Source: Psilocybe cubensis | Lineage: Eukaryota | DNA: 64,000 bases | Reading direction: 5' to 3' | Assembly: GCA_017499595.2 (NCBI GenBank) | Contig: CM039004.1 | Span: 3,410,001-3,474,000 of the forward strand | Shown here: positions 1 through 64,000 of the stretch, piece after piece | Numbering within the stretch: position 1 is the stretch's first letter | Layout: each line of letters starts with the position of its first letter | Program-made: the position numbers and the translations under genes | Notes under the pieces: generated by a model | Told to the model about the DNA's origin: nothing | Database searches by the model: none | What the model saw: the letters and a program-made list of their open reading frames with translations, nothing else

Positions 1-1599
1 GTGAAAATCGGGGTTCTTGTGGAGAAACCCCAGGCAAGGACGTCCCATTGGGACGCGCAGTACCGTTCTAATTAAAGTAAAAATTGAGCTAATATCAACC
101 TTGGCTCAATTTAACTCGGGTACCATGAACACGGCGCAATTGACAATGATAATTACAGCTCAAAGCTGGCTTTAGATAGGAGACGGAGGACATGGAAAGT
201 GAATTTGGCACTAGCGGCATAAGCCAAGTTGTCACAACAATTTAAAGTTGGAATACATTGAAAAGATACAAAATTTCGCTGAAGGGGTTTGTTTGAACTT
301 TACTAAAATCAACCTCATAAGAATGATGCGATTTAGGAATCAGAGTTTGGGACCGTCACAGTGATTTGATTAATGTTGCACACTAGTCATTTAAATAAGT
401 GTGTGACAGGGTGTTTCCGCGTTGAGATTTCTAGTTTTGTACTACGGATCTATATAGTATATTACAAGTCATTTGCTTGATGTGCGCAATGGTAAATGTC
501 TTTCTCTCCATGAGAAAGCTCCGTGGTGTTTCAATATTTCTTTACAACGGTCAAATTCACAATTATCGATGTCTACCAGTATAGGATTAAATTTTAACGG
601 CAATGTTGTCTACGTTTAGACGAGAAAATCTCTGACAGACTCCAACTTGCATAAGGTTAATCAATCACTGGCTTGGGAACTCCGACACATGCGGCGCTTC
701 TGTTCCTAAGTCAACCCAGTTTGCTCCCTCATCATTGTCCGTAACAATGGAAGTCTGATTCCAAAGGGCAGCCTGAGTAGCAGTATAACCCAGAATGTTC
801 TATGATACGGCGTTGTCTTACAGTTACACTGGCCCTGTCGAGGTTGATGTGCTTTTAACCCTCAAAGCCGGTGTGATGACTATAAATGTATGTTGACACC
901 AAAATGGTAGCTGCAGTTTTTTTTGCGGTTGTAAATTTTAATGCGTACATGGGCGCCCAATTCAATGCTATGGCTATACATCATTGTATCCACTGTTTAA
1001 TACCGAGATGTTGAACAGCTATGACATTGATTCTGAAATCTATGTCACTGATGATCATAGTTCGATTTAGTAGCAGGAATATTCCAATATAATGGCACAG
1101 ATAGGACTCAAATATCATGCAGGTAGTCATGTACAAAGATTTATTGATTGCAACAGATGTGCTATAACGTTTTACCCTTGAAGCTTGAATGGTTGTTGAC
1201 CTTTTCAACGATGAATTCTATACAACTTTGAGTAGTCACGTGACCTCGGTCATGTCGGTCAGCCAAATGTGGATTTCTGTCTTGCTTCTTGCCACCACTA
1301 TCATTGGCCCCTACACAATTTGTTCACTGGTTCGCTTGTTTTTGTTCTTCAAATGGACATTTCAAATATGGACAATGCACCCATTGACAACTTTCCCCGC
1401 CTTCCATGGGAGATAATCGAAAACATCATCGTTTCAGCTATCCAAGTGCTCGATCAACTATCCGTCTCAAACATAGTCCTTCTATGCGTGCAGCCCGCGC
1501 GACGGGTGAGCTGCTGGTGACACCCATGGTGTGTCAGCCTGGGCACCGTTCAACTCATCGGTTGTGTGGCCTCTTACCTACAATCCCTCCTCTCTCTCT

Positions 1600-2210
1600 G
1601 TGTGTGTGTGTGTGCAGCGTAGACGGGTGGTCTACAGTTGATGATCAAGGTGCGTCATGACCGTTCTACTCATAGAACTTCTTACTTTGTGTGTGCAGCG
1701 GTTGACGGGTGGCCTGCTGTTAACAAACATGGTGAGTCAGCGCCGTTTCATTCAACAGGCGCGCAGACTCTCACCTTCACGCCCTCTTTCGTGTCTGCAG
1801 CGCGCGACGGGAAGCCTACAGTCGACGAGAAACGAGCTGTGTCAGCACTCACCTACACCCCCTCCTCTTTGTGTGCGTACAGCGGGCGACATGCGGGTTG
1901 CATTTGACACAAGCATGGGCATCAGCGCCCTGCTAGTGCTACCCATTTGAGACTGTGCCATCACGTCTGTGTGAGTGTGTGTGTGCAGCGGCGACGGCTG
2001 GTCTGCAGTTGATAACCAAGGTGCTTCAACACTGTACTACTCATTCAGAGTGTGTCTCTTAGCTTCATGCCCCTCTCCAGCGTGTGTGCAGAGAGAAATT
2101 GATGGCCTGCGGGAGACGAAGCATGCTCCGTCCATGCCTCGCTGTTCTTTGAGTATTGCTCTTACCTTGAGAGCCCGCAACAGGTGGCCTGCAGTCGACA
2201 AGATCATGAC
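1600..2210 (+). repeat. Degenerate tandem micro-exon/intron repeat array (~33-nt exons encoding xxDGWPAVDKHG-like peptides)
   Basis: Recurring TGCAG|...GACGGGTGGYCTRCWGTT...AAG/CATG|GTGMGT units near 1615, 1695, 1795 and 1985. Homologous copies lie near 32080-32290, 36830-37170 and 59140-59350. Confidence 0.55.
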
Positions 2211-3039
2211 TGTTCAGTCGGTTGGTTCGGAACCCTTTCTCAAGAACAACAGCAGTCTGCGATGAACACTAACCTGGGTCATCACGGCCGCCATTTGTAA
2301 GTTTCCTGCACATCTCACCTTCCGTCTCCCTCTCCACCATGTCTACAATGTCATTAGCGGCGCCCCGACTCAGCGACTCGGATGGGGCACGGACCAAGGA
2401 CCGATTGCATTGCGACCCCGACTTGACAAGAGGGGGTTGTTCTCCTCGTCGTTGTGTTGGAAACGCCCTGCCAAGGTGTGTAAGTACCATTTACGAGCGC
2501 CGTGGCACCCTTGCTCACCTTTCGTCTCTCTTCAGCGTGTCTGCATTGTCATTAACGGTGCGTCAAACGACTTGGATGGGGAGGGTGGTGCACAACCACT
2601 GGAGCGGGGGTCAGTTATTCAAACAGCATGCACTGCACCCAGTTACTCACCATTCTTTTCCCATCCTTCCAACATCCTCCAATCCCTCGCTTCGCCCTTG
2701 TGTTGTTATCAGCCAATCGCACCTTGGGCTCGAGACGGCGGCGTTGCGATGAGAGTTCAAACCGCGGGAAAGATCTAGAACAACAGTGTCATGTGAGTAA
2801 GACCCTTTCTCTTTTTTGCTCACTTACCTTCGTTTGTATACTAGCTGATGCCGGGGTGCCAGCTCTGGCAACAAACACGATCCCGACTTGATGAATTGCC
2901 TCATTGTATGCAATGCGCCTTGTTGGGAAGGCATTCCTTCTTTAAGATCGACGACACAGGCGGGGCCGCGGGAGCAGCGTAACGAACTGTGAGCACTTGT
3001 AAGTTACATATGCAGCTGGCATTGCACTCTTACTCACGT

Positions 3040-4200
3040 TTTGTCCTTTCTGGAGTGATGCACAGCGCGTTGGGCGTTGTAGACCCCGGTGCATCTGCTG
3101 TTGGTGTACCACCCCCACCACACAAAGGAAGAACACCACAGTGTATATGTCTCCTCGCGATGTGCGGCTTCCATCTGGACCCGTTGAGGTACTTGAGCTC
3201 GAGCACGCTCGTGGGACCATATTTGCAGTATTTTGAGTCGATGGCTGCTAGGGAGCTGTTAGAATTCCAGGTGCGTTTGTGTTCTTTGGTGATATGCCTG
3301 GATGAACCTGACGATGATGATGAATAGGTAAATAGAACACGGAGAGCGCGGTGTTGAAGGCGTATGTGAGTGCGCTGACTAGGGTTTTGGATCATGGTGT
3401 ACGTCCTTTACTCCTTTTCTCGCACACACACTCTGTGTGTGTGTGTTTGTGTGCTGCTATTAACGTGCTTTGTGGGTGCATAGACGAAAGTGGTCTACAT
3501 CGCGTCGTTGAATGATCAAGTTGTACCGATTTATTCGGGGTTATTTACTGCTGCAAACCATCCGCTTATTTTACATACATTGTTTATCAATGGGGATGCG
3601 TATCAGTACGATTTTTTTAATAACCACTTTCTCAAAAAAGCTTTTTTTAACACCTCTCTCTCTCTCTCTATCTCTCTCTCTCTTGTACGCACACACAGCT
3701 CATCAGACTTCCTCTGCGCACTCCTCATCCTCCTCCTGCATATCCGCAACGCGGGATTACCGGATTCGGGGCTGCTTGCGCATCTCTCAGAAGTGACGGT
3801 GGGGAGTCTGAGCGGGATTGGACATTCGACGGTGTATGAGGAGGAGGCGTGTTATAGGCTCGCGGTGGATTATGTCTTTTTGGCGATTTACCGCCCTACA
3901 CATACACACACCCACCACTAACAGTCGATCCGTTCAACGCGGCACAGGAGCAGAACGATTATGAGATCCCGTGGGCGCTGAGGGATGTGATTGCGGACGA
4001 GCGGATCGGGTGATTGTTTAGAGAGGAGTTTGAGAGGCTTAAGAGGGCGTTTGGGGAGTGGGCGCCGAGGACGGGCGTGTTGAGGGAGGTGAAGAGGAAG
4101 TTACAGCCTGTTACGAGGTTGGGGAGTGGGAGTGGTGGTGTTGCATTTAGTTATATGTATTATAGAGCTCATTCATTTCGGCGCTTAACTACATCCAACT
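3040..4200 (+). pseudogene. 3' fragment of a conserved fungal YML020W-like (alpha/beta-hydrolase-like) gene
   Basis: Spliced peptides LAMCGFHLDPLRYLSSSTLVGPYLQYFESMAARELLEFQ, VVYIASLNDQVVPIYSGLF..HPLIL, GLLAHLSE..GSL.GIGHSTVYEE and NDYEIPWALRDVIADERI resemble this family as I recall it. There is an in-frame TGA at ~4011 and no 5' half. Confidence 0.55.
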
Positions 4201-4869
4201 CCACGATATTGATTTCCACAACGGATTAGCAGCTGCAGTACAACTTTAACACTCACTCACAGAGTGAATCAAGCAAACAACATCCCTCAGGGGCTCCTGA
4301 ACATTAGCATATTAGAGTAAGAGTGTCGATTAGACGATGAGGGCATGTACAAGACACCCGCATCTCTTCTACACTACACCAACCCCACATCTACACCGAA
4401 ATCTCCTATCCACACCCACCCAAATGCACCATCCAAAACGCCCCACCCCTCCAATCCCCGAGAACAGTGCAGAACCACATTCCACGTACGTAGCATGCTG
4501 CAACGAGTGTCGTTGTTTCTCATTTCACAAATCTTCTAGGGATTTGAAGAAAAAAAAAAAATAAAGCTCGCTAGCGGAGCCGAGTAGTTAGGTGCTAAGA
4601 GCGGAATGTGCCGTGTGGAATGGAGGCGATTGGGATGGGCTCGAATCGCGAATCGGGAGGTGGGGAGGATGTGCATAGGTGCATAGGTGCAATTGTTGGT
4701 GAGCTTGTTGAAAAATTTGACCCGTGTGGGTCGATATGACTGTAAAGAGGGATTAGCATGCACTCATTGGGTAACCCTGTCCTGTACTATGTCTTTGTAT
4801 TTCATGGTTTTCAATCCTATTCCTTGTTTCTTTGTCAGGCGCTTAACGTTGTCACCACAAAACACATAT

Positions 4870-5045
4870 TAGCGTTGGTTAGGGTTTATGGTTTAGGGTT
4901 GGTGGTGACCACAAAAATACAGATTAGGATGGTTTAGGGTTTAGGTTTTAGGGCTGGTTGGGATTTGATAATACCATAAAAGCACAGATTAGGCTGGTTA
5001 GGGTTGGTAAATACAATTATATATGTAGCAGATTAGGGTTGGTGT
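4870..5045 (+). repeat. Degenerate interstitial telomere-like tract
   Basis: TTAGGG/TTTAGGG/GGTTGG variants interleaved with CACCACAAAA and ACAGATTAGG motifs; homologous to 34765-34975. Confidence 0.75.
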
Positions 5046-7384
5046 GTATGTACCAATGTATCCACAATTTTTGACATGTCCGACTTTCCTCAACACCTCA
5101 GAACTTCATTTTCACATTTGATCAAGTACTATAAATACTATTCTGTCTATTCAGTGCTTCAAACTTACCACAGAATGTTGCAGACAATGAAAATGTGGGA
5201 TATACGCAATTTGAAGACCCGGCACGAATATTTCAAAGGTATCGCCATTTCCTCATCACAACGCACTGCCCCCTCTTCAACTACGCATTCCATTATCTAT
5301 ACCAGCATGCTAGAGCCCCTCAAACAACGGAAATGCAGCACACGTCCACGCTACACCTGCCACATCGGGAGTGAGTGTCCCCCTCTTTTTTTTTTTTTCT
5401 TTTTCGGGTTGGTTTTGCGAGTTTGGGGTTGATTCTGAGTAGCCAATGCAACCTTGTAATGAGGCGGCTGTGGTCGTTAAACCAGAACGGCTTCACATCT
5501 TTGTTACTGTGGGGAGGTTCACAGTGAGCGAGGCGCGTGCTGCATTCTAGTGTGGAGAATGCTGCGTGTCAAGGTCAGTTCTGCCTGACTCAGAGTAAAC
5601 AGTGACTTACTTACATAATTATTGTTGTTCGGCGCCGGCGTCACTTTCCAGGCCAATTCGGCACTGTTATGGGGCGGTCAATCAAGGGCGGTCTCCGGCG
5701 AACAAAAAAAACATGGGCCGACTTACAGTGTGCAAAGGGTCCGCCGCTCGCAGAGGCTTGTCGCTGTCGAAAACAGCTACGTGTCAACGCATATCCACGT
5801 CGAACAGCATAATACTTACCTGCAAGCATCCTACTAAACCCACACTCGCGTCCCGCGGCGTCTCGATGGGTAGAGTAGCCTGCACAGAAGGCTGGAGTTG
5901 AAGAATGAGATGTGAATGTGAATTGAGGATGCTCACCGTGCACCGCCCTCGACGCCGGACACACTGGGATGATGGTTGTGAGGTTGCAGAGGGATGCGAA
6001 GACAGAGTGGACTCACAGTGCGTCGTCGACCTCTACCTCACAGATCCTTCACTCGTCGTCATACACGTTCTTGCGAGGGAGATGGTCAGGAGCGGCTCAG
6101 AATGCGAGGGGCGGACGATACTCACGGCGTTGCGGTGCGTTCACGTTGTTGCGAGGCGTAGGACAGCGGAGAAGGCGAGCTGAATGGCGTTGAGCGGAGG
6201 GCAGAGCAAGAGAATGCAAGAAGAGGATACATACCGTGTCGTCGGCCACGTCGCGGCGCACTCGCGTCGTCGAGAGCGTAGGGTAACCAGGGCGTACCAA
6301 TGGGCATTGAGCAGAGGGCGGTGGAAGGCGTTGAGCGGAGAGTAGTAGACGAGGAGAGGAGAGGAGAGGGGATGAAGAAAAAACCCACTAGTTCGTGTCC
6401 TTTTTATACTCCAGCCACCCCTGTACGTCCACGTCCATACAAAATGTATAATTTCACTGTGTGTGTGTGCAGCTGGGCACAGACTGTATTGCTGTCTTCT
6501 TCGTGATCTCTGTGGCTGGCTTCGAGTTTCTGTGTGTCTGGCTAGCTGAAATAGGAGTCCCCTCGTGCATCCGAGCATCTGGATGAGAGTCTATGCACTG
6601 TATGCTATACGTAAACACCTTAACGACTGCTCACCCACTCGAGTTCCGTCGAGGAGAGGGTAATTATTTTATATCTGCATCTCAGTGTAGATGATACTTA
6701 CTGTGTACCAGATGACGTTTCGTTGATATCTGTGTTTGTAGTAATGTATTAATTTGATTCACATGGATACTTGTACTAATGCAACATATCGCAAACCCTT
6801 ATGTGCAGCAATTAATAATCAATACCTTATGCCATGATATGTGTGTATACGGCGATGGAAGATTCCTATATACAGTCTCCACCCTTTTGTGGGAACTCAT
6901 TGACGAATTGGAGTGTTTCATGGCTTTTTGAAAACCAGCCGAAATCCAATTGTTTTTGTAAACTCTTACAACTAAATCAATTGGGTTTGCAAATGGTGAG
7001 GTCTCCTAAGAAAAGAATTATGGCAGTTGAATAGAAAAAAATTTCTACCTCGTAAGCTACGGAAACAAAGTGTGGACTAGGCGATTTGTTGAAGCTAGGG
7101 AAAGTGGTCTGAGGTGATAATAAAAGTGACCCTGGTGAAAATGAGTATAAAGAGGGATTCGGATTTGGCATTCTAATTTCTATCTCGTTGTGCTTCACCC
7201 TTAGCCGTTGTTTGGTCATGCCAAACACGGCCTCTCGGCTTGCGTCACACCTTGACTTGTAACCATCACCATCAGTACGTTTTATTTCTTTTCATTGGTT
7301 TTCACACCTGTAATTACCCTGCTTATATATAAAACCCTTGCACTGCAATAAAATGCTCCATACATGGCAGCAGGCACTTGCTGC

Positions 7385-7900
7385 ATGGATAATCTATTAT
7401 CCATTTACTTAGTCTGCCTATCAATTATCCATTCCGTTATCCAAGAGCCTTGTTATCCATTATCCATTCCCGTGTGCGCCATTAACAATTGTTTCTATCC
7501 ATTGTCCGCCGTATCATCCAAAGGGTACATTATCCATAGCCCCGCTTCATGATCCAACAGCCGTTATCCATTTCTGTGCGCGCCATTAATAATCTATTCC
7601 ATCCATTGTCCGCTGTATTATCCAAAGGGTACATTATCCATAGCCCCGCTTCATAATCCAACAGCCGTTATCCATGTCTGTGCACCCCATTAATAATCGA
7701 TTCCATCCATAGTCCGCCCTCTTATCCAAAGGGTATATTATCCATATACCCCTGAATTATCCAACTGCCCACTATCAATTTCCATGCAAACCATTCATGA
7801 CCCGCTCTATCCATCATCTGTATTCTTATCCATGGGTCATTTCCCCCTTTCATACCACGATATTCATTGCCCTGCGATTATCCAAGAGCCGTTTATCCAC
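7385..7900. repeat. Left subterminal repeat array of the KDZ element
   Basis: Many (A/G)TTATCCA motifs and about three ~100-bp higher-order repeats containing CCAAAGGGTACATTATCCATAGCCCCGC. Confidence 0.85.
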
Positions 7901-8123
7901 TCCCCTGCGCCTTATTCAACACTATCTTCCAAGAAAACAATTACAATTCCAAGAAAACATACACTATAAATATACAGAATCACTAAAAGGATGTCAAGAT
8001 GTACAAGGTACGTTCTGTCTGCATCAGCTGGATGCGAGCGCAATAAAAAGCTCAAGAGAATTGAAAAAAACAGTCTGAATGTCCAAGATCACGTGTCAAA
8101 AACAAATGCCAGCGCATCACGCC

Positions 8124-10975
8124 TCAAGCCTTCGCTTTCTTTGTTCTTTTTTCCTTCCCAGTTTCCTCCGCCGCCTTCCTCTTGTTGTTCAGTTTCGCCT
8201 TTTGGAAGGTGTTGAAGGTGTTGAGTAGGTCACTTACTGCTAATTCCCAGAGACCATCCGAGGCTTGAGCCGAGTACCACCACTTTAACCCAACCATCAC
8301 TGTCAACAGCCCATTGGGTCCACCTTTCCGTAACGAAGCCATTGAATCTTTTGCCTTCGCAGTCTCGAACGACAACGGAAGGGAATTCGGGGTTTTGGTT
8401 TGACGCCACGCCGGCTGTATGGAGTTCCACCAGGTCATCCATGACTTCTGAAATTCGTCTTGACGGATAGCTGGGATAGCGGTGTATTTGCGGGATGAGG
8501 AAAGCCATTTCCCGAGGGCTGTTGGTCTGCCTTTCGCGGGGAGCCTCAACTGCAACGGTAATCAGTATCTTTATCTGCTTTTGTGCATGATCCGGGACTC
8601 ACAGAACTCGTATCCATCTCAGCAATTTCCATTCTCTCGAAACTCTCCCATGCGCGCACACATTCCTGCCATTTTTCTACCTCGATATCTTTGAATAGAT
8701 ATTCACTCGCTGCCAACAGCCATGCTGTGGTCTGTGGAGCATCCTTCGAAGCTGCTGCCTTTCTGTTACGACTACGCGTTGCACTGGCGTCCAAGTTCTC
8801 GCTTTTGTCTGGAGCCGCAGTCAAAGGTGCATGCATGCCACTCTCGGGAATAATTGGATCGTTTACTGCATGGTTGGATAGAACTCCAGCTGAGTTTGTG
8901 GCGCTGAGCACTGGCGCTGACGTCTGGGCAGGGACTATGGTGTGAGGTGCTGAGATGGAATGGTTTGGGTCCAATAGCATCGGTGCGTTTGCCTGTCCTG
9001 CCATCATATCCTGACTTTGTAACATTTGGCCATGTAAACCAGGAAGCGTCACTGTGTTGTTTGTGTTGAGGGCAAGTGCGGTTCCCATCATGTTTGGATC
9101 CGCTGCGTACTGTTGCAGGGCCAGGTCAATTCTATCCCATTCCTCTTCTGAAAAGTTCAAGGTAAGTCCATCGCCCCTATTCGCATCACCCGCTTGTAGC
9201 CGCATCATATCCTGGCCTACAGCAGCTGTCAACTGGTCTATGTCTTGGCCACCAACTCCATCCGTCATAGAAATGGCAGCACCATAAGGCAAGAACGCAG
9301 CAACTGGATTTGGGGCCACCTTGGCCTGTTGAGGTAGAGGATTGGCAGGCGGAAGGAAGTTTTGTGCCTCAATGGTAGCGTGGGTAGCACCATTTGTAGC
9401 TGGGTAACAAGGTGGGCTTGGACTTGCCACACTTTGAGTCGGTTGCACCTGAGCTGGTTGGACTGTGCTTTGTGTCATGACAGGAGCCTGAGCAAAGCCG
9501 ATGGCCACCGCCGGCGCCGCTGTCATAGAGGCCATTGCAGTCTGTTGTGCGGCCTCAGGGGGAGTATGAGCTGCAGTTATGGTGTTTGGAATAGGGCCAG
9601 AAAGCTGAGCGGCACTTCCCATGTGAGCATTGGTTGATGAGATGGGTACTGATGCAGCTGTATAAGTTGGATGGAAGGGCACCTGATTGATAGCAATTGG
9701 AAGGCCAGAAAGCTGAGCGACACTGCCCATGTGAGCATGGGTTGATGAGGTGGGGACCAACGCAGCTGGGTCGGGCACCTGATTGACAGCGATTGGAAGT
9801 GCATTGCTCTGAATCTCTGGTTGTGTAGTCACAGGGGGAGTTGTTTCCGACAAGACATTTTCTTGCCCTGCGTCGCCGGTTTCAACTTTGCTGGTACTGG
9901 CAACTTGGTTCTCTTCTGGCTTTGCCTTTGAGCTATTGAGAGTTTGTCGGTCGCGATCCTCTTGCGCTAAAGAAAATGGTTGATTAGGTCACTATGTGTT
10001 AGAAATACAGATAAATTGCTCACAGAAAACATTGTATAAAAAAAGTCTGAACGGCGATAGCACATGTTGGTAAAAATGTTCATTCGCAATAGAAAACAGT
10101 TGTTCATATTTGTCTCGACCGTTGTGGACAGCGACAGTACGAATTTTGCCTTGATCAGCAGGCTCAGGTCCTCCAGCAATTACTGTGAAAACCCATCCGG
10201 TACGACTGCTCATTTCATCTATAAACGCTTGGATAGTTTCCGGCAATGTCAAGAGATTACTAACTTTGTATCAGTAAGACTTTAGCACAAAGAATAGATC
10301 ACTTACATTGCGCATTCTTCTGGAGACATGACTTCCGGCATGTCAGGAATTTGTCCCTTCAGCTCCTTGAGCTTTGCCAACTCGGCACGAATTTCCGCCT
10401 TTACCTCATCAGACTCGTCATTCCAGGCCTCCCCGGTGCACTTGTTGATGATTGCAATTCGGTGACCTTCAGGATTGGTGCGGAGAGCCTCTATTACTCG
10501 TGGCCTAATGCGTTCATCATAATATTTCTTGGAATACAAATTTGTTTCCGAGAGAAGTCGGGGAGCGTTGTTGCCACCAATAACAATGGTCGGACCTCGC
10601 CGATGTTGGGTGCCGGCCCCACGATTATTAAACCAATTAACAATTTGCTGTTACAAATATGACCTCGTCAAAGAAACTCATACACTAAGTATGAATTGTG
10701 CTTACGTTTTTCCGCAACTTAACCCATTCTGCATGAGAAAGTTCGGTTTTCGTTTGAGGCAAAACAACAGGTGCATTTTTCTTTTTCTTCTTCTTTTTTG
10801 GAACAGTCATTGGTCTAACTTCAGCCTCAGGCGTAGGCCACAAGACAAAAAATTCTTGGTATATTTTTGTCCAAAAATTGGGGGTGGTTTTTGTACGCTG
10901 GGACGCCTGGAACTCAGGAACCTTGGCGGATAGAAACTCAATTTGTTCGGGAGTCCCCCACGGTAGCGGCGGCAT
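8124..10975 (-). CDS. Multi-exon KDZ cargo protein with HMG-box-like segment and low-complexity linker
   Basis: ORFs 10975-10685, 10539-10303, 10252-9992, 9853-8546 and 8555-8124 can be joined by GT-AG introns (e.g. 8550-8602). YSKKYYDERIRP...EAWNDESDEVKAEI is HMG-like. The C-terminus has WWNSIQPAWR...LRKGGPNGLLTVMVGLKWW, a motif I recall beside agaric KDZ genes. Confidence 0.75.
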
Positions 10976-11277
10976 TTTGATCTAAGTATAGCAGTTGTTC
11001 TAAGAATAAATGAATGTCAAATTGTTTGTTTTTTAAGCGCACGCAAACTCACCTCAAATAACAGAGTTAGACTTAAGGTCCAGAAAATGCAGTAAGACCT
11101 TCTAGCTACTTCTTCGATTTGACGGCAATAGCTTGCTTACATTATTGAGAGATTCACCGCAATTTACCGTGTAACTGTACAGTTGCTGATGCTTCTTTGG
11201 ACTCTGCATATAAAGATGCTCCTATCTGCCGCAATCTTATCCTTAACTCCCTACTCGCAAAAAAAACCTCTCACAAA

Positions 11278-12347
11278 ATGGCTCAACAAAGTACACCTCC
11301 CCCAACTCTCCCTAATTCTACCGTCCCTCCCTCTACCGCCCCTGCAAGCCGTATAATGTCTACCCGTGTTGGCGACGTTATCAATCTCCTTCTTGCACTA
11401 AACAATGCTGGTACGTGCCCATTTTTGAGTTTCATGTTAATTTCAACTTGTTTACATTTAATCAGGATTAGAAGTTGTTCGTACACCCGATGGCGTTGAT
11501 CATGCTTCAGGGTTGGAAAACCTTGCCATGGGGGAGCTTATCTTGATTCTCCAAATCATGGGCATTCATGTCAAGGGTAATCGCGCTACTGCTGCACCCC
11601 CTCCTCCTTCTGATAGTAAGTCATCTTCGACTCCCTTTAACCTAATGTTTTATTTAATTGGACTGTAGGCCGTGATCCCTTGGTCCAAGAGATTGAACAG
11701 ATGGTTATTTCATCTGCTCGTCGTCAGGCTATTAATCTTTTCTTTAGGCTTACCAATGGGCCGTTGAGTAAGTGAACACTGTTCATACTATCATGCTCAG
11801 CACAATCTAATTAATTTTAGCCGTCCCACCTGTCATTCTTGAAGAGTTATCATCAACTGTGGCTCCCCCTCCTTCGTCTGTTGAACCACAGGCCACCGTC
11901 ACTGATCCTGCCCTACTTCCTCCAAAGTCCCAGTCTGCCTCCGACACTGTCATGCCCAAAGGCTTTGTGTGCATGTCCTGCAACACGTATAACCCTATTC
12001 GCCCATCTGAAAAGCCAGTCTACGTTGTGTTTTGTGGTACAGATGTGGGGGTCTTTGACCATTGGTATGTTCCACATTCTTTTGAGATTGCATTTTGCTC
12101 AATTTAACACATATTTAACAGGAAAGATGCTCAGAGCCTTGTTTCTGGCATATCTCATGCTTGCCATTGTCGTTATAATAGTCGCGAGGAGGGTGAGAGG
12201 GCGTTCCAAGCTGCTTTGACTGCCGGAAAGGTTCGCATACTTGGTAATCCTATTGCTGCGCCTGGAGCTATTGTCTCTTCCTTGTCCCCAAATGCCCCCA
12301 ATGGCACCTCTGGCTCCTCCAGCGAGGCCTCTAGTAGCTCGGATTAA
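11278..12347 (+). CDS. Multi-exon protein with C-terminal RNase H1 N-terminal / caulimoviral viroplasmin-like hybrid-binding domain
   Basis: ATG at 11278, canonical introns, TAA at 12345-12347. The spliced end reads CMSC..PVYVVFCGTDVGVFDHW|KDAQSLVSGISHACHCRYNSREEGERAF, matching the YvV..G...Gvy..W......vsG......f.s.eeA..af pattern. Confidence 0.7.
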
Positions 12348-12697
12348 TGAGTAGACTTACTCCACCCTCGGGGTTTTTCCTTTTCCGTTCAATATCGTGT
12401 AGACAGCACCATTTGTCACCGCGTATGAAAAGTTTCCCCGCACTTTTAGTAGCACCACTTGTATCTCTTGTACATCTCATTTTGATTTCTTGTCTGTGTT
12501 TCCGAATATATCTTGAACTTGTGCTGCTCTCCATATCCGTGTGAATGAAATCTTCAATAATCAAATAAAATATTATTGAATGTCTCTTTTGTAGAGTCAT
12601 TATATTATGCCATGTACCCCCATGCACCGTAGCTTCAATGTCGAACGATATACAATGATGTTTGTACTATATTAAAAGTCCAATAGAAGTAATAACC

Positions 12698-13391
12698 CTA
12701 TTGCGAAACCTTTTGAAATTCAAAGGATTTAGCATTGTAGTTGCGTTCAACGAATTCAAGGTCTTCCATTGCAGTCAATTCAATCTCTTGCAACCAAGAT
12801 TGTGTCTTCTCTAGCAGTTTTGCAAGAGCGACTGTCTTATTCCACTCTGGGCCAACTCCTGAACACATATATATATGGTTTTTATATCGGGAAATTGGCC
12901 CAAGAAAGTGCTCTATCTTGTCAACCGATTCCGATAATTCGTGCATGTCTTGATTGCTGATAAACTGGAGGCAGATTGCCTCAGTATGTGCAATAGGATC
13001 CGATTTGATAAAGGTGTTGAAGCGCCGGTAGACTCGAAGAACTTCGTCCAACCAAGTGGCCGCCGGTGGCTTTGACTTGGAGACAGGCTCTTGTTCAACA
13101 GCCTGTGCTTTACGTGCCGTTTCAATTCTAGAAATGAAGATTAATTCAATCTATAGAGATTATGCACATTCATAATCAGCAGGAATACCTTTTTTGTTGG
13201 ATGCGAGCATATTTTCTTCTGCGACGTCGGTTTATGCTATCCTTGCATCTAAAAAACATTATAAAACATGTTTGTAACCAGATTTATGGGAGGAAAACAA
13301 CTGAATGCTACTTCTCATAATATTTCTTGCTCTTCTGCCTATTTGCGGCAAGTTTCTCAGCTTCAGAAAAATACTTGCGCTGTCGTCCCAT
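12698..13391 (-). CDS. Small multi-exon KDZ cargo protein with basic N-terminus
   Basis: ATG at 13391 begins MGRQRKYFSEAEKLAANRQKSKKYYE. Later exons include a RRRRRKYARIQQK segment and the helical ORF ending at 12698. Confidence 0.65.
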
Positions 13392-13971
13392 TGGTAAAGG
13401 TGAAAGCCAGGTAGCGATTTATTAGAAACTTTGCATTACTTACACGCCATTTCAGGGCTTCGTCTGACTTTTTTAACTACCAGGTAAACCCCCCCTCCAA
13501 AGGGTACCAATTGAAACATTGAATTAATCTACACTCAACTCTCGTCATCCAGAGCTTTACAACCATCTGTGCCGATGTTCTATGGTTTTTGAACTCTGCA
13601 AGATAAGTTTTCAGGCTATGTCTAGACTGGGATTGAAAATGTAAAATAATAATAGAAGACCTTACCGTCATCCATTTGTTCGTTGGCTATCAATGGCTGG
13701 CAGCACCCTAATGTCAACCTTCAGCTTCATTATCCATTTACTAGTCCTTTATTGATTGGGACTTACTTTACCGTCATCCATTCATTCAATTGTTATCCAT
13801 GAGTTGTTTGCAACACTCTTGTCCTCGTTGTCCATTTCCTTGCCTGTTATTGATCAATTATTTTTGCTGACTCGCTGCTTATAAGTTGGGATGAACGCCA
13901 CAAAACTCATCTGCATCACCTTTGACCTGCCCATAGACACCACTATCGCGTTTATCAGCAACTCACAACCA

Positions 13972-14500
13972 ATGGCCAAGGTTAAGCAAAGACGCCGTCG
14001 TACAGATAATTTCAAAGGTCCATCGGTGAGTAGACTTGAGCCTGATTGTTATAAAATGTGATCATTTTTACTAAATTGTCGTTCAAATTTGTAGGCAGTC
14101 ACAATAGAGCCCGGCATTAGACCAGTTACATTGGATACGAAGTCCAAACAAGACAAATTTCTCGCCGATGCTGGCCCATATTATCGCCAGGCCAAGTCTA
14201 AGGGAGAAAAGGAAGAGTTTCTTCACGAAATCAGCCAACTTTGGTTTAGAATTTGGCCGGAGGATCCGTTGAATACGGCAGACATTGATTTTGCACGTCA
14301 CAGACAAAAGAATATTATGAAGGTGAAAGTTGTGTTTATATTTTTGTATGCCGCTAACTAACGTCTATATGTTACAGAAAATCAGAACAAGGCTGTTACT
14401 CCTCGGTGCCTTTGGGATTGTGGAAGGAGATACGTTGTGGAGGGACTTTATTGCTGCCAAAATGCACGAGCTCCATCCTGACAAGCTACCCTCTGTCTGA
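13972..14500 (+). CDS. Small three-exon hypothetical cargo protein
   Basis: ATG at 13972, two GT-AG introns, TGA at 14498-14500. QDKFLAD...EEFLHEISQLWFRIWPE resembles the N-terminus of the 8124-10975 protein. Confidence 0.65.
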
Positions 14501-14575
14501 TCTAGCCACTGTTTTGTTCGGCTTAATGTACCTACTACATAGTGGTCCAGATTTTAAATTTGCACAAATTATACT

Positions 14576-17500
14576 CTAGTGACACTCAACCATTTTGTAT
14601 GCATTACGGCCTTCTGACATGGTCGTCAACTTCTCTGTTACACCATCCCATTGTTTCGCACAACGGTCACCTATATCACGTCGTATATCTGCCTGTTTCT
14701 TTGCATAAGCAATCTTACCAGAATTGATAGCTTGTGCATCTCGGTTAGGTACATCCGTCGAGTCGATGATATCCTGTGCACGAGAATCCCACTGAGCGGC
14801 TTGCCAAGCAAAAAAAGCAATAACACGGCGCATCTCCTCTGCTAATAATACACACTCCTCTTGCCAGCGATGTGCGCGTGCACGGGCTTTGCACCATTCG
14901 ATACGAAGAGCTGGACACTAGCATTTGTTTGCATTCAATTAGGTAAGGTAAAGACAACACACCTGCCTGTGTACACTTTTCGGCGTCTTCGCCCATACCG
15001 TGTACCTTCCATATCCAGGACAGTTTCTTGCGGCCTTCACTTCCAGAGTCGTCCATAGAGCTCAGTCCTCTAACATCAGTGTCCAGCAGTGGACGAAGGA
15101 TATCACGCCACGTGTAGTATACCGTTGGCGTTGAAAGCAAATCAAGAGCTTGATACGCAACATTGTATCGCGCTGTTGCAAATTTAATCTTTTCTTCAAC
15201 AGCTGCGAGCAACGTCAAGCTTCTTGTCTGCATACGCTGTCCTCGTGAGTGTCGCTTTTTTGAGTTTAGCATATGTGAGCGAAGGAGTAAGAAAGCACGG
15301 AGGTTGTTGAGGCAATCTTCAGCCTGGGCATATCGGTACTGCGATTCGCATTTTAGCAATATGTGGGATGAAAATCGGATGGTTTCTGTGTTGTAGGAAG
15401 GCAAATATAGCTTGATATCCTGTACCGCTACTGGTGTCTCAGCCTGCAAGTTTTCGCGCGCACGCAGAGCTGCAACTGCAGGCATATAAAGGTGCTGTAT
15501 ATTTATCCAAGCATCAATGCGTCGTTTTAATGAGTTTGATCGTTCGAGAATTTTAGTCTGTTGGATGTTCGTAGAATGGGCTCCAAGTTTGGAGATGTCA
15601 AGCGCAAGTCGTGCTCTAGTCTTGTTTGTAACCATGTAAAAAATAGCCTATAAACGACGTACTGTGATTCCTCAAGCTGTAAGCCCTGTGATATCAAGAC
15701 ACTCGGAGTTACTTCCTCATGTAAAGTAGTCATCTCTCCGCGTTTTAATGCATCTGAGTCCTCACGAGCTAATTGAAGACGAACATCGGATTCCTTGACA
15801 GAACCTAGCAATGCACCATAAACAATAGAACAAGAATCAGAAAAATACACGTACTATTCTTCGGAATCACATAGGGATTCGGTTGACTGGAGTCCTTTTC
15901 CCATGTCAAACACATCTGGGTCCATTCCGACGTCGATTCTTCTGGCAATGCAGCGTCAAACTCAATGAACGCCTCGACCTGTTCTTGTCGCTCTTGAATA
16001 GCTTCCTTCGCTTTCCGTAAAAATGTTTCAACTAAAGTGCTTGTCAATATATGTGCATAGATTGCAGAATATTACGACGTACCAATCGTGATAATTTTTC
16101 GCCAGTTATAATCTCCAAAATGGTCATCCAATGTGTCGTTCCGAGACCCTGGCCCCATTTCCTTTGTGCTGCTGGCTATACCGTTTGCCGTTGCCCATCC
16201 TCTCTCTGGTGCCTCCCCATCTGTGCGCCCAACTCCCGGAGTATAGTTGAAAGAGAAAGACGTTTGGCATTTCTGAATATGAGCAGCAAGGTGGAATTTT
16301 GGTACGAGGTAGACAATGGAGAGATTTGATGGATCGGAGAGCACATTCTTAGGATATAATTGGCACCTTTTCATGAGATTGATCCACCATTGGCAGGCAA
16401 TGTCGTAGGAGACAACAAGACGGAGTAAAAGTGTGGCTGCGATTGTTGATAAGAAGAAATAATCCATATTAACGTATCTACGGCATCATGTGAGTCATGT
16501 TGACATGCAAGCATGTGACTGAAGACCTTACCTTTCACCCTTTTGTAAGTCTCCTACTGCCACGGGTCGCTTCATGTCGTGTCGACTACATTCGGCTGTA
16601 CCAAGTCCACTTGCTGCTGTCCCATGTCCACCTCGTGAGTTAGCCGATTTGATAGCATCGTGGTTATTGCATGAGCTCTTTTCATCTGCAACTTGACCAT
16701 CGTAGTTTGCCAAGTAGTTTTTGAATTTGCAACTCTCAACCATATAGGCATATCCATGATTAAGCCCAGGGTCTCGCTCATCTGTAGATACGTTCATTCG
16801 CTTCAAACGAAAGTTGGCATCAATAGCTATAAAAAGAGAATAAAGCCATCTATTTTTGGACGTGACAATCAGACCCAATTGCCAGTGGACAACACCAACG
16901 AGTAAAAATTGGTACGTACTGTTCTGATTCTGGCCTCTCCTTCCAATTGTCGGGTAGATTGATGCCCGGGTGGGGACATGCAGGACATAGAACAGCACAT
17001 TCACCCTCTTTAGTCCCATTAACACCGGTCTCAGAGTGACCTCGACCCATCCGTTTGAGGAGACGTACATGACGCCACTCACGTATGATCCTCAAGAAGA
17101 CAGGATATCTGTCCTACATATTGAATATTAAAGATAGCAGGATAATAGAAGAAATGGAAGAGCTCACTGGTGGTGCCTTTGTGCCGGTGTTGTCTGTCAA
17201 CCGTGATAATGTAGAGTAATACTCGTATCCCGAGACCTTCGAGTTAAATGAAAGGAGCTGAAAGTGTTCCAGCACATCAAATGTAGCCGCTGTTTTGGGA
17301 TCGCCTACTGTAGAAGGAAATAAGCGGGCGCGAAGAAGTTGGATGGGCTTGGATGGTGCAGAAGGGCACCCGCAGTAGTCTAAGGCAATTTCATGGATTC
17401 CTGTACGCGCAATGACCACAAATTCGTCGTTGAAAGCTACCATTGGTATAGGACAGTCATCATGTCCCAGCTGCACTCGCATTCCAAGTTTCTTGAGGCT

Positions 17501-18276
17501 GGTCCTGCGAAAGTAATGTCCAGTCCAGACCTGCAAATTTGTCAATAATTCAGTATCATCATAGCCAACCCCACTCGCCTCGATTCTATGAAATGGGTTG
17601 ACCGAATGAGACCGGAGAACACAAGCGAGACACAACAGAGATCCGCTCCAACAGTCTTTGCAGCGAAACGCGCCTGCTTCGAGGTCCGAAATACACCCAA
17701 TTTCAGAGCATTTCTGGAGATTTGCCTGCCCACCAATACCCTCCAGCCGGAGAAACTCTTCAACGTAGGTGTCAATATGCGGAGTCCAGAAGTGGATGGG
17801 ATGTGTCTAATCGAATATGTGAGTGGTAGGTGCTGAAACACACATCTATTAGAGCAGGAAACTGTACGTACCGATTGTGTTTTTCGTTTTTTCTGTGGAA
17901 CCTCTTCTTCAGGATCAGCTTGAACCTTATCTCCAGTCTTCAAGTTTGGCTTGAGATAATTCTTTAGCCCCAATGCCTCCAATTCGCATTCTGCCATTTC
18001 TTCCAACTCAAGATCACCATCAAAAATCCTATACGGAGATTCTTCGCTCAGCACCCAATCAAGTCGAGGAGTAGGCGATTCCACAGAGCCTAGAGGAGGG
18101 GGTGTGGGAAGCATAGGCTGAATTCCTTGCGGCAGCGGCATCCGTATGGTATGGTGCGTGCGTCCATGGTATTCAGTGTGAATGTCGCCAAACGATGCTG
18201 TTTTCGCGTCTCGTTCATCAGGAGAGATATATTCGTCATAATAAACCTTTTTCTTGCGATTCACTCGGCGTTTCAT
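14576..18276 (-). CDS. CxC2-domain KDZ transposase (multi-exon)
   Basis: CxC2 motifs CLACVLRSHSVNPFHRIE, QLGHDDCP, GIHEIALDYCGC, QLLRARLFPST and PKTAATF. KDZ core motifs AIDANFRLKR, CSRHD..GDLQKGER, SYDIACQW, VPKFHLAAH and GRTDGEAPERGWA. Confidence 0.92.
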
Positions 18277-18399
18277 GTTGTAAGTTGAAAGAACCTGCGA
18301 GCTAAGTGTATACACAAAAGAGACAAGGAAGCTTTGAACAGAAACGTCATTTCCAAGGAGACTAGAAGCGGAAACAAGAGGATGTATAACTCATACTGA

Positions 18400-19500
18400 T
18401 ATGGATTATTAGCTCAGAGTGGTTGATGGATATTTTACAAGGAAATGGATAGACTTCAAACATTGATGGACAGTAAGGAAAGGTATCAATGACAGTGAAT
18501 GATGGGAAATGTTACGGGGAACCAAATTAATAAGTGCCTGATCTTCACGGGTGACAAGCGGGATGGATTAACGGGAGGCCATGGATGACAAGGGCATTCA
18601 ATAATCAACGTTGGTATGGATGGAGACTGCGCACTGCACGGGTGTCAAGAGTGATGGATAAGTAGAGGGGCAATGAATGATTAGGGCAATAAATGAGCGC
18701 GATGGATAATGAGAAGAGAAATGGATGTTGAGGGTGATGAATAATGAACGCACATATCGATAGGCGCCTGCACTACGCGGGTGTCAAGCCTGATGGATAA
18801 TCAGAGAAATGGATGTCGAGGGCGATCAATAATGAATGTGGGAATGGATGAGGGGCAGCCTGTGCAATGGTGGAGGGCGATGGATAATAAGAAAGGCAGT
18901 TGATGTCGAGGATGATGAATAATGAACATAGATATCGATAGGCGCCTGCACTGTGCGGGTGTCAAGCCTGATGGATAATCAGAAAGGCAATGGATGTCGA
19001 GGGATATCAATAATGAACGTACATATTGATAGGCACCTGCACTGCGCGGGTGTCAAGCGTGATGGATAATCAGAAGGGCAATGGATGTTGAGGGAGATCA
19101 GGCTGATGGATAATTATATGGGCAACGGATGACAAGGGCAATGAATAATGAACGTACATATCGATAGGCGCCTGCACTGCGCGGGTGTCAAGTGTGATGG
19201 ATAATCGGAAGGGAAATGGATGTCAAGGGAGATCAGGCTGATGGATAATCATATGGGCAACGGATGACAAGGGCAATGGATAATGAACGTACATATCGAT
19301 AGGCGGGTGCACTGCGCGGATGTCCAGCGTGATGGATAATCAGAAGGGCAATGGATGTTGAGGCCCATGGATGACATACTAGTTATGGATTACGAAGGGG
19401 TATGAATGACAGCGTGGGTATTGAATAATGGCTCAGCAGTTTGGGGAATACTATGGATAAAGTTCTAATGTATCTATCATAAAGGCGTTGGATAATTATT
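18400..19500. repeat. Right subterminal repeat array of the KDZ element
   Basis: Many GATGGATAA motifs and multiple copies of ATAATGAACGTACATATCGATAGGCGCCTGCACTGCGCGGGTGTCAAG. Confidence 0.85.
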
Positions 19501-19719
19501 GATGGGGAATGCATTGCCGTGGCTCATATATGAGGTATGCGCAAGGTCTTCTGGAGGTTGATATATAAGAACGACTGCTACGCCTCGTTTTCACGGTCTT
19601 ATAATCCATCGCAGGGTTCACTTTGAGATTGGAAGCTACGAATCGACAGCTAGGGGTTGCATTGAGCAACTTCTTGGTAAGTATATTTTCCATCACAGCT
19701 TTGGAGGTGTTCTAATTTG

Positions 19720-20365
19720 ATTTAGATGCTTCGACACCATATGTCGATTTCCCGCGACCGCCCCCCCGTTGGAAGCTATGTATCGAGTGCTAGGGAAGGG
19801 TATGTACATGTTGGAGGGTTTTGAGTACGCACTGACCTTTTCTGCAACCCCAGATGTTCCGACGCCATGTATCGAATTCCCGCAACCGACCCCGCACATG
19901 TGGAAGCTATGGTAAGTGCACATTGTCAACATGTTCTTTGTGTTGTCTGACCTTGTTTCTGTAGCGCAGGATGCTCCGACGCCATATATCGCTTTCCCGC
20001 AACCCACCCTGTGGATTCATTAGACCTTGAAGCTACGCTGGTAAGCACATTTTGTTGTAGGGTTTTGAATATGGTCTGACCTTGATTTTATAGCTATGAC
20101 GCTATGTAATGCGTTCCCGCGACCCGTCTTGTCTGCTAGGGGCATTGAGGTTGGGGTGTGGTAAGTACGTGGCGTTGCATTGTTCTGGCATTCCCTGACC
20201 TTGACCCTGTAGCTCTGACCCTATGTGTCACGTTCCCGCGACCAGTCTTGTGTGCTAAGGGTGTTTGAGGTTTGAGTCTGGTGCGTACATGACCTTGTAT
20301 TGTTGTGGGTACGTTCTGACGTTGATATTATAGCTGTGACGCTATGTATCGGTTTCCCGCGAGCA
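19720..20365 (+). repeat. Tandem exon-intron repeat array (~110-120 bp units, xTPxIxFPRP-like exon)
   Basis: About six units of AG|..GACGCYATRT..TTCCCGCRAC..|GT...CTGACC..YAG. Confidence 0.7.
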
Positions 20366-22429
20366 GCCTATCACCTCATGTACATCCTCATCTAACCCTT
20401 ACCTTTTGACACGACATCCGCGACCTTGTCCACTGTACACCACGCCTCGTCGTTGTCCCGACACGGCGTATCACCGTCCGGCTTGCACTCGACAGCGAGC
20501 TGACAGTGTGAGGTTGACGCAACCAATGGTGACTTCCTCCTCCCCCGATTCATCGCTTTACGATGTTTCAAACATTTCCATTCACTAAATATCTTATTAT
20601 AGACTACTCGCCTACCAAAGATAACTTGGATTTGGTGCTACAGAACCCAGAAGCCGGCTGCCAGAAGTTTTTAATATCATACAGCGCAGGCTCGTATGAA
20701 CAACGTGGTGTAGATACCGCGGCTGTTTTCTGCATTTCGGCCATTTGAAGGGCATCGGTGTACACAATTGGGTGCTGTGATGTCCGTTGGTTGAAGACTT
20801 GGTGGTGCGTGGTGCAGAGATAATGGTTGAAAATTGGACATGTTCACGCTGAGATGTGAACTCGGGTACATCATATATTTTCTTTGTCTCCGAAGTTCTA
20901 TAGCACTATTAGAGTTTTAAAGGCGCAAAAAAGTATGTAATGTACCTGAATCGGTGTGTCATTAAAGTTGAGTGCGGCTGAGCAAAGTTGAAGGTGTCAA
21001 AAACTGATAAGCGCCCGAATACACTCTCAACGAAATCAAACAAAAATGAAGAAATACCTGAACGTTAAACTCATTTCACATTCTCCCCTGTACAGTTGGC
21101 TACGCAGTACACCATTCGGTACTCGTACCGTGAACAATCACAACAAATTTTTCAAAATTTCCAACTCACGTACATGTCCACATCCTCTCCCTCCCCTAAT
21201 TTGCAATTCCAGCCTGTTTCCAACTTTTCCTTTCGTTACGGGTCTTCTCGGGCACTAGCAGAGACCTGCTCGGATCGGCTACAGTACCGTTACACGACCT
21301 ACAAGGTCAGAAGAAGTGAGGGAAAACGACATCGGCCCCATTGCATTTGGAGGATTCGACGTACGTGGCGAGCCATTCTGCGTCGTTTCCGTGTCTTTCC
21401 TGGATTTTGGAGCTTCTGAGTACGTTGGTTGTGGTGCAGGACTGCCGATTGTGCCCGGATTAATGGTTGGTATGTCGGAAATTTTGTTCTCATCGCGTAC
21501 CGTTGTGCGGAGTCATGATTGGAATGCCCACTTCATTCAAATAACACTTTTACCTAGTGTACGTCTATTTCAATGTAAAGCTGGACTGTCTGTATGACTT
21601 TGGGATTCACTGTGCCCGGTGTGCGATATTCAACTTTACATTGACTATGAACATCAGTTAAGCACCGAGAATGCACATCTTTGCATACAACGCAAATAAC
21701 ACTTTAATCAGAAATCACATGTCTATACTCGGCAACAACGCAACGTCAGCTCTTACCTTTCCACCAGACCACCACGGCCACCCACAACGAGTCTGGACAC
21801 AGGATAAAGCAGCCACACGACAAAGGAAGAGGTTACTTTCCTCCTGTTGCAAGACTTTAGCATTCTACCGGAAATGCGAGCATCAAGCACACGAGTGTGA
21901 GATATTACCCTTCAAATACGTCGAACCAGCTCCTACCGGTTCGTCGCTCTCTTACACCTCTACCCCCACCACCTTTTGCATCAGCTCATTTGCCTTTTTC
22001 CCAATCTCTTATCATACTCCCTCGCACTTGCGGTAGATATCAACCTAGCAAGCGTCAGATTAACTAGCAAGCACCGCTCGAAATGTGAGAGAGTTTAGGA
22101 TTTCAGTACAGTCGGCGCCTCGTAGATGTTCAAATTGTCTGAACTCAAGTGCCACGTCATTGTATTTTGCGTAGTTTTTGTGCAATGTATCCATTTCAAC
22201 GCAGTTCTTTCGACACCCCTTGGCAGAAAAAAGGATAAAGAGGGAGTACATTTGCTGAATTCCAGCCGTGCATTATGCCCTGATGCTGGGGGAATGTTCC
22301 ACCACCGCTATCCGTTGTTTGGCCATGCCAAACATGGACACTGCCATCGCATCACACTTTGACTATGAACCACCACCATGGGTAAGTTTTTCAGTCGTCA
22401 TCAGAGTTCCACGGTACTGACCATGCATT

Positions 22430-23260
22430 TCAGGGTTCGATTTGAGATTTGGACGGCCGGTGAACATTGAGCAAAAAGGCTTGGTGACTGAAAGGTATGT
22501 AGTTTACATCTGGTGTTGATCACTGTACTGACTTTTGCATTTGTGTGGACAGCTGGTGTCGTATTGAGGGTGACTTGTTGGTAAGCACATCACTTTGCAG
22601 GGTTTGGGAGTTGTTCTGACCTTTTTTTTCAGCCCAGAATGCTCAGAGGCAATGTATCGACTTCCCGCGAGCGGTCCATCGGGTCTTTTAAAGACTGAAT
22701 ACTCCGACACGACATATTGATTTCCCGGGAGTTGCCCATCTACTCGACTTGTACATTGAGATATGGCAAGTACATTGACTTTGAGTGCTCTGGTCACTTT
22801 CTGATGTTTACTTTATAGTCTGAGTACTCCGACGCAACATATCGACTTCCCGCGAGCTGCCGACTTACCCAACTTGTACATCGAGTGGTAAGTAAGTTGA
22901 CTTTGAGTGCTCTGGTCACTTTCTGACGTTTACTTTATAGTCTGAATACTCCGGCGCAACGTATCGACTTCCCGCGAGCGGTCCATCTGCTATTTTATAG
23001 CTCCGACGCAATGTATCAATTTCCCGCAAACCGCCATCTACCCAACTTGTATATCAAAATATGGTAAGTGCTTTGGGCACATTCTGACCTTTATTCCATA
23101 GTCTGAATGCTCGGACGCAATGTATCGACTTCCCGCGAGGTGACCTGTTAGAAGACATTCAAGGAGAGTTGGTAAGTACGTCAATTCGAGGTATTTTTCA
23201 TGCGTTCTGACCTCGTTTGTGTAGCCAGAGTGCTTTGACGCGACATATCGACTTCAAGGC
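22430..23260 (+). repeat. Second tandem exon-intron repeat array, ending at telomeric repeats
   Basis: Same TATCGACTTCCCGCGA core with GTAAGT donors and TTCTGAC branch sites; stops just before (TTTAGGG)n at 23281. Confidence 0.7.
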
Positions 23261-23280
23261 CGTCCGATGAGCCAGAATAA

Positions 23281-23312
23281 AGGGTTTAGGGTTTAGGGTT
23301 TAGGGTTTAGGG
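23281..23312 (+). repeat. Interstitial telomeric repeats (TTTAGGG)4; attachment site of retroelement copy 1
   Basis: AGGG(TTTAGGG)4 read directly. Confidence 0.95.
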
Positions 23313-23378
23313 TGGGAGCGAGCACCGAGCGAAGCGAGGTGCGAGCGACTTGTTTAAACTGTGAGTTAAATGGAAAGA

Positions 23379-23443
23379 AGCCAGAGGGCTGTTTGGGGGT
23401 ACAAACGGCCAGCCCTTTCGTCTTTATAGACTCTTCAGTGGCT
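23379..23443 (-). ncRNA. Type I hammerhead ribozyme (copy 1)
   Basis: Minus strand: AGCCA CUGAAGA GUC-UAUAAA-GAC GAAA GGGCUG-loop-CAGCCC UC^UGGCU. The complete core and three stems are present; the predicted cut is between 23384 and 23383. Confidence 0.9.
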
Positions 23444-23978
23444 ATTCTTAGAAGGAATGTTCTGGAACATCCGATGACAGCGCGTGAAGTGATGCTGCGC
23501 AGCTGTCATGTATCTTACCGACTATCACAAATCTGTCAATGTTTATTGTCAAGTTAGACAGGTCTCTGATGAACAGAGTGTCACGGGTCAATGTGGCACA
23601 TGGTAACCTGTCAAAAGTGGATCCAACACTTTTGTTCTTTGACATCGTGGGTTATTGACTGTGATGTGAATCACATGGATATAGAGTACTCTGGTTACGT
23701 GGCTCCGAGTAACCGCGACATGGGAATATTCACATGTCTAGAGTATAAATAGCTTACCTAAGTCCTTACCTAACAATCAATTGATTGATTGTTGTGAATC
23801 TTAATTGGACAGTTCATGATCCGGTCCATCAAAAATGTTTCCACGGTACTAAGGAACTTTTCCCGAAGTACTAAGTAACTTTTCCCATGTACTAAATTAG
23901 ATCCGGCCCTTCACAATCACATGCCGTTCGGAAGTTCACACGCCTACCTTACTTCCTACTAAGGTTAGACTTAGTTAG

Positions 23979-24040
23979 CTTAGGGTTGGGGTTAGGTTAG
24001 GGCTTAGGGTTTAGGGTTTAGGGTTTAGGTTTAGGTTTAG
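23979..24040 (+). repeat. Telomere-like tract inside the retroelement 3' UTR
   Basis: TTAGGGTTGGGGTTAGGTTAGGGCTTAGGG(TTTAGGG)2TTTAGG; also at ~28397, ~29857 and ~62383. Confidence 0.9.
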
Positions 24041-24152
24041 CTATTTAATCCAATGTGTTGCTTGTAAGTAGATGTTTGTTACTTTATAGCAAGGAATACT
24101 TACGGTTAGGGTTTTTTTCTAATGCTTTACGCCTTACGCGCTAGTATTCTTT

Positions 24153-27100
24153 TCATCGGTTGTAAGATTTGGATATTCTGCCGAATTCTGGATGTTCCCT
24201 CTCTTGTGAGATTGAATGTCTATGAAGTATTATCTCGTTATCGCTTTCGATACTTATCTGTTCAGCAGCTTCAACTAGAGCAGAATGATAAGTTTCATTG
24301 ACGTTTTGAGTTTCGGGAACAACACCACCTTTTTCGGCAATGTCTTCATCCAGTTTACGAAAAACTGTTTTCTTCCACACATTTGCAAGGTCGAAAAGAT
24401 TAGTATTGCGTTTTCGCGATACTATCCAACGACTTCCGAGTAGTCCTATCTTCCTCAAATCCGGTACGAACTCAGTTTCTCCGTCCACGAGGATCTGTGT
24501 GAACAGCTCCGGGCGAACATCATCGAGGTCGTGAACGTAATTTGGGTCTGGTTTGATAAGGGGTTTGGACGGGTCTGCATTATACAGACCTTTCTCGGCA
24601 TGTTCATACCATGCCGACCAATACTCGGTAACAGTTTTTCCAAGTTCAGCAGCTGAAAACCAATTCCATACCTGGTCAAATCTGGTTTTAAGTACAAGAA
24701 TGGATTTGTCGTGCTCTGCGATTCGTAAAGCGAATCGCTTTTCCCAACGTTCTTGTATATTCTTCTTACACCAAGACATTACTAGGTTTTCGGGATAACC
24801 GCGCACCAAATAGAGAGCGTTAAGGTCTCTAATTGCTCCGATGTAGATTTCCTTAGTACTACACAACACGGCTAGCCTGGATAACTCTCCAATGTAAACG
24901 CCACGTTTGACGTCCAAAGGATGATGTGATACCCATGGAACTCGTTCTCGGTTGTTTCCTGTCTTGACAAATGGCTTCCAATGAAGTTTTCCAGACTCCT
25001 TGAAAATGAAAGCATCGAGAAATTGACATCCCGACGAGGAAACAGCCCATTCGATAACACAACCATCGAACTTTATTGTTTCTTTAATAAGATTAAGTGC
25101 AAGTGCTTCGGACTCGGCGTAAACAATTGCGAAACAATCGTCGATGTACCTTCCATAGAAGGCCACGTTTGGGTGGTCTAAGATTTTTGACATTATTTCA
25201 AAATGGGCTCCAAAGAGGTTAGCAAGGTCCGGGGAATCCGCGACGCCCATTGCAAGGCCATTTTTTTGTCTAAAATATCTAGACCCATGTTGTGTTATCA
25301 ATTGCGTATTGCCAATCTCGATAGCACGTTTAAAGATGCCCAATTTAACCAAGTTATTCTCTAACGAATTTGGATTAATATGGGCTAATGCAGTATTTTC
25401 TTCCGAAGCGTTGAGTAACCATTCCTCGTACATACTACAAACGATGTCAATGCACGAGTCCAACGGGATATTGGGATAGAAAGCAACTACATCTCCAGTG
25501 ACAAAATACCATTGTCTTTTGGAGTCTATACGCAATTGGCTTAATCTCGTAAAGAGATCCTTCGTTCCGTGAATGATTGAAGGAGTCGATTTAATAATCG
25601 GCTTAAGCTCTTTTGATACAAACTTGGCTGCAGGATTAAATACTACAGAGTGACACGGAATTATGGGCCTAAATCCAGTAGGTTTCTTGTGGATTTTAGG
25701 TATACCATGAAATTGAGGATACTTGAACGATGATCCGTCTTCCGGTACATTCGATAGAAAGAATCGAGACAGCCCAAGTTCATAAAGAAACAGATGTTCA
25801 TCTTCGACAGTACGTGCGAGAGTTTGCATCTGGATCATTTTGCTCTTCATAACTTCTTGCGCAACTTCAAATTCTAACTCTTCGTAGTTACGTTCATCTT
25901 CAAGAAGATTGAGCTCATTCCTTAATATCCAGTCGCGTTCAGACACCGCGAGGCCAAGATTCTTATCTGTCATCGTAATAACATAGTTGTTATCGATAAG
26001 AAACTTACGGATCTTGTCCCTTTTAGGAGAGAACGCGTGCTTTCGCATCTCCGTAAGGGCTTCTTCCTGGATACTTGCGATCGTGCGTTGCACGTACCGA
26101 CGTCCCATCGAAAGGCCAAGTTCCATATATTGCGGTAATACTGGAGGTTTCTCCTTTTTCTTAGAGCTTACTCCATAATCTGGATCAAAAGGTTTGTTCA
26201 TGCCTTCCTTAAACAAAAAATAGATACGCCATCTTATTCTTCGTTGAAAATCGTTCCATGCTTGCATGATCAGACTTTGAGAAGGCAGAGTAAAAAACAT
26301 ATAATTGAGTCCGAGCGACAAATCATTTGCTATATCTACAGGGACCACCACACCAGGACTACAAGGTACACTACTACGATACTGGCCAGCCAACAAGAAT
26401 GAGATCGGCGTATGTAAGTGTACAAAAGAAACTGCGTCTGTTTTAGTCATGGTGAGTATATCGTCAGGAATAGAGTTGGGGAAGGCGGGTCTTACCGACG
26501 TAAAAGGTACTACATTAGACCGCGCGTCTAGGCTCTTGCCTTTCCCTTTCCCTTTGGATTGTTCTTGACGGGAGCTCTCCCCTTCCCTTTCTTCTTGTTG
26601 TCGACCTTGTTGGAAGCCTTGGTTTGGGGCTTCCTCTGCGAAGGCGTCGACGACGACTTGGGTTTCGAAGGGCCAGCTTTCTTGGCCTGAGGTTGAGGAG
26701 CCTTGGACGAATTCTGGCCAGACAAAGTCTGGGTAATTAGAATAGTAATTAGTATCCAAAATTATGGGTGAAGGGTTACGAGAACTTGCCTTCTTGCCCA
26801 CAGATCCAAGGTTGAGCTTCTTGAGACGTGCATTCAAGCCCTTATCAATAAGGGATTGAATCGATGGACCTGGTTTGGTCGCATCGGCCATCTCGACATC
26901 GGCTGTTGCCGCAGTCGACCGCTTTTTCTCAATCTTGATTGCCAAAGCGCGGTGGCGCAAGTTGACAATCTGTTTGATATGAGAGAAGATGGCTGGCAAA
27001 ATGGTTTGCAATGCGCTGCATTCAGCCTTCTTCTGCGGTGACACTACCCAATCTGTTATTCGACGAACTCCCTTGTTGTCTGTAGAGAAAACGGGGAGCT

Positions 27101-27683
27101 TATAGCTGGATTTGCGATCATCGTAAGTTGTCTTAACGATGAGGGCAGCAGCTTCATAACAGTTATTGAGTGCGCATTTATCATCCCAAAAGGCCAGTTC
27201 GTCCTTTTTCGCCTGGATGGCGCCGTCATTAATCGCCTTTTGGAAGACGTCACGAGCGGTGGAGAACGTAGAGGAGACTCGAAGAGCCTCCGCTGACCCG
27301 GCATCCGCGAATTCCTTCGTGAGTTGGAACTCGGGAGCCTTCACCCGAAGGCGATTGGGGGTGTTGCCTGCGCTAACGGCAAGTTCAAGGCGCTCAAGGC
27401 TAGCCTTGACTGTTTCCCTCTTGTCGCACCACGATGCGAGGTTGAGGAGAAACTCCCTAAGGGCAGCACGATAGTCAAAAAAGACGCAGTCTACGATCTG
27501 GTCAATGGAGCGGCACTCAGCTATTTTTTTGATGACGACAGTGGCCAACTCGTCGATGAGGGCGTTGTGGCGGCCAGCTTCGTCGTTGACGCCAAAGACT
27601 GTATTGTTGACGACAGCCTGGGTGAGTGCGTCCAGGGTGGGGGACATGGCACGAGAGAAGGCAGCAGAGTAAGTGGAAGACAT
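24153..27683 (-). CDS. ORF1-reverse transcriptase fusion (Penelope-like RT, no endonuclease), 1176 aa
   Basis: RT motifs DKNLG, GIPKIHK..GFRPII, TGDVVAFYPNIP, QKNGLAMGVADSPDLANLF, YGRYIDD and FLD, plus PLE C-terminal SHHP..KRG...ELSRL...RGYP. The N-terminus is helical or coiled-coil. Confidence 0.93.
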   Translation of the reverse strand: MSSTYSAAFSRAMSPTLDALTQAVVNNTVFGVNDEAGRHNALIDELATVVIKKIAECRSIDQIVDCVFFDYRAALREFLLNLASWCDKRETVKASLERLELAVSAGNTPNRLRVKAPEFQLTKEFADAGSAEALRVSSTFSTARDVFQKAINDGAIQAKKDELAFWDDKCALNNCYEAAALIVKTTYDDRKSSYKLPVFSTDNKGVRRITDWVVSPQKKAECSALQTILPAIFSHIKQIVNLRHRALAIKIEKKRSTAATADVEMADATKPGPSIQSLIDKGLNARLKKLNLGSVGKKASSRNPSPIILDTNYYSNYPDFVWPEFVQGSSTSGQESWPFETQVVVDAFAEEAPNQGFQQGRQQEEREGESSRQEQSKGKGKGKSLDARSNVVPFTSVRPAFPNSIPDDILTMTKTDAVSFVHLHTPISFLLAGQYRSSVPCSPGVVVPVDIANDLSLGLNYMFFTLPSQSLIMQAWNDFQRRIRWRIYFLFKEGMNKPFDPDYGVSSKKKEKPPVLPQYMELGLSMGRRYVQRTIASIQEEALTEMRKHAFSPKRDKIRKFLIDNNYVITMTDKNLGLAVSERDWILRNELNLLEDERNYEELEFEVAQEVMKSKMIQMQTLARTVEDEHLFLYELGLSRFFLSNVPEDGSSFKYPQFHGIPKIHKKPTGFRPIIPCHSVVFNPAAKFVSKELKPIIKSTPSIIHGTKDLFTRLSQLRIDSKRQWYFVTGDVVAFYPNIPLDSCIDIVCSMYEEWLLNASEENTALAHINPNSLENNLVKLGIFKRAIEIGNTQLITQHGSRYFRQKNGLAMGVADSPDLANLFGAHFEIMSKILDHPNVAFYGRYIDDCFAIVYAESEALALNLIKETIKFDGCVIEWAVSSSGCQFLDAFIFKESGKLHWKPFVKTGNNRERVPWVSHHPLDVKRGVYIGELSRLAVLCSTKEIYIGAIRDLNALYLVRGYPENLVMSWCKKNIQERWEKRFALRIAEHDKSILVLKTRFDQVWNWFSAAELGKTVTEYWSAWYEHAEKGLYNADPSKPLIKPDPNYVHDLDDVRPELFTQILVDGETEFVPDLRKIGLLGSRWIVSRKRNTNLFDLANVWKKTVFRKLDEDIAEKGGVVPETQNVNETYHSALVEAAEQISIESDNEIILHRHSISQEREHPEFGRISKSYNR
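26528..27683 (-). CDS. Predicted spliced ORF1 protein (~364 aa) with Lys-rich tail
   Basis: Removing intron 26729-26789 (AAG|GCAAGT...CTAAT..CCAG) joins ..GSVGKK in frame to TLSGQNSSKAPQPQAKK...KGKGKARA*. Confidence 0.65.
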
Positions 27684-27715
27684 AGTAGCTGTTGGGTAAT
27701 AGCAAAGTCAAGTGG

Positions 27716-29147
27716 TTTAGGGTGGGAGCGAGCACCGAGCGAAGCGAGGTGCGAGCGACTTGTTTAAACTGTGAGTTAAATGGAAAGAAGCCAGAGGGCT
27801 GTTTGGGGGTACAAACGGCCAGCCCTTTCGTCTTTATAGACTCTTCAGTGGCTATTCTTAGAAGGAATGTTCTGGAACATCCGATGACAGCGCGTGAAGT
27901 GATGCTGCGCAGCTGTCATGTATCTTACCGACTATCACAAATCTGTCAATGTTTATTGTCAAGTTAGACAGGTCTCTGATGAACAGAGTGTCACGGGTCA
28001 ATGTGGCACATGGTAACCTGTCAAAAGTGGATCCAACACTTTTGTTCTTTGACATCGTGGGTTATTGACTGTGATGTGAATCACATGGATATAGAGTACT
28101 CTGGTTACGTGGCTCCGAGTAACCGCGACATGGGAATATTCACATGTCTAGAGTATAAATAGCTTACCTGGGTCCTTACCTAACAATCAAACAATAGAAT
28201 GATTGATTGTTGTGAATCTTAATTGGACAGTTCATGATCCGGTCCATCAAAAATGTTTCCACGGTACTAAGGAACTTTTCCCGAAGTACTAAGTAACTTT
28301 TCCCATGTACTAAATTAGATCCGGCCCTTCACAATCACATGCCGTTCGGAAGTTCACACGCCTACCTTACTTCCTACTAAGGTTAGACTTAGTTAGCTTA
28401 GGGTTGGGGTTAGGTTAGGGTTTAGGGTTTAGGGTTTAGGGTTTAGGGTTTAGGTTTAGCTATTTAATCCAATGTGTTGCTTGTAAGTAGATGTTTGTTA
28501 CTTTATAGCAATGAATACTTACGGTTAGGGTTTTTTTCTAATGCTTTACGCCTTACGCGCTAGTATTCTTTTCATCGGTTGTAAGATTTGGATATTCTGC
28601 CGAATTCTGGATGTTCCCTCTCTTGTGAGATTGAACGTCTATGAAGTATTATCTCGTTATCACTTTCGATACTTATCTGCTCAGCAGCTTCAACTAAAGC
28701 AGAATGATAAGTTTCATTAACGTTTTGAGTTTCGGGAACAACACCACCTTTTTCAGCGATGTCTTCATCCAGTTTACGAAAGACTGTTTTCTTCCACACA
28801 TTTGCAAGGTCGAAAAGATTAGTATTGCGCTTTCGCGATACTATCCAACGACTTCCGAGTAGTCCTATCTTCCTCAAATCCGGTACGAACTCAGTTTCTC
28901 CGTCCACGAGGATCTGTGTGAACAGCTCCGGGCGAACATCATCGAGGTCGTGAACGTAATTTGGGTCTGGTTTGATAAGGGGTTTGGACGGGTCTGCATT
29001 ATACAGACCTTTCTCGGCATGTTCATACCATGCCGACCAATACTCGGTAACAGTTTTTCCAAGTTCAGCAGCTGAAAACCAATTCCATACCTGGTCAAAT
29101 CTGGTTTTAAGTACAAGAATGGATTCGTCGTGCTCTGCGATTCGTAA
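27716..29147 (-). mobile_element. Coprina-type element copy 2, 5'-truncated; forms the upstream pLTR of copy 1
   Basis: Near-identical repeat of the 3' UTR and the RT C-terminus; ends at TTCGTAA and is capped by telomeric repeats. Confidence 0.9.
27789..27853 (-). ncRNA. Type I hammerhead ribozyme (copy 2)
   Basis: Same sequence as the copy 1 ribozyme. Confidence 0.9.
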
Positions 29148-29181
29148 GGGTTTTATAGGGTTTAGGGTTTAGGGTTTAGGG
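29147..29181 (+). repeat. Telomeric cap on truncated copy 2 and attachment site of copy 3
   Basis: AGGGTTTTATAGGG(TTTAGGG)3. Confidence 0.9.
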
Positions 29182-31020
29182 GGGGAGCGAGCACCGAGCG
29201 AAGCGAGGTGCGAGCGACTAGTTTAAACTGTGAGTTAAATGGAAAGTAGCCAGAGGGCTGTTGATTGATATCAGCAGCCAGCCCTTTCGTCTTTATAGAC
29301 TCTTCAGTGGCTATTCTTAGAAGGAATGTTCTGGAACATCCGATGACAGCGCGTGAAGTGATGCTGCGCAGCTGTCATGTATCTTACCGACTATCACAAA
29401 TCTGTCAATGTTTATTGTCAAGTTAGACAGGTCTCTGATGAACAGAGTGTCACGGGTCGATGTGGCACATGGTAACCTGTCAAAAGTGGATCCAACACTT
29501 TTGTTCTTTGACATCGTGGGTTATTAACTGTGATGTGAATCACATGGATATAGAGTACTCTGGTTACGTGGCTCCGAGTAACCGCGACATGGGAGTATTC
29601 TCATGTCAAGAGTATAAATAGCTTACCTGGGTCCTTACCTAACAATCAAACAATAGAATGATTGATTGTTGTGAATCTTAATTGGACAGTTCATGATCCG
29701 GTCCATCAAAAATGTTTCCACGGTACTAAGGAACTTTTCCCGAAGTACTAAGTAACTTTTCCCATGTACTAAATTAGATCCGGCCCTTCACAATCACATG
29801 CCGTTCGGAAGTTCACACGCCTACCTTACTTCCTACTAAGGTTAGACTTAGTTAGCTTAGGGTTGGGGTTAGGTTAGGGTTTAGGGTTTAGGGTTTAGGG
29901 TTTAGGTTTAGCTATTTAATCCAATGTGTTGCTTGTAAGTAGATGTTTGTTACTTTATAGCAATGAATACTTACGGTTAGGGTTTTTTTCTAATGCTTTA
30001 CGCCTTACGCGCTAGTATTCTTTTCATCGGTTGTAAGATTTGGATATTCTGCCGAATTCTGGATGTTCCCTCTCTTGTGAGATTGAACGTCTATGAAGTA
30101 TTATCTCGTTATCACTTTCGATACTTATCTGCTCAGCAGCTTCAACTAAAGCAGAATGATAAGTTTCATTAACGTTTTGAGTTTCGGGAACAACACCACC
30201 TTTTTCAGCGATGTCTTCATCCAGTTTACGAAAGACTGTTTTCTTCCACACATTTGCAAGGTCGAAAAGATTAGTATTGCGCTTTCGCGATACTATCCAA
30301 CGACTTCCGAGTAGTCCTATCTTCCTCAAATCCGGTACGAACTCAGTTTCTCCGTCCACGAGGATCTGTGTGAACAGCTCCGGGCGAACATCATCGAGGT
30401 CGTGAACGTAATTTGGATCTGGTTTGATAAGGGGTCTGGACGAGTCTGCACTATACAGACCTTTCTCGGCATGTTCATACCATGCCGACCAGTACTCGGT
30501 AACAGTTTTTCCAAGTTCAGCAGCTGAAAACCAATTCCATACCTGGTCAAATCTGGTTTTAAGTACAAGAATGGATTCGTCGTGCTCTGCAATTCGTAAA
30601 GCGAATCGCTTTTCCCAACGTTCTTGTATATTCTTCTTACACCAAGACATTACTAGGTTTTTGGGATAGCCGCGCACCAAATAGAGAGCGTTAAGGTCTC
30701 TAATTGCTCCTATGTAGATTTCCTTAGTACTACACAACACGGCTAGCCTGGATAACTCTCCAATGTAAACGCCACGTTTGACGTCCAAAGGATGATGTGA
30801 TACCCATGGAACTCGTTCTCGGTTGTTTCCTGTCTTGACAAATGGCTTCCAATGAAGTTTTCCAGACTCCTTGAAAATGAAAGCATCGAGAAATTGACAT
30901 CCCGACGAGGAAACAGCCCATTCGATAACACAACCATCGAACTTTATTGTTTCTTTAATAAGATTAAGTGCAAGTGCTTCGGACTCGGCGTAAACAATTG
31001 CGAAACAATCGTCGATGTAC
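29182..31020 (-). mobile_element. Coprina-type element copy 3, 5'-truncated at the YIDD motif
   Basis: 3' UTR plus RT C-terminus; homology ends at GTCGATGTAC(CT), where the X module begins. Confidence 0.9.
29247..29313 (-). ncRNA. Type I hammerhead ribozyme (copy 3, variant loop III)
   Basis: Core conserved, stem I UAGCCA/UGGCUA, different stem III loop. Confidence 0.88.
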
Positions 31021-31195
31021 CTAAGCTTATTCCCCCCCGAAGGGGGGGCCTTCGTTGCATTGGGTCTCCTGTGCAGAATTCCTGAAATCTGATGCCAGAT
31101 TCGGATTCCTCGACCTTAAAAACCCCCAAATCCACTTTTAAAATATTTTATTTTGTACATACAGAGGTGCTATGTAATTAAATGTGTATTTTACC

Positions 31196-31363
31196 GAGGC
31201 CGGCCTCCAAATTGATGGAGGTCACTGGAGGCCGGCCTCCGTCTAAAAATAATTTTTGACAGGCACTGGAGGCCGGCCTCCGTCTAAAAATAAATTTTGA
31301 CAGGCACTGGAGGCCGGCCTCCGTCTAAAAATAAACGCGTCGAGGCCACCTGAGGCCGGCCTC
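31196..31363. repeat. 41-bp-periodic array of the palindrome GGAGGCCGGCCTCC
   Basis: Palindromes at 31227, 31268 and 31309, with 12-bp versions at 31196 and 31352. The same array occurs at 45127-45254 and 58256-58423. Confidence 0.92.
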
Positions 31364-32779
31364 GATTCGTATGTGCGTCGTACGCGCGAGTGGAGGCGGA
31401 CTCCAGCGTGGGTCCCAACCAGATAGGTCACGTGAGTATACGCGCGTCGTTGTTTGTTCACTGCTCGTCGCCGCCTGTCGCTGCCCCCACCTTCGCTCGC
31501 TGCCCACAACGACACAGACATTGCTGCGTGTCGTTGCACCGCCACCCCTGCGCCTCTGCTGCCGCTGCCGCTGCCGCCGACTCCCCCACCCCGCCGCCGC
31601 CGCCTTAGCTCGCCGCCCACAACAACACGCAGCAGAGAAAGCGTTTGTGTTTGTTTGTGTTTGCTCACACTATCCCTACCTGCTGCGTATCGTTGCGCCA
31701 CCGCCGCCGACGTTTGAATTCTCTCGTCGATTCATTCTCAGTCCTTTTTCCTTCTTTCTTGACGAATGTCTTAAGTCTGACTGACAGATGTCACAGCAGC
31801 TCTGTCCTTATTTGCAGTCTCCCTTTCCTTAATCAATCTCTCACGTTTGCACAACTCGCGGTGCGTGATTTTTATTGCAACTCAATCCCCTGTTTCGACT
31901 TGAGATGTGCATCAGCCATCCGCGTCAAGGTGCAGTCACATATTCTCGACAGTCACTCACCTTTACATATACTAGGAATCAGCTCAATCCGAGTTGTCAC
32001 TGGGCAACAAATGTACACAACTCACAAAGCAGCAGCGGCGGCGAGGTTGAAGAGAGTGATACAGTGCTGCATCGGGTATGACAGGTGGCCTGCGGTTGAG
32101 AAAACGTGGTACGTTAGCACCGTTCTGCTCATTGACACCGTTTCTGCTTACCTTCACTCCCTCTCCTCCTTTATGTTTACAGTAGGCAACAGGCGGCCTG
32201 CGGTTGATAAACATGGTGCGTCAGCGCTGTTTCATTCATCAGGGGCGCCGCCTCTTACCTTCACGCCCTCCTCTATCTGTGCAGCCCGCAACGGCTGCGC
32301 TGCTGATGACACCCATGGTTCTGCTCACCTTGCTTCTCCACGAAGTCGTCACAATTCCGCTCTCAAACGCGGCGCATACTTTGCTGGGCTCCTCTTGTCC
32401 AACACTGGCCGGAGCTGTATTGTTCAGTGAGTCCTTCTCCTATTGTCATCCAATTCAGACATGATGGACTCACCACTGTATTCCAGCCCTCTCAGGGCGG
32501 CACAGACACGACACTGGAATGAAGAAAAGAGGTGAGTGTGCTGCTTGGAACTGTCCAACCCGCATACTCACCTTGCCGCTTCAGGTAGGCACAAAACAAC
32601 TCTCAAGCGCGGCACATGCTCTGTCAAGAGGTGAGTACTATTCCTTTTTGTATCCAACGCGGTTGCTCACCTAGCTGTCCGCAGCGTCGCTCGTCGCCGG
32701 CTGGTTCAAAAACTCGGGTGGTTGGTGTACAGCTCAGAAGCGGGCACACATGTCTGCATGGAAGGTGTTGGAGACATCG

Positions 32780-33300
32780 TGCAGGAGGGAGGGTCAGCGT
32801 TGGGCAGTACGGCACAACGGCAAACTCACGTTCTTTACATGAAGAGCGCATAGGATGGGCTGAAGAGATGTGAAGAGGGCATACCATGATGGCTCGCTGG
32901 CAGCCGAAATGCAATGGACGCTCTCTCTGACAGCTGGTCTACAGCAACTCGCCGTCGGGCTGGATGGAGGGTCAGCCTTGGGCAGGACAATTACAATGGC
33001 AAACTCACGTTCTTTGCGTGCGTTTGCATGAAGAGCGCGTCGGATGGGCTGATGGAATATGGAGCGGGCATACCACGATGACGAGATGATTCGCTGGCAG
33101 CCGAAATGCGACGGGTCGGTTTACAACAACTCGCTGTCGGGCTGGATGGAGGGTCAGTGTTGGGCTGGACGTCACTACAGCACACTCACGTTCTTTGCGT
33201 GCGTTTGCATGGTCGCTGTGTGCTGTGGAACGTATCAGGTGGGTTGGAAGGATGCGGTTACTATCACGGCGGGATGATTTGCTGGCAGCAAGAGTGCGTT
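32780..33300 (-). repeat. About three ~180-bp exon-intron repeats of a probable minus-strand gene or pseudogene in X
   Basis: Repeated CTCACGTTCTTT...GCTGGCAGCCGAAATGC...GGAGGGTCAG gives minus-strand GTGAG donors and CTGAC branch sites. A minus-strand TATAAAA lies at ~33440. Confidence 0.55.
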
Positions 33301-34764
33301 GGACGCGCCGTGTCGAGCTGCGGAGGTTGGTCGATGGGTGGTGGTTGTAGTGTCAAGACCACGAGGGCAGGAGGAGAGTAGAGGAGGAGAAAACCCAGGA
33401 GTGGGTTGATGTCAAACAGGTATTACCCACCTCGCTTTTATACCACCCGTCTCATGTAACCCGTTACGTGTTTTTTTCCGCAATGCCAAAAAAATAGAAC
33501 TATCTTCTATTCGACCGAAGGACAACGCAAATATACTGAACGAAATGATGCCGACATGTGCTAGTATTGATGGGTTTTACAACTTCCGTTGTGTAAACGA
33601 CATGTCGAGTTGAGGTCGCCGCTGTTCTCAGAACTGGAATCGAGATTGTGGAGTGGTTGGTATGTTGTGCTTTTGAATTTATCATTTTGCAAGTTTACTC
33701 AATGTTTACGTTCATTGTAAGACACATATTCTGTGAGTTTTAATGCATTTTGTAATACATTGTTTCCGAGTATCTTGCTCGATGGTATGCAAGGTATCAA
33801 TTCTTTTCTACAAAACCTATAATACTCGTACTATGCAATCCGCAGATATCGCATTTCTGTACGTATCCTCCAGGTTATATTCAAGCCAAGGATCCATCTT
33901 GACATGATTCTGACGTTCTGAGCTAGCGGGTGACATTACTCGCACTTGAATATGTTCTGGAATCGTTATGTTTCGGTGAACAACGAGGACCCGGAATGGG
34001 TTGTTTCAAACGGTGAGTTTTGTAAATCCATTTGCTCTTTGCAAATACCTGGGATTTGAAACCTTGGATGGTAAATTTTGGAAGGTGCAGAGCGTGTGGT
34101 AGATAGAATGCGGTGAGTATCGAGGCTTTATTTACAAACAATGTTGTTTCCGACACGTTCAAGGCCACCGGCGCTTAATATGTGTTGATTACAGATTTCA
34201 ATGTACTTCGATTCCTGAAAGATTTGAAGGACTCGACTTTTCAGGAATTATTCATGAGGTCATTATACCCCTAATCAAAGTAGAACGCGGAGTAATGATG
34301 AATTAGGGCACGAGGAGAGCGTTTGCGCCATGGTTGACATACCATGCTACACTGGGGATACGTTGTAATAGAGGTGAAATGTTACCGTAAATCACCTCTT
34401 CAATATTCACATGGAGGTCATGGCACGTCTACATAACCAAAACGTTAGATAATAAATGTGGTACGTCAGAGTACTCACCTTGACATTGCTGTAAAGATAT
34501 GGTTTCGGGAATACTCAAATCTAGCGACTCCTGAATCCCCAATGCACTAGTCCATTTCATTCAAAGCCAAAGAGTATGGACAGGCAAGACGAGATGTTTT
34601 GGTCCAGTGGGACACTGCAGGCCTGCATTTGAATAAAGTAAAAAGTTTCAAACACTTTTGAGTGAGTCTGTGAGATTAATGGCAACAAGAATTCAAAGAA
34701 CCTACTGGTATAAATATATCCAACACTACTCGCAAAGTTGAAACCCCGCTGGTGTTGTCGTGAA

Positions 34765-34975
34765 TACACCACAAAACACATATTAGCCTTGGTTGGGGTT
34801 AGGGATTAGGGTTGGTGGTGACCACAAAAATACAGATTAGGATGGTTTAGGGTTTAGTTTTTAGGGTTGGTTGGGATTCGATATACCACAAAAGCACAGA
34901 TTAGTCCGGTTAGGGTTGGTTAGCATTGGTTAGGGTTGGTAATTACAATTACATATTTAGCTGGTTAGGATTGGA
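34765..34975 (+). repeat. Degenerate interstitial telomere-like tract
   Basis: Paralogue of 4855-5045. Confidence 0.75.
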
Positions 34976-37900
34976 TTCCACGTTCGGGCGGCAATACATG
35001 GTGTCTAATGTACTATAGCACCCATACTACGCAGCGAGGTTCTAGCAGACAAGAAGGTTGGGGATGTAGTTTAGATCATGAGGTCTTTGCATATTGTAGG
35101 CGAGTATGTATATTTGATGTTGAATTAGTAGGTAACATAGGTTATCGGACGGGGATGTAGCTAAACCCTGGAATCCACACATGGAAGCAGGCCTGCATCC
35201 TTCTGTATACTTTCCTTCCATCGCAACACCCATCCAAACACCAAGGAAGGAGGTGGAAATAGAAGCGTCCACACATCATCACGATTGTTATTAGCGAGTA
35301 ACCCAGAGTCCGCATGGGTGATTGCCAACTTTAATATATGGACATTAGCGGTTTGCGCATATGGCATATCGAGACGCCCTGCGCAGAGTTGACGCGGCAC
35401 TGGGACAGGCACAGAGATGAGCGGGGGAGCTGTAAGTCATGAGGGGGTGGAGGGGGTCTGCAGCGGATTGTGCACGTATGACTTTTTGCAGCTAGTGTGT
35501 TGATGTTAATGTCGAAGTTGCCATTGTGGTCATGAAGGGAGGTTGGGGGGGATGTATAAATTGTGTGTGTGTTTGGAGGCGGGTTTGCTTGAAAATGGTG
35601 CAAGAGTTGGGCAACAGTGTTGAGCTGGACACAGTTGGTTGTGGTTACGGAGTGGGATTAAGATAGGAGGATGGGAATTCGCATGATTGAATGGTACCCA
35701 TTACACTCGTATCATCCTCCTCTGTCTTCAGTCAATTTCGCTTGCATCTTGTGAGTGTTGACTTATTGGTTGTCAAATTGGTGGCGGATGTATCCGGTAT
35801 CCGTAGGAGAGGACCTGCGGGCGGTGGTTGTAAAAGGGGGAGTTGGTGAGGTTGTATATGGCGGGAGTCAGTGATGGTGACGTTGTGGAGTAGACGGAGA
35901 CGGATGTGATGGTAAATGTGGAAGTGTACGTACCATTAAAGCGTGATATGTAAATCGAGGAAGTGTCCGTCACCACTTCAGCTTGAGTATAGAGGCCGTT
36001 ATCGAGCTGCTCCGCGGATATTCAGATGAGGGGTGGTGTGATATGGTTGCGGTAAGGAAGAAGACGGAGGAACTGACCATGGCCGTGCTTTTGACATGCA
36101 GTGGCAGTAGGGAGAATGTATCAAAGGGTGATATTTGAAGTGCGGAGGCTTGACGAGGATCGGAGATAAGCCGCGTTTTCTGCTGCTTCTTCTAAAAGCC
36201 TCTTGGGACCCATTCTTGCACTGTCATAAAAGGCGACATGCAGACGAACAAGAGACGAGAGTGAATTTTTACAAGTCCGTCGATTGCTGCCAGCATAATA
36301 AGGACAAATACGCGAGATACTCGTCGCATGTAACGGCTTGCCCACTCCGCTCCACCCACCTTGCTCCAATGCATCCCAAGAAGCGCAAGCCCTAGGCCTG
36401 CCTGCGGAGGAACATTCTTGATTGACATCAACTCTTCGACGTCTCGACTCTTGCCTCAGGAATGTGACCACTGCGCGGGAAACCCTGCAGACGGACAAAA
36501 CGACCCTCTATACGTTGGCTAAACCTCATCCCTCTTTGGGGATACTAACATGCCGGACATCGTAAAAGGGTTGTGTGTAGTCCATGTGTATTGTTCATTG
36601 GTATGATCGCTTTTGTCATTCTTCGTTTCCTTCGCTTCCTGTGGATAGGATTATAAATTATAAACTCTCTTTAACAATATTCAGCATTACGTTCAACGAC
36701 AACGGTGGGAGCTACGTTCTGTCTCACTCCTGCTTCTATACCTTCTACAATCGAGGTACGTGGTCATGCATGCATCAATAGTTACCAAGCTAATATTACT
36801 TTCAGGTGCATAGTCGTTTACTTCCTGTGTGCGTGCAGCGGGCGATGTGCGGGTTGCATTTGACACAAGCATGGGCATCAGCGCTCTGCTAGTGCTACCC
36901 ATTTGAGACTGTGCCATCACGTCTGTGTGAGTGTGTGTGCGCAGCGGCGACAGGTGGTCTGCAGTTGATAACCAAGGTGCTTCAACACTGTACTACTCAT
37001 TCAGAGTGTGTCTCTTACCTTCATGTCCCTCTCCAGCGTGTGTGCAGAGAGCAATCGATGGCCTGCGGGAGACGAAGCATGCTCCGTCCGTGCCTCGCTG
37101 TTCTTTGAGTATTGCTCTTACCTCGAGAGGCCGCAACGGGTGGCCTGCAGTCGACAACCAAGGTGCGTCATCATCGTTCCGCTTATCGAGAGTGCTGGAT
37201 CTTATCGTCGGTATATAGGCGGCATCAACGAGGACCGCGGTGTCTTGTGCAAGCGGGGATTCTACAGTGGAAGGAAATGGGCACTGTAGGTTGTGGTGTC
37301 TGTCAGCGTCGTTGTCTACGAGGGATGCGCGGCTCACCGGATGGGATGAAGTAGAGGAGTGTAGAGCACACCAGAGAAGGGGATGAGGGAATGAAGAATG
37401 CCAATTAGGGTGAGTTGTCTGTATTGGTCTCTACAGCTTGTACTTACCTCGTTTAAGTTCTCTTCTCCTCACATCCGCGCCTCGCTTTCTACATAGCCAA
37501 GTCAATTTTGAATGCTTGTGCTGGGATTCACTCATCACAATTGACTCACAGTGGGTCGTGACGCCGTGAACACCCCAACCCAACTGATATGGAGGGGACT
37601 GCTTTGCAGGTGCCTGTACTCTTTATCAGAGTATGGGTACTTACTTGTCCCGCCGTACCCTTCCTTCTTCGACGTCAACAACGGCGCATCAACGGCGGGA
37701 TTGAGCACTCAAAGAAAGTTGCAATCGTAACCCAGTGCCTGGGCTGAGAATGACCCATCGACGTGGAGGGCGGAGCGCGAGTCCAACAGCGTCGATATGC
37801 CGACGTGTCGCCCTTGCTATCACTACGACCGCTCTGCCATCAATCTCATCCTCGTTCGTGTTCTTGTGTTCAACGACGGCTGCGCATCCAGAAAAACCGC

Positions 37901-40900
37901 GACCGCAAGCTCAACTTGAAGAGGGGGGGCAGCGTCTTTCCTTATTCGGCATCGTAACCCGCGGCGGTCTGGAATGTGGTGTTGCATTTTGCGTCTGGAC
38001 GATGGATCAGGTGGGACAATAATAATATCACTCGTCCTACTAGGAACCGGGGACGGCTGATAGGAGCAGCGTAGGTATCTCTGATAAATAAGTATTTTTT
38101 CTCAAATAATACCGCGCGCAGATTGATACAAATAACGACGGATCGATAAGATAAATACATTGTCTATCCGTTCCCCTATCCTTGACCGGTGACACTTTGC
38201 CTTTCAACGCGTAACCTGCAATCACTGCCATCAAACCCTCAAACGTCGAGAGATCCAAAATCAAATATACACCTTCAAACATTCCCTAACAAGCCACTTA
38301 TCCATGCTCAACGGGCGTGATCCCGGAGCACTCAAGTTGTCGCTCGTAGTGTCATGCTTGAACAAGTATATTTGATACTCATATCTCTCCACTCCATATG
38401 GAGGCAGGACTGCGCTCGCTTCACAATTAAAACTATCGTGAACACAGAAGATGTGGAAAGGTGTAGAGATATGTACGAGCAACTATCGATCAATCCTATC
38501 CTTACCAAGCGTGATTTTTGAAGAAATAGGGATGTTGACGGACATTGAGTATTGCGTGCTTGAATGTGAAGAGAAAGTGAGTATATCATCCTTAGATTAA
38601 TGCGCAAATCAGCAATGTGCCAGGCAATATGAAAGTTTTGAAGAAAACAATGCGTATTCTGAGACTCGGACACTCGAATCACGATCTCTAGTCCCCCAAT
38701 ATTCGAACGTGGCATGGATCGCTTGGTGCATACTCGCGCTGAATGTTGGGATGGATACGGAACCCGGGCCACATAATGTGTCGGACGAGCTTATCCCGTT
38801 GGGTTGACTGGGATGACATGAATACGGCGCTCTGTAAAAAATATTATCAGCGTTAGATCAATGCACCTGTAGCCACGATTACAATCTCACCAGTGATATC
38901 AATTTCATTAGCTCGATTCATACTCTGACTGAGGGCCATAGTTGAATTATTAGAGATGTCAGAGGGCGACATTGAGTACTGAGTGCTTGAATGTGAAGAG
39001 AAAGTGAGAGGATCTGATGCAAAGCTGGGTAATGGGAATGTGGGTAATGGGTCAAGGTGAGCAAATGGGGGTGCAAATCTGACCCCCTCAGTGTCCATTG
39101 ACGAGGACATGTTGCCCAATCTAAGGCATAAAATCAGACTCCCTTCTTAACGTTATCATTCTTCCCACCTTTGGTTTCTGTCAGCCTTGCTTGGATCGTG
39201 GGGTTTAGGGTACACGTTGGCAAAGAGCGAGGATTTCTATATTATAAGCCACATTAGAACCGTAGCCATCCAGGGTAGACAGAGTGAGTCACCACTTCAA
39301 AGTTGATCAAAGAAGGCGTGAAGGGAGGGATAACCACCCAGGCCCGTGTATAGTGAAGTAATGCTAAAATTCCCGCCAAAGACCAGCGAAAAAAGGGTTG
39401 GCGGCGGGGAAATTACGGAGGCATACGTTCCCAATGGAGGGTCTGCTCCATGCCGAGTTCCCCAGAATAAATATCCATTTTCAGAGACTTACAATTTTAG
39501 CATCAGATGCACCATTTGTGAATATAAGAGAAGTACGCTGATTATACACTCTGGGTACCCATAAATCAATATTTAATCATAAGTCCGAGTTACACAATCA
39601 AGAATTGTCCACTATTGTCTGCCATACTACATGCCTTGATGAATCACCAGCGAGGGATTGAAAGGACTAGTAAGCACCTTGTCACCATAGTGTCATTTCC
39701 AGTTAGAACAGAGCGTGCGTACCATAGAATTTGCTAGCTTCGGCAGACACATTCTATCAGGGTCTCACTACAAAAATTGAACGAGTATTCAACTCGTTAT
39801 CCCAAGCGGTTCGATTTATGAAGTCTTGAGCGAAATACCTCATTCGCGAACATGACGCGAAGGAAGCCGGGAGATATTGTAAATCCAGAATTTGAACACC
39901 TTCGCCTTCCAGCACCTTTCTAGCCACCATGATACGATCTTCTGATCACTGCCTCAAAAACTCATTTGCCAGTGGGCCAACCAAAACGTCAATATTTTCT
40001 TGGCGAGGGGCAAGCACAGGTGTTGCTGCAGAAGTACGTTCTAAGGCGGCCATTCTAGCGGAAATGCATGCTAGCGTCAGGGCAAAATTTGCACACTTGT
40101 TTCTGAGCCTGTTGATATGAGACTTTGTGGATGATTGGCAATTCTCGACGTCGAATTTGAGCTGAGGAATTCCTGCTATCAATGTTCCCAGATTGTGATT
40201 CTGCTCCCTTCAGTGACGGTGCTGTTGTAGAAAACTATCTACACAGACTTCATCAATAACAGTTCCTGCGACGTTAAATGGTGCTAACTGAAGGGCAGAA
40301 AGCCTGGACATTGCTACCCGCCGCCCGGTCATCCATCGTTTTTGCGAATATTGAATGTCATTGGCTCACATGAAGGATGTTACTTACCCTGTGCGACATA
40401 TACAACAACGTTGTCCATGTGCGTCGCGATTTAATTTCCACATACCAACACTATCCATCATCGATCCGCTGTGAGATCACATCCAACACTCCTCCACGCA
40501 GCACACGAGCCCCAAACACCCGTCCGCTCCTAATTCCTAATACAACTTTTCGTTTCCTCAAGGATGCAAGTAAGTCGGTTGAGATCTTTTACAAGTGTCG
40601 GACGCACCATGTACCTTGTTTAACGCTAATAAACCCGACTCATCCCCCGTATTCTCTGCGACGTGTCCAGCCGGTGCCCAGTCATTCCTCAGGGCGTGCT
40701 CACACATCCAGGGCGTCAACACCATCTCTCCCTCCCCTACTATCCACAATCCACACGTCAAATCAGAGCGCGAGTCGCTCGCTAGAAACGGCTTCAAAAC
40801 TTCGTTGCTGTAGGACGGTTCACGGCGAGCGGGGCGTGGGCCGCAGTGAAAGGTGCGTTGATTTACTTACCTAGGTGTTGTTGTCCGTCGCCGGCGTTTT

Positions 40901-43900
40901 CCAATTCAACGCGTCCCGCAGTCTCAAATTTATCAAGTCTCATCTTTTTTGCTGCAATTCCCTCTTTTCCAACCCGACTGTCTCACTTTGACTCTTCTTT
41001 TTTCGCGTCCCTTGCTTCTCTCTTCTGCGCTGCTACACCTTTGACGTCCGCCCTTCCAACGCTTGCCGTCGCGCACGATCCGGTCTATCCATGGCGCCTC
41101 ACAACGCGATCTACTCCTTTCATTGCACCTCTACCCTGCCGTTCGGTCTTATTTTCACATTTCTGTGCAACTTTAACGTAGTTGTCACCATGTACAACAA
41201 CATGCATTGTGATAAAGGTACGTACTGTCATTAAAAACTTTTCAGACGTCCAACTCATTCCCTGTCAACAGACATTCTGCATCTGCTGCCCCAGACCCTC
41301 CTCACGCCTCAACCTTGCTTATTGTACTGCCCATCGGTTTCAACGTTGCCGTCAACAAGGAAAGGCATAAACTCACCGACGCAGACGCCAAATCCTCGTG
41401 CACAACCGCCATCCCGCTCATTTCTGCAGCTTCAAAGCATAGTCAGCACCATATTGGCAAGAACAAACAGCCAGACACTTACAGGGGTACACGTAACCCA
41501 GCACTCGTCGTTGATATCGCGCTGGCGTCGTAAGCTGTAAGCAACTGTTAGCAATATCCAAGACTTACAGGGGCGGCAGGACCTTCAGAGGCGGTTAGGA
41601 GCCGGGTGAAACCGTGAAGATGGTGTTTCTTCAAGTTTCGGGGAATTGGTGGCAGGAAGATACTGGGCAGATCGGTCTCGCTTGTAAGCCAGCGAGATTG
41701 TAGACGATACTGACATCCGTTAATAATGCGGCGCCTATTAATCACACATGTTTATATAGTGAGAGTGGAAGGCGAATACAAGTAATCACTGACCTGGAAC
41801 TTAGGACGATGAAGTGCACCACTTGAAAAATCCCACTAACGATTATCTAGTCTTGCAAGTGCCGAATGCGTGTGTGGTGCTTGGGATAATGGATAGGAGG
41901 GCGTGGTTGGATGGCAACCACTCTGTATGTCAGGTCAGTCCGGTATGAGTTGCATTAGTGAATGGGTCAACTTACCTGCTCTGCAATGACACCCTCAAGC
42001 CCATCAACTAGATCCATATTCCCTCCACCCGACTTCAAAATCACCCGAAACGACGCCGTCGCTAGCACGTATTTTCTGCGACGTGTCCAGCCGGTGCCCA
42101 ATTGTTCCCCACGGCGTGCTCACACATCCAGGGCATCAGCACCATCCCTCCCTCCCTTACCATCCGCAGTCCACACGTCAAATCAGAGGATTCAACACTG
42201 TTATGGGGCGGTCAATCCAGAGCGGTCCCCGACGAACAAAACACGGAAAACTTACATTTTCAACACCGGTCCGCCGCTCGCAGAGGTTTGTCGCTGTCGC
42301 AAACAGCTAAGTGTCAACGCGTATCCACGTCGAACAGCGTATTAATTACCTGCAAGTGTCCCACGAAACACACACTCGCATCCCGCGGCATCTCAATGGG
42401 TAGGGTAACCTGCACAGAATGCTGGAGTTGAAGAATGGGATGTGAATGTGAATTGGGGAGTCTCATCGTGCACCGCCCTCGACGACCGGTATGCTGGGAG
42501 GATGGATAAGACAGAGGGAACTCACTGCGTCGTCCGTCGTCGACCTCTACCTCCCAGATCCTCCATTTGTCGTCATACACGTTCCTGCGAGGGAGATTGT
42601 CAACCCTAACACTCTTTTACACCACCAGTACTTACAATGTTACTCATTTCCACTCGCTGCATTGCGGCCAACCGCGTTACAAAGAAAGATGCCGAAGCAT
42701 AGCGGCAATTCAAGAAGATGAACAGAAACGAGCACCAGGTCAACGGAGAATGTGACTCGGAGCCTGGGTCGTATGTTGCAAGCTCGAACACACTACAATA
42801 CCTACATTTATTTAACATACATCACCTCGATGCCAGAAAGCACCCGATTACGGGGTTCTCATATGCGGCGGACTCAAGAAACAAAAGGTAACACAAGATG
42901 AGAGGGGCCGTACAATGGCTCAGACGTCGAGAACAGCGTGCACCGTAACATCAAGCTATTACTGCATCAATTGCAATCTGAATGCCGCAAAACGCCAATG
43001 TCTGTCCTACATTGGCTAGATTCCTACGTTGTTCCAAAGCATCATAGACAGCCTTGATAAGGCGACACAAAGAGAAAGTGAGTGGGATACACTCCTGACT
43101 CTAACTCTGCGTCTTCCTGGCGTTCACTTCTTCCATGTTCGTGGCGTGGAATAGCATGATGTAGGATACCAATTGGATTTCACGTACATCATCATGCAAC
43201 GGGGAGGTGGTCAACCTAGGCCTGCAGGGTCTCGAGACACCGTTGTCGTTGGATTCAGAAAAAGAGCAGAAAGGTGTCGTTGGCGGTGAGTGGCGAGAAA
43301 CTGTGTGGGAGTCATCCCTGAGAGTGTTAAAGATGGTATAAGGGAAGTAAAATGGTAGGAAAGGGTTCAAAAAGACTGTAAACGACATACTTTCAATGAC
43401 CCCTTTCCTACAGTTCCACCCGACCTCTACGCACACTGTACTGCGCACGCACAAAATAATCATTACATACCTCAGTGCCTTCCTTCAACAGTAGCTGCGA
43501 TCATTCCGTCGTTACTCAAGAGCTTCTAGCTCGGCTTCATGTCGTCGTCGACTGTGCGACTGGATGAGGTGGCTGAGAGACAAGTTGCTTTTGTTTGGTC
43601 TTGTTGTTGGCAGCCGAGAACAGCCAGGAATATGATTCAGAGGCTGCAGCATCTTGATTGGTTGGCTCAGCGATGTAATTTTTCAAAAAAGCACTCACCC
43701 TGAGACATTTTCAGAGTCCTTGGTACTCACCTTGTTCTGTGTTATCTCCGCCGCATTCCGCTCCATCCTGTGGCCATTGTCGTATTGCCAAGTAACCATC
43801 ACCCTTCATCGTGCTGCATGCGAGGCTAGCGTGCGTCTATTCACTGCGGGCGTCACTACAAACGATGTGGAGCTTTCAAGGTGAGTCAGCACTCTCCAGC

Positions 43901-44952
43901 ATGTTGGACGGGAGTGCTCACCATTGCCACTCATACTGTCATCTTGCTGTTCAACATCCATTGTGTCAGCACACACGGCTGGTATTGACAAGGTGGTGGT
44001 TGCCTTCAAACCGAGTCAGCATTCGAGCGCGTTGGATAGGTTGTGCTTACAGGTATCACCTCTGGACTTCCATGTGAGCGGAAATGAGGGCGATTGAGGC
44101 GGCGTCATCAGGAGCGGGCAAGCGAGACAGATGTTGGTAGAGGGGAGATCCTAATGTTAACACCCGCCGGTACCGTTCTAGACATCATGCAGCGTACTCA
44201 CCGAGAACAGGCTTCATACATTGCCGAGACTCTGTGGAGGTGCGCGTGGTTCTAGTACGCCCATTACATGTCGTAAGTCAGCCAAATATACAGTTTTTTT
44301 TTCTGCCTCGCTTGTTAGTTTCAATTTTGTTATGCGCCTGTTGGGCCGATTTTCCGTTTGTGTTGAATCTGCATTTCTGAAGGCACTGTGCTTTCCGTTT
44401 GCGTGATGTTGTGTTTGAAGATTGACTGGATTAAACCCAGCATTGAGTGACGTGCATGTTGCATCCTTCAGTCTTCGTGGGCTAACAACACTCAACAGAA
44501 GCATTTAATGCATACACACAAGTGTACAGATACAGATAAGTATTGTACAAGCTATGTTTAAAGCTTGTAATTTGTTGTATACGCCTTGATAATCAAAATT
44601 ACCCAAAGCGCGGATATCAAAATCTCAACATATCTTAATCAATCTCTCAAAATTTTACGAATATTTCTCACTTGGGAACTCGTACGTACTGAGCAACATA
44701 CACCTAAAACACCCAGTTCACGAAATCGATGCAGAAATGGCGTTCTAGCACTCCCGGTGTGCGGACAATTGTCCTGGAGTTGACCCAGCAAATCCATCTT
44801 CTGAGCAGCAACAAATGAACGCCGCTGCTTCAGCTAGTCGATCTGCGGTTATGGATAGCCAAGGGTTCTCGAGCTAGTGTCATGTCGGAGCCGAAGTAGA
44901 AGAATGCGATTGAAATGGGGTGGAATGCTGATTTGGGAGAGGAGGAGCAGAT

Positions 44953-45720
44953 CTAAGCTTATTCCCCCCCGAAGGGGGGGCCTTCGTTGCATTGGGCCTC
45001 CTGTTCAGAAATCCTGAAATCTGATGCCAGATTCGGATTCCTTGACCCCGAAAACCCCCAAATCAACTTTTAAAATATTTTATTTTGTACATACGGAGGT
45101 GCTACATAATTAAACATGTAATTTATGGAGGCCGGCCTCCAAATTGATGGAGGCCACTGGAGGCCGGCCTCCGTCTAAAAATAACTTTTGACAGGCACTG
45201 GAGGCCGGCCTCCGTCTAAAAATAAACAGTGACAGGCACTGGAGGCCGGCCTCCCGCCTGTCTCACCACCCCCGACGCATGCGCTCGCTGTCCCAATGCC
45301 TGCGCTCGCTGTCCCAACACTCGCGCTCGCTATCCCGACACTCGCACTCGCCGCTGCGTGTCTTTGCACTGCCACCTCCGGGCCGCTGCTGCTGCCACCA
45401 CCTCCACTCGCCGCCTGTTGCTGCCGCCTCCGCCTCCATTTGCAGCCTCTCTCTGCCGCCGCGCCGCCTTCCCACCGGCAACGTACGGCGAGTTGTTTGT
45501 CCATGCTGTTGTCATTTCATTCAAACTCCGCCTTTACAATTGACTCCTGACGCGCACCGCAGCGACAATATTATAACCCGCCTTCGCTCGTTGCCCACAA
45601 CGACACACACATTGTTGCGTGTTGTTGCGCCACCACCCCCGCGACTCCTCCACCGCCGCCGCCTTCGCTCGCCGCCCACAACAACATGCAGCCGAGAAAG
45701 CGTTCGTGTTTGTTTGTGCT
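44953..45720. mobile_element. X module copy B terminus (diverged variant)
   Basis: Same terminus, C7-GAA-G7 hairpin and palindromes at 45127, 45159, 45200 and 45241; patchy homology to 31480-31660 continues to ~45720. Confidence 0.75.
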
Positions 45721-47294
45721 TGCTTATGGCCTTGTGCGCCGCGTTTTTTTGCTTGACTTTTACCTCACGCACACGTTTCTCGTCAAGCGTCGTGAGCTTG
45801 CAACAGTATTCAGGTGCAACATTTTCTGTACACTGTAACCACAGCTAATTGTGGACAGACACCCGTGGTTCCTCTCAGTGATATTCACAACATTTTTGGA
45901 AGACGGTCGAGGCCTCAGACATGCGACGCACAACATCGCTAACATGCACCCCACAGAGATCGTGCATAGGCAGGCCGACTCGCAGAATCCCATGTCATTT
46001 TGCGCGTTAAACTTACCATCATTTGACGTGTCAACACCGTCTTGAACATTTCCAGCAACCTTCGTATCAACCCCACACGCTGTCAGTTGTCATGGTGGAT
46101 GGGTTGAAAGGACATCCTGTCAAGGTGCGTCGTCAGCGGTCTGTGTATCATAGGAGCCCTGACTCACGGAAATCACACCTTGTCTGTGCAGCGAGAAGCG
46201 GAGTAAGTAGCAGCACGTTGTTGGGTGGGTGCAACTCACCGTTACGGACTCACCTCAGCATCAAACAATGCACCAGCATCCACGTCCTCTCTCAACTCCA
46301 AACGACTTGGATGGGGAGGGTGGTGTACAACCACTGGAGGGGGGTCAGTCATTCAAACAGCATGCACTGCACCCTGTTACTCACCATTCTTTTCCCATCC
46401 TTCCAACATCCTCCAACCTTGTTTTGCCCTTCTGTTGTTACCAGCCAATCGCACCTTGGGCTCGAGACGGCGGCGCTGCGATGAGAGTTCAAACCACGGG
46501 AAAGATCTAGGACAACAGTGTCATGTGAGTAAGACCCTTTCTCTTTTTTGCTCACTTACCTTCGTTTCCTTTCCACTGTCCTGCCTCGTCCACCTTTCAC
46601 ACATCGCACATTGCCCTTTGCTGCCATCTTGCCCTCTCTGCAATAAGGCATGCCAGTCAACGCTTTGTAACACTCACACTCATTGTTTATCTCTCTTTGC
46701 CATAGCTCCACCCACCACTATCCAAAAGCGACCCCAATTGCACAGCGAGCAAGATGGATACTATCCGCACTGTAGGAAAACTGACACAGAGCATCATTTT
46801 TCATCTCAACACTGTAAATCTCACTCACTCACCTTTTTTCCGGTTCTCCGTGTTGCACGCCGCTAGGATCATCTCTGCTTCAACATCAAGACTATTGATA
46901 CTAAATGGTGCGCTTACCGTCGACGTAACAGGAGTTCCTGGTTGCAACCATCTCATACAGCAAAACTCACTCTGTCTCGACGACAACGGTCAGCTTAGAG
47001 TCAGATCCATGGCCGTTCAAAGTTATACCAACCATAACGATGAATCGGCTGGACACTGGTGCGTGCAACACCGTTATAAATCGGAATCTGATGCCTTGTT
47101 CAATAGTGATGGCTTCACTGCGGTGCTCGAGGGATCAGTCCGACATCCCGCCCAAGATATCACACTCACCATGCCGTGCGTCAAGCCTACCCGCTATGAT
47201 GACTAGTGGTCTCGCATGTTGTCCGCCAGTCATTCGTAGTGCCCCTTACATGTCCGTTGCTGTCAGCATCTCGCCGTGGTGAATCAAAAGGCTA

Positions 47295-47800
47295 GGACTC
47301 ACGCTGTGCCGTACAGGCAGTCGTTGTTGCTCGCAGGAGGCGTGGATCACCATCTTAGGAGACGTGTCAGGAGGATGCATGGGCCGCCGTCGCCGTCGTT
47401 GGGACAAAACACAGTGTTGTACACGCGTGCGTCATCGTGCTGCTGGGTAATCCCTGTGCACTGGTGTCAGCATCAGGTCGCGGTGAATTGAACAGCTGGC
47501 ACTCACACTGTGCAGAGGAGGCAGTCGTTGTTGCCCGCAGAGGAGGCATGGACCACCATCTTAGGAGACGTGTCAGGAGCTGTAAGGTCCGTCGTCGTCG
47601 TCGTTGAGACACAGCGCAGGGTTGTACACGGGTGCCTCAGTGTCGTGCCGCTGGGTAATGGAAACGAGTGCGGTAGAGCACCCTGTACATGCGCAGTGGT
47701 GTCTGTGTCCTGTCGCGGTGAATTGAAAAGCTGGCACTCACGCTGTGCCGCGTTGCTCCTGACCACAGAAGAGGCGTGGACCACCATGTTAGGAGGCTGT
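47295..47800. repeat. About three degenerate ~190-240 bp tandem repeats
   Basis: Recurring GAGGCRTGGAYCACCATSTTAGGAG and CGCGGTGAATTGAA.AGCTGGCACTCAC. Confidence 0.65.
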
Positions 47801-50527
47801 ATTCATACATAGAGTGCAGACTCACTGCAAACGACGCGTCGACTGCCGTGCAAGGAGACTCATCAGGCTCTGCAACGAGCCGATTGGTTATCGCTGGCAA
47901 GCGGGAAGAGAGAAAAGATGGGATGGAAAGATGAGGAATCCAACCATGGTACGCCGTCCCTATTTACCCTTGGTCAATGAGAGCATTGTCGTTGTCGTCG
48001 TCAGCAGCCATGCTCGACGTCATGTAGACCGTAGATTCACCGCAAACGACGCGTCTACTGTCGTGTAAGGCTCTGCAACGAGCCGGCTGGTCATCGCTGG
48101 CACGTTGGAAGGGTGTGGGGCGGAAAGCACAAAGGAGAAAACACGGGATGAGAGGATGAGGAATACATCAACGGTACGTCGTGCTTATATACTCCTCCCA
48201 TGTATGTACCATGTTACGTTGCTCGTCCCGAATACACCTTTTTTTTCAACATCTCATATTTGTCCCAATACGCCGTCTTCTTCGCATTTTGTTATGGCAG
48301 ACTTTGGTCAAGCTCGCCGTTACAAGAACCCGTTAGATCCATGTTCCAAAATCCCGGCTGGGGATGTAAATCAAAGTCACTAATTTGGTGCTCCATTCTT
48401 TAAAATACAAAGCTTTTGTTTTCAGATTCCACGCCATGTACTAGAAATTCATCACACCGCACAACTTCTCTCATCCAAACCCTTTTCGTCTTCTTAAGTG
48501 GTCGAGCTTGTACGTATTCCACCTTGACACCCGGTACGTATACTGCTCGAAATCAGTGAAAAACGCACGACTTTGATATTCACGCCCATCCAGATTTCAC
48601 ATTGACTGACGAAACCGCCGCTGGACCTAGTGTATCTGACAGTATGCTATCCGAGGAAGTGCCCGGTGCTAGTGTATCCAGGGGTCACTCTGGAAAAGAA
48701 CGCGATTCGAAATGAGTAATTGGAGACTAGGGAGAGGAGGAGGGGTACCTCCGGAGTGTTGGATCCGAGGCAATAGCATGTATTGCGATTGAAGTGGGAT
48801 AGATAGAATGCGTGAGGGTTAGTGTATAGTATGCTATTGGGATGCTATTGAAGTGTCAAGGTAATCTGTGGGTCGAATGGAAATGAAATACATGTTCGGC
48901 ACTTATTGCTCGTGCAAATCAAATCTGCTTTCCTCGACAATGATACATCTTGATCATTGTACTTCAGCACCCAGAGACTCTCTGGAGAACAATCGTATAC
49001 CCCTATTCAAGCTCGCATGTTCGGATTTTGCGTGTTTCGGTGTGTATGTATCGTAGTTGCGTGGTTCCGTGATTCATTTCAAGCAAATTTTCCAACCCTG
49101 CACCACAAATTTAGATTCACAGATGCTGTGTACAGTCATAGCTACCCATATATCCCTCCAGAACCCGCTGAGCATGCCGGAAAATGCTGAAATAGCGCGG
49201 AAATGCACGCTGCGCCGTCGAGGAGGATCTCGTTGCAACTCATTTCAACTTTGCTTCCATGTCTCCAACTAGGAATAGACCAAGCTGAGAAGACTTAGGT
49301 TACCATAAAAGAAGGCCAGAAGTGAAAGGAAGCGATTGAAATGAGCTGGAATGCGGAATTCGAGGAGGAGGAGGATGTGGACATACGTGATGGTGAACTT
49401 GTTCATTTGTTCTCCGCCAAAACGATGCACAGAGGCACTTATGGCGGAGTGATAGAGCTAGTATAGAGTGGTGTTGTATGTGTTTTGCCTGTTTATTGCA
49501 TAGATGCGAATGAGCAGCCTCTGATACGTTAGGGCGCTTAACATTTCATTTGCTCAAATCCAATTTATTTCAAGAAAATTCATTTTTAAAAGGACTGTAG
49601 TACATCTTTCTACTTACTACCGTACCATACATTATCACTGCAACCTTCAAATATGCTTGGAGTTCAAATTAGACGGCGTGCATTCAAATTTCCGTCCCGT
49701 GAAAATCAGAACCAACATCTAGACAGTCAATGTTACATGAAGACTTACATACAACCCCTATATTCCCCTCAATTGCAACAGGACGCCATAAACTTCAAAT
49801 TTCTCGGAACATCCGGCACGTATTCTTCAAACAAAACTGTGCATGTCAGGGAATTCATCAAGCTTCTGGGGTCAGGATGGAAACGTTACCTGTCATTCTA
49901 GCTAATGATGACTAGTCCCAATATGGAAACGGGATGAATAGAACGTTTCAAACGCGGTATAACAATGAATCGGGGGAGGAGGAGTGTTGTATTCATGTGG
50001 TAACGTGCCGTACCGAGCGTGTTTTTCCTCTCAATTGAGAATGCCAGCATTGTTCCAGACCTATTAGTGCACTCTGCAGTGATAAATAAGTCTTTATCGC
50101 CTGAAAACAATGAGAAACATACGGAAACGCAGAATGTTTGCGACACACACGTTTTGCCGTGAAAGCGTCTGCGGAATGAATAAGTAGCTACTGCATTGTT
50201 TAAGCTTGAAGATTGGGCGGAAACGGTATGCACTAACCTGATGAGCAAAGACTTTTGCATAACGTACTGAGGGTTTGCCTTGAAATTCGTAGGCTTTCAT
50301 AGTCCCAGATATAATCATCATTGACTGAGGAATGACATAGGTAACTACGGAGTTTTCCCATCTCCGTTTCGGACGACTGGTTTGCGCATGATTGGTCGGT
50401 CGCCATCGTGAGTGGGTTTGCTTGGAAGGTCTTTCCTGCCCTATTCTGTGCGTCTCATGTCGAAAGCGCCTTGTCAATTTTGACCATTCAAGATCGTTTC
50501 CTCAAACATTACTCGATTACTGGGCAC

Positions 50528-51280
50528 TGATGAGCCGTGGTCGGTTGCGCGCGCGGAAACGTTTCGAACACAAGTCCATTCTCCCACGATATGCCGTGTC
50601 ACATGTTCAATCTCCGACATTTCGCAAAGCACCCGCTCTGGCAATATCGCCCACACAAGCTTATCGTCGTGCACATAGAATGTTCAAGAAACAGTATGCC
50701 CCACCTATTCTCCCTTTTTATTGGCCTAGACTCGCGTACTGCACTGTTGAGTCAGCTATCGGCATCTTGGCACCGTTTCCCACGACTTTGATCGGACACT
50801 GACACCTCTTGACCTCCTCATCCTCCTGAGAAAACCAAGCGCCAAACACTCATTTCCTTTTCGTTCCACTTGAAACTTTGATATACCATTTCGTTCCATA
50901 TGCTACGCCTTCTAGAATTTTTATACATTTTTCTTGGCTGTTTCAGAGTTGCTATGGCTAGATTACTATAAATTCAGGTGTAGTAGCTAGCTAGAAAAAA
51001 AAACAACCCATTGGTTCGCTCCCCTCTTCTCGTTTACCATCTGATATTCATAACCTCTCGTATATATCGTTTCGCGCTCGAATTTCGTGTCGTTATCTCG
51101 CCCCAGAGTGGTTCGAAGTCCTTGAGTGGCTTACACTCTGTTACTAGTCAAATTGTGGTTAGAGGTCTTTGTGGAAGCGCATCTCGCCATTACGCACCTT
51201 CTACGAAGTGTTGGGTGTTTCCCAGTGGTCTCAACTTCTTTTGGTTCTGCTCCGCACCTCACACGCTCGTAGGCGTATCA
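50528..51280 (+). repeat. 5' LTR (~753 bp, TG...CA)
   Basis: Matches 57883-58083 over its first ~200 bp. Ends ..GTATCA followed by TTTTGGAGCCCACCGCGAGGG at the PBS position. The 3' boundary is inferred. Confidence 0.8.
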
Positions 51281-51494
51281 TTTTGGAGCCCACCGCGAGG
51301 GTGCTTCAATAACCATTGCAGCTTCAACCACAGCCCGTATTACTCGCTCACAAACGCTACGAGACGAGCTCATCTCGGCGTTCCAAAACCCCGACGATCT
51401 TACCGACGACTCTTTCTTTGTTGAGGTACCCGACGTCGACGCTACACACAACAATCTCCCTATCCTCACTTCCCCTCTCTTCACTTCTTCTCAA

Positions 51495-53879
51495 TTGCCC
51501 TCGCCACTTCATTCTCCATCGTCTTCGGTATTGTCCATTACTGCTTATTTTTCTGCACTCAATATCAACCCCAACATCTCCGTAACATCACCATCACCTC
51601 CAACCACCATGACCACTCGAATGCCTGCTCGTGGCGATCGCAGTGCGCCCACCTTCGACCACACTAAGCCTAGAGAGCTCAAGCGATACTTCTCCGAGCT
51701 GGAGTTCCTATTCTCAGCTGCAGCAGTCACCTTGGATGCGGAGAAAAAGCAACACACCACTCGTTATGTCAGTATTGAGGTCGCAGACATATGGGAAACC
51801 TTGCCAGAGTTCTCAGACCCCACCAAGACTTATGTGGACTTCAAGAAAGCCATTCAAGAGCTCTACCCAGCTGCGGATGAAGAATATAGGTACACTATGG
51901 CGGACATGGATTTGTTAATTGGAAATCGTCAGCGCTTAGGCATTCACTCACTCGGAGACCTAGCCGACTACCATTCGCAATTTCTGGCAATCACCAAATT
52001 CCTTATTTCGCGTCAACGCCTCTCAGAGATTGAGCAAAAGCGTGCTTACATTCGTGGTTTTCCTCCAGAGCTTTGGGCGAAGGTATCTCAACGTCTACAG
52101 CTCAAATTCCTTGACCATCTCCCCGACGAACCCTATGATATCTCAGACGTGCAAGCTGCAGCTCGTTTTGTGCTTCATGGCACACATTCTATCGCTTCTT
52201 CGCTTCCAGCAACCTCTGCAGGCTCGTCTCCAGCAATAGTCCCATTGGAAGGCATCGTCAAGACGGAGCAGCTTGGGTCTATCTTTACAGAGTTCACCAA
52301 GTCGATTCTTGAGGCTATCAATGCAACTTCACAACGCTCACGCTTCCCTGCGTCTTCTGATGCGACTCCTCGCGATGTGAAGTGTAATTTCTGTGGTCGG
52401 GATCACTATATTCGCAATTGCGAGTTAGTGGACGAATATATTCGTGCTGGCAAGGCTAAGCGCAATATTGAGGGAAAGGTAGTCTTACCTACAGGTGCTT
52501 TCGTTCCACGCGAGATTACTGGGTCTCTGTTGAAAGAGCGCATTGATGAATGGCACAGACGCAATCCTGGACAGCTAGCGGCAGCCACAGTCTCGTCCAA
52601 CATGCTTGGCGCAGTTCAGTGCAGTCCCAATGCTTCCAGTGCGTTGTCTCCACATCAAGCGGCTTATCAGTTCACAGCTGATGACCGCATCGCGCTGCTT
52701 GAAGCAGAACTCTTTAGTCTTCGTGCACGGCGCCCTGACTTCTCTCCTACTGTTCGCACCCGTGCCCAGAAGATACGCGACATGGAGCAGGCCGCAAACG
52801 ATGAAGCGCTGCGTGCGGATGCAGCTGGTACTCGTCCTAACCCGCCAGCATCAACACCGGATCCCCAAGAGTCTCAGAACGTTTCCAAGTCCACAAATCA
52901 AGCTGTTCCACCTCCTCCTCCATCTCAGCCTGAAAAAGAGCCAGATCACCCGTTTTGCAACGCCCGAGATGCAAATTATTTGCCACCGCTTCATCGCAAC
53001 CTTGCTGCGCAACCAAAAACCGTTCCAAAGAAGGCAGAGCCCGCGTACCGCACCGCTGCACCAATACAAGATGCAGAAGTCGTTTCTACCGTCTATAACC
53101 GCTCCCTTGATGCTCCAGTTACGCTCACGCAGCGGGAATTGCTCTCAATTGCCCCAGACATTCGTGCACATTACAAAGATGCGACTACTGCCAAGCGCAC
53201 ACCTACCACCGACTCTACACTCCAAACAAACATATTAGAGGGTCAACACATGCAACAGCGTACTCAAAAGGCTTACCAGTCCATGCCAGTCGCCGTTGCT
53301 CTCGCAGCAAGCCAACATCGCAGTCCTCCTGAAGGTGCAACCATTGTAGACGATCCTTTTGAGCAGTACTATCGCTCGCTGCGTCCAGGAGAAGAGCCCG
53401 ATCCGACTCGACTTGCTGTTGCTAAGGAATCTGCGGCGCTTCGTTCTATTTTTCCCATCGTAGACAACAACCTTAAGGTTGAATGCATCTTGGATCCCGG
53501 GAGCCAAATCATTGCAATGTCCGAGGAAGTCTGCCACGCGCTGTCTCTTATTTATGACCCCACAATCACGCTCAATATGCAGTCTGCAAATGGAACAGTT
53601 GATAAGTCATTAGGTCTCGCACGCAATGTCCCTTTCCGCATTGGGGATCTCACCTTGTATATGCAAGTTCACGTTATTCGTGCGCCTGCGTACGATATCT
53701 TGCTTGGCAGACCGTTTGACATCTTGACTGAGAGTGTTGTGCGCAATTTCCGCAATGAAGACCAGACAATTACTGTAGCAGACCCCAACTCGGGTCAGGT
53801 AGTCACTATACCCACTGTACCAAGAGGATCACCACGCTTTGCCTGTCGCCACTCGGATTTTCACGGAACGAGGATCTAG
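51495..53879 (+). CDS. gag: Gag-protease (likely start ATG 51609, MTTRMP)
   Basis: Zinc knuckle CNFCGRDHYIRNC; aspartic protease ILDPGSQI...DILLGRPF. Confidence 0.9.
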   Translation: MPSPLHSPSSSVLSITAYFSALNINPNISVTSPSPPTTMTTRMPARGDRSAPTFDHTKPRELKRYFSELEFLFSAAAVTLDAEKKQHTTRYVSIEVADIWETLPEFSDPTKTYVDFKKAIQELYPAADEEYRYTMADMDLLIGNRQRLGIHSLGDLADYHSQFLAITKFLISRQRLSEIEQKRAYIRGFPPELWAKVSQRLQLKFLDHLPDEPYDISDVQAAARFVLHGTHSIASSLPATSAGSSPAIVPLEGIVKTEQLGSIFTEFTKSILEAINATSQRSRFPASSDATPRDVKCNFCGRDHYIRNCELVDEYIRAGKAKRNIEGKVVLPTGAFVPREITGSLLKERIDEWHRRNPGQLAAATVSSNMLGAVQCSPNASSALSPHQAAYQFTADDRIALLEAELFSLRARRPDFSPTVRTRAQKIRDMEQAANDEALRADAAGTRPNPPASTPDPQESQNVSKSTNQAVPPPPPSQPEKEPDHPFCNARDANYLPPLHRNLAAQPKTVPKKAEPAYRTAAPIQDAEVVSTVYNRSLDAPVTLTQRELLSIAPDIRAHYKDATTAKRTPTTDSTLQTNILEGQHMQQRTQKAYQSMPVAVALAASQHRSPPEGATIVDDPFEQYYRSLRPGEEPDPTRLAVAKESAALRSIFPIVDNNLKVECILDPGSQIIAMSEEVCHALSLIYDPTITLNMQSANGTVDKSLGLARNVPFRIGDLTLYMQVHVIRAPAYDILLGRPFDILTESVVRNFRNEDQTITVADPNSGQVVTIPTVPRGSPRFACRHSDFHGTRI

Positions 53880-56800
53880 GAGTGTCTGCCAACCTCATAG
53901 CACTCAGGATACGCATCAAGGAAGGGCATATATTTCTTGAAGCGGTAGAACCTCTAGAGTCCTCGGATATTATCTCAGTTTCGTATTTTTCAGCCTGTGA
54001 TCTTGATATTCCCCCAATCTCTTCTGTCCTCAATTCCACAACCACTCAATCCTCTTCTATTTTGTTTACATCAGCTCTATCCAACCTCTGTCCAGCTAAC
54101 ATTCCTAACATGCCCACTCAATCCTTCCCATTGTGCTTTAATCTTCAACATTCATTACCTTTCCCATTAGAATCCGCTTCCTCAAATCTAGACCCCACTC
54201 CAGCAATATTTGCCGCCACCAAGAAGAAGTATAAGCCAGTATCAAAGAAGACGCGACCTATTTATGGAGAGCTTCCGGAGAAGTATCAAATTATCCGCAA
54301 TATTATTGGAGATCCTCTCGCCTCCTTACCATCCCTGAGCACCACACCTCCTCCATTTCAACCTATTGGGCGCTATACCGACGAGCGCATGAAGCTAGTT
54401 GATGCAGCACACTCTTCAAGCTTCCTGTGGCCGGCCGAGCGCGACCTCTTGCACCACTTCATGATGCTACATCAAGATGGCTTCGCATGGAATGATACCG
54501 AGCGTGGTCATTTCCGAGAAGACTTCTTTCCGCCCGTGGAAATTCCAGTCATTCCGCACAAACCCTGGATAGTCCGCAATCGACCCATTCCCCCTGGCAT
54601 CTATGACGAGCTCTGTCGCCTTCTGCAGAAGAAGCTCGATGCGGGAGTGCTTCAAAGATCTTGTGCGTCGTACCGAGGCGGCTGGTTTGCAGTTGTCAAG
54701 AAGGATGGGAAGTCTTTACGTATTGTGCAATCACTGGAGCCGCTCAACGCAGTCACCATTGCGCATTCGGGTGTTACTCCATTCACTGAACAGATTGCAG
54801 AGCAATTTGCAGCACTAGCATGCGTTGGACTATTGGATTTGTTTGTTGGATATGACGAGCGCGCCCTAGCAGAGTCTTCACGAGACTACACCACATTCCA
54901 AACGCCTTTCGGACCCCTTCGCCTCACTACACTCCCTATGGGGTGGACTAACTCTGTCCCTATATTCCACGACGACGTCACATACATTTTGCAGCCAGAA
55001 ATTCCTCACACCACTGTCCCATATATCGACGACGTCCCCATCAAAGGCCCACGTTCCCGCTATATACTTCCCTCTGGCAACTTTGAAACTATCCCGGAAA
55101 ATTCTGGAATACGACGCTTCGTTTGGGAGCACTTCCAAGGTCTTAATCGCGTAGTGCAACGCATGAAATACAGCGGAGGCACTTTCTCTGGCCCCAAATC
55201 GATTCTCTGTGCATCTGAAGTCACCATTCTAGGCCATCGATGCACATACGAAGGCCGTCTCCCGGATTTATCACGCGTCGCCGCTATTTCGAACTGGGGG
55301 CCATGCAAGGACCTTTCTGATGTCCGTTCCTTCCTTGGTACCATTGGAGTCTGTCGATTATTCATCCGTAACTTCGCACATCGAGCCCATCATCTCGTCA
55401 AGCTCACACGCAAAGGCCAGGACTTCGAGTGGACTCAAAATCAAGAACGCGCGCAGCAGGATCTTAAGGAGGCATTGTTAAAGTCACCTGCACTTCGTCC
55501 CATCAATTACACCTCCCCTGCACCTGTCATCGTCTCGGTTGACACTTCCACCATCGCAGTAGGTCACATCCTTGCTCAGTGCGACCCCAGCAACCCGCGC
55601 ATTCGATATTTCGCCCGTTTCGGATCCATAACGCTTAACGAACGCGAGGCGCGTTATTCTCAACCCAAACTCGAGCTGTACGGATTATTTCGTGCACTTC
55701 GCGCACTCAAACTGTATATTTTGGGTGTTCGCAACCTCGTAGTCGAGGTAGATGCGAAGTACATCAAAGGAATGTTGTCAAACCCCGATATTGCACCCTC
55801 AGCAACTATAAATCGATGGATATGTGCTATACTCATGTTCCACTTTGAACTAGTGCACGTACCAGGCGTTCTACACGGTCCAGATGGTCTTTCACGACGC
55901 AAGCCACAGCCTGGAGATGCACCCGAGCCTGAGGACGACTTTGAAGACTGGATCGACGAAATGCACGGTTTTATGCACATCTTAAACCCCATCCTTCCCG
56001 CCGCCTTGATACAGCCTCACATTGTAATCTTTGCTACTTCCACTACAGTTGAACCAGCCCCACCCATTCAGGAGTCTAGTGACTCGGCTCCATCGCCTCC
56101 CATTACTCCCAAGCCCTCGTACTCCATTATTCCACGCTCTGAACTCGCCCACAAAGCTGACAACCGCCTCTTTCAAGTCCGTATATGGCACCAAACCCTA
56201 CAACGTCCTGCCGACATGTCTGATAGTGAATATGCGTCTTTTATGCGATACTGCACCGAGTTCTTCATCTCTGCTGACCGCCTGTGGCGGAAGGATGCCA
56301 ATGGAAGACACAAGGTCGTTGTATTCGCTGAGAAGCGCTTATTTATTATTACAGCTGCGCATGATGATGTGGGACACCATGGGTATTATGCAACACATTC
56401 TCTGATTGCTGAACGCTTCTGGTGGCCATTCATGGGCTTTGACATTGGCTGGTTCGTTCGCACATGCCATATTTGCCAACTTCGACGCACTCATGACATT
56501 CTCATCCTTCCCACTGTCGCTATACCCGCACCACTCTTCTCCAAAGCGTATATGGACACGCTGCACCTCCCTCCGTCGGGTGGCTTCAAATATCTTATCC
56601 AAGCTCGTTGTTCAGTTTGCCACTTCCCTGAATACTGCCCACTTCGACGCGAGATTGCACAAACGATTGGCGAATGGATTATGCGTGATTTAGTATTCAG
56701 ATACGGACCTCTAGTGGAGATTGTGACGGATAACGGCCCCCCAATCGTCAAAGCGATAGAGTACATTGCTAAACGATATCACATCTATCACATTCGCGTC

Positions 56801-57559
56801 TCAGGCTACAATTCGCGTGCCAATGGAATCGTGGAGCGTGCACACTTTGACGTGCGGCAGGCTATCTTCAAGGTGACGGACGGCGATATATCTTTATGGA
56901 AACAGTTTATACACTTCGTCTTTTGGGCAGAACGTGTAACCGCAAGACGTCGCATGGGATGTTCGCCATATTTCGCTCTCATGGGCACTCAACCACTCAT
57001 TCCTCTTGATATCAGCGAAGCAACCTACCTTCTTCCGCCTCCCGAATCGGTTCTCTCCACCACTGAACTCATTGCTCGTCGTGCACTCGCTCTTTCGAAA
57101 CGGCAAGAAGACCTCCAACGCCTCTACTCTAAGGTGTATGAAGCACGTCGCAAGGCTGCTGTGCGCTTTGAAAGAGAGCATGCCCACCAGATCCGTAGCT
57201 ATGAATTCAAGCTCGGTGATCTTGTCCTCATCCGCAACACACGCATTGCAAAGTCACTTAATCGCAAGATGCGCACGCGATATTTAGGTCCTCTTATCGT
57301 CATCTCTCGCAATTGAGGTGGAGCTTATATTCTGTCCGAGCTCGACGGCACACTTCTTGATCGGCCTATTGCTGCATTCCGAGTTATTCCATATTTTGCT
57401 CGTCGAACTTTGGACTTGCCGCCTCTTGATGAATTACTCGATGTTTCGCAGCACCGCCTACATGAGCTTGAGGATACTTCAGCGCCCGACCCTGAGGACG
57501 TTGAGGACGTTGAGGATGCTGATGCCGACGAAGAAGACCCAGAGGAAGAGGAAGAGTAA
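53855..57559 (+). CDS. pol: Pol (RT, RNase H, integrase) in the -1 frame, with a premature stop at 57314-57316
   Basis: LDLFVGY, LPMGWTNS, YIDD, RNase H VDTS..YSQPKLELYG, integrase HDDVGH..CHIC, TDNG and NGIVERAH. The frame continues past the TGA (GGAYILSELDG..) to TAA at 57557-57559. Confidence 0.9.
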
Positions 57560-57868
57560 TGGCAGCCTTGATTTAAGTAGGGAGGAGTTCCCTGCCTCCA
57601 AACTACATTTCACTATTGGCCATGACCTTTTCACCGTTCCCTCATCACTTCCACATCCAGTGCTTCCCATCTATTTATTCCCAAAATCACCATAACCCCA
57701 ACTCACTTCAAAACATAAATCATGTCTTTCCTTTCTTTCCTAATCTATGTATTTGTCAACACCCCTTCCTATTTTGCCCTAATACATGCCAGTCCCATGC
57801 ATTCGACTCTCAGTACACATTCTATGAATATCCTTTACGATACAACTGACTGGGGACAGTCAGAAGTT

Positions 57869-57882
57869 AAGTAGGGAGGAGA
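57869..57882 (+). other. Polypurine tract
   Basis: AAGTAGGGAGGAGA immediately before the 3' LTR. Confidence 0.85.
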
Positions 57883-58083
57883 TGATGAGCCGTGGTCGGT
57901 TGCGCGCGCGGAAACGTTTCGAACACAAGTCCATTCTCCCACGATATGCCGTGTCACATGTTCAATCTCCGACATTTTGCAAAGCACCCGCTCTGGCAAT
58001 ATCGCCCACACAAGCTTATCGTCGTGCACATAGAATGTTCAAGAAACAGTATGCCCCACCTATTCTCCCTTTTTATTGGCCTA
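57883..58083 (+). repeat. Truncated 3' LTR (~200 bp)
   Basis: Matches the 5' LTR up to TTGGCCTA, then switches to the X terminus. Confidence 0.9.
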
Positions 58084-61000
58084 AGCTTATTCCCCCCCGA
58101 AGGGGGGGCCTTCGTTGCATTGGGTCTCCTGTGCAGAATTCCTGAAATCTGATGCCAGATTCGGATTCCTCGACCTTAAAAACCCCCAAATCCACTTTTA
58201 AAATATTTTATTTTGTACATACAGAGGTGCTATGTAATTAAATGTGTATTTTACCGAGGCCGGCCTCCAAATTGATGGAGGTCACTGGAGGCCGGCCTCC
58301 GTCTAAAAATAATTTTTGACAGGCACTGGAGGCCGGCCTCCGTCTAAAAATAAATTTTGACAGGCACTGGAGGCCGGCCTCCGTCTAAAAATAAACGCGT
58401 CGAGGCCACCTGAGGCCGGCCTCGATTCGTATGTGCGTCGTACGCGCGAGTGGAGGCGGACTCCAGCGTGGGTCCCAACCAGATAGGTCACGTGAGTATA
58501 CGCGCGTCGTTGTTTGTTCACTGCTCGTCGCCGCCTGTCGCTGCCCCCACCTTCGCTCGCTGCCCACAACGACACAGACATTGCTGCGTGTCGTTGCACC
58601 GCCACCCCTGCGCCTCTGCTGCCGCTGCCGCCGCCGCCGACTCCCCCACCCCGCCGCCGCCGCCTTAGCTCGCCGCCCACAACAACACGCAGCAGAGAAA
58701 GCGTTTGTGTTTGTTTGTGTTTGCTCACACTATCCCTACCTGCTGCGTATCGTTGCGCCACCGCCGCCGACGTTTGAATTCTCTCGTCAATTCATTCTCA
58801 GTCCTTTTTCCTTCTTTCTTGACGAATGTCTTAAGTCTGACTGACAGATGTCACAGCAGCTCTGTCCTTATTTGCAGTCTCCCTTTCCTTAATCAATCTC
58901 TCACGTTTGCACAACTCGCGGTGCGTGATTTTTATTGCAACTCAATCCCCTGTTTCGACTTGAGATGTGCATCAGCCATCCGCGTCAAGGTGCAGTCACA
59001 TATTCTCGACAGTCACTCACCTTTACATATACTAGGAATCAGCTCAATCCGAGTTGTCACTGGGCAACAAATGTACACAACTCACAAAGCAGCAGCGGCG
59101 GCGAGGTTGAAGAGAGTGATACAGTGCTGCATCGGGTATGACAGGTGGCCTGCGGTTGAGAAAACGTGGTACGTTAGCACCGTTCTGCTCATTGACACCG
59201 TTTCTGCTTACCTTCACTCCCTCTCCTCCTTTATGTTTACAGTAGGCAACAGGCGGCCTGCGATTGATAAACATGGTGCGTCAGCGCTGTTTCATTCATC
59301 AGGGGCGCCGCCTCTTACCTTCACGCCCTCCTCTATCTGTGCAGCCCGCAACGGCTGCGCTGCTGATGACACCCATGGTTCTGCTCACCTTGCTTCTCCA
59401 CGAAGTCGTCACAATTCCGCTCTCAAACGCGGCGCATACTTTGCTGGGCTCCTCTTGTCCAACACTGGCCGGAGCTGTATTGTTCAGTGAGTCCTTCTCC
59501 TATTGTCATCCAATTCAGACATGATGGACTCACCACTGTATTCCAGCCCTCTCAGGGCGGCACAGACACGACACTGGAATGAAGAAAAGAGGTGAGTGTG
59601 CTGCTTGGAACTGTCCAACCCGCATACTCACCTTGCCGCTTCAGGTAGGCACAAAACAACTCTCAAGCGCGGCACATGCTCTGTCAAGAGGTGAGTACTA
59701 TTCCTTTTTGTATCCAACGCGGTTGCTCACCTAGCTGTCCGCAGCGTCGCTCGTCGCCGGCTGGTTCAAAAACTCGGGTGGTTGGTGTACAGCTCAGAAG
59801 CGGGCACACATGTCTGCATGGAAGGTGTTGGAGACATCGTGCAGGAGGGAGGGTCAGCGTTGGGCAGTACGGCACAACGGCAAACTCACGTTCTTTACAT
59901 GAAGAGCGCATAGGATGGGCTGAAGAGATGTGAAGAGGGCATACCATGATGGCTCGCTGGCAGCCGAAATGCAATGGACGCTCTCTCTGACAGCTGGTCT
60001 ACAGCAACTCGCCGTCGGGCTGGATGGAGGGTCAGCCTTGGGCAGGACAATTACAATGGCAAACTCACGTTCTTTGCGTGCGTTTGCATGAAGAGCGCGT
60101 CGGATGGGCTGATGGAATATGGAGCGGGCATACCACGATGACGAGATGATTCGCTGGCAGCCGAAATGCGACGGGTCGGTTTACAACAACTCGCTGTCGG
60201 GCTGGATGGAGGGTCAGTGTTGGGCTGGACGTCACTACAGCACACTCACGTTCTTTGCGTGCGTTTGCATGGTCGCTGTGTGCTGTGGAACGTATCAGGT
60301 GGGTTGGAAGGATGCGGTTACTATCACGGCGGGATGATTTGCTGGCAGCAAGAGTGCGTCGGACGCGCCGTGTCGAGCTGCGGAGGTTGGTCGATGGGTG
60401 GTGGTTGTAGTGTCAAGACCACGAGGGCAGGAGGAGAGTAGAGGAGGAGAAAACCCAGGAGTGGGTTGATGTCAAACAAGTATTACCCACCTCGCTTTTA
60501 TACCACCCGTCTCATGTAACCCGTTACGTGTTTTTTTCCGCAATGCCAAAAAAATAGAACTATCTTCTATTCGACCGAAGGACAACGCAAATATACTGAA
60601 CGAAATGATGCCGACATGTGCTAGTATTGATGGGTTTTACAACTTCCGTTGTGTAAACGACATGTCGAGTTGAGGTCGCCGCTGTTCTCAGAACTGGAAT
60701 CGAGATTGTGGAGTGGTTGGTATGTTGTGCTTTTGAATTTATCATTTTGCAAGTTTACTCAATGTTTACGTTCATTGTAAGACACATATTCTGTGAGTTT
60801 TAATGCATTTTGTAATACATTGTTTCCGAGTATCTTGCTCGATGGTATGCAAGGTATCAATTCTTTTCTACAAAACCTATAATACTCGTACTATGCAATC
60901 CGCAGATATCGCATTTCTGTACGTATCCTCCAGGTTATATTCAAGCCAAGGATCCATCTTGACATGATTCTGACGTTCTGAGCTAGCGGGTGACATTACT

Positions 61001-61663
61001 CGCACTTGAATATGTTCTGGAATCGTTATGTTTCGGTGAACAACGAGGACCCGGAATGGGTTGTTTCAAACGGTGAGTTTTGTAAATCCATTTGCTCTTT
61101 GCAAATACCTGGGATTTGAAACCTTGGATGGTAAATTTTGGAAGGTGCAGAGCGTGTGGTAGATAGAATGCGGTGAGTATCGAGGCTTTATTTACAAGCA
61201 ATGTTGTTTCCGACACGTTCAAGGCCACCGGCGCTTAATATGTGTTGATTACAGATTTCAATGTACTTCGATTCCTGAAAGATTTGAAGGACTCGACTTT
61301 TCAGGAATTATTCATGAGGTCATTATACCCCTAATCAAAGTAGAACGCGGAGTAATGATGAATTAGGGCACGAGGAGAGCGTTTGCGCCATGGTTGACAT
61401 ACCATGCTACACTGGGGATACGTTGTAATAGAGGTGAAATGTTACCGTAAATCACCTCTTCAATATTCACATGGAGGTCATGGCACGTCTACATAACCAA
61501 AACGTTAGATAATAAATGTGGTACGTCAGAGTACTCACCTTGACATTGCTGTAAAGATATGGTTTCGGGAATACTCAAATCTAGCGACTCCTGAATCCCC
61601 AATGCACTAGTCCATTTCATTCAAAGCCAAAGAGTATGGACAGGCAAGACGAGATGTTTTGGT
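58081..61663. mobile_element. X module copy C, truncated and telomere-capped
   Basis: Near-identical to 31021-34603; ends at GATGTTTTGGT. Confidence 0.8.
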
Positions 61664-61712
61664 TTTGGTTTTTAGGGTTTAGGGTTTAGGGTTTAGGGTT
61701 TAGGGTTTAGGG
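61664..61712 (+). repeat. Telomeric repeats added at the break in X copy C
   Basis: TTTGGTT followed by (TTTAGGG)6. Confidence 0.93.
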
Positions 61713-61782
61713 TGGGAGCGAGCACCGAGCGAAGCGAGGTGCGAGCGACTAGTTTAAACTGTGAGTTTGAAATAGAAAGAAG

Positions 61783-61845
61783 GCCAGAGGGCTGTGGACT
61801 GTTGTCCACAACCAGCCCTTTCGTCTTTATAGACTCTTCAGTGGC
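61783..61845 (-). ncRNA. Type I hammerhead ribozyme (copy 4, variant loop III)
   Basis: Core conserved; the loop contains a TGTGGAC/GTCCACA hairpin. Confidence 0.85.
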
Positions 61846-62557
61846 TATTCTTAGAAGGAATGTTCTGGAACATCCGATGACAGCGCGTGAAGTGATGCTG
61901 CGCAGCTGTCATGTATCTTACCGACTATCACAAATCTGTCAATGTTTATTGTCAAGTTAGACAGATCTCTGATGAACAGAGTGTCACGGGTCGATGTGGC
62001 ACATGGTAACCTGTCAAAAGTGGATCCAACACTTTTGTTCTTTGACATCGTGGGTTATTGACTGTGATGTGAATCACATGGATATAAAATACTCTGGTTA
62101 CGTGGCTCCGAGTAACCGTGACATGGGAATATTCTCATGTCAAGAGTATAAATAGCTTACCTGGGTCCTTACCTAACAATCAATTGATTGATTGTTGTGA
62201 ATCTTAATTGGACAGTTCATGATCCGGTCCATCAAAAATGTTTCCACGGTACTAAGGAACTTTTCCCGAGGTACTAAGTAACTTTTCCCATGTACTAAAT
62301 TAGATCCGGCCCTTCACAATCACATGCCTTTCGGAAGTTCACACGCCTACCTTACTTCCTACTAAGGTTAGACTTAGTTAGCTTAGGGTTGGGGTTAGGT
62401 TAGGGCTTAGGGTTTAGGGTTTAGGGTTTAGGTTTAGGTTTAGCTATTTAATCCAATGTGTTGCTTGTAAGTAGATGTTTGTTACTTTATAGCAAGGAAT
62501 ACTTACGGTTAGGGTTTTTTTTCCTAATGCTTTACGCCTTACGCGCTAATATTCTTT

Positions 62558-64000
62558 TCATCGGTTGTAAGATTTGGATATTCTGCCGAATTCTGGATGT
62601 TCCCTCTCTTGTGAGATTGAACGTCTATGAAGTATTATCTCGTTATCGCTTTCGATACTTATCTGTTCAGCAGCTTCAACTAAAGCAGAGTGATAAGTTT
62701 CATTAACGTTTTGAGTTTCGGGAACAACACCACCTTTTTCAGCGATGTCTTCATCCAGTTTACGAAAGACTGTTTTCTTCCACACATTTGCAAGGTCGAA
62801 AAGATTAGTATTGCGTTTTTGCGATACTATCCAACGACTTCCGAGTAGTCCTATCTTCCTCAAATCCGGTACGAACTCAGTTTCTCCGTCCACGAGGATC
62901 TTTGTGAACAGCTCCGGGCGAACATCATCGAGGTCGTGAACGTAATTTGGATCTGGTTTGATAAGGGGTCTGGACGAGTCTGCACTATACAGACCTTTCT
63001 CGGCATGTTCATACCATGCCGACCAGTACTCGGTAACAGTTTTTCCAAGTTCAGCAGCTGAAAACCAATTCCATACCTGATCAAACCTGGTTTTAAGTAC
63101 AAGAATGGATTCGTCGTGCTCTGCGACTCGTAAAGCGAATCGCTTTTCCCAACGTTCTTGTATATTCTTCTTACACCAAGACATGACTAGGTTTTCGTGA
63201 TAACCGCGCATCAAATAGAGAGCGTTAAGGTCTCTAATTGCTCCAATGTAGATTTCCTTGGTACTACATAGCACGGCTAACCTGGATAACTCTCCAATGT
63301 AGACGCCACGTTTGACGTCCAAAGGATGATGTGATACCCATGGAACTCGTTCTCGGTTGTTTCCTGTCTTGACAAATGGCTTCCAATGAAGTTTTCCAGA
63401 CTCCTTGAATATGAAAGCATCGAGAAATTGACATCCCGACGAGGAAACAGCCCATTCGATAACACAACCATCGAACTTTATTGTTTCTTTAATAAGATTA
63501 AGTGCAAGTGCTTCGGACTCGGCGTAAACAATTGCGAAACAATCGTCGATGTACCTTCCATAGAAGGCCACATTTGGGTGGTCTAAGATTTTTGACTTTA
63601 TTTCAAAATGGGCTCCAAAGAGGTTAGCAAGGTCCGGGGAATCCGCGACGCCCATTGCGAGGCCATTTTTTTGTCTAAAATATCTAGACCCATGTTGTGT
63701 TATCAATTGCGTATTGCCAATCTCGATAGCACGTTTAAAGATGCCTAATTTAACCAAGTTATTCTCTAACGAATTTGGTTTAATATGGGCTAATGCAGTG
63801 TTTTCTTCCGAAGTGTTGAGTAACCATTCCTCGTACATACTACAAACGATTTCGATGCACAGGTCCAACGGGATATTGGGATAGAAAGCAACTACATCTC
63901 CAGTGACAAAATACCATTGTCTTTTGGAGTCTATACGCAATTGGCTTAATCTCGTAAAGAGATCCTTCGTTCCGTGTATGATTGAAGGAGTCGATTTAAT
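62558..64000 (-). CDS. Penelope-like RT, C-terminal part (partial)
   Basis: Nearly identical to the C-terminal part of the 1176-aa ORF, including YGRYIDD. Confidence 0.9.
   Translation of the reverse strand: MKSTPSIIHGTKDLFTRLSQLRIDSKRQWYFVTGDVVAFYPNIPLDLCIEIVCSMYEEWLLNTSEENTALAHIKPNSLENNLVKLGIFKRAIEIGNTQLITQHGSRYFRQKNGLAMGVADSPDLANLFGAHFEIKSKILDHPNVAFYGRYIDDCFAIVYAESEALALNLIKETIKFDGCVIEWAVSSSGCQFLDAFIFKESGKLHWKPFVKTGNNRERVPWVSHHPLDVKRGVYIGELSRLAVLCSTKEIYIGAIRDLNALYLMRGYHENLVMSWCKKNIQERWEKRFALRVAEHDESILVLKTRFDQVWNWFSAAELGKTVTEYWSAWYEHAEKGLYSADSSRPLIKPDPNYVHDLDDVRPELFTKILVDGETEFVPDLRKIGLLGSRWIVSQKRNTNLFDLANVWKKTVFRKLDEDIAEKGGVVPETQNVNETYHSALVEAAEQISIESDNEIILHRRSISQEREHPEFGRISKSYNR

Follow-up and report, generated by a model that had tools for sequence, protein, structure and literature searches.

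Position 23313 ends a telomeric tract, and 2 nt further on begins a 33-nt sequence that can fold back on itself. This locus raises the question of what the hairpin is and in which molecule it folds: the RNA template of the retroelement that it terminates, the DNA copied from that template, or an RNA read from the opposite strand. In the window, by which we mean the whole 64,000-nt stretch of Psilocybe cubensis DNA analysed here, + strand positions 23316-23348 read GA-GC-GA-GCACC-GA-GC-GAA-GC-GA-GGTGC-GA-GC-GA. Four perfect occurrences of these 33 nt were found, all of them on the + strand (at 23316, 27726, 29185 and 61716), where shuffled sequences lead one to expect 0.00; the sequence and the four sites listed in the first-pass annotation were exact in 4/4 cases. 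The symmetry centre is A23332, around which nine Watson-Crick pairs and seven G.A/A.G oppositions are arranged; a GAA loop is closed by C-G, three tandem G.A/A.G steps interrupt the stem, and the purine-rich strand contains two full C-GA-G blocks together with an outer GA-GC-GA register. The apex, GCGAAGC at + strand 23329-23335, matches the d(GCGNAGC) triloop, including the C-G closing pair and the second G-C/C-G pair; the window contains this heptamer 7 times (6.79 expected), in four cases as part of a hairpin copy. The sense (minus-strand) RNA has instead a UUC triloop and UC/CU internal loops, U.C/C.U taking the place of each + strand G.A, just as the first-pass annotation had supposed. 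Because the four are recent copies of one element, their identity is not evidence of selection, and the evidence for more than chance comes from relatives and not from the window copies.

The sense strand of the element is the minus strand, and copy 1 spans 27725..23316 (Table 1). In four of four copies the gap between the (TTTAGGG)n tract and the hairpin is 2-3 nt (for copy 2 the tract is a single unit, 27716-27725), which agrees with the earlier placement of the hairpin directly after the telomeric tract, at the start of the cDNA. In the window, telomere-type (TTTAGGG)n is restricted to the + strand, where 29 matches were counted when one mismatch was allowed. All four copies follow such tracts in one orientation and are arranged head-to-tail with short telomeric stretches between them, copy 2 being 5'-truncated. 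Where an element follows a multi-unit telomere tract in the window, the junction begins at the hairpin-adjacent end in 3/3 cases and at the internal telomere-like tract in none.

Table 1. Features of the retroelement and of the hairpin copies (window coordinates)
Feature	Position	Strand	Remarks
Telomeric tract (TTTAGGG)4.7	23281..23313	+ (G-strand)	Older chromosome end receiving copy 1
Hairpin copy 1	23316..23348	+	33 nt, purine-rich strand
Remainder of the 68-nt 3' tail	23349..23383	-	From predicted cleavage site to hairpin
Predicted type I hammerhead ribozyme	23379..23463	-	Helix I AGCCA/UGGCU, helix II 23438..23416, long helix III
Body of 3' unit "U" (~690 nt, ended by the hairpin)	23464..23977	-	Includes 22-bp tandem repeats 23838-23895
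Internal degenerate telomere-like tract	23978..24040	+	Between ORF-proximal 3' UTR and 3' unit
Single ORF (P0001)	24153..27683	-	1176 aa; reverse transcriptase with DKN and YIDD motifs
5' UTR of copy 1 plus single telomeric unit	27684..27725	-	Unit 27716-27725 joins the tail of copy 2
Hairpin copy 2	27726..27758	+	5'-truncated copy, spans 29153..27726
Hairpin copy 3	29185..29217	+	After tract 29154-29181; copy interrupted near 31020
Hairpin copy 4	61716..61748	+	After tract 61671-61713; copy exceeds window end

The protein P0001, which is followed by about 110 nt of ORF-proximal 3' UTR in copy 1, carries the motifs TDKNLG and YIDD, both invariant in 17 aligned relatives. Its closest named proteins are hypothetical proteins of Psilocybe cubensis (97-98% identity), and hundreds of relatives are found on metagenome contigs of 4-5 kb. 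A Pfam search detected no family in P0001 even at E<=1, and thus no endonuclease (GIY-YIG) domain in the single ORF, and a PDB profile search with P0001 returned no TERT or telomerase match; P0064, a relative with 36% identity to P0001, matches RVT_1 at 2e-8. Precomputed annotations of near-identical proteins give PF00078, PF28514 and PF26215 despite the Pfam-A null for P0001 itself. From its architecture we assign the host element to the endonuclease-free Penelope-like elements (PLEs) of the Coprina type, with its sense on the minus strand.

The internal degenerate telomere-like tract is the element's own part, because equally degenerate flanks recur in copies 2-4. In the four copies the tracts lie at 23978-24040, 28398-28459, 29857-29911 and 62381-62443, with a varying number of perfect units. 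A similar internal tract is seen in nine relatives (loci L003-L005, L009-L013 and L015), and in one of them, L011, a new copy has seemingly been joined at it; the internal tract may serve as a fallback telomeric end. In L011, too, the tail hairpin that precedes the 5' UTR differs from the hairpin at the element's own 3' end (171 versus 4729), which means that the upstream tail comes from a different, younger neighbour and does not reflect terminal redundancy of one RNA. In many of the relatives' contigs only about one telomeric unit separates neighbouring copies.

Several further observations concern the surroundings. The telomeric repeat of this basidiomycete window is 7 nt long (TTTAGGG, at 23281-23313, 29154-29181 and 61671-61713), and the part of PMC8874372 consulted gives TTTAGGG as the telomeric repeat of Stropharia, a related mushroom. 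The 3' ends of related elements (L009-L013, L017-L020) carry CCCTAAA or CCCTAA, presumably matched to their hosts. Tandem arrays with periods of 91-135 bp and 119-122 bp occupy 18701-23260 and, reaching the tract at 23281, resemble subtelomeric satellites. A Ty3/Gypsy-type LTR retrotransposon lies at 51495-57316 (+), with gag with aspartyl protease, RT-RNase H and an integrase zinc domain; its 41-bp tandem arrays are found at 31223-31335, 45155-45254 and 58283-58395, and a Ty3/Gypsy-related insertion seems to break PLE copy 3 near 31020.

On the sense strand, the hairpin tail is preceded by a candidate hammerhead ribozyme. Rfam at gathering thresholds gave 0 matches across the window; in E-value mode the candidate was matched by RAGATH-1-hammerhead with 26.4 bits (E 0.063) and by Hammerhead_3 with 19.5 bits (E 0.38), both below gathering. 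The core and the three helices are present in 4/4 copies, the core with helix II being identical among them, and the MFE fold places three helices round an open core. The candidates in the other copies lie at 27873..27789, 29332..29248 and ~61866..61780, coordinates that were extrapolated from the core positions. Cleavage is predicted after C23384 (between 23384 and 23383) and would leave a 68-nt tail, 23383..23316, which holds the hairpin and is followed by CC and the telomere complement. Since the predicted cleavage falls 68 nt before the 3' end, a template cut by its own ribozyme would lose both its tail and the telomere complement; the tail could be retained if the template were uncleaved or religated RNA, or could be supplied by a neighbouring copy. 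In the excerpts of the PLE literature used here, reverse-complement telomeric repeats adjoin the 3' hammerhead in endonuclease-deficient PLEs (PMC8557442, PMC6431247), and the fungal PLE hammerheads belong to type I and have a large helix III, monomeric cleavage being described for one of them (PMC4209133).

We next turn to the relatives. Metagenome contigs were scanned with an alignment of 17 reverse transcriptases (A1), which yielded 80 loci; the hammerhead-core pattern was found in 48 of them (58 matches), and the classification of tails covers the 55 hammerhead tails with at least 150 nt downstream. A symmetric hairpin with a C-UNC-G apex was detected by a strict rule in 22/55 tails, and the same apex on weaker stems was chosen by eye from the "other" class in a further 7 (L023 twice, L050-L053 and L056), so that this apical motif is present, on different stems, in 29/55 tails. 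Sixteen tails carry an unrelated, fully Watson-Crick hairpin with an A-rich or T-rich loop immediately 5' of the telomere complement, 5 have no clear hairpin, and the remaining 5 have no telomere-like motif within reach, two of these looking like spurious pattern matches. One apex is thus combined with stems as varied as GCACC/GGTGC, GCACGAC/GTCGTGC, ACAAACT/AGTTTGT and CACTGC/GCAGTG. The GA/GA registers, for which the first-pass annotation had proposed a search in homologues, are kept on these different stems in relatives whose proteins are ~35-64% identical. In 25/25 listed rows, 16-29 nt separate the centre of the hairpin from the first CC(C)TAA that follows it, although the scan itself required a telomere-like motif within ~60 nt. 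Judged from these tails, a hairpin beside the priming tract is general in the clade, with the GA type its commonest form and not its sole form. Because 16/55 tails use plain Watson-Crick hairpins, the clade-wide requirement may be for "a hairpin" that is strand-neutral and folds equally well as RNA. At the same site other lineages have GTAGT..ACTAC, GTGTT-A5-ACAC, GCCCAC-TAC-GTGGGC, GCAC-T4-GTGC or GCGCT-GAAG-AGCGC, all free of GA-type mismatches (L016, L021, L025, L026, L036; L054, L059, L060, L063, L064; L039; L004, L005, L015; L008).

The first-pass annotation had also described an echo of the hairpin, a + strand GAA loop close to the junction of a second feature, X, and taken it for a shared signal; the window gave no second comparable GAA-loop hairpin near a telomere-like junction. 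A search for + strand GAA-loop hairpins with at least two closing pairs, up to 70 nt downstream of a telomere-like unit, returned the four copies and unrelated 2-bp matches at 14785 and 25710, and no GAA-loop hairpin was found at the degenerate telomere-like repeats 4854-5040 and 34800-34980. These repeats, which lie within a ~55-bp unit present twice in the window, may be the feature that was called X.

The structure was then assessed by covariation. Twenty-four distinct hairpins (22 loci and the window; alignment A2) were stacked without gaps round the loop, giving 15 symmetric pairs. Standard pairs fill 63.9% of the cells, compared with 42.3% in shuffles; 14 of the 15 pairs have changed on both sides, and both-side changes are seen in 93 cells compared with 42.3 in shuffles, a number reached by 0/500 shuffles, which overstate independence, the 24 sequences being related. 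The covariation score is 0.475, against 0.152 when shuffled and 0.04-0.14 with the partner slid. Overall, the covariation supports the view that the tail hairpin is a real conserved structure.

To which strand this structure belongs can be approached through its mismatches, which we counted in A2 as fixed symmetric pairs at offsets 2-12 from the loop (264 cells). Read on the sense strand, these cells hold 187 Watson-Crick pairs, 60 U.C, 11 A.C and 2 U.U, with one each of C.C, G.U, G.A and A.A; 71 of the 77 non-Watson-Crick cells are therefore U.C or A.C in the sense strand, that is, G.A or G.T in the complement. Because the sense tail is often rich in pyrimidines, U.C is favoured to a certain extent. 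Column shuffles that keep the composition expect ~34 C.C, ~21 G.U, 14 G.G, 13 G.A and ~10 U.U, and 0/2000 of them reach the 71/77 share. Beneath the conserved apex the share is 37/43, and single mismatches between Watson-Crick pairs comprise 10 A.C, 7 U.C and 1 G.U. Further, tandem U.C steps flanked by Watson-Crick pairs read 5'-UC-3' on both arms in 31/31 cases, which is 5'-GA-3'/3'-AG-5' in the complement, and outside the apex this orientation is kept in 16/16 (chance, 1 in 4). The loop is C-U-N-C-G in 24/24 hairpins (N is U in 22 and G in 2; C17, T18, C20 and G21 are invariant), so on the complement the triloop is always G-N-A under a C-G closing pair, and no GNRA tetraloop occurs; the second pair below the loop is G-C in 14 and C-G in 10, and in L039 the loop is UAC, which becomes GTA in the complement. 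A pyrimidine-GA-purine context on both arms is found at 23/31 tandems and, outside the homologous apex, at 8/16 (chance, ~4/16); the exceptions are the outermost tandems of the window hairpin, L001, L042 and L047, the tandem at offset 12 of L019, and the second tandems of L050, L053 and L056.

The hammerhead helices of the same loci serve as a control, because they must fold as sense RNA; counted alike, they give a mixed spectrum (for helix III, 203 Watson-Crick, 5 G.U, 2 A.C, 7 G.A, 6 U.C and 6 other). When the structure was held fixed and RNA parameters were used, each tandem step made the complement 2.1 kcal/mol more stable, and the complement was more stable in 12/24 hairpins and equal in 9; with DNA parameters it was more stable in 20/24. 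A strand test by unconstrained MFE and G.U counts was discarded: it called the antisense strand "more stable" even for hammerhead helix III (29/41), and since this helix folds in the sense, the test is biased by composition. Overall, the pair counts indicate that the non-canonical positions suit the purine-rich strand more than they suit the RNA template.

One and the same hairpin was obtained when all four combinations of strand and molecule were folded: -6.3 kcal/mol (z -1.0) for the + strand as DNA, -5.1 kcal/mol (z -0.7) for the minus strand as DNA, -11.0 kcal/mol (z -2.2) for the sense strand as RNA and -15.2 kcal/mol (z -3.9, with 0/200 shuffles as good) for the + strand as RNA. Nearest-neighbour DNA folding thus gives the 33-mer no special stability (z -1.0; z -0.2 in an 88-nt context), which we read as an absence of support and not as a refutation, because in the excerpted text of PMC13037366 standard parameters fail to reproduce the stability of d(GCGAAGC) and so miss the mini-hairpin motif. 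The same excerpts report a Tm of 76.5 C for d(GCGAAGC) and of 39 C for the RNA counterpart of the tetraloop form, and describe hairpins with a TTC loop as nuclease-sensitive (PMC13037366). By NMR, (CGAG)n DNA hairpins consist of C:G pairs and tandem sheared G:A pairs, with a Tm of 50-77 C, according to the portion of PMC10085684 used here.

Taken together, the sequence comparisons lead us to regard the 33-mer as what appears to be a lineage-specific form of a conserved 3'-end hairpin module of Coprina-type endonuclease-free PLEs, a module that, by its position in the sequence, is flanked on one side by the hammerhead and on the other by the reverse-complement telomeric repeats that would anneal to the chromosome G-overhang. 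The reading that we favour, at about even odds (~0.5), is that the purine-rich strand folds as DNA, either as the first cDNA or as a G-strand exposed later, where it might act as a junction lock or RT anchor, as a nuclease-resistant structure, or in second-strand synthesis. The proposal of the first-pass annotation, selection on the nascent cDNA, is upheld in part: the data speak for selection on the purine-rich strand, most probably in the form of DNA. The mismatch spectrum (71/77), the tandem orientation (31/31) and the G-N-A loop (24/24) favour the purine-rich strand; the context rule outside the apex (8/16) and the ordinary hairpins in 16/55 tails pull the other way, and the DNA folding score (z -1.0) lends no support.

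The functional molecule could instead be the sense RNA, in which a hairpin 5' of the telomere-complement priming tract would be a signal for recognition or positioning by the RT, its U.C loops being tolerated or recognised. Published models, in the excerpts of PMC6431247 and PMC8557442, treat the 3' hammerhead and the repeats as an RNA-level integration module. The constant distance of the hairpin from the first CC(C)TAA, bearing in mind the motif required by the scan, the 3/3 junctions that begin at its side, the predicted RNA fold of -11.0 kcal/mol and the Watson-Crick hairpins of the 16 tails, which would fold well as RNA, all sit comfortably with it. We nevertheless consider it unlikely, given that the helix cells hold a single G.U against 11 A.C and 60 U.C, that the orientation of the tandem mismatches is fixed in 31/31, that under RNA parameters the RNA loses ~2.1 kcal/mol against the complement with every tandem mismatch, and that the hammerhead helices at the same loci show the normal RNA pattern. 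We also know of no U-N-C triloop among the stable RNA motifs, and count this against a fold of the sense RNA. The purine-rich strand might, on the other hand, fold as RNA, in an antisense transcript that resembles TERRA, is made in the direction of the chromosome end and acts, for example, in telomere chromatin or in silencing of the element. The + strand as RNA does have the best predicted fold of the four, and tandem GA steps are stabilising in RNA too, as the fixed-structure comparison indicates; against this stand a loop that is a G-N-A triloop in 24/24 and never a GNRA tetraloop, and the far weaker RNA form of the related mini-hairpin (39 C versus 76.5 C for DNA in the excerpts of PMC13037366), and we hold such a transcript to be quite improbable.

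It is also highly doubtful that the mismatches are structurally meaningless, with a short true stem standing between pyrimidine direct repeats (TCGCTC / YTCR) that are bound by protein or reflect mere composition. TCGCTC occurs three to four times in the window tail and flanks otherwise perfect stems in L001 and L055, the sense tails are often rich in C and T, and the context rule is weak outside the apex (8/16). Yet covariation runs through 14 of the 15 symmetric positions on quite different stem sequences, C.C and U.U are seen once and twice where column shuffles expect ~34 and ~10, and the flanks of the tandems vary (CTCG, TTCA, CTCA/TTCG) in a way that a single motif does not cover.

If the purine-rich strand does fold as DNA, the folding molecule would be single-stranded, namely the first 35 nt of the cDNA extended from the telomeric primer or a G-strand exposed later, and the template RNA version of the hairpin would be deliberately the weaker one. 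On leaving the RT, the hairpin would become a nuclease-resistant DNA structure that locks the junction between telomere and element and prevents slippage or re-annealing on the repeated CCCUAAA units; it could at the same time be a product anchor for a telomerase-related RT and so commit the enzyme to copying the element. This role as junction lock or product anchor is, in our judgement, the most likely one, at roughly one in three. Another role at the DNA level would be that of an entry or stop structure for second-strand synthesis, like the mini-hairpins of G4-type single-strand DNA origins. More broadly, we put forward as a tentative idea that the hairpin is a cis-signal addressed to the DNA product and not to the RNA template, in which the first 35 nt made by the RT would form a nuclease-resistant, GA-paired mini-hairpin, serving as anchor or lock or as an entry site of the G4-origin kind. 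The signal would then be one that retroelements conserve through selection at the cDNA level, and possibly a relic of telomerase-like handling of the product.

Telomerase has its closest relatives in the Coprina and Athena elements, which are also the best model for the endonuclease-free extension of chromosome ends by a retroelement. To the published module of hammerhead and telomere-complement repeats, the hairpin would add a third conserved part. If the folding strand is the nascent cDNA, the first product at the chromosome end would be a structured, nuclease-resistant DNA, and this would matter for the RT's commitment to elongation, for protection of the new end and for synthesis of the second strand; if it is the RNA, the hairpin would be a candidate RT-recognition element beside the priming site, in a place comparable to that of telomerase's template-boundary helix.

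That helix of telomerase RNA, like the 3' stem-loops that the RTs of stringent non-LTR elements recognise, is an RNA structure with normal RNA pairing. The present hairpin resembles the telomerase helix in being a helix directly 5' of a telomere-complement tract, in an RNA copied by a telomerase-related RT; it differs in that the RT must here read through the helix, and in a mismatch spectrum that points to the other strand. With Athena/Terminons and the Coprina 3' module, the element shares an RT ORF in which no endonuclease was detected, a constant orientation at the telomeres to which it is attached, 5'-truncated copies that lie head-to-tail with short telomeric stretches between them, and a predicted type I hammerhead with large helix III (PMC6431247, PMC4209133 and PMC8557442, as excerpted). 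The repeats are there described as "immediately downstream" of the hammerhead, whereas here a 68-nt tail with a conserved hairpin intervenes. Neither such a tail hairpin nor its strand asymmetry appears in the excerpted descriptions of the PLE 3' module in these three papers, a comparison that leaves aside Gladyshev & Arkhipova 2007 and Arkhipova et al. 2017.

Among known DNA structures, the closest parallel is the mini-hairpin d(GCGNAGC), with which the module shares the GCGAAGC apex, the C-G closing pair, the invariant G and A and the variable middle base (excerpts of PMC13037366 and PMC3201870). Its natural cases, in the former, are single-strand origins of phages and promoters, whereas the present one would lie in the cDNA of a retroelement. 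The CGAG-block DNA hairpins of the AUTS2 promoter region are similar in their facing C-GA-G blocks, which pair as one C:G, two sheared G:A and one G:C (PMC10085684, in the part used). The window hairpin has two such blocks in full, and L020 and L024 have as many as four tandem GA steps; unlike in the AUTS2 hairpins, the blocks alternate here with Watson-Crick stems under a triloop cap, and the sheared geometry is presumed. That a hairpin can act in the cDNA made by a retroelement is seen with the cTAR DNA hairpin in the minus-strand strong-stop DNA of HIV-1 (PMC2709575, as excerpted). However, cTAR is simply the complement of an RNA hairpin with a function of its own, and its part is in strand transfer, whereas in the Psilocybe element the DNA form seems to be preferred to the RNA form.

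Follow-up and report, generated by a model that had tools for sequence, protein, structure and literature searches.

Our analysis indicates that an endonuclease-less Penelope-like retroelement at the chromosome ends of Psilocybe cubensis is inherited as a 4410-nt monomer, running from one predicted hammerhead cut to the next and copied about 1.17 times, and not as an inherited read-through multimer. We hold, with a little more than even confidence, that this Coprina-type element extends ends by copying a ribozyme-cut, closed monomer and that the second pass is made from a processed template. The 64,000-nucleotide stretch of contig CM039004.1 analysed here (the window) carries the following parts of the element.

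27789..27853, minus strand: upstream type I hammerhead, predicted cut 27794/27793; the site between 27795 and 27794 holds a 929-nt group I intron in other copies.
27684..27793, minus strand: leader of the unit RNA, 110 nt.
27714..27723, minus strand: telomere-complementary priming patch, 10 nt (unit 71-80).
24153..27683, minus strand: ORF of 1176 aa with N-terminal region, DKN motif, RT core and thumb; a conserved GIY-YIG is lacking.
24275..24328, minus strand: cryptic in-frame GT-AG intron, 54 nt, removed in two second-pass copies (left end of C9, right end of C2).
24041..24103, minus strand: spliceosomal-type intron, 63 nt, which interrupts the internal telomere-like tract; first passes retain it, many second passes have lost it.
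23980..24040, minus strand: internal telomere-like tract, the end point of most second passes.
23384..23979, minus strand: 3' repeat (pseudo-LTR body, 596 nt).
23379..23443, minus strand: downstream type I hammerhead, predicted cut 23384/23383.
23304..23383, minus strand: 80-nt leader copy stopping at the patch, putatively the first cDNA made.
23281..23303, plus strand: (TTTAGGG)n tract, the putative primer of copy 1.
27794..29147, minus strand: copy 2, a second-pass segment (unit 3066-4410) with the intron retained; identical to copy 1 up to 28169, another haplotype beyond.
29173..31022, minus strand: copy 3, a separate 5'-truncated insertion, probably primed on the tract 29148-29172.
61704..64000, minus strand: copy 4, innermost member of the C7 terminal array, probably primed on the tract 61671-61703.

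The only ORF of the unit starts with an ATG at 27683 and contains TDKNLG and RT motifs that do not vary across 60 homologues; its match to RVT_1 (E = 2.6e-6) lies just below Pfam's cut-off. A GIY-YIG endonuclease was detected neither by Pfam nor as a conserved motif in the C-terminal columns of the homologue alignment, and a look-alike within the thumb was dismissed as not conserved in P0096. PDB sequence searches with the RT returned no TERT or telomerase match. The element has the partial-tandem pseudo-LTR layout with type I hammerheads, and its layout is kept in metagenome relatives. Across the genome 377 element hammerheads were counted, with arrays at many chromosome ends; the copies sit at these ends, are oriented for G-strand priming and are joined at the telomere patch. 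Judged by these features (no endonuclease, a single ORF, chromosome ends, patch) the element is an endonuclease-less Penelope-like retroelement of Coprina type. Hammerheads combined with telomere-patch priming have already been described for Athena, Terminon and Coprina (excerpts of PMC6431247 and PMC8557442), and both the architecture of the element and the idea of an RNA circle are already published.

The template tests cover about 920 kb of chromosome ends and 225 of the 377 hammerhead junctions. Five of 177 pieces, belonging to a diverged family, were removed before counting, and the mirrored outer part of C4 was kept out of the counts. Some insertions are probably DNA-level duplicates, so that the insertion counts are not fully independent.

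The original prediction of two hammerheads with cuts 4410 nt apart was confirmed on the minus strand, and the two ribozymes are identical. Both carry the type I core CUGAAGA...GAAA...UC, in agreement with CUGANGA, GAAA and UH, together with three helices. The hammerhead fold has an energy of -21.0 kcal/mol and the MFE structure one of -21.6 kcal/mol; folding by itself gives no significant signal (z = -1.77), and Rfam gave no match over the 64-kb window and only sub-threshold hammerhead matches on a 2-kb locus. In 223 of 225 junctions no change is seen in the 5' strand of stem I, the core, stem II or the beginning of stem III (one of the other two has a change in stem II, one was not parsed). 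A C-to-U change that preserves stem III pairing occurs in 7 of the 223, and the stem III loop exists in seven variants. Four pieces terminate 0-6 nt from the cut (enrichment P = 7e-5), and these cDNA ends point indirectly to hammerhead cleavage in vivo. All four are first passes, compared with 0 of 76 second passes ending at the cut, a difference that is not significant (P = 0.3). Nine leader-only pieces were candidates for starting uniformly at the cut; four do, three cross it and two lie at contig starts, and two further leader-only matches were excluded as members of the diverged family.

The leader, expected to be about 110 nt long and to contain a telomere-complementary patch, measures 110 nt with the patch at 27714-27723; a telomere match of at least 10 nt arises in 31 of 20000 shuffles of this leader. 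Copies 1, 3 and 4 do join (TTTAGGG)n at the homologous base (23304, 29173 and 61704, corresponding to 27714). Priming at the patch is borne out by the whole family, since all 158 pieces ending in the leader have their insertion 3' ends at unit positions 77-83, i.e. at the patch. A telomere-derived A is found in 14 of 149 downstream patches and in 2 of 76 upstream ones, an excess in the direction that primer annealing would give, though short of significance (P = 0.10); four patch pairs have C upstream and A downstream, none the reverse. A cut linear monomer would, as anticipated, give a short copy only (75-80 nt; four such pieces were seen). Most insertions would therefore need a template joined across the cut, and 152 of 156 continue past it. 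The original alternative of a circular template or an uncleaved multimer thus holds in that the template is joined across the cut, but neither option holds in its simple form: an inherited uncut multimer is not supported because it would come without identical end repeats, shared private mutations and recombination at the cut, and a single unchanging circle is not supported because the first pass keeps the intron while the second is spliced and invaded by the group I intron.

The inherited unit can be read from the end repeats. Within one insertion the two repeats match exactly in 50 of 61 pairs and differ by at most one change in 56, as compared with a mean of 8.2 and a maximum of 18 identical pairs in 2000 shuffles; the remaining five pairs, the window's copy among them, have 3-18 changes. 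Leaders of one insertion agree in 66 of 68 cases. Gene conversion as the source of the matched repeats was rejected by a neighbour control, in which repeats less than 200 nt apart were identical in just 11 of 40 cases. Five private variants are common to both repeats and three are unshared (rates 1.5e-4 and 4.6e-5), and the two rates sum to the private rate of the body, 1.8e-4, in a comparison that omits seven composite insertions; two of the shared mutations occur in intron-bearing insertions. One recombinant represents a single crossover of two parents, with 0 mismatches at 199 sites and its other change of parent at most 12 nt from the cut, and a second changes parent within 23 nt of it. 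If switches were uniform over the 737-nt repeat, both falling at the cut would have a probability of 5e-4. These are the only two clean recombinants, the other classes being complex mosaics, and in a four-gamete scan conflicts were spread over the entire unit, with nothing setting the cut site apart. Matched repeats, shared private mutations and recombination at the cut together argue that the monomer from cut to cut is what is inherited.

The two passes differ in their introns. The 63-nt intron is retained in all 122 first passes. By contrast, the spliced joint is present in 17 of the 31 second passes that reach the tract start, 6 of these including exon bases, compared with a background of 11 of 71 (P = 9e-5), and by hand counts 123 of 134 first passes but 6 of 65 second passes run into the retained intron (P = 5e-32). 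One complete second-pass unit is precisely spliced and from position 34 on is otherwise identical to a unique body haplotype. At least three second passes with a matching haplotype read through the unspliced intron, and in one insertion about 2 kb of the unit is repeated, unspliced, in the second pass. A recurrent 5' end at unit 3518 was rejected as a start site, as it is the 3' end of the second spliced intron, and one apparent two-unit insertion turned out to be two insertions joined at the patch. The group I intron (Rfam RF00028, 73 bits against a cut-off of 50) is found at 0 of 149 first joints but at 32 of 76 upstream joints. Its junctions are exact in 33 of 33 copies, with a U before the 5' site, a terminal G and a predicted P1 helix of -22.6 kcal/mol; two ectopic insertions after CCCU and one tandem double intron all lie in second-pass regions. 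Its variants are partly linked to the host haplotype (9/13 vs 2/19, P = 0.0016), and distance from the end does not account for this linkage (P = 0.45). Within the main texts of the open-licence literature we found no report of a group I intron in a Penelope-like hammerhead or of a spliced second pass.

We suggest the following scenario, in which we infer the circle, the self-cleavage and the splicing from DNA. Read-through transcripts would be cut by two hammerheads into the 4410-nt monomer, whose ends would be rejoined either as a covalent circle or by a jump of the RT between the ends of the same RNA; these two are indistinguishable from genomic data. As the junctions show, the G-rich telomere 3' end anneals to the patch, and the RT copies 80 nt, passes the joint and copies the unspliced unit. 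A second passage of the joint on the same haplotype, likewise shown, rebuilds the identical end repeat, as with LTRs. By then the template would have been processed, accounting for the asymmetry seen above: the 63-nt intron often gone, the tract fused, the group I intron often in the hammerhead. Synthesis would end in the tract, from which telomerase or the next element could continue. Our preferred cause of the asymmetry is that the RT, like telomerase, leaves the RNA behind it intact and free, so that the same molecule could be processed between passes. The model is demanding, as it calls for splicing of an uncapped circle and for 42% intron invasion within one RT transit. The in vitro result for a Poseidon element (PMC11167929, below) also speaks against it.

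A further-reaching version is possible, although we lean against it: a telomerase-like RT would copy a ribozyme-closed circle without destroying or holding the RNA, the molecule changing between rounds, and the conserved 63-nt intron would act as a round counter, hiding the telomere seed while retained and, once spliced, exposing it, ending the second pass and leaving the repeat ready for capping, with the group I intron entering the hammerhead only after priming. Penelope-like RTs are the closest relatives of telomerase, and a released and reused template would therefore link the two mechanisms.

Two templates acting in cis are a rather unlikely alternative. Here the closed monomer would serve first, and a second RNA, capped and spliced and transcribed either from the 3' repeat of the new copy itself or from the same parent locus, would anneal to the unfinished end and supply the upstream repeat; only transcripts with an uncut hammerhead could serve, and intron-blocked ones would therefore be enriched. 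Splicing, the second cryptic intron, intron enrichment and the ectopic and double introns are thereby explained without splicing of a circle, and a three-pass insertion that switches in the leader to its neighbour's haplotype and 5' junction suggests that local transcripts are usable. However, the end would have to go unhealed long enough for the new copy to be transcribed, yet hardly any pieces end in the upstream leader, and the intron-haplotype linkage better fits carry-over from the parent. It is improbable that excision between the repeats gave a DNA circle of unit length, that transcription round it produced a linear RNA of more than one unit, spliced and invaded in its older 5' portion, and that the RT primed internally at the last patch of this RNA. 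Identical repeats and the processing gradient would both follow, and 10 of 23 metagenome contigs self-close (terminal overlaps 77-493 nt), although tandem arrays assemble likewise. Pop-out crossovers are, however, expected anywhere in the 737 nt, while both clean recombinants switch at the cut; both hammerheads would have to stay uncut, and the spliced joint occurs in none of 12 solo-repeat pieces.

Inherited read-through, in which the uncut transcript of a chromosomal partial tandem is copied once end to end, is quite improbable. It follows the scheme of PMC11167929, where hammerhead mutants of a Poseidon element were without effect on insertion in vitro and uncut RNA was the main template. 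It is simplest for the upstream-only intron, its partial haplotype linkage and the stop at the tract, and may operate in some events. As the main route it is already contradicted: it fails on repeats and leaders matched in many haplotypes and on shared private mutations, leader and repeat could not separate at the cut, and the lack of homogenisation between neighbouring repeats argues against a rescue by gene conversion. A static rolling circle, one covalent RNA copied unchanged until the RT falls off (excerpts of PMC4209133), is highly improbable; it suits the identical repeats, the cut-to-cut unit and the insertion repeating 2 kb of unspliced unit, but predicts equal introns and equal tract passage on both passes, which is not seen. 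We give almost no weight to the view that the pattern stems from recombination between chromosome ends at the DNA level or from errors of assembly and polishing. In its favour, a few blocks with the same junctions are found more than once, and C4 is mirrored at its right end. But neither process would be expected to remove an intron precisely, to leave group I junctions exact, to give insertions different neighbours or to truncate them at various 5' points under a telomere-repeat cap.

Within the window itself, copies 1 and 2 do differ as originally stated, at 17 positions, but not in the 455 nt nearest the junction (27714-28169 vs 23304-23759); all differences fall beyond (Poisson P = 3e-4). 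The pair is an atypical, older composite, copied from one template over the first 455 nt and from another after a switch.

In the excerpts of PMC8557442 and PMC7761336, the formation of pseudo-LTRs, the purpose of the hammerheads and the survival of introns in Penelope-like elements are stated as open. The hundreds of recent polymorphic insertions form a natural marker experiment: it points to inheritance of the ribozyme-cut monomer, suggests a role for the tract-splitting intron and bears on how such elements rebuild their end repeats. The host is a culturable fungus, and the models are open to ordinary RNA methods.

Among known systems, the Coprina clade (Gladyshev and Arkhipova 2007, via excerpts of PMC8557442 and PMC13159263) shares one RT ORF, the DKN motif, the lack of GIY-YIG, chromosome-end arrays, telomere-capped 5' truncations and a reverse-complement telomere patch adjoining the hammerhead. 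In contrast to Coprina, the size and polymorphism of the arrays here allow the template to be read; relative to the descriptions in those excerpts, cut-to-cut inheritance, the tract-splitting intron and the ribozyme group I intron are found only here. Rotifer Athena and Terminon (Arkhipova et al. 2017, via excerpts of PMC6431247) likewise have a telomere-complementary stretch just downstream of the hammerhead and head-to-tail chains, but a minimal ribozyme, several ORFs and a cleavage termed auxiliary, whereas the ribozyme here is of monomer type with a long helix III and appears to bound the inherited unit. Fungal hammerheads are active as monomers (Serpula 0.16-1.97 per min), according to the excerpted text of Cervera and de la Pena 2014 (PMC4209133), whose circle model also has a self-cleaved monomer, ligated ends and more-than-unit reverse transcription. 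Its circle is unchanging and, in that text, proposed without in vivo evidence; our data back the unit but require that either the state of the RNA or the template itself change from one pass to the next. In Poseidon PAc and Drosophila virilis Penelope (excerpts of PMC11167929 and PMC2377424), too, reverse transcription begins within the RNA a short way downstream of the ribozyme and proceeds back over it, an intron lies at the pseudo-LTR start and introns outlast transposition. Unlike here, these elements are described there as endonuclease-primed and without a telomere patch, with uncut RNA as the template in vitro. Finally, the group I intron shares the conserved core, the U before the 5' site, the terminal G and P1 with nuclear group I introns (RF00028), but resides in a retroelement hammerhead instead of rDNA, and its spread apparently goes through RNA.

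Copies of this element carry a record of two passes of reverse transcription: a first pass, from the telomere-complementary patch across the hammerhead cut and through the 4410-nt unit, and a second pass, re-copied as the upstream repeat. On sequence grounds the element is an endonuclease-less Penelope-like element (PLE), probably of the Coprina type. Its 1176-aa ORF, whose closest protein (97% identical) is annotated Psilocybe cubensis, combines an RT core with a DKN motif and a thumb but has no conserved GIY-YIG. Between the window and the end of contig C7 there are 48.5 kb. A genome-wide search for the ribozyme core gave 377 matches, against 0 for the reversed control, and the 100 matches listed are all at most 90 kb from a contig end. 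The principal features are:

27794/27793 and 23384/23383, minus strand: cuts of two hammerheads (stem I, CUGAAGA, 4-bp stem II, GAAA, long stem III, UC)
27714-27723, minus strand: telomere-complementary patch (unit positions 71-80)
27683, minus strand: ATG of the PLE ORF
24103-24041, minus strand: 63-nt GT-AG intron dividing an internal telomere-like tract

Both hammerhead cuts were recovered where the original prediction had placed them, and copies 1, 3 and 4, said to join telomeric tracts at the patch, indeed all meet (TTTAGGG)n at one base. The constrained hammerhead fold lies 0.6 kcal/mol above the MFE; free folding gave no significant signal, and an Rfam scan of the window did not detect the motif. 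Within the 3' repeat (the pseudo-LTR), at 23838-23895, 23480-23520 and elsewhere, there are a tandem repeat of 22 bp and a number of short inverted repeats.

About 920 kb, comprising the window and fetched stretches (mostly contig ends), were parsed against the unit into 177 pieces spanning 225 hammerhead junctions; five pieces were excluded as a diverged family. A second, diverged PLE family was seen near 24-27 kb of the C10 left end and at locus L113; its leader has a patch of similar kind, which adjoins telomere repeats. The C4 right end (4126600-4150895) mirrors its preceding array and is probably an assembly artefact or fold-back.

All 158 leader-ending pieces stop at unit positions 77-83, so that the DNA itself displays priming at the patch. 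The cut is crossed by 152 of 156 scorable pieces, and four stop 0-6 nt from it (P 7e-5; counted by eye). These four match the short product predicted from a cleaved linear monomer; cut RNA would therefore be used sometimes, most templates being continuous across the cut. The most frequent long form (55 pieces) is repeat-unit-leader, about 1.17 units.

The end repeat is regenerated from one template, as sequence comparison within insertions demonstrates: in 50/61 insertions the upstream and the downstream repeat do not differ (shuffled mean 8.2; 23/25 with a group I intron, 27/36 without), and leaders agree in 66/68. Five private substitutions are common to both repeats and three occur in one, and their summed rates equal that of private changes in the single-copy body. 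Gene conversion would predict matching neighbours, and repeats less than 200 nt apart match in only 11/40.

The two passes differ in splicing. The 63-nt intron is retained in 122/122 first passes through the tract. Among 61 longer pieces with a 5' end at the tract, 30 end within it and are unscorable; the other 31 comprise 17 with the spliced joint (exon bases in 6), 13 ambiguous and one unspliced, against a background in which the spliced-joint hexamer precedes 11/71 random truncations. The retained intron is entered by 123/134 first passes and 6/65 second passes (hand counts). One complete second-pass unit has precisely lost the intron and otherwise equals its own unspliced first pass from position 34; its body haplotype is 6 changes from any other. 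A further 54-nt intron is missing from two second passes.

In some copies a group I intron of 929 nt (RF00028, E 4e-18) sits between U16.1 and C17 of the upstream hammerhead (L034:3773-4701 and 47 more places). It occupies 32/76 upstream joints versus 0/149 first joints, with exact junctions in 33/33 copies; its nine variable sites are common across host haplotypes yet partly linked to them. Two ectopic insertions after CCCU (C2, C6) are both upstream, as is a head-to-tail double intron whose host insertion has identical repeats. Tandem double copies were noted on C9 (L120) and, judged by spacing, C18. The window contains no copy; the nearest begins 5.7 kb beyond it.

Two clean recombinants suggest that the inherited unit runs cut to cut. 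Written so, one insertion on C3 can be derived from two parents by a single crossover with zero mismatches at 199 sites, which places the second parent change between 4399 and +1; a similar C5 insertion changes parent at most 23 nt from the cut. Were crossovers spread over the 737-nt repeat, both changes would fall near the cut with probability 5e-4. The remaining recombinant classes form complex mosaics, and scanning the unit for four-gamete conflicts was uninformative on the cut site, so the case depends on these two.

The differences between copy 1 and its head-to-tail neighbour, copy 2 (27794..29147), had been taken to argue against a single run. There are indeed 17, but none in the 455 nt beside the joint, and all copy 2 alleles at 10 body sites checked occur in other copies too. 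The pair has an older, composite haplotype, 79 changes away from the closest relative, and so can serve neither as an example of a single run nor as evidence against one.

Elsewhere in the window, a 3.6-kb segment that has an end hairpin and tandem repeats of 41 bp is duplicated at 31020-34603 and 58080-61663 (99.8%; partial copy 44953-45254). The same end of it adjoins four PLE copies truncated on their 5' side (window copy 3, C2, C1, C4), and one segment continues into copy 4's telomere tract; it is probably another subtelomeric mobile element. Ty3/Gypsy-type ORFs (gag-protease and RT-RNase H-integrase, 51273-57316) are accompanied by a repeat of 201 bp (50528-50728 and 57883-58083). Degenerate telomere-like patches at 4853-5008 and 34767-34920 are 92% identical, with a 55-bp period.

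We lean towards a single closed RNA that would be copied and then processed between first and second passes; from the DNA we infer RNA cleavage, monomer closure and the cause of the pass difference. PLE reverse transcriptases are not known to have RNase H, and telomerase releases its product. A distinctly less probable source would be a spliced second template from the same locus. Both readings are opposed by a Poseidon element whose ribozyme was dispensable in vitro (PMC11167929). Transcription round a DNA circle is improbable. The original prediction of a circular or read-through template agrees with the crossing of the cut, but its specific forms fare poorly: inherited read-through, still more doubtful than the DNA circle, predicts no private variants common to both repeats, where five were found, and a static circle is very unlikely. 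An artefact is the least credible explanation.

Among 23 metagenome relatives (30-75% identity), the descriptor detected a hammerhead in 13; eight of these have the CCCTAAC patch pattern, seven ending 48-82 nt past the cut. The tract-splitting intron recurs in three relatives and in a fourth, L139 (72% aa), which carries a different group I-like intron (approximately 1685-2700; E 1.9e-5, below the cut-off) a few bases past the cut, suggesting that introns invaded this part of the ribozyme independently.

The hammerhead-adjacent patch is already published as an attachment signal (PMC6431247, PMC8557442), and the circle hypothesis for the template is in print (PMC4209133, Discussion). Element class, architecture and circle hypothesis are known. 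Our look-up and searches of open-licence literature found no description of a spliced second pass; this, the tally over many ends and the private-mutation and recombinant support for the cut-to-cut unit are what the present analysis adds.

Follow-up and report, generated by a model that had tools for sequence, protein, structure and literature searches.

A candidate alternatively spliced intron between ORF1 and the reverse transcriptase of a Coprina-type Penelope-like element from Psilocybe cubensis

We analysed a stretch of 64,000 nucleotides of Psilocybe cubensis DNA (contig CM039004.1, positions 3,410,001 to 3,474,000; hereafter the window) and concluded that one short phase-0 intron, 3n+1 nucleotides long, very probably controls by its alternative splicing the expression of a Coprina-type Penelope-like element (PLE), with a free ORF1 protein as one outcome and an ORF1-RT (reverse transcriptase) fusion as the other. 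Upon removal of the intron, translation would pass into the +1 frame and stop after a basic tail of 66 residues, giving a free ORF1 of 364 aa (360 aa via an upstream GT donor). When the intron is retained, it would be translated in frame, the same bases would be read as an acidic linker and translation would run on into the RT, giving an ORF1-RT fusion of 1176 aa. The RT would be made solely from intron-containing RNA, and the balance would presumably lie in the ratio of the two RNAs. An intron whose removal leads to a basic-tailed ORF1 and whose retention leads to an ORF1-RT fusion had been proposed in an initial annotation of the window, and this switch is backed here by the conserved intron and the conserved reading frames.

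The element and its read-through ORF

The element (23281..27713, about 4.4 kb) is full-length and lies on the minus strand, as do all of the features described below. It was delimited by self-comparison of the window, its boundaries being read off, and consists, in order, of a 5' UTR of about 30 nt, ORF1, the intron, the RT, a 3' UTR of 0.84 kb and telomere-type repeats. The self-comparison showed one full copy and several 5'-truncated copies arranged head to tail, with a single copy (n=1) covering the intron. The 3' end of the element is a (CCCTAAA)4.7 array (23281..23313), the reverse complement of TTTAGGG, and arrays of the same 7-base unit end the copies at 23281-23313, 29156-29181 and 61671-61713. 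The host is a Psilocybe cubensis-type genome, in which the element is telomere-associated. The 3' UTR also holds a hammerhead-ribozyme-like motif, CUGAAGAG...GACGAAA (23379..23463), with a CUGANGA...GAAA core. Rfam gave no match at gathering score, and the motif was read from the sub-threshold matches to RAGATH-1-hammerhead (26.4 bits, E 0.058, gathering score 56.3) and Hammerhead_3 (19.5 bits, E 0.35, gathering score 48.5).

The intact, unspliced ORF of 1176 aa (27683..24153) runs from ORF1 through the RT. Exon 1 of ORF1 (26790..27683, 298 codons) encodes a helical domain with a C-terminal block, ADVEMADATKPGPSIQSLIDK...LKKLNL, that is conserved in homologues. The AlphaFold2 model of ORF1 (mean pLDDT 81) consists mostly of long helices, plus a beta-hairpin, and a Foldseek search of this model against the PDB returned no match at E <= 0.001. 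The ORF1 homologues comprised 39 proteins in the size range 163-522 aa and 57 in the range 523-2000 aa; 47 of the 57 longer ones are ORF1-into-RT ORFs of at least 1000 aa. Separate initiation of the RT was ruled out because a conserved AUG is absent; in 12 of 18 loci the stretch from the acceptor to the conserved N-terminal block of the RT lacks a Met.

The RT part of the read-through ORF (24153..26527) carries the motifs MTDKNLG (DKN) and YIDD. The catalytic YxDD motif reads GRYIDDC, and the DKN motif, VITMTDKNLGLAVSERDW, lies upstream of the RT core and is kept among the homologues; an excerpt of PMC13159263 names it as typical of endonuclease-deficient PLEs. Searches with the window's RT gave a sub-cut-off match to the Drt3a RT (E 7.7e-6). 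The homologues carry a precomputed PF00078 assignment, and one of them, P0046, matched RVT_1 below the cut-off (E 6.5e-5). Pfam gave no match on the 1176-aa protein, a PDB sequence search with the RT part gave none either, and no endonuclease, GIY-YIG or other, turned up in the Pfam and NCBIfam searches, the absence being one by search only. The element is an intact Coprina-type, endonuclease-lacking PLE, a class assigned from its motifs, its 3' repeats and the absence of an endonuclease.

The intron and its donor

The initial annotation had placed a 61-nt GCAAGT...CTAAT...CAG intron inside the 1176-aa ORF, and this was confirmed in the sequence of the minus strand. The candidate intron (26729..26789) is in phase 0, has a length of 3n+1, begins with an AAG/GCAAGT donor (slash at the splice site) and ends with a CAG acceptor. 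Two CTAAT motifs place a branch A at 20 and 8 nt from its 3' end, and there is no stop in the ORF1/RT frame. Removal of the intron in silico reproduced the ORF1 of about 364 aa, with a Lys-rich tail reaching 26528, that had been annotated. A KDZ transposase gene that also lies in the window has a GT-AG intron of 54 nt; introns of such size are therefore in local use.

We compared the element with relatives from metagenome contigs. Of 28 loci fetched, 23 were analysable, which gave 24 elements including that of the window; the other five (L008, L025, L026, L027 and L028) were dropped as decayed or truncated. A GT donor in phase 0, right after the homologous Lys codon, was found in all 23 loci (GTGAGT in 7, GTAAGT in 6 and other sequences in 10), and the introns of these relatives measure 49, 52, 55, 58 or 61 nt. 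The 3n+1 length follows in part from our method, since the intron search demanded 3n+1 and thereby this frame relation; two facts are independent of this filter, namely the single frame common to ORF1 and the RT and the lack of in-frame stops in the intron. The intron was present in every genomic copy seen.

Comparison of the +1-frame tails of the relatives showed that they are 51-98 aa long, contain 26-35% K+R and mostly terminate in KGKGK(A/Q)(K/R)A. The motif Y[IV]P[KR]PGR..VP and the terminal KGKGK are conserved between elements whose ORF1s are about 30% identical. Both open frames and the intron, which the annotation had proposed to look for in other copies as a check that could refute its reading, are kept by the relatives. 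A basic tail of the KGK type was found at the C-terminus of 14 of the 18 proteins fetched from annotated Agaricomycete genomes, where the gene models splice at this site, and a spliced junction was found in none of 12 short proteins from sources other than annotated fungal genomes, which had been called without intron models.

The annotation of a GC-AG intron stood as to the site, conserved in 23/23 relatives; its GC donor is confined to the window's lineage, and public gene models use another donor. That a weak donor of this kind sets the ORF1:RT ratio, as the annotation had proposed, may be the case. This second donor, TCT/GTGGGC, has its G at 26801, 12 nt upstream of the GC donor (26790..26801). 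Joined to the acceptor at 26729, it gives an intron of 73 nt, also 3n+1, and an ORF1 of 360 aa. The public P. cubensis gene models read ...LNLGS/TLSGQNSS..., which matches this combination, and dozens of P. cubensis loci have gene models of 360-361 aa. The same switch could therefore operate with a different intron: a T-to-C change would have lost the ancestral donor in this lineage, leaving the GT at 26801 and the 73-nt intron as the only one, with no GC-AG intron. The offset of 12 nt preserves the 3n+1 length, and in a sister subfamily the old site reads GCAGGT, further from consensus (the read-through protein P0105 of this subfamily reads KKAGF). However, the gene models do not discriminate between the donors, because they may stem from predictors allowing only GT-AG introns. 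AAG/GCAAGT fits the extended donor consensus, as generally known, save at position +2, whereas TCT/GTGGGC matches it poorly, and the GC site occupies the donor position conserved in 23/23 relatives. We regard the loss of the ancestral donor as possible but rather doubtful, and the donor of the window's lineage, judged from sequence, as ambiguous between the GC at 26789 and the GT at 26801.

Overlapping frames downstream of the acceptor

In exon 2 (26528..26728), the +1 frame encodes the 66-codon basic tail followed by TAG, while the 0 frame encodes an acidic, Gln-rich ORF1-RT linker (DFVWPEFVQGSS...). The 66 residues of the tail include 19 K+R and 1 D+E, and its C-terminus is ...PKGKGKARA, with the TAG at 26530-26528. 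No stop interrupts the unspliced frame, either in the intron or in the 67 overlapping codons, and this frame continues into the RT. The initial annotation had counted about 87 dual-use codons; the frame is indeed open throughout, but 20 of them are intron codons and 67 truly overlap.

The open +1 frame of the window, taken by itself, is no more than expected by chance: 86% of 1000 codon shuffles gave a +1 run of at least 77 codons, and other parts of this ORF have +1 runs without a stop that reach 107 and 94 codons. The pattern stands above chance because it is conserved in relatives. Openness of the read-through frame alone was rejected as evidence and replaced by a synonymous-site test, since T makes up no more than 6-13% of the overlap region and 19 of 24 elements have an open third frame as well, which makes openness weak evidence.

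The results of the codon-position test showed that mismatches in the tail frame numbered 83, 74 and 189 at positions 1, 2 and 3, respectively (10 non-overlapping pairs; chi-square 71.6, p 2.8e-16, a value that overstates independence, given the relatedness among pairs and among loci). Across 79 non-independent pairs, the mismatch rates in the tail frame were 0.222, 0.197 and 0.354, and in the single-coded flanks they were 0.247, 0.195 and 0.432 on one side and 0.205, 0.138 and 0.422 on the other. In all 10 of the non-overlapping pairs, amino acid identity was at least as high in the tail frame as in the linker frame. These comparisons indicate that the tail frame is under purifying selection.

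The synonymous-site test concerned the read-through frame. A T at the third position of tail-frame codons was never found at sites where the RT frame would thereby gain a stop (0/549), as against 243/1113 elsewhere (Fisher p 3e-47, again with relatedness inflating the apparent independence), and the 15 less related elements gave 0/363 against 150/677. T before AC and AT codons was not avoided (18/108 and 6/20, respectively). Within the intron, stops in phase 0 occurred in 0/24 elements and stops in the other two phases in 21/24 and 20/24. This synonymous-site constraint indicates that the read-through frame is actively kept open. On the evidence of the codon-position and synonymous-site tests, and not of openness, 26528..26728 is read as a dual-coding region with selection on both frames.

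These tests bear directly on another account, according to which the element makes a single polyprotein of 1176 aa, and a purine-rich, T-poor linker gives rise incidentally to the intron-like signals and to the open basic frame. Coprina elements are typically described with one ORF (excerpt of PMC13159263), and the +1 run of the window is unremarkable by itself, the third frame being open in 19/24 elements. Against this, substitutions cluster at third codon positions as defined by the +1 frame, not by the polyprotein frame, the tail motifs (Y[IV]P[KR]PGR..VP and terminal KGKGK) persist at an ORF1 identity of about 30%, and a canonical donor follows the same codon in 23/23 relatives. The single polyprotein is thus strongly disfavoured, and we consider it extremely improbable.

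The tail could also serve as the site of a ribosomal switch. The KGKGK motif is encoded, in the tail frame and in the RT frame alike, by AAAGGGAAAGGGAAAGG (26539..26555), read in the tail frame as AAG GGA AAG GGA AAG, and the slippery run that the annotation had noticed before the ORF1 stop is indeed present: the tail frame contains two copies of the X_XXY_YYZ heptamer G_GGA_AAG, which lie 5 and 7 codons upstream of this stop, and a -1 shift there enters the RT frame. The RT could then be made by programmed -1 frameshifting on spliced mRNA, intron retention being irrelevant to translation, and the legend of Fig. 1 in Craig et al. 2021 (PMC8557442) states that PLEs can have their ORF1 separated by a frameshift that involves a pseudoknot. 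However, frameshifting itself was unsupported by the comparison. GGGAAAG near the stop was found in only 4/24 elements (that of the window, L001, L002 and L023), and a canonical heptamer of any sequence was absent from the whole tail in 10 of 23 scanned elements and, in L019, from the final 12 codons. The codons for the conserved KGKGK vary, which points to conservation at the protein level. The downstream folds (MFE -18 kcal/mol) were no better than those of shuffled sequences, with z of -1.31 for 72 nt and -0.17 for 102 nt in a model that excludes pseudoknots. Moreover, a frameshift at the end of the tail needs no open RT frame through the intron and the overlap, yet this frame is strictly kept. 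We consider frameshifting very unlikely as the source of the RT, and retention of the intron remains our preferred reading.

Intron retention and comparison with known systems

PLEs are the closest relatives of telomerase, and their retention of introns, unlike other retroelements, has long been a puzzle. Under alternative splicing, the intron would be part of the coding strategy in the window's element and its 23 relatives, and the oddity becomes a testable hypothesis. The RNA with the retained intron would be the sole RNA that both encodes the RT and passes the intron on. If the RT acts mainly on its own encoding RNA, this would explain the presence of the intron in every genomic copy. The wider reading, that the RT comes only from intron-holding RNA and that, with such cis-preference, this RNA is the sole copied template, which would be the selective reason why PLEs keep introns, is one we put forward tentatively, as plausible but somewhat short of probable. 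If it is true, the T-to-C change of the donor in the P. cubensis lineage, with its dozens of copies, could be a tuning toward more RT. In fungal genome annotations, these loci appear under two unlinked labels: hypothetical proteins where the model is about 360 aa long, and reverse transcriptase proteins where it is about 1100 aa. The region of about 200 nt would also offer a clean natural case of dual coding, with measurable selection on both frames.

The nearest known systems are Coprina and Athena, endonuclease-deficient PLEs reportedly described by Gladyshev and Arkhipova in 2007. The element shares with them a fungal host, an RT with the DKN motif and no endonuclease, introns kept in genomic copies, reverse-complement telomeric 3' repeats (here adjoining what may be a hammerhead motif), 5'-truncated copies arranged head to tail and a helical ORF1-like N-terminal region. 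Coprina is described with one ORF in an excerpt of PMC13159263, whereas here the single ORF would hide a further product, made when splicing leads translation into an overlapping frame. The literature consulted described no frame-shifting ORF1 intron for Coprina, although an earlier mention, for example by Gladyshev and Arkhipova in 2007, is possible; a passage of Craig et al. 2021 (PMC8557442) gives the significance of intron retention in PLEs as unknown.

The free ORF1 protein is probably an RNA-binding protein of the packaging type. LINE-1 ORF1p is a coiled-coil protein with basic nucleic-acid-binding regions, and in both non-LTR elements the sequence ahead of the RT codes for a helical N-terminal protein that has a basic region. 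By this analogy, a role as RNA chaperone or in packaging is plausible for ORF1 here. LINE-1 differs in being bicistronic, neither spliced nor fused, and no sequence match or fold match (Foldseek against the PDB, E <= 0.001) linked the two proteins.

The logic of the proposed switch is that of retroviral and Ty-type Gag/Gag-Pol expression, with an abundant structural protein, a rarer polymerase fusion and overlapping ORFs. Those systems use frameshifting or readthrough, whereas here the switch appears to lie at RNA processing, the heptamer not being conserved. Drosophila copia makes an alternatively spliced GAG-only RNA. A GAG-only subgenomic RNA likewise arises by alternative splicing in Ty1/Copia elements (Oberlin et al. 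2017, PMC5580714); the spliced part of the genomic RNA is the mRNA of the structural protein and the unspliced RNA is both the template and the source of the catalytic polyprotein, an arrangement that the element would share, but what is removed there is a long intron over the protease region, coupled to premature termination. Unlike Ty1/Copia, the element analysed here and its relatives have an intron of 49-61 nt, the removal of which would redirect translation into a tail that is dual-coded; they are, besides, non-LTR, telomerase-related elements.

Identity of the element and other features of the window

The intact ORF of 1176 aa (27683 to 24153, minus strand) carries the motifs DKN (MTDKNLG) and YIDD, and family searches of its protein for endonuclease families found none. 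Self-comparison of the window showed a single full-length copy (~27713-23281) together with copies truncated at the 5' end, arranged head to tail, at ~27910-29147, 29369-31022 and 61903-64000, every copy having a 3' UTR of ~0.8 kb with terminal (CCCTAAA)n, which is TTTAGGG on the opposite strand. By these shared features, the element fits the Coprina type, described as endonuclease-deficient, telomere-associated Penelope-like elements (PMC8557442; PMC13159263). For a hammerhead-like core in the 3' UTR, Rfam scored 26.4 and 19.5 bits, both sub-threshold, and no match reached the gathering score. A protein named from Psilocybe cubensis matches the ORF1 part at 100% identity, and relatives are recorded from P. 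cyanescens, Hypholoma, Hohenbuehelia, Trametes, Plicaturopsis, Mycena, Gymnopilus and others.

Telomere-type terminal repeats of the 7-base unit TTTAGGG/CCCTAAA are located at 23281-23313, 29156-29181 and 61671-61713, the repeat expected at mushroom telomeres being the 6-base TTAGGG; several metagenome relatives have CCCTAA units in place of the 7-base unit. A degenerate internal array is found just past the RT stop codon in each copy (23978-24040, 28398-28459, 29857-29911 and 62381-62443). Where the upstream truncated copy meets the full-length one (27714-27723), a single CCCTAAACC unit is left, compared with 4.7 units terminating the full copy at its 3' end; the 5' UTR of the full copy is only ~30 nt.

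The window also contains a gene for a KDZ (Kyakuja-Dileera-Zisupton) transposase with CxC2 domain on the minus strand at 16072-17806 (Pfam E 3e-40 and 4e-40). An intron of 54 nt, GTAAGG...TAG (16531-16478), interrupts it, and the KDZ profile continues across this gap from position 98. On the plus strand, two long ORFs of 868 and 1185 aa overlap (51273-57316); their aspartyl protease, RNase H-like and integrase zinc-binding domains mark a Ty3/Gypsy-type LTR retrotransposon. A 41-bp tandem repeat (2.4-2.8 copies, 93-98% matches) occurs at 31223-31335, 45155-45254 and 58283-58395, the first and third arrays being followed by matching ORFs of 162, 149 and 273 aa (31243-32430 and 58303-59490). This suggests another repeated element; a Pfam search of 31609-32430 gave no match.

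The ORF1 intron and its conservation

The initial annotation had placed a candidate intron of 61 nt inside the 1176-aa ORF, and every part of that observation was correct: the segment (26789..26729, minus strand) starts with GCAAGT, contains two CTAAT motifs and ends with CAG. Its excision in silico leads into the +1 frame and reproduced the proposed ORF1 of 364 aa, whose last 66 residues include 19 K+R and 1 D+E, with PKGKGKARA at the C-terminus and TAG at 26530-26528. In the 0 frame the same tail bases encode an acidic, Gln-rich linker (12 D+E, 7 K+R) continuous with RT, and reading through intron and linker reaches RT without a stop, as had been claimed for the retained form. Structure prediction of ORF1 gave a confident helical domain (mean pLDDT 81), for which no PDB match was found. 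In the window sequence taken alone, an open +1 frame of this length is expected by chance: elsewhere in this ORF the +1 frame is free of stops for 107 and for 94 codons, and a +1 run of at least 77 codons arises in 86% of 1000 codon shuffles.

The ORF1 alignment, used to scan metagenome contigs, yielded 28 loci, from which L026 (region absent), L008 (unrelated sequence past the intron) and L025, L027 and L028 (decayed, with frame breaks) were left out. The conservation of the intron and of both open frames, proposed earlier as a check, was found in all 23 analysable loci. A GT donor immediately follows the homologous Lys codon in each of them, as GTGAGT (7), GTAAGT (6), GTGCGC (2), GTTAGT (2) or, once each, GTAAGA, GTGAAT, GTGAGC, GTAAAT, GTACGC and GTAAGC, and the AG acceptor lies 49, 52, 55, 58 or 61 nt away. 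Past the acceptor, the +1 frame continues for 51-98 residues with 26-35% K+R, mostly ending in KGKGK(A/Q)(K/R)A, while the 0 frame extends 847-965 codons into RT wherever the contig is long enough. Because the search imposed an intron length of 3n+1, this property carries no independent weight; what stands independently is the single frame shared by ORF1 and RT in all elements, together with the constant +1 frame of the tail. The intron was present in all 24 genomic elements (the window and the 23 loci); neither these nor 12 short proteins fetched from sources other than annotated fungal genomes included an intron-less copy or product. Five loci (L011, L012, L014, L016 and L020) have a tandem acceptor, TAGCAG, with introns of 49 or 52 nt, which may give ORF1 with or without one extra Gln.

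Among the 24 elements, C at donor position +2 is found in the window only, and AAG/GCAAGT is the ancestral donor after a T-to-C change. Read-through P. cubensis proteins have KKAS or KKAG at the donor, in agreement with GC throughout the P. cubensis family. Public P. cubensis gene models read ...LNLGS/TLSGQNSS..., a junction that fits an alternative GT donor, TCT/GTGGGC, with its G at 26801 (minus strand), 12 nt upstream of the GC donor; with the shared acceptor it gives a 73-nt intron, likewise 3n+1. This choice may come from gene predictors that accept GT-AG introns only, and the models therefore do not decide between the two donors. A weak donor, as proposed initially, might set the ORF1:RT ratio.

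Among the homologous proteins, 39 are of 163-522 aa, annotated fungal genomes contributing proteins of ~330-400 aa, and 14 of 18 fetched proteins have a basic tail with KGK near the C-terminus, even at 28-35% identity. Another 57 are of 523-2000 aa, 47 of them of at least 1000 aa and running uninterrupted from ORF1 to RT, most of these long homologues coming from sources in which ORFs are called with no intron model. Open frames for both alternative products put forward initially, ORF1 and ORF1-RT, are thus found throughout the family. In the P. cubensis annotation itself, models of 360-361 aa number in the dozens and occur beside read-through proteins of 1080-1176 aa. Two of its models of 1080-1081 aa (P0040 and P0041) read through the intron and skip ~96 conserved RT-start residues after ...VVPFTS, probably through a spurious predicted intron.

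Coding in both frames and the route to RT

In 10 non-overlapping locus pairs, overlap mismatches at tail-frame codon positions 1, 2 and 3 numbered 83, 74 and 189 (chi-square 71.6, p 2.8e-16), and amino-acid identity in the tail frame equalled or exceeded that in the linker frame in all 10. The corresponding rates over 79 non-independent pairs were 0.222, 0.197 and 0.354, and the single-coded flanks showed the usual third-position excess in the ORF1/RT frame. Because of this mismatch pattern and the tail-frame identity, the basic tail is, as judged by sequence comparison, real coding sequence, and intron removal is the only evident route to it.

The read-through frame is also kept open. No element of the 24 has an in-frame stop within the intron, compared with 21 and 20 in the other two phases. 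A third-position T in the tail that creates TAA, TAG or TGA in the RT frame was found at 0/549 sites, against 243/1113 elsewhere (Fisher p 3e-47), and in the 15 less related elements at 0/363 against 150/677. As a control, T was not avoided before AC codons (18/108) or AT codons (6/20), and was avoided before AA (0/433). An independent start of RT was excluded by the absence of a conserved AUG: in the 18 loci in which the conserved RT N-terminal block was located, 12 lack any Met between the acceptor and that block. The open frame and the missing AUG together argue that RT must be made as a fusion, by translation crossing the retained intron.

It had also been proposed that -1 frameshifting at G_GGA_AAG sets the ORF1:RT ratio. 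The slippery run is indeed present just before the ORF1 stop, twice in the tail frame (AAAGGGAAAGGGAAAGG, 26555-26539, minus strand), but programmed frameshifting near the tail end is unlikely to give RT. GGGAAAG lies close to the tail stop in only 4/24 elements (the window, L001, L002 and L023), and a canonical heptamer is absent from the tail in 10 of the 23 elements scanned and from the last 12 codons of L019. The KGKGK codons vary (AAG GGC AAA GGC..., AAA GGA AAG GGG...), so conservation is at the level of the peptide. Folding of the 72 and 102 nt that follow the site is no more stable than that of shuffled sequences (z -1.31 and -0.17). Moreover, a tail-end frameshift would need no open RT frame upstream of the slip, yet the RT frame is open there.

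Proposed products and known systems

With translation through the retained intron as the route to RT, spliced RNA would give free ORF1, a predicted helical domain followed by the basic tail, with a possible RNA-binding role, and intron-retaining RNA would give the ORF1-linker-RT fusion. Should RT act on the mRNA that encodes it, copying would be confined to intron-bearing RNA, and this would give these elements a reason to keep the intron.

One account of Penelope-like elements describes retained introns, some of them conserved, whose significance it states to be unknown, and adds that a frameshift accompanied by a pseudoknot can set ORF1 apart (PMC8557442). The usual description of Coprina gives it a single ORF (PMC13159263). 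The literature searched, which did not cover the 2007 founding paper or any figures, yielded no mention of an ORF1 intron in Coprina that is dual-coded and shifts the frame, and we consider with moderate confidence that such an intron is new for Coprina. The splicing switch proposed here has its closest functional analogue in Ty1/Copia elements, whose alternative splicing produces a GAG-only RNA (PMC5580714).

What the first reader, a model, noticed from the sequence alone, without database searches (positions are those of the whole stretch)
31021..31363. X module: an unclassified fixed-end element joined one-sidedly onto truncated subtelomeric DNA
Seen: the terminus CTAAGCTTATT-C7-GAA-G7 occurs three times (31021, 44953, 58081), always in the same orientation. 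At 31021 it cuts a retroelement mid-RT with CT microhomology. At 58081 it cuts an LTR with CTA microhomology. The remainders of those two targets do not reappear in the window, and I found no inverted partner end, TSD or encoded enzyme. Inference: X is appended to chromosome ends rather than inserted, as a second end-extension module (conceptually like yeast Y'). It may be a non-autonomous passenger of the Coprina RT, or it may arise from rolling-circle or one-ended transposition.
Basis: partly seen in the sequence, partly recalled or inferred. Interest (0 to 1): 0.85.

Follow-up and report, generated by a model that had tools for sequence, protein, structure and literature searches.

The report
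Fixed-end hairpin module at chromosome end
A gene-less DNA module that always starts at the same base, next to a small G/C hairpin, is joined three times onto cut-off sequences near a mushroom chromosome end; it looks like a second way of extending worn chromosome ends, but it could also be the tail of a rolling-circle transposon.

Summary
The 28-mer CTAAGCTTATT-C7-GAA-G7 occurs exactly three times, all on the + strand. Each copy abuts a different truncated sequence: a Coprina-like retroelement, a dispersed repeat and a Ty3-type 3' LTR. There are 2 and 3 nt of junction overlap at the two testable junctions, and the missing target halves are nowhere in the window.

New facts:
- The window is a chromosome-end stack with the telomere to the right: TTTAGGG 31 times on +, its complement 0.
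- X1 and X3 are 99.83% identical over 3,584 bp. X2 shares only the first 302 bp plus a block of about 170 bp.
- X3 is cut short and capped by (TTTAGGG)6 followed by a Coprina copy.
- The hairpin sits 11 nt from the terminus, as in Helitron 3' ends, but the CTRR end and the AT target are not met.
- No enzyme, inverted partner, ribozyme or likeness to the Coprina 3' end was found.

Best reading (about 0.45): X is copied onto uncapped ends by microhomology priming, probably by the resident reverse transcriptase. Main rival (about 0.3): a Helitron-type element whose far sides were lost. No genome was available, so copy number, the second end and empty sites remain untested.

The parts
31021..31048 (+). 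X terminus (11 nt) plus 17-nt C7-GAA-G7 hairpin, copy X1. Identical 28-mers lie at 44953-44980 and 58081-58108.
   Evidence: the hairpin is predicted to fold on either strand
31021..34766 (+). X1, the longest copy. It is shared with X3 up to 34603. The right limit is taken as the base before a telomere-like module that is also present at 4853.
31223..31335 (+). 41-bp tandem repeat (2.8 copies) in the X head. Each unit carries the 14-bp palindrome GGAGGCCGGCCTCC. X2 has 2.4 copies at 45155-45254.
   Evidence: fold z-score -8.8
31486..31665 (+). Second block conserved between X1 and X2 (45577-45724, 74%). The homology ends near 31780 / 45790.
44953..45790 (+). X2 head: the same terminus, 93% identity over 302 bp, then an insertion of about 170 bp and the second conserved block. 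The body that follows (to about 50527) is unrelated to X1.
58081..61663 (+). X3, 99.83% identical to X1 and cut short at 61663.
61664..61713 (+). Irregular start, then (TTTAGGG)x6, capping the truncated X3. A Coprina-like copy (to 64000) follows directly.
29156..31022 (-). Coprina-like retroelement copy. It is preceded by (TAGGGTT)x3.7 and cut in its RT reading frame at junction 1.
44870..44952 (+). Copy of a dispersed repeat of about 100 bp, cut short at junction 2. Other copies lie at 49296-49403, 4590-4697 and 21166-21275 (minus).
50528..58083 (+). Ty3-type LTR retrotransposon (gag, protease, RT-RNase H, integrase). Its 3' LTR, preceded by a polypurine tract, is cut after 201 bp at junction 3.
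23281..27713 (-). Full-length Coprina-like element with an intact 1184-aa ORF (24153-27707): the only reverse transcriptase near X apart from the Ty3 one. On the + strand (AGGGTTT)x4.7 precedes its 3' end.
34767..34975 (+). Telomere-like module (three units of ACCACAAAANACAGATTAG plus degenerate TTAGGG-type repeats) that follows X1. It is 92% identical to 4853-5042.

Best explanation
X is a non-coding module with one defined end, and it is copied onto chromosome ends that have lost their telomere repeats.

Proposed steps:
1. The end erodes or breaks into whatever lies there: a Coprina copy, a repeat or a Ty3 LTR.
2. Its 3' end (...CCT or ...CCTA on the + strand) pairs through 2-4 nt with the very end of an X template. 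If the template is RNA, it is the minus-strand transcript ending ...GGGGGGGAAUAAGCUUAG-3', with a stable C7-UUC-G7 hairpin 11 nt from its end.
3. A polymerase copies the template outwards. The likeliest one is the reverse transcriptase of the resident endonuclease-less Coprina-like element, acting in trans or by template switching.
4. Copying stops at a variable point. Telomerase caps the new end, and Coprina copies can attach again.

Shown: the fixed end, the truncated and non-resuming flanks, the junction overlaps, the common orientation, and the telomere cap on X3.

Inferred: that the joins were made at free ends, that the template is RNA, and which polymerase acts.
For: - The fixed terminus has three different left flanks.
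- All three flanks are truncated repeats, and the two testable remainders are absent.
- The overlaps are 2 nt (CT) and 3 nt (CTA) at 2 of 2 testable junctions. By my own arithmetic the chance is about 1/16 x 1/64.
- The chromosome end lies to the right: 31 TTTAGGG on +, 0 of the complement. The fixed end of X is on the centromere side in 3 of 3 copies, as is the 3' end of every Coprina copy.
- X3 stops inside X sequence at a GT-rich site and is followed by telomere repeats and then a Coprina copy. X was therefore once the physical end.
- An intact 1184-aa ORF lies 3.3 kb from X1. It is 97-98% identical to proteins that their sources name Psilocybe cubensis hypothetical / reverse transcriptase domain protein. 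TDKNLG and YIDD are invariant in 15 relatives.
- A conserved head with different bodies fits subfamilies that share a recognition tail.
- No enzyme is encoded in X.
Against: - There are only three copies, and two of them are 99.83% identical, so there are effectively two lineages.
- X shares nothing with the Coprina 3' region: local alignment score 23, against a shuffle mean of 20.5 and a maximum of 27.
- X has no telomere-complement repeats and no hammerhead or other Rfam match.
- Nothing shows that a minus-strand RNA exists or what would set its 3' end. There is no poly(A) trace at any junction.
- Intron-like signals lie on both strands, 7 on plus and 9 on minus, so the transcribed strand is unknown.
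- X1 is followed not by fresh telomere repeats but by a diverged telomere-like module and about 10 kb of unassigned DNA that has a paralogue at 4853-6088. Terminal copying of X does not explain this.
- The hairpin 11 nt from the end is what a Helitron 3' end looks like.
- No genome, reads or related loci could be examined.
Confidence: 0.45

Rival explanations
1. X is the 3' end, read on the minus strand, of a non-autonomous Helitron-type rolling-circle transposon. It inserted into a Coprina copy, a repeat and a Ty3 LTR. In each case the far side of the element and the rest of the target were later lost by terminal breakage and healing in this unstable chromosome end.
For: - On the minus strand there is a 17-nt G/C hairpin (7-bp stem, 3-nt loop), then 11 nt, then the end. 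The papers give the canonical geometry as a 16-20 nt hairpin 10-12 nt from the 3' end (passages seen in PMC5148889 and PMC4289320).
- The end reads ...CTTAG, which is close to CTAG/CTTG. Pleurotus Helitrons end in CT[A/T]G (PMC4289320).
- There are no terminal inverted repeats and no enzyme, and the interiors are interchangeable behind a conserved end.
- X3 was demonstrably broken and healed at 61663, so loss of the distal side is plausible.
- Helitrons are common in Agaricales (PMC4289320).
Against: - The end is not CTRR.
- The base after the end is G, A and G, not T. Neither uninterrupted target has an AT at the join (CCT|TCC and CCTA|GAC).
- Rep-mediated insertion does not predict the 2- and 3-nt overlaps.
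- It needs a chance orientation (3 of 3) and loss of the distal junction for every copy.
- No Rep/helicase fragment was found among the ORFs scanned.
- The 5' TC end cannot be looked for, because no copy has a second end.
Confidence: 0.3
2. X is the 5' (initiation) end of a Helitron2-like or other HUH-nickase element, read on the + strand. Either one-ended rolling-circle events, or a nick at this end that becomes a DNA end, yield a strand that always starts at the terminus and runs on for a variable length. Host end-joining then captures that strand at uncapped chromosome ends.
For: - The + strand hairpin has a GAA loop closed by C:G, as do the 5' hairpins of Fusarium FoHeli1 and FoHeli2 (...GCC GAA GGC......TCC GAA GGA...; passage seen in PMC5148889).
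- In rolling-circle elements the fixed end of one-ended products is the initiation end (recalled for IS91).
- This reading explains a fixed proximal end with different downstream contents, together with the junction overlaps and the orientation.
- The Coprina target is cut at T|T if X is taken to start at AAGCTT. Helitron2 elements insert at T(T/C) (passage seen in PMC13085455).
Against: - The hairpin is 11 nt from the end, not 2-3 nt as in FoHeli.
- No asymmetric terminal inverted repeat was found anywhere in the window.
- The LTR target is T|A or A|G, not T|T.
- No Rep/helicase was found.
- Capture of such intermediates at chromosome ends is not a described process, so this stacks two hypotheses.
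Confidence: 0.1
3. X is not mobile. It is a conserved subtelomeric block spread by break-induced replication, or by end fusion and breakage, between chromosome ends. Its edge would mark a special site, for example the former boundary with the telomere repeats of another chromosome end, since CTAA could be the last part of a CCCTAAA unit. A further possibility is that the junctions are assembly artefacts.
For: - The region is a mosaic of paralogous subtelomeric pieces: 34767-34975 = 4853-5042, 42190-42602 = 5656-6088, and 46299-46567 = 2564-2835.
- (C)CTAA matches part of the C-strand telomere unit (read from the sequence).
- Microhomology-mediated repair gives 2-4 nt overlaps.
- Terminal duplication of internal sequences at unstable fungal telomeres is documented in Magnaporthe (passages seen in PMC7367193).
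Against: - Erosion or strand invasion would not stop at the same base three times on three different flanks.
- No CCCTAAA unit is retained at any junction, and none exists in the window.
- Head-to-head fusion predicts inverted duplications, and none were seen.
- Mis-assemblies arise inside repeats, not at their exact edges. This could not be checked without reads.
Confidence: 0.15

Closest known systems
Canonical Helitron (Helitron1) 3' end, e.g. HELPO1/HELPO2 of Pleurotus ostreatus (PMC4289320)
   Same: On the minus strand X has a subterminal G/C hairpin of 17 nt, 11 nt from a fixed end. It has no terminal inverted repeats, no visible target duplication, and variable interiors behind a conserved end. 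It occurs in an Agaricales host.
   Different: The end is ...CTTAG, not CTRR. The flanking base is G/A/G, not T, and there is no AT at the uninterrupted target sites. The targets do not resume. The junctions show 2-3 nt overlaps. All copies have one orientation at a chromosome end. No Rep-helicase was seen.
Endonuclease-deficient Penelope-like elements Coprina/Athena (Gladyshev and Arkhipova 2007, recalled, not held; passages seen in PMC8557442 and PMC13159263)
   Same: X shares their terminal position, a fixed centromere-side end, a variable distal truncation capped by telomere repeats, and their orientation. In this window X is stacked with such elements.
   Different: X has no RT ORF, no reverse-complement telomere repeats at its fixed end, no hammerhead motif and no sequence similarity to the resident element. 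It joins to non-telomeric sequence by microhomology, not to a telomere tract.
MoTeR2, the non-autonomous partner of MoTeR1 in Magnaporthe oryzae telomeres (PMC7367193, passages seen)
   Same: It is a fungal, non-coding telomere-associated element that depends on another element's RT, and it is found truncated and in arrays at chromosome ends.
   Different: MoTeR2 shares its 3' border with MoTeR1 and sits within TTAGGG repeats. X shares nothing with the Coprina-like element and has no telomere unit at its junction.
Healing of broken or uncapped ends by retroelements: HeT-A on broken Drosophila chromosomes, and endonuclease-independent L1 insertion at dysfunctional mammalian telomeres (recalled, not read here)
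   Same: The 3' end of a retroelement copy is attached directly to a non-telomeric DNA end, without target duplication, and with short junction homology in the L1 case.
   Different: Those elements end in poly(A) and are, or derive from, known LINEs. X has no A-tail, and its RNA form is hypothetical.
Yeast Y' subtelomeric element
   Same: It is a repeated module found only next to telomeres, in a fixed orientation, and it can lengthen ends.
   Different: Y' is bounded by telomere tracts, spreads by homologous recombination through them, and encodes a helicase. X has none of these features.

Membership tests
Helitron (canonical, Helitron1) | 16-20 nt hairpin 10-12 nt upstream of the 3' end | tested here: met
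   On the minus strand: CCCCCCCTTCGGGGGGG, then AATAAGCTTAG (11 nt), then the end. The criterion is taken from passages in PMC5148889 and PMC4289320.
Helitron (canonical, Helitron1) | 3' terminus CTRR (CT[A/T]G in Pleurotus) | tested here: not met
   The terminus reads ...GCTTAG in all 3 copies. It is one base away from CTAG/CTTG.
Helitron (canonical, Helitron1) | Insertion into an AT dinucleotide, with T after the 3' end | tested here: not met
   The flanking bases are G, A and G. The uninterrupted targets read CCT|TCC and CCTA|GAC, with no AT at the join.
Helitron (canonical, Helitron1) | 5' TC end, with the flanking sequence continuing across the element | tested here: not met
   No copy has a second end. 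The Coprina and LTR remainders are absent from the window. Whether the 5' end itself exists cannot be tested without the genome.
Helitron (any) | A Rep-helicase-encoding autonomous copy with the same termini | not testable with these tools
   No genome is held. No such domain was found in the window ORFs scanned.
Helitron2 / Helentron | Asymmetric terminal inverted repeat and a hairpin at each end | tested here: not met
   One hairpin with a GAA loop lies at the fixed end. No inverted match to the first 13-16 nt exists anywhere in the window. A second end may simply be missing.
Helitron2 / Helentron | Insertion at a T(T/C) dinucleotide | tested here: inconclusive
   If X starts at AAGCTT, the Coprina site is T|T and the LTR site is T|A, so 1 of 2 fits.
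EN-deficient Penelope-like element (Coprina/Athena) | RT ORF with the DKN motif and no GIY-YIG domain | tested here: not met
   X has no such ORF. The neighbouring element R has one: TDKNLG and YIDD are invariant in 15 relatives.
EN-deficient Penelope-like element (Coprina/Athena) | Reverse-complement telomere repeats, with a hammerhead motif, at the 3' end | tested here: not met
   There are none at the X terminus. R has the repeats and a sub-threshold hammerhead hit: 26.4 bits against a gathering score of 56.3.
EN-deficient Penelope-like element (Coprina/Athena) | Terminal position, 3' end towards the centromere, distal truncation capped by telomere repeats | tested here: met
   The orientation is as required in 3 of 3 copies. 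X3 is capped at 61663.
Non-autonomous partner of a telomeric retroelement (MoTeR2 type) | Shares the 3' border sequence with the autonomous element | tested here: not met
   X head against the R 3' region: score 23, with a shuffle mean of 20.5 and a maximum of 27.
TIR or LTR transposon | Matching second end and a target-site duplication | tested here: not met
   There is no inverted or direct partner of the terminus.

The most novel reading that the evidence does not exclude
X is a new kind of chromosome-end parasite or helper. It would be a gene-less RNA module whose hairpin-bearing 3' end is used by an endonuclease-less Penelope-like reverse transcriptase (a relative of telomerase) to extend ends that have lost all telomere repeats. 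Priming would rest on 2-4 nt of chance homology instead of on telomere repeats. That would give the fungus a back-up route of end repair that works exactly where telomerase and Coprina cannot.
Probability: 0.3. Interest if true: 0.8.

Novelty: new variant of a known kind. Interest (0 to 1): 0.55.

Why it matters
Endonuclease-less Penelope-like elements are thought to attach only to telomeric overhangs, through their telomere-complement tails. A passenger that the same enzyme copies onto bare, non-telomeric ends would widen what these telomerase relatives can do. It would also be a fungal counterpart of HeT-A-type healing.

If X turns out to be a Helitron end, the point of interest is smaller: a non-canonical terminus and target, and Helitron pieces that serve as substrate for telomere healing.

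Either way, the three base-exact junctions give precise PCR and long-read targets for deciding the question in a species with many sequenced strains.

Tried and rejected
Searches that found nothing or could not be run:
- Whole-genome search: no genome is held for this window.
- Two metagenome scans found 0 matches: one for the terminus (allowing C/G runs of 6-8) and one for the 26-nt palindromic repeat unit.
- A protein-database search with the 149-aa head ORF found no hit at E <= 0.001 among 1,437 candidates. This gives no handle on copy number or on other species.
- Earlier findings of this scan held nothing for this genome or sequence. Word searches gave only one conceptual parallel and unrelated bacterial or mitochondrial hairpin elements.
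- Rfam found 0 matches at gathering scores in the window. In X there were only three implausible sub-threshold hits.
- Pfam on the Coprina-like ORF and on a 97%-identical database protein gave 0 families in the local copy, even at E <= 5. A 15-sequence profile searched against PDB sequences gave nothing significant; the best RT hit had E 0.16. The RT call therefore rests on source names, the precomputed Pfam list and the invariant TDKNLG and YIDD motifs.
- Gladyshev and Arkhipova 2007 is not held, so it is cited from recall and through PMC8557442.

Ideas considered and rejected or left open:
- HindIII (AAGCTT) ligation artefact: rejected, because neither uninterrupted target has the site at the join.
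- Strand of transcription from intron-like signals: 7 on plus and 9 on minus in X1, so no call can be made. My first impression of plus-strand introns was withdrawn.
- A 55-bp similarity between X2's left flank and 49319-49373 looked like a resumed target. It is a dispersed repeat with four copies.
- Chimeric read-through element (X fused to the 3' half of Coprina and moved as one unit): this could explain junction 1 but not junctions 2 and 3.

Supplementary files of the papers were not opened. Terminal sequences of Pleurotus and Fusarium Helitrons given there could bear on the Helitron comparison.

Full report
**1. The observation**

The 28-mer CTAAGCTTATT-C7-GAA-G7 lies at 31021, 44953 and 58081. 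All three are on the + strand and exact, and 100 shuffles gave none. In a three-way alignment the shared sequence starts exactly at CTAAGC, preceded by C, T and C.

Self-comparison of the window shows two kinds of copy:
- X1 (31020-34603) and X3 (58080-61663) are colinear over 3,584 bp. They differ by 6 transitions and no indel.
- X2 shares the first 302 bp at 93%. It then has an insertion of about 170 bp, then a second conserved block (31486-31665 = 45577-45724, 74%). After about 45790 it is unrelated.

So 'X' is a conserved head of about 750 bp in front of different bodies.

**2. The setting**

- An intact 1184-aa ORF on the minus strand (24153-27707) is 97-98% identical to proteins that their sources name Psilocybe cubensis hypothetical or reverse-transcriptase-domain proteins. 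The window therefore probably comes from that species or a close relative.
- The local Pfam copy finds nothing in this ORF, and a profile search of PDB sequences gave nothing significant.
- TDKNLG and YIDD are invariant in 15 relatives. DKN is named as a Penelope-like hallmark in PMC13159263.
- There is no endonuclease domain. On the + strand each copy's 3' end is preceded by TTTAGGG units. A sub-threshold hammerhead hit lies near that end.

This is the anatomy of a Coprina-type, endonuclease-less Penelope-like element (passages in PMC8557442).

TTTAGGG occurs 31 times on the + strand and its complement never, so the chromosome end lies to the right. The window is a stack of former ends: telomere tracts or remnants lie at about 4853-5042, 23281, 27716, 29156, 34767-34975 and 61671.

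**3. The junctions**

- *Junction 1.* Two uninterrupted Coprina copies read ...GATGTACCT|TCCATAG. The copy at 29156-31022 reads ...GATGTACCT|AAGCTT. The overlap with X's CTAAGC is CT, or CCT.
- *Junction 3.* The element at 50528-58083 is a Ty3-type retrotransposon. Its 3' LTR follows a polypurine tract and matches the 5' LTR for 201 bp. The 5' LTR goes on ...GGCCTA|GACTC and the 3' LTR goes on ...GGCCTA|AGCTT, so the overlap is CTA, or CCTA.
- *Junction 2.* The 80 bp to the left of X2 belong to a dispersed repeat with three other copies in the window. That repeat is cut short by X2. The overlap cannot be scored there.

The remainder of the Coprina copy matches only the uninterrupted copy at the window's end, and the LTR remainder matches nothing.

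By my own arithmetic, overlaps of at least 2 and at least 3 nt have a joint chance of about 1 in 1,000.

Coprina-to-Coprina junctions always contain at least one telomere unit. X junctions contain none.

**4. The far side**

- X3 ends at ...GATGTTTTGGT, where X1 continues. It is followed by TTTGGTTTTTAGGG(TTTAGGG)n and then a Coprina copy. X3 was therefore once the physical end of the chromosome, healed by telomerase at a GT-rich site.
- X1 runs on to about 34766. There a 210-bp telomere-like module begins that is 92% identical to one at 4853-5042 and has the same left edge. About 10 kb of unassigned DNA follows, with weak paralogy to 5486-6088.

**5. What X contains**

- No enzyme was found. 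I scanned 54 of the 61 ORFs of 85 aa or more between 31021 and 50527; 7 ORFs in overlapping frames were not scanned. I also scanned all 115 ORFs of 55-84 aa. None gave a transposase, Rep-helicase, RT or recombinase family.
- No inverted partner of the terminus was found.
- There was no Rfam family at gathering score, and only implausible weak hits.
- The head holds the hairpin, a 41-bp tandem repeat carrying the 14-bp palindrome GGAGGCCGGCCTCC (fold z-score -8.8), and a GC-rich conserved block.
- Intron-like signals occur on both strands, 7 and 9, so the transcribed strand is open.
- X's head has no similarity to the Coprina 3' region.

**6. Explanations**

*Appended to uncapped ends.* A discrete template with a defined end is needed, because erosion or strand invasion would not stop at the same base on three different flanks. 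The reading that accounts for most facts is that X is copied onto ends that have lost their telomere repeats, primed by 2-4 nt of pairing with the very end of the template. This explains:
- the orientation (3 of 3);
- the non-resuming targets (2 of 2 testable, and also junction 2);
- the overlaps;
- the lack of telomere units at X junctions;
- the capped truncation of X3.

If the template is RNA, it is the minus strand ending ...AAGCUUAG, with a C7-UUC-G7 hairpin 11 nt from its end. The obvious enzyme is the resident endonuclease-less RT, which works at chromosome ends. None of this last step is shown. X also lacks the tail that Coprina uses, which counts against simple mimicry.

*Helitron-type element.* This is the main rival. 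On the minus strand, the size of the hairpin and its 11-nt distance from the end are the textbook Helitron 3' geometry (passages in PMC5148889 and PMC4289320). Conserved ends with interchangeable interiors and no enzyme are typical of non-autonomous Helitrons. Against it:
- the end is CTTAG, not CTRR;
- the flank is G/A/G, not T;
- the targets have no AT at the join;
- the overlaps are unexplained;
- every copy must have lost its far junction.

*Helitron2-like 5' end.* A plus-strand variant draws on the GAA-loop hairpins at Fusarium Helitron 5' ends and on one-ended rolling-circle logic. It has no inverted partner and stacks hypotheses.

*Recombinational spread, end fusion or mis-assembly.* These fit the fixed end poorly.

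**7. Verdict**

The decisive data could not be reached: no genome is held, two metagenome scans were empty, and the head ORF has no database relatives. Those data are genome-wide copies, strain comparison, long reads and a minus-strand RNA. I rate the finding a new variant of a known kind, either way.

Noticed in passing
window 23281-23313, 29156-29181, 61671-61713, and inside the retroelement at 23997-24040: The telomere-type repeat here is the 7-mer TTTAGGG (31 on +, 0 of the complement), not the TTAGGG usual in fungi. Whether this is the organism's real telomere unit could not be checked.
   Followed up: partly
window 4853-5042 and 34767-34975: A telomere-like module of about 200 bp: three units of ACCACAAAANACAGATTAG plus degenerate TTAGGG-type repeats. 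It occurs twice at 92% identity with the same left edge but different left flanks, so it is a second 'fixed-edge' module in this chromosome end.
   Followed up: partly
window 23379-23463 (-) and 27789-27873 (-): Hammerhead-ribozyme-like hits near the 3' end of the Coprina-like element. They score 26.4 bits against a gathering score of 56.3, so they are below threshold, but they lie where Penelope-like elements carry such motifs.
   Followed up: no
window 27700-27720: The full-length Coprina-like copy is joined to the next copy through a single TTTAGGG unit. The copy at 27714-29147 is a 5'-truncated 1.4-kb repeat of the 3' part.
   Followed up: partly
window 14745-18390 (-): A Kyakuja-Dileera-Zisupton transposase (KDZ, E 3e-40) with a CxC2 cysteine cluster (E 4e-40), split over several frames. 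It is probably a decayed or intron-bearing DNA transposon gene.
   Followed up: no
window 50528-58083: A young Ty3-type retrotransposon with gag/DUF4100, aspartic protease, RT-RNase H and integrase zinc domain. Its LTRs are 99.5% identical over the 201 bp that remain.
   Followed up: partly
window 44870-44952, 49296-49403, 4590-4697, 21166-21275 (-): A dispersed repeat of about 100 bp (core ...GCGATTGAAATG.GCTGGAATGC...GGAGGAGGA...) of unknown nature. One copy is cut by X2.
   Followed up: partly
window 32080-32320, 36920-37200, 1480-2200: A short unit containing GGCGGCCTGCGGTTGA followed by an intron-like stretch recurs in the X1 body and in two other subtelomeric pieces. X1 also has a 178-bp tandem repeat at 32777-33211.
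   Followed up: no
window 18548-19363 and 7460-7746: Tandem arrays with periods of 91/135 bp and 104 bp, rich in GATGGATAAT-type motifs, lie next to the KDZ region.
   Followed up: no
window 38193-38372 (+): A weak zf-BED-like match (E 0.0085, below the cut-off) in the unassigned 10 kb between X1 and X2. It may be a relic of a hAT-type transposon.
   Followed up: no
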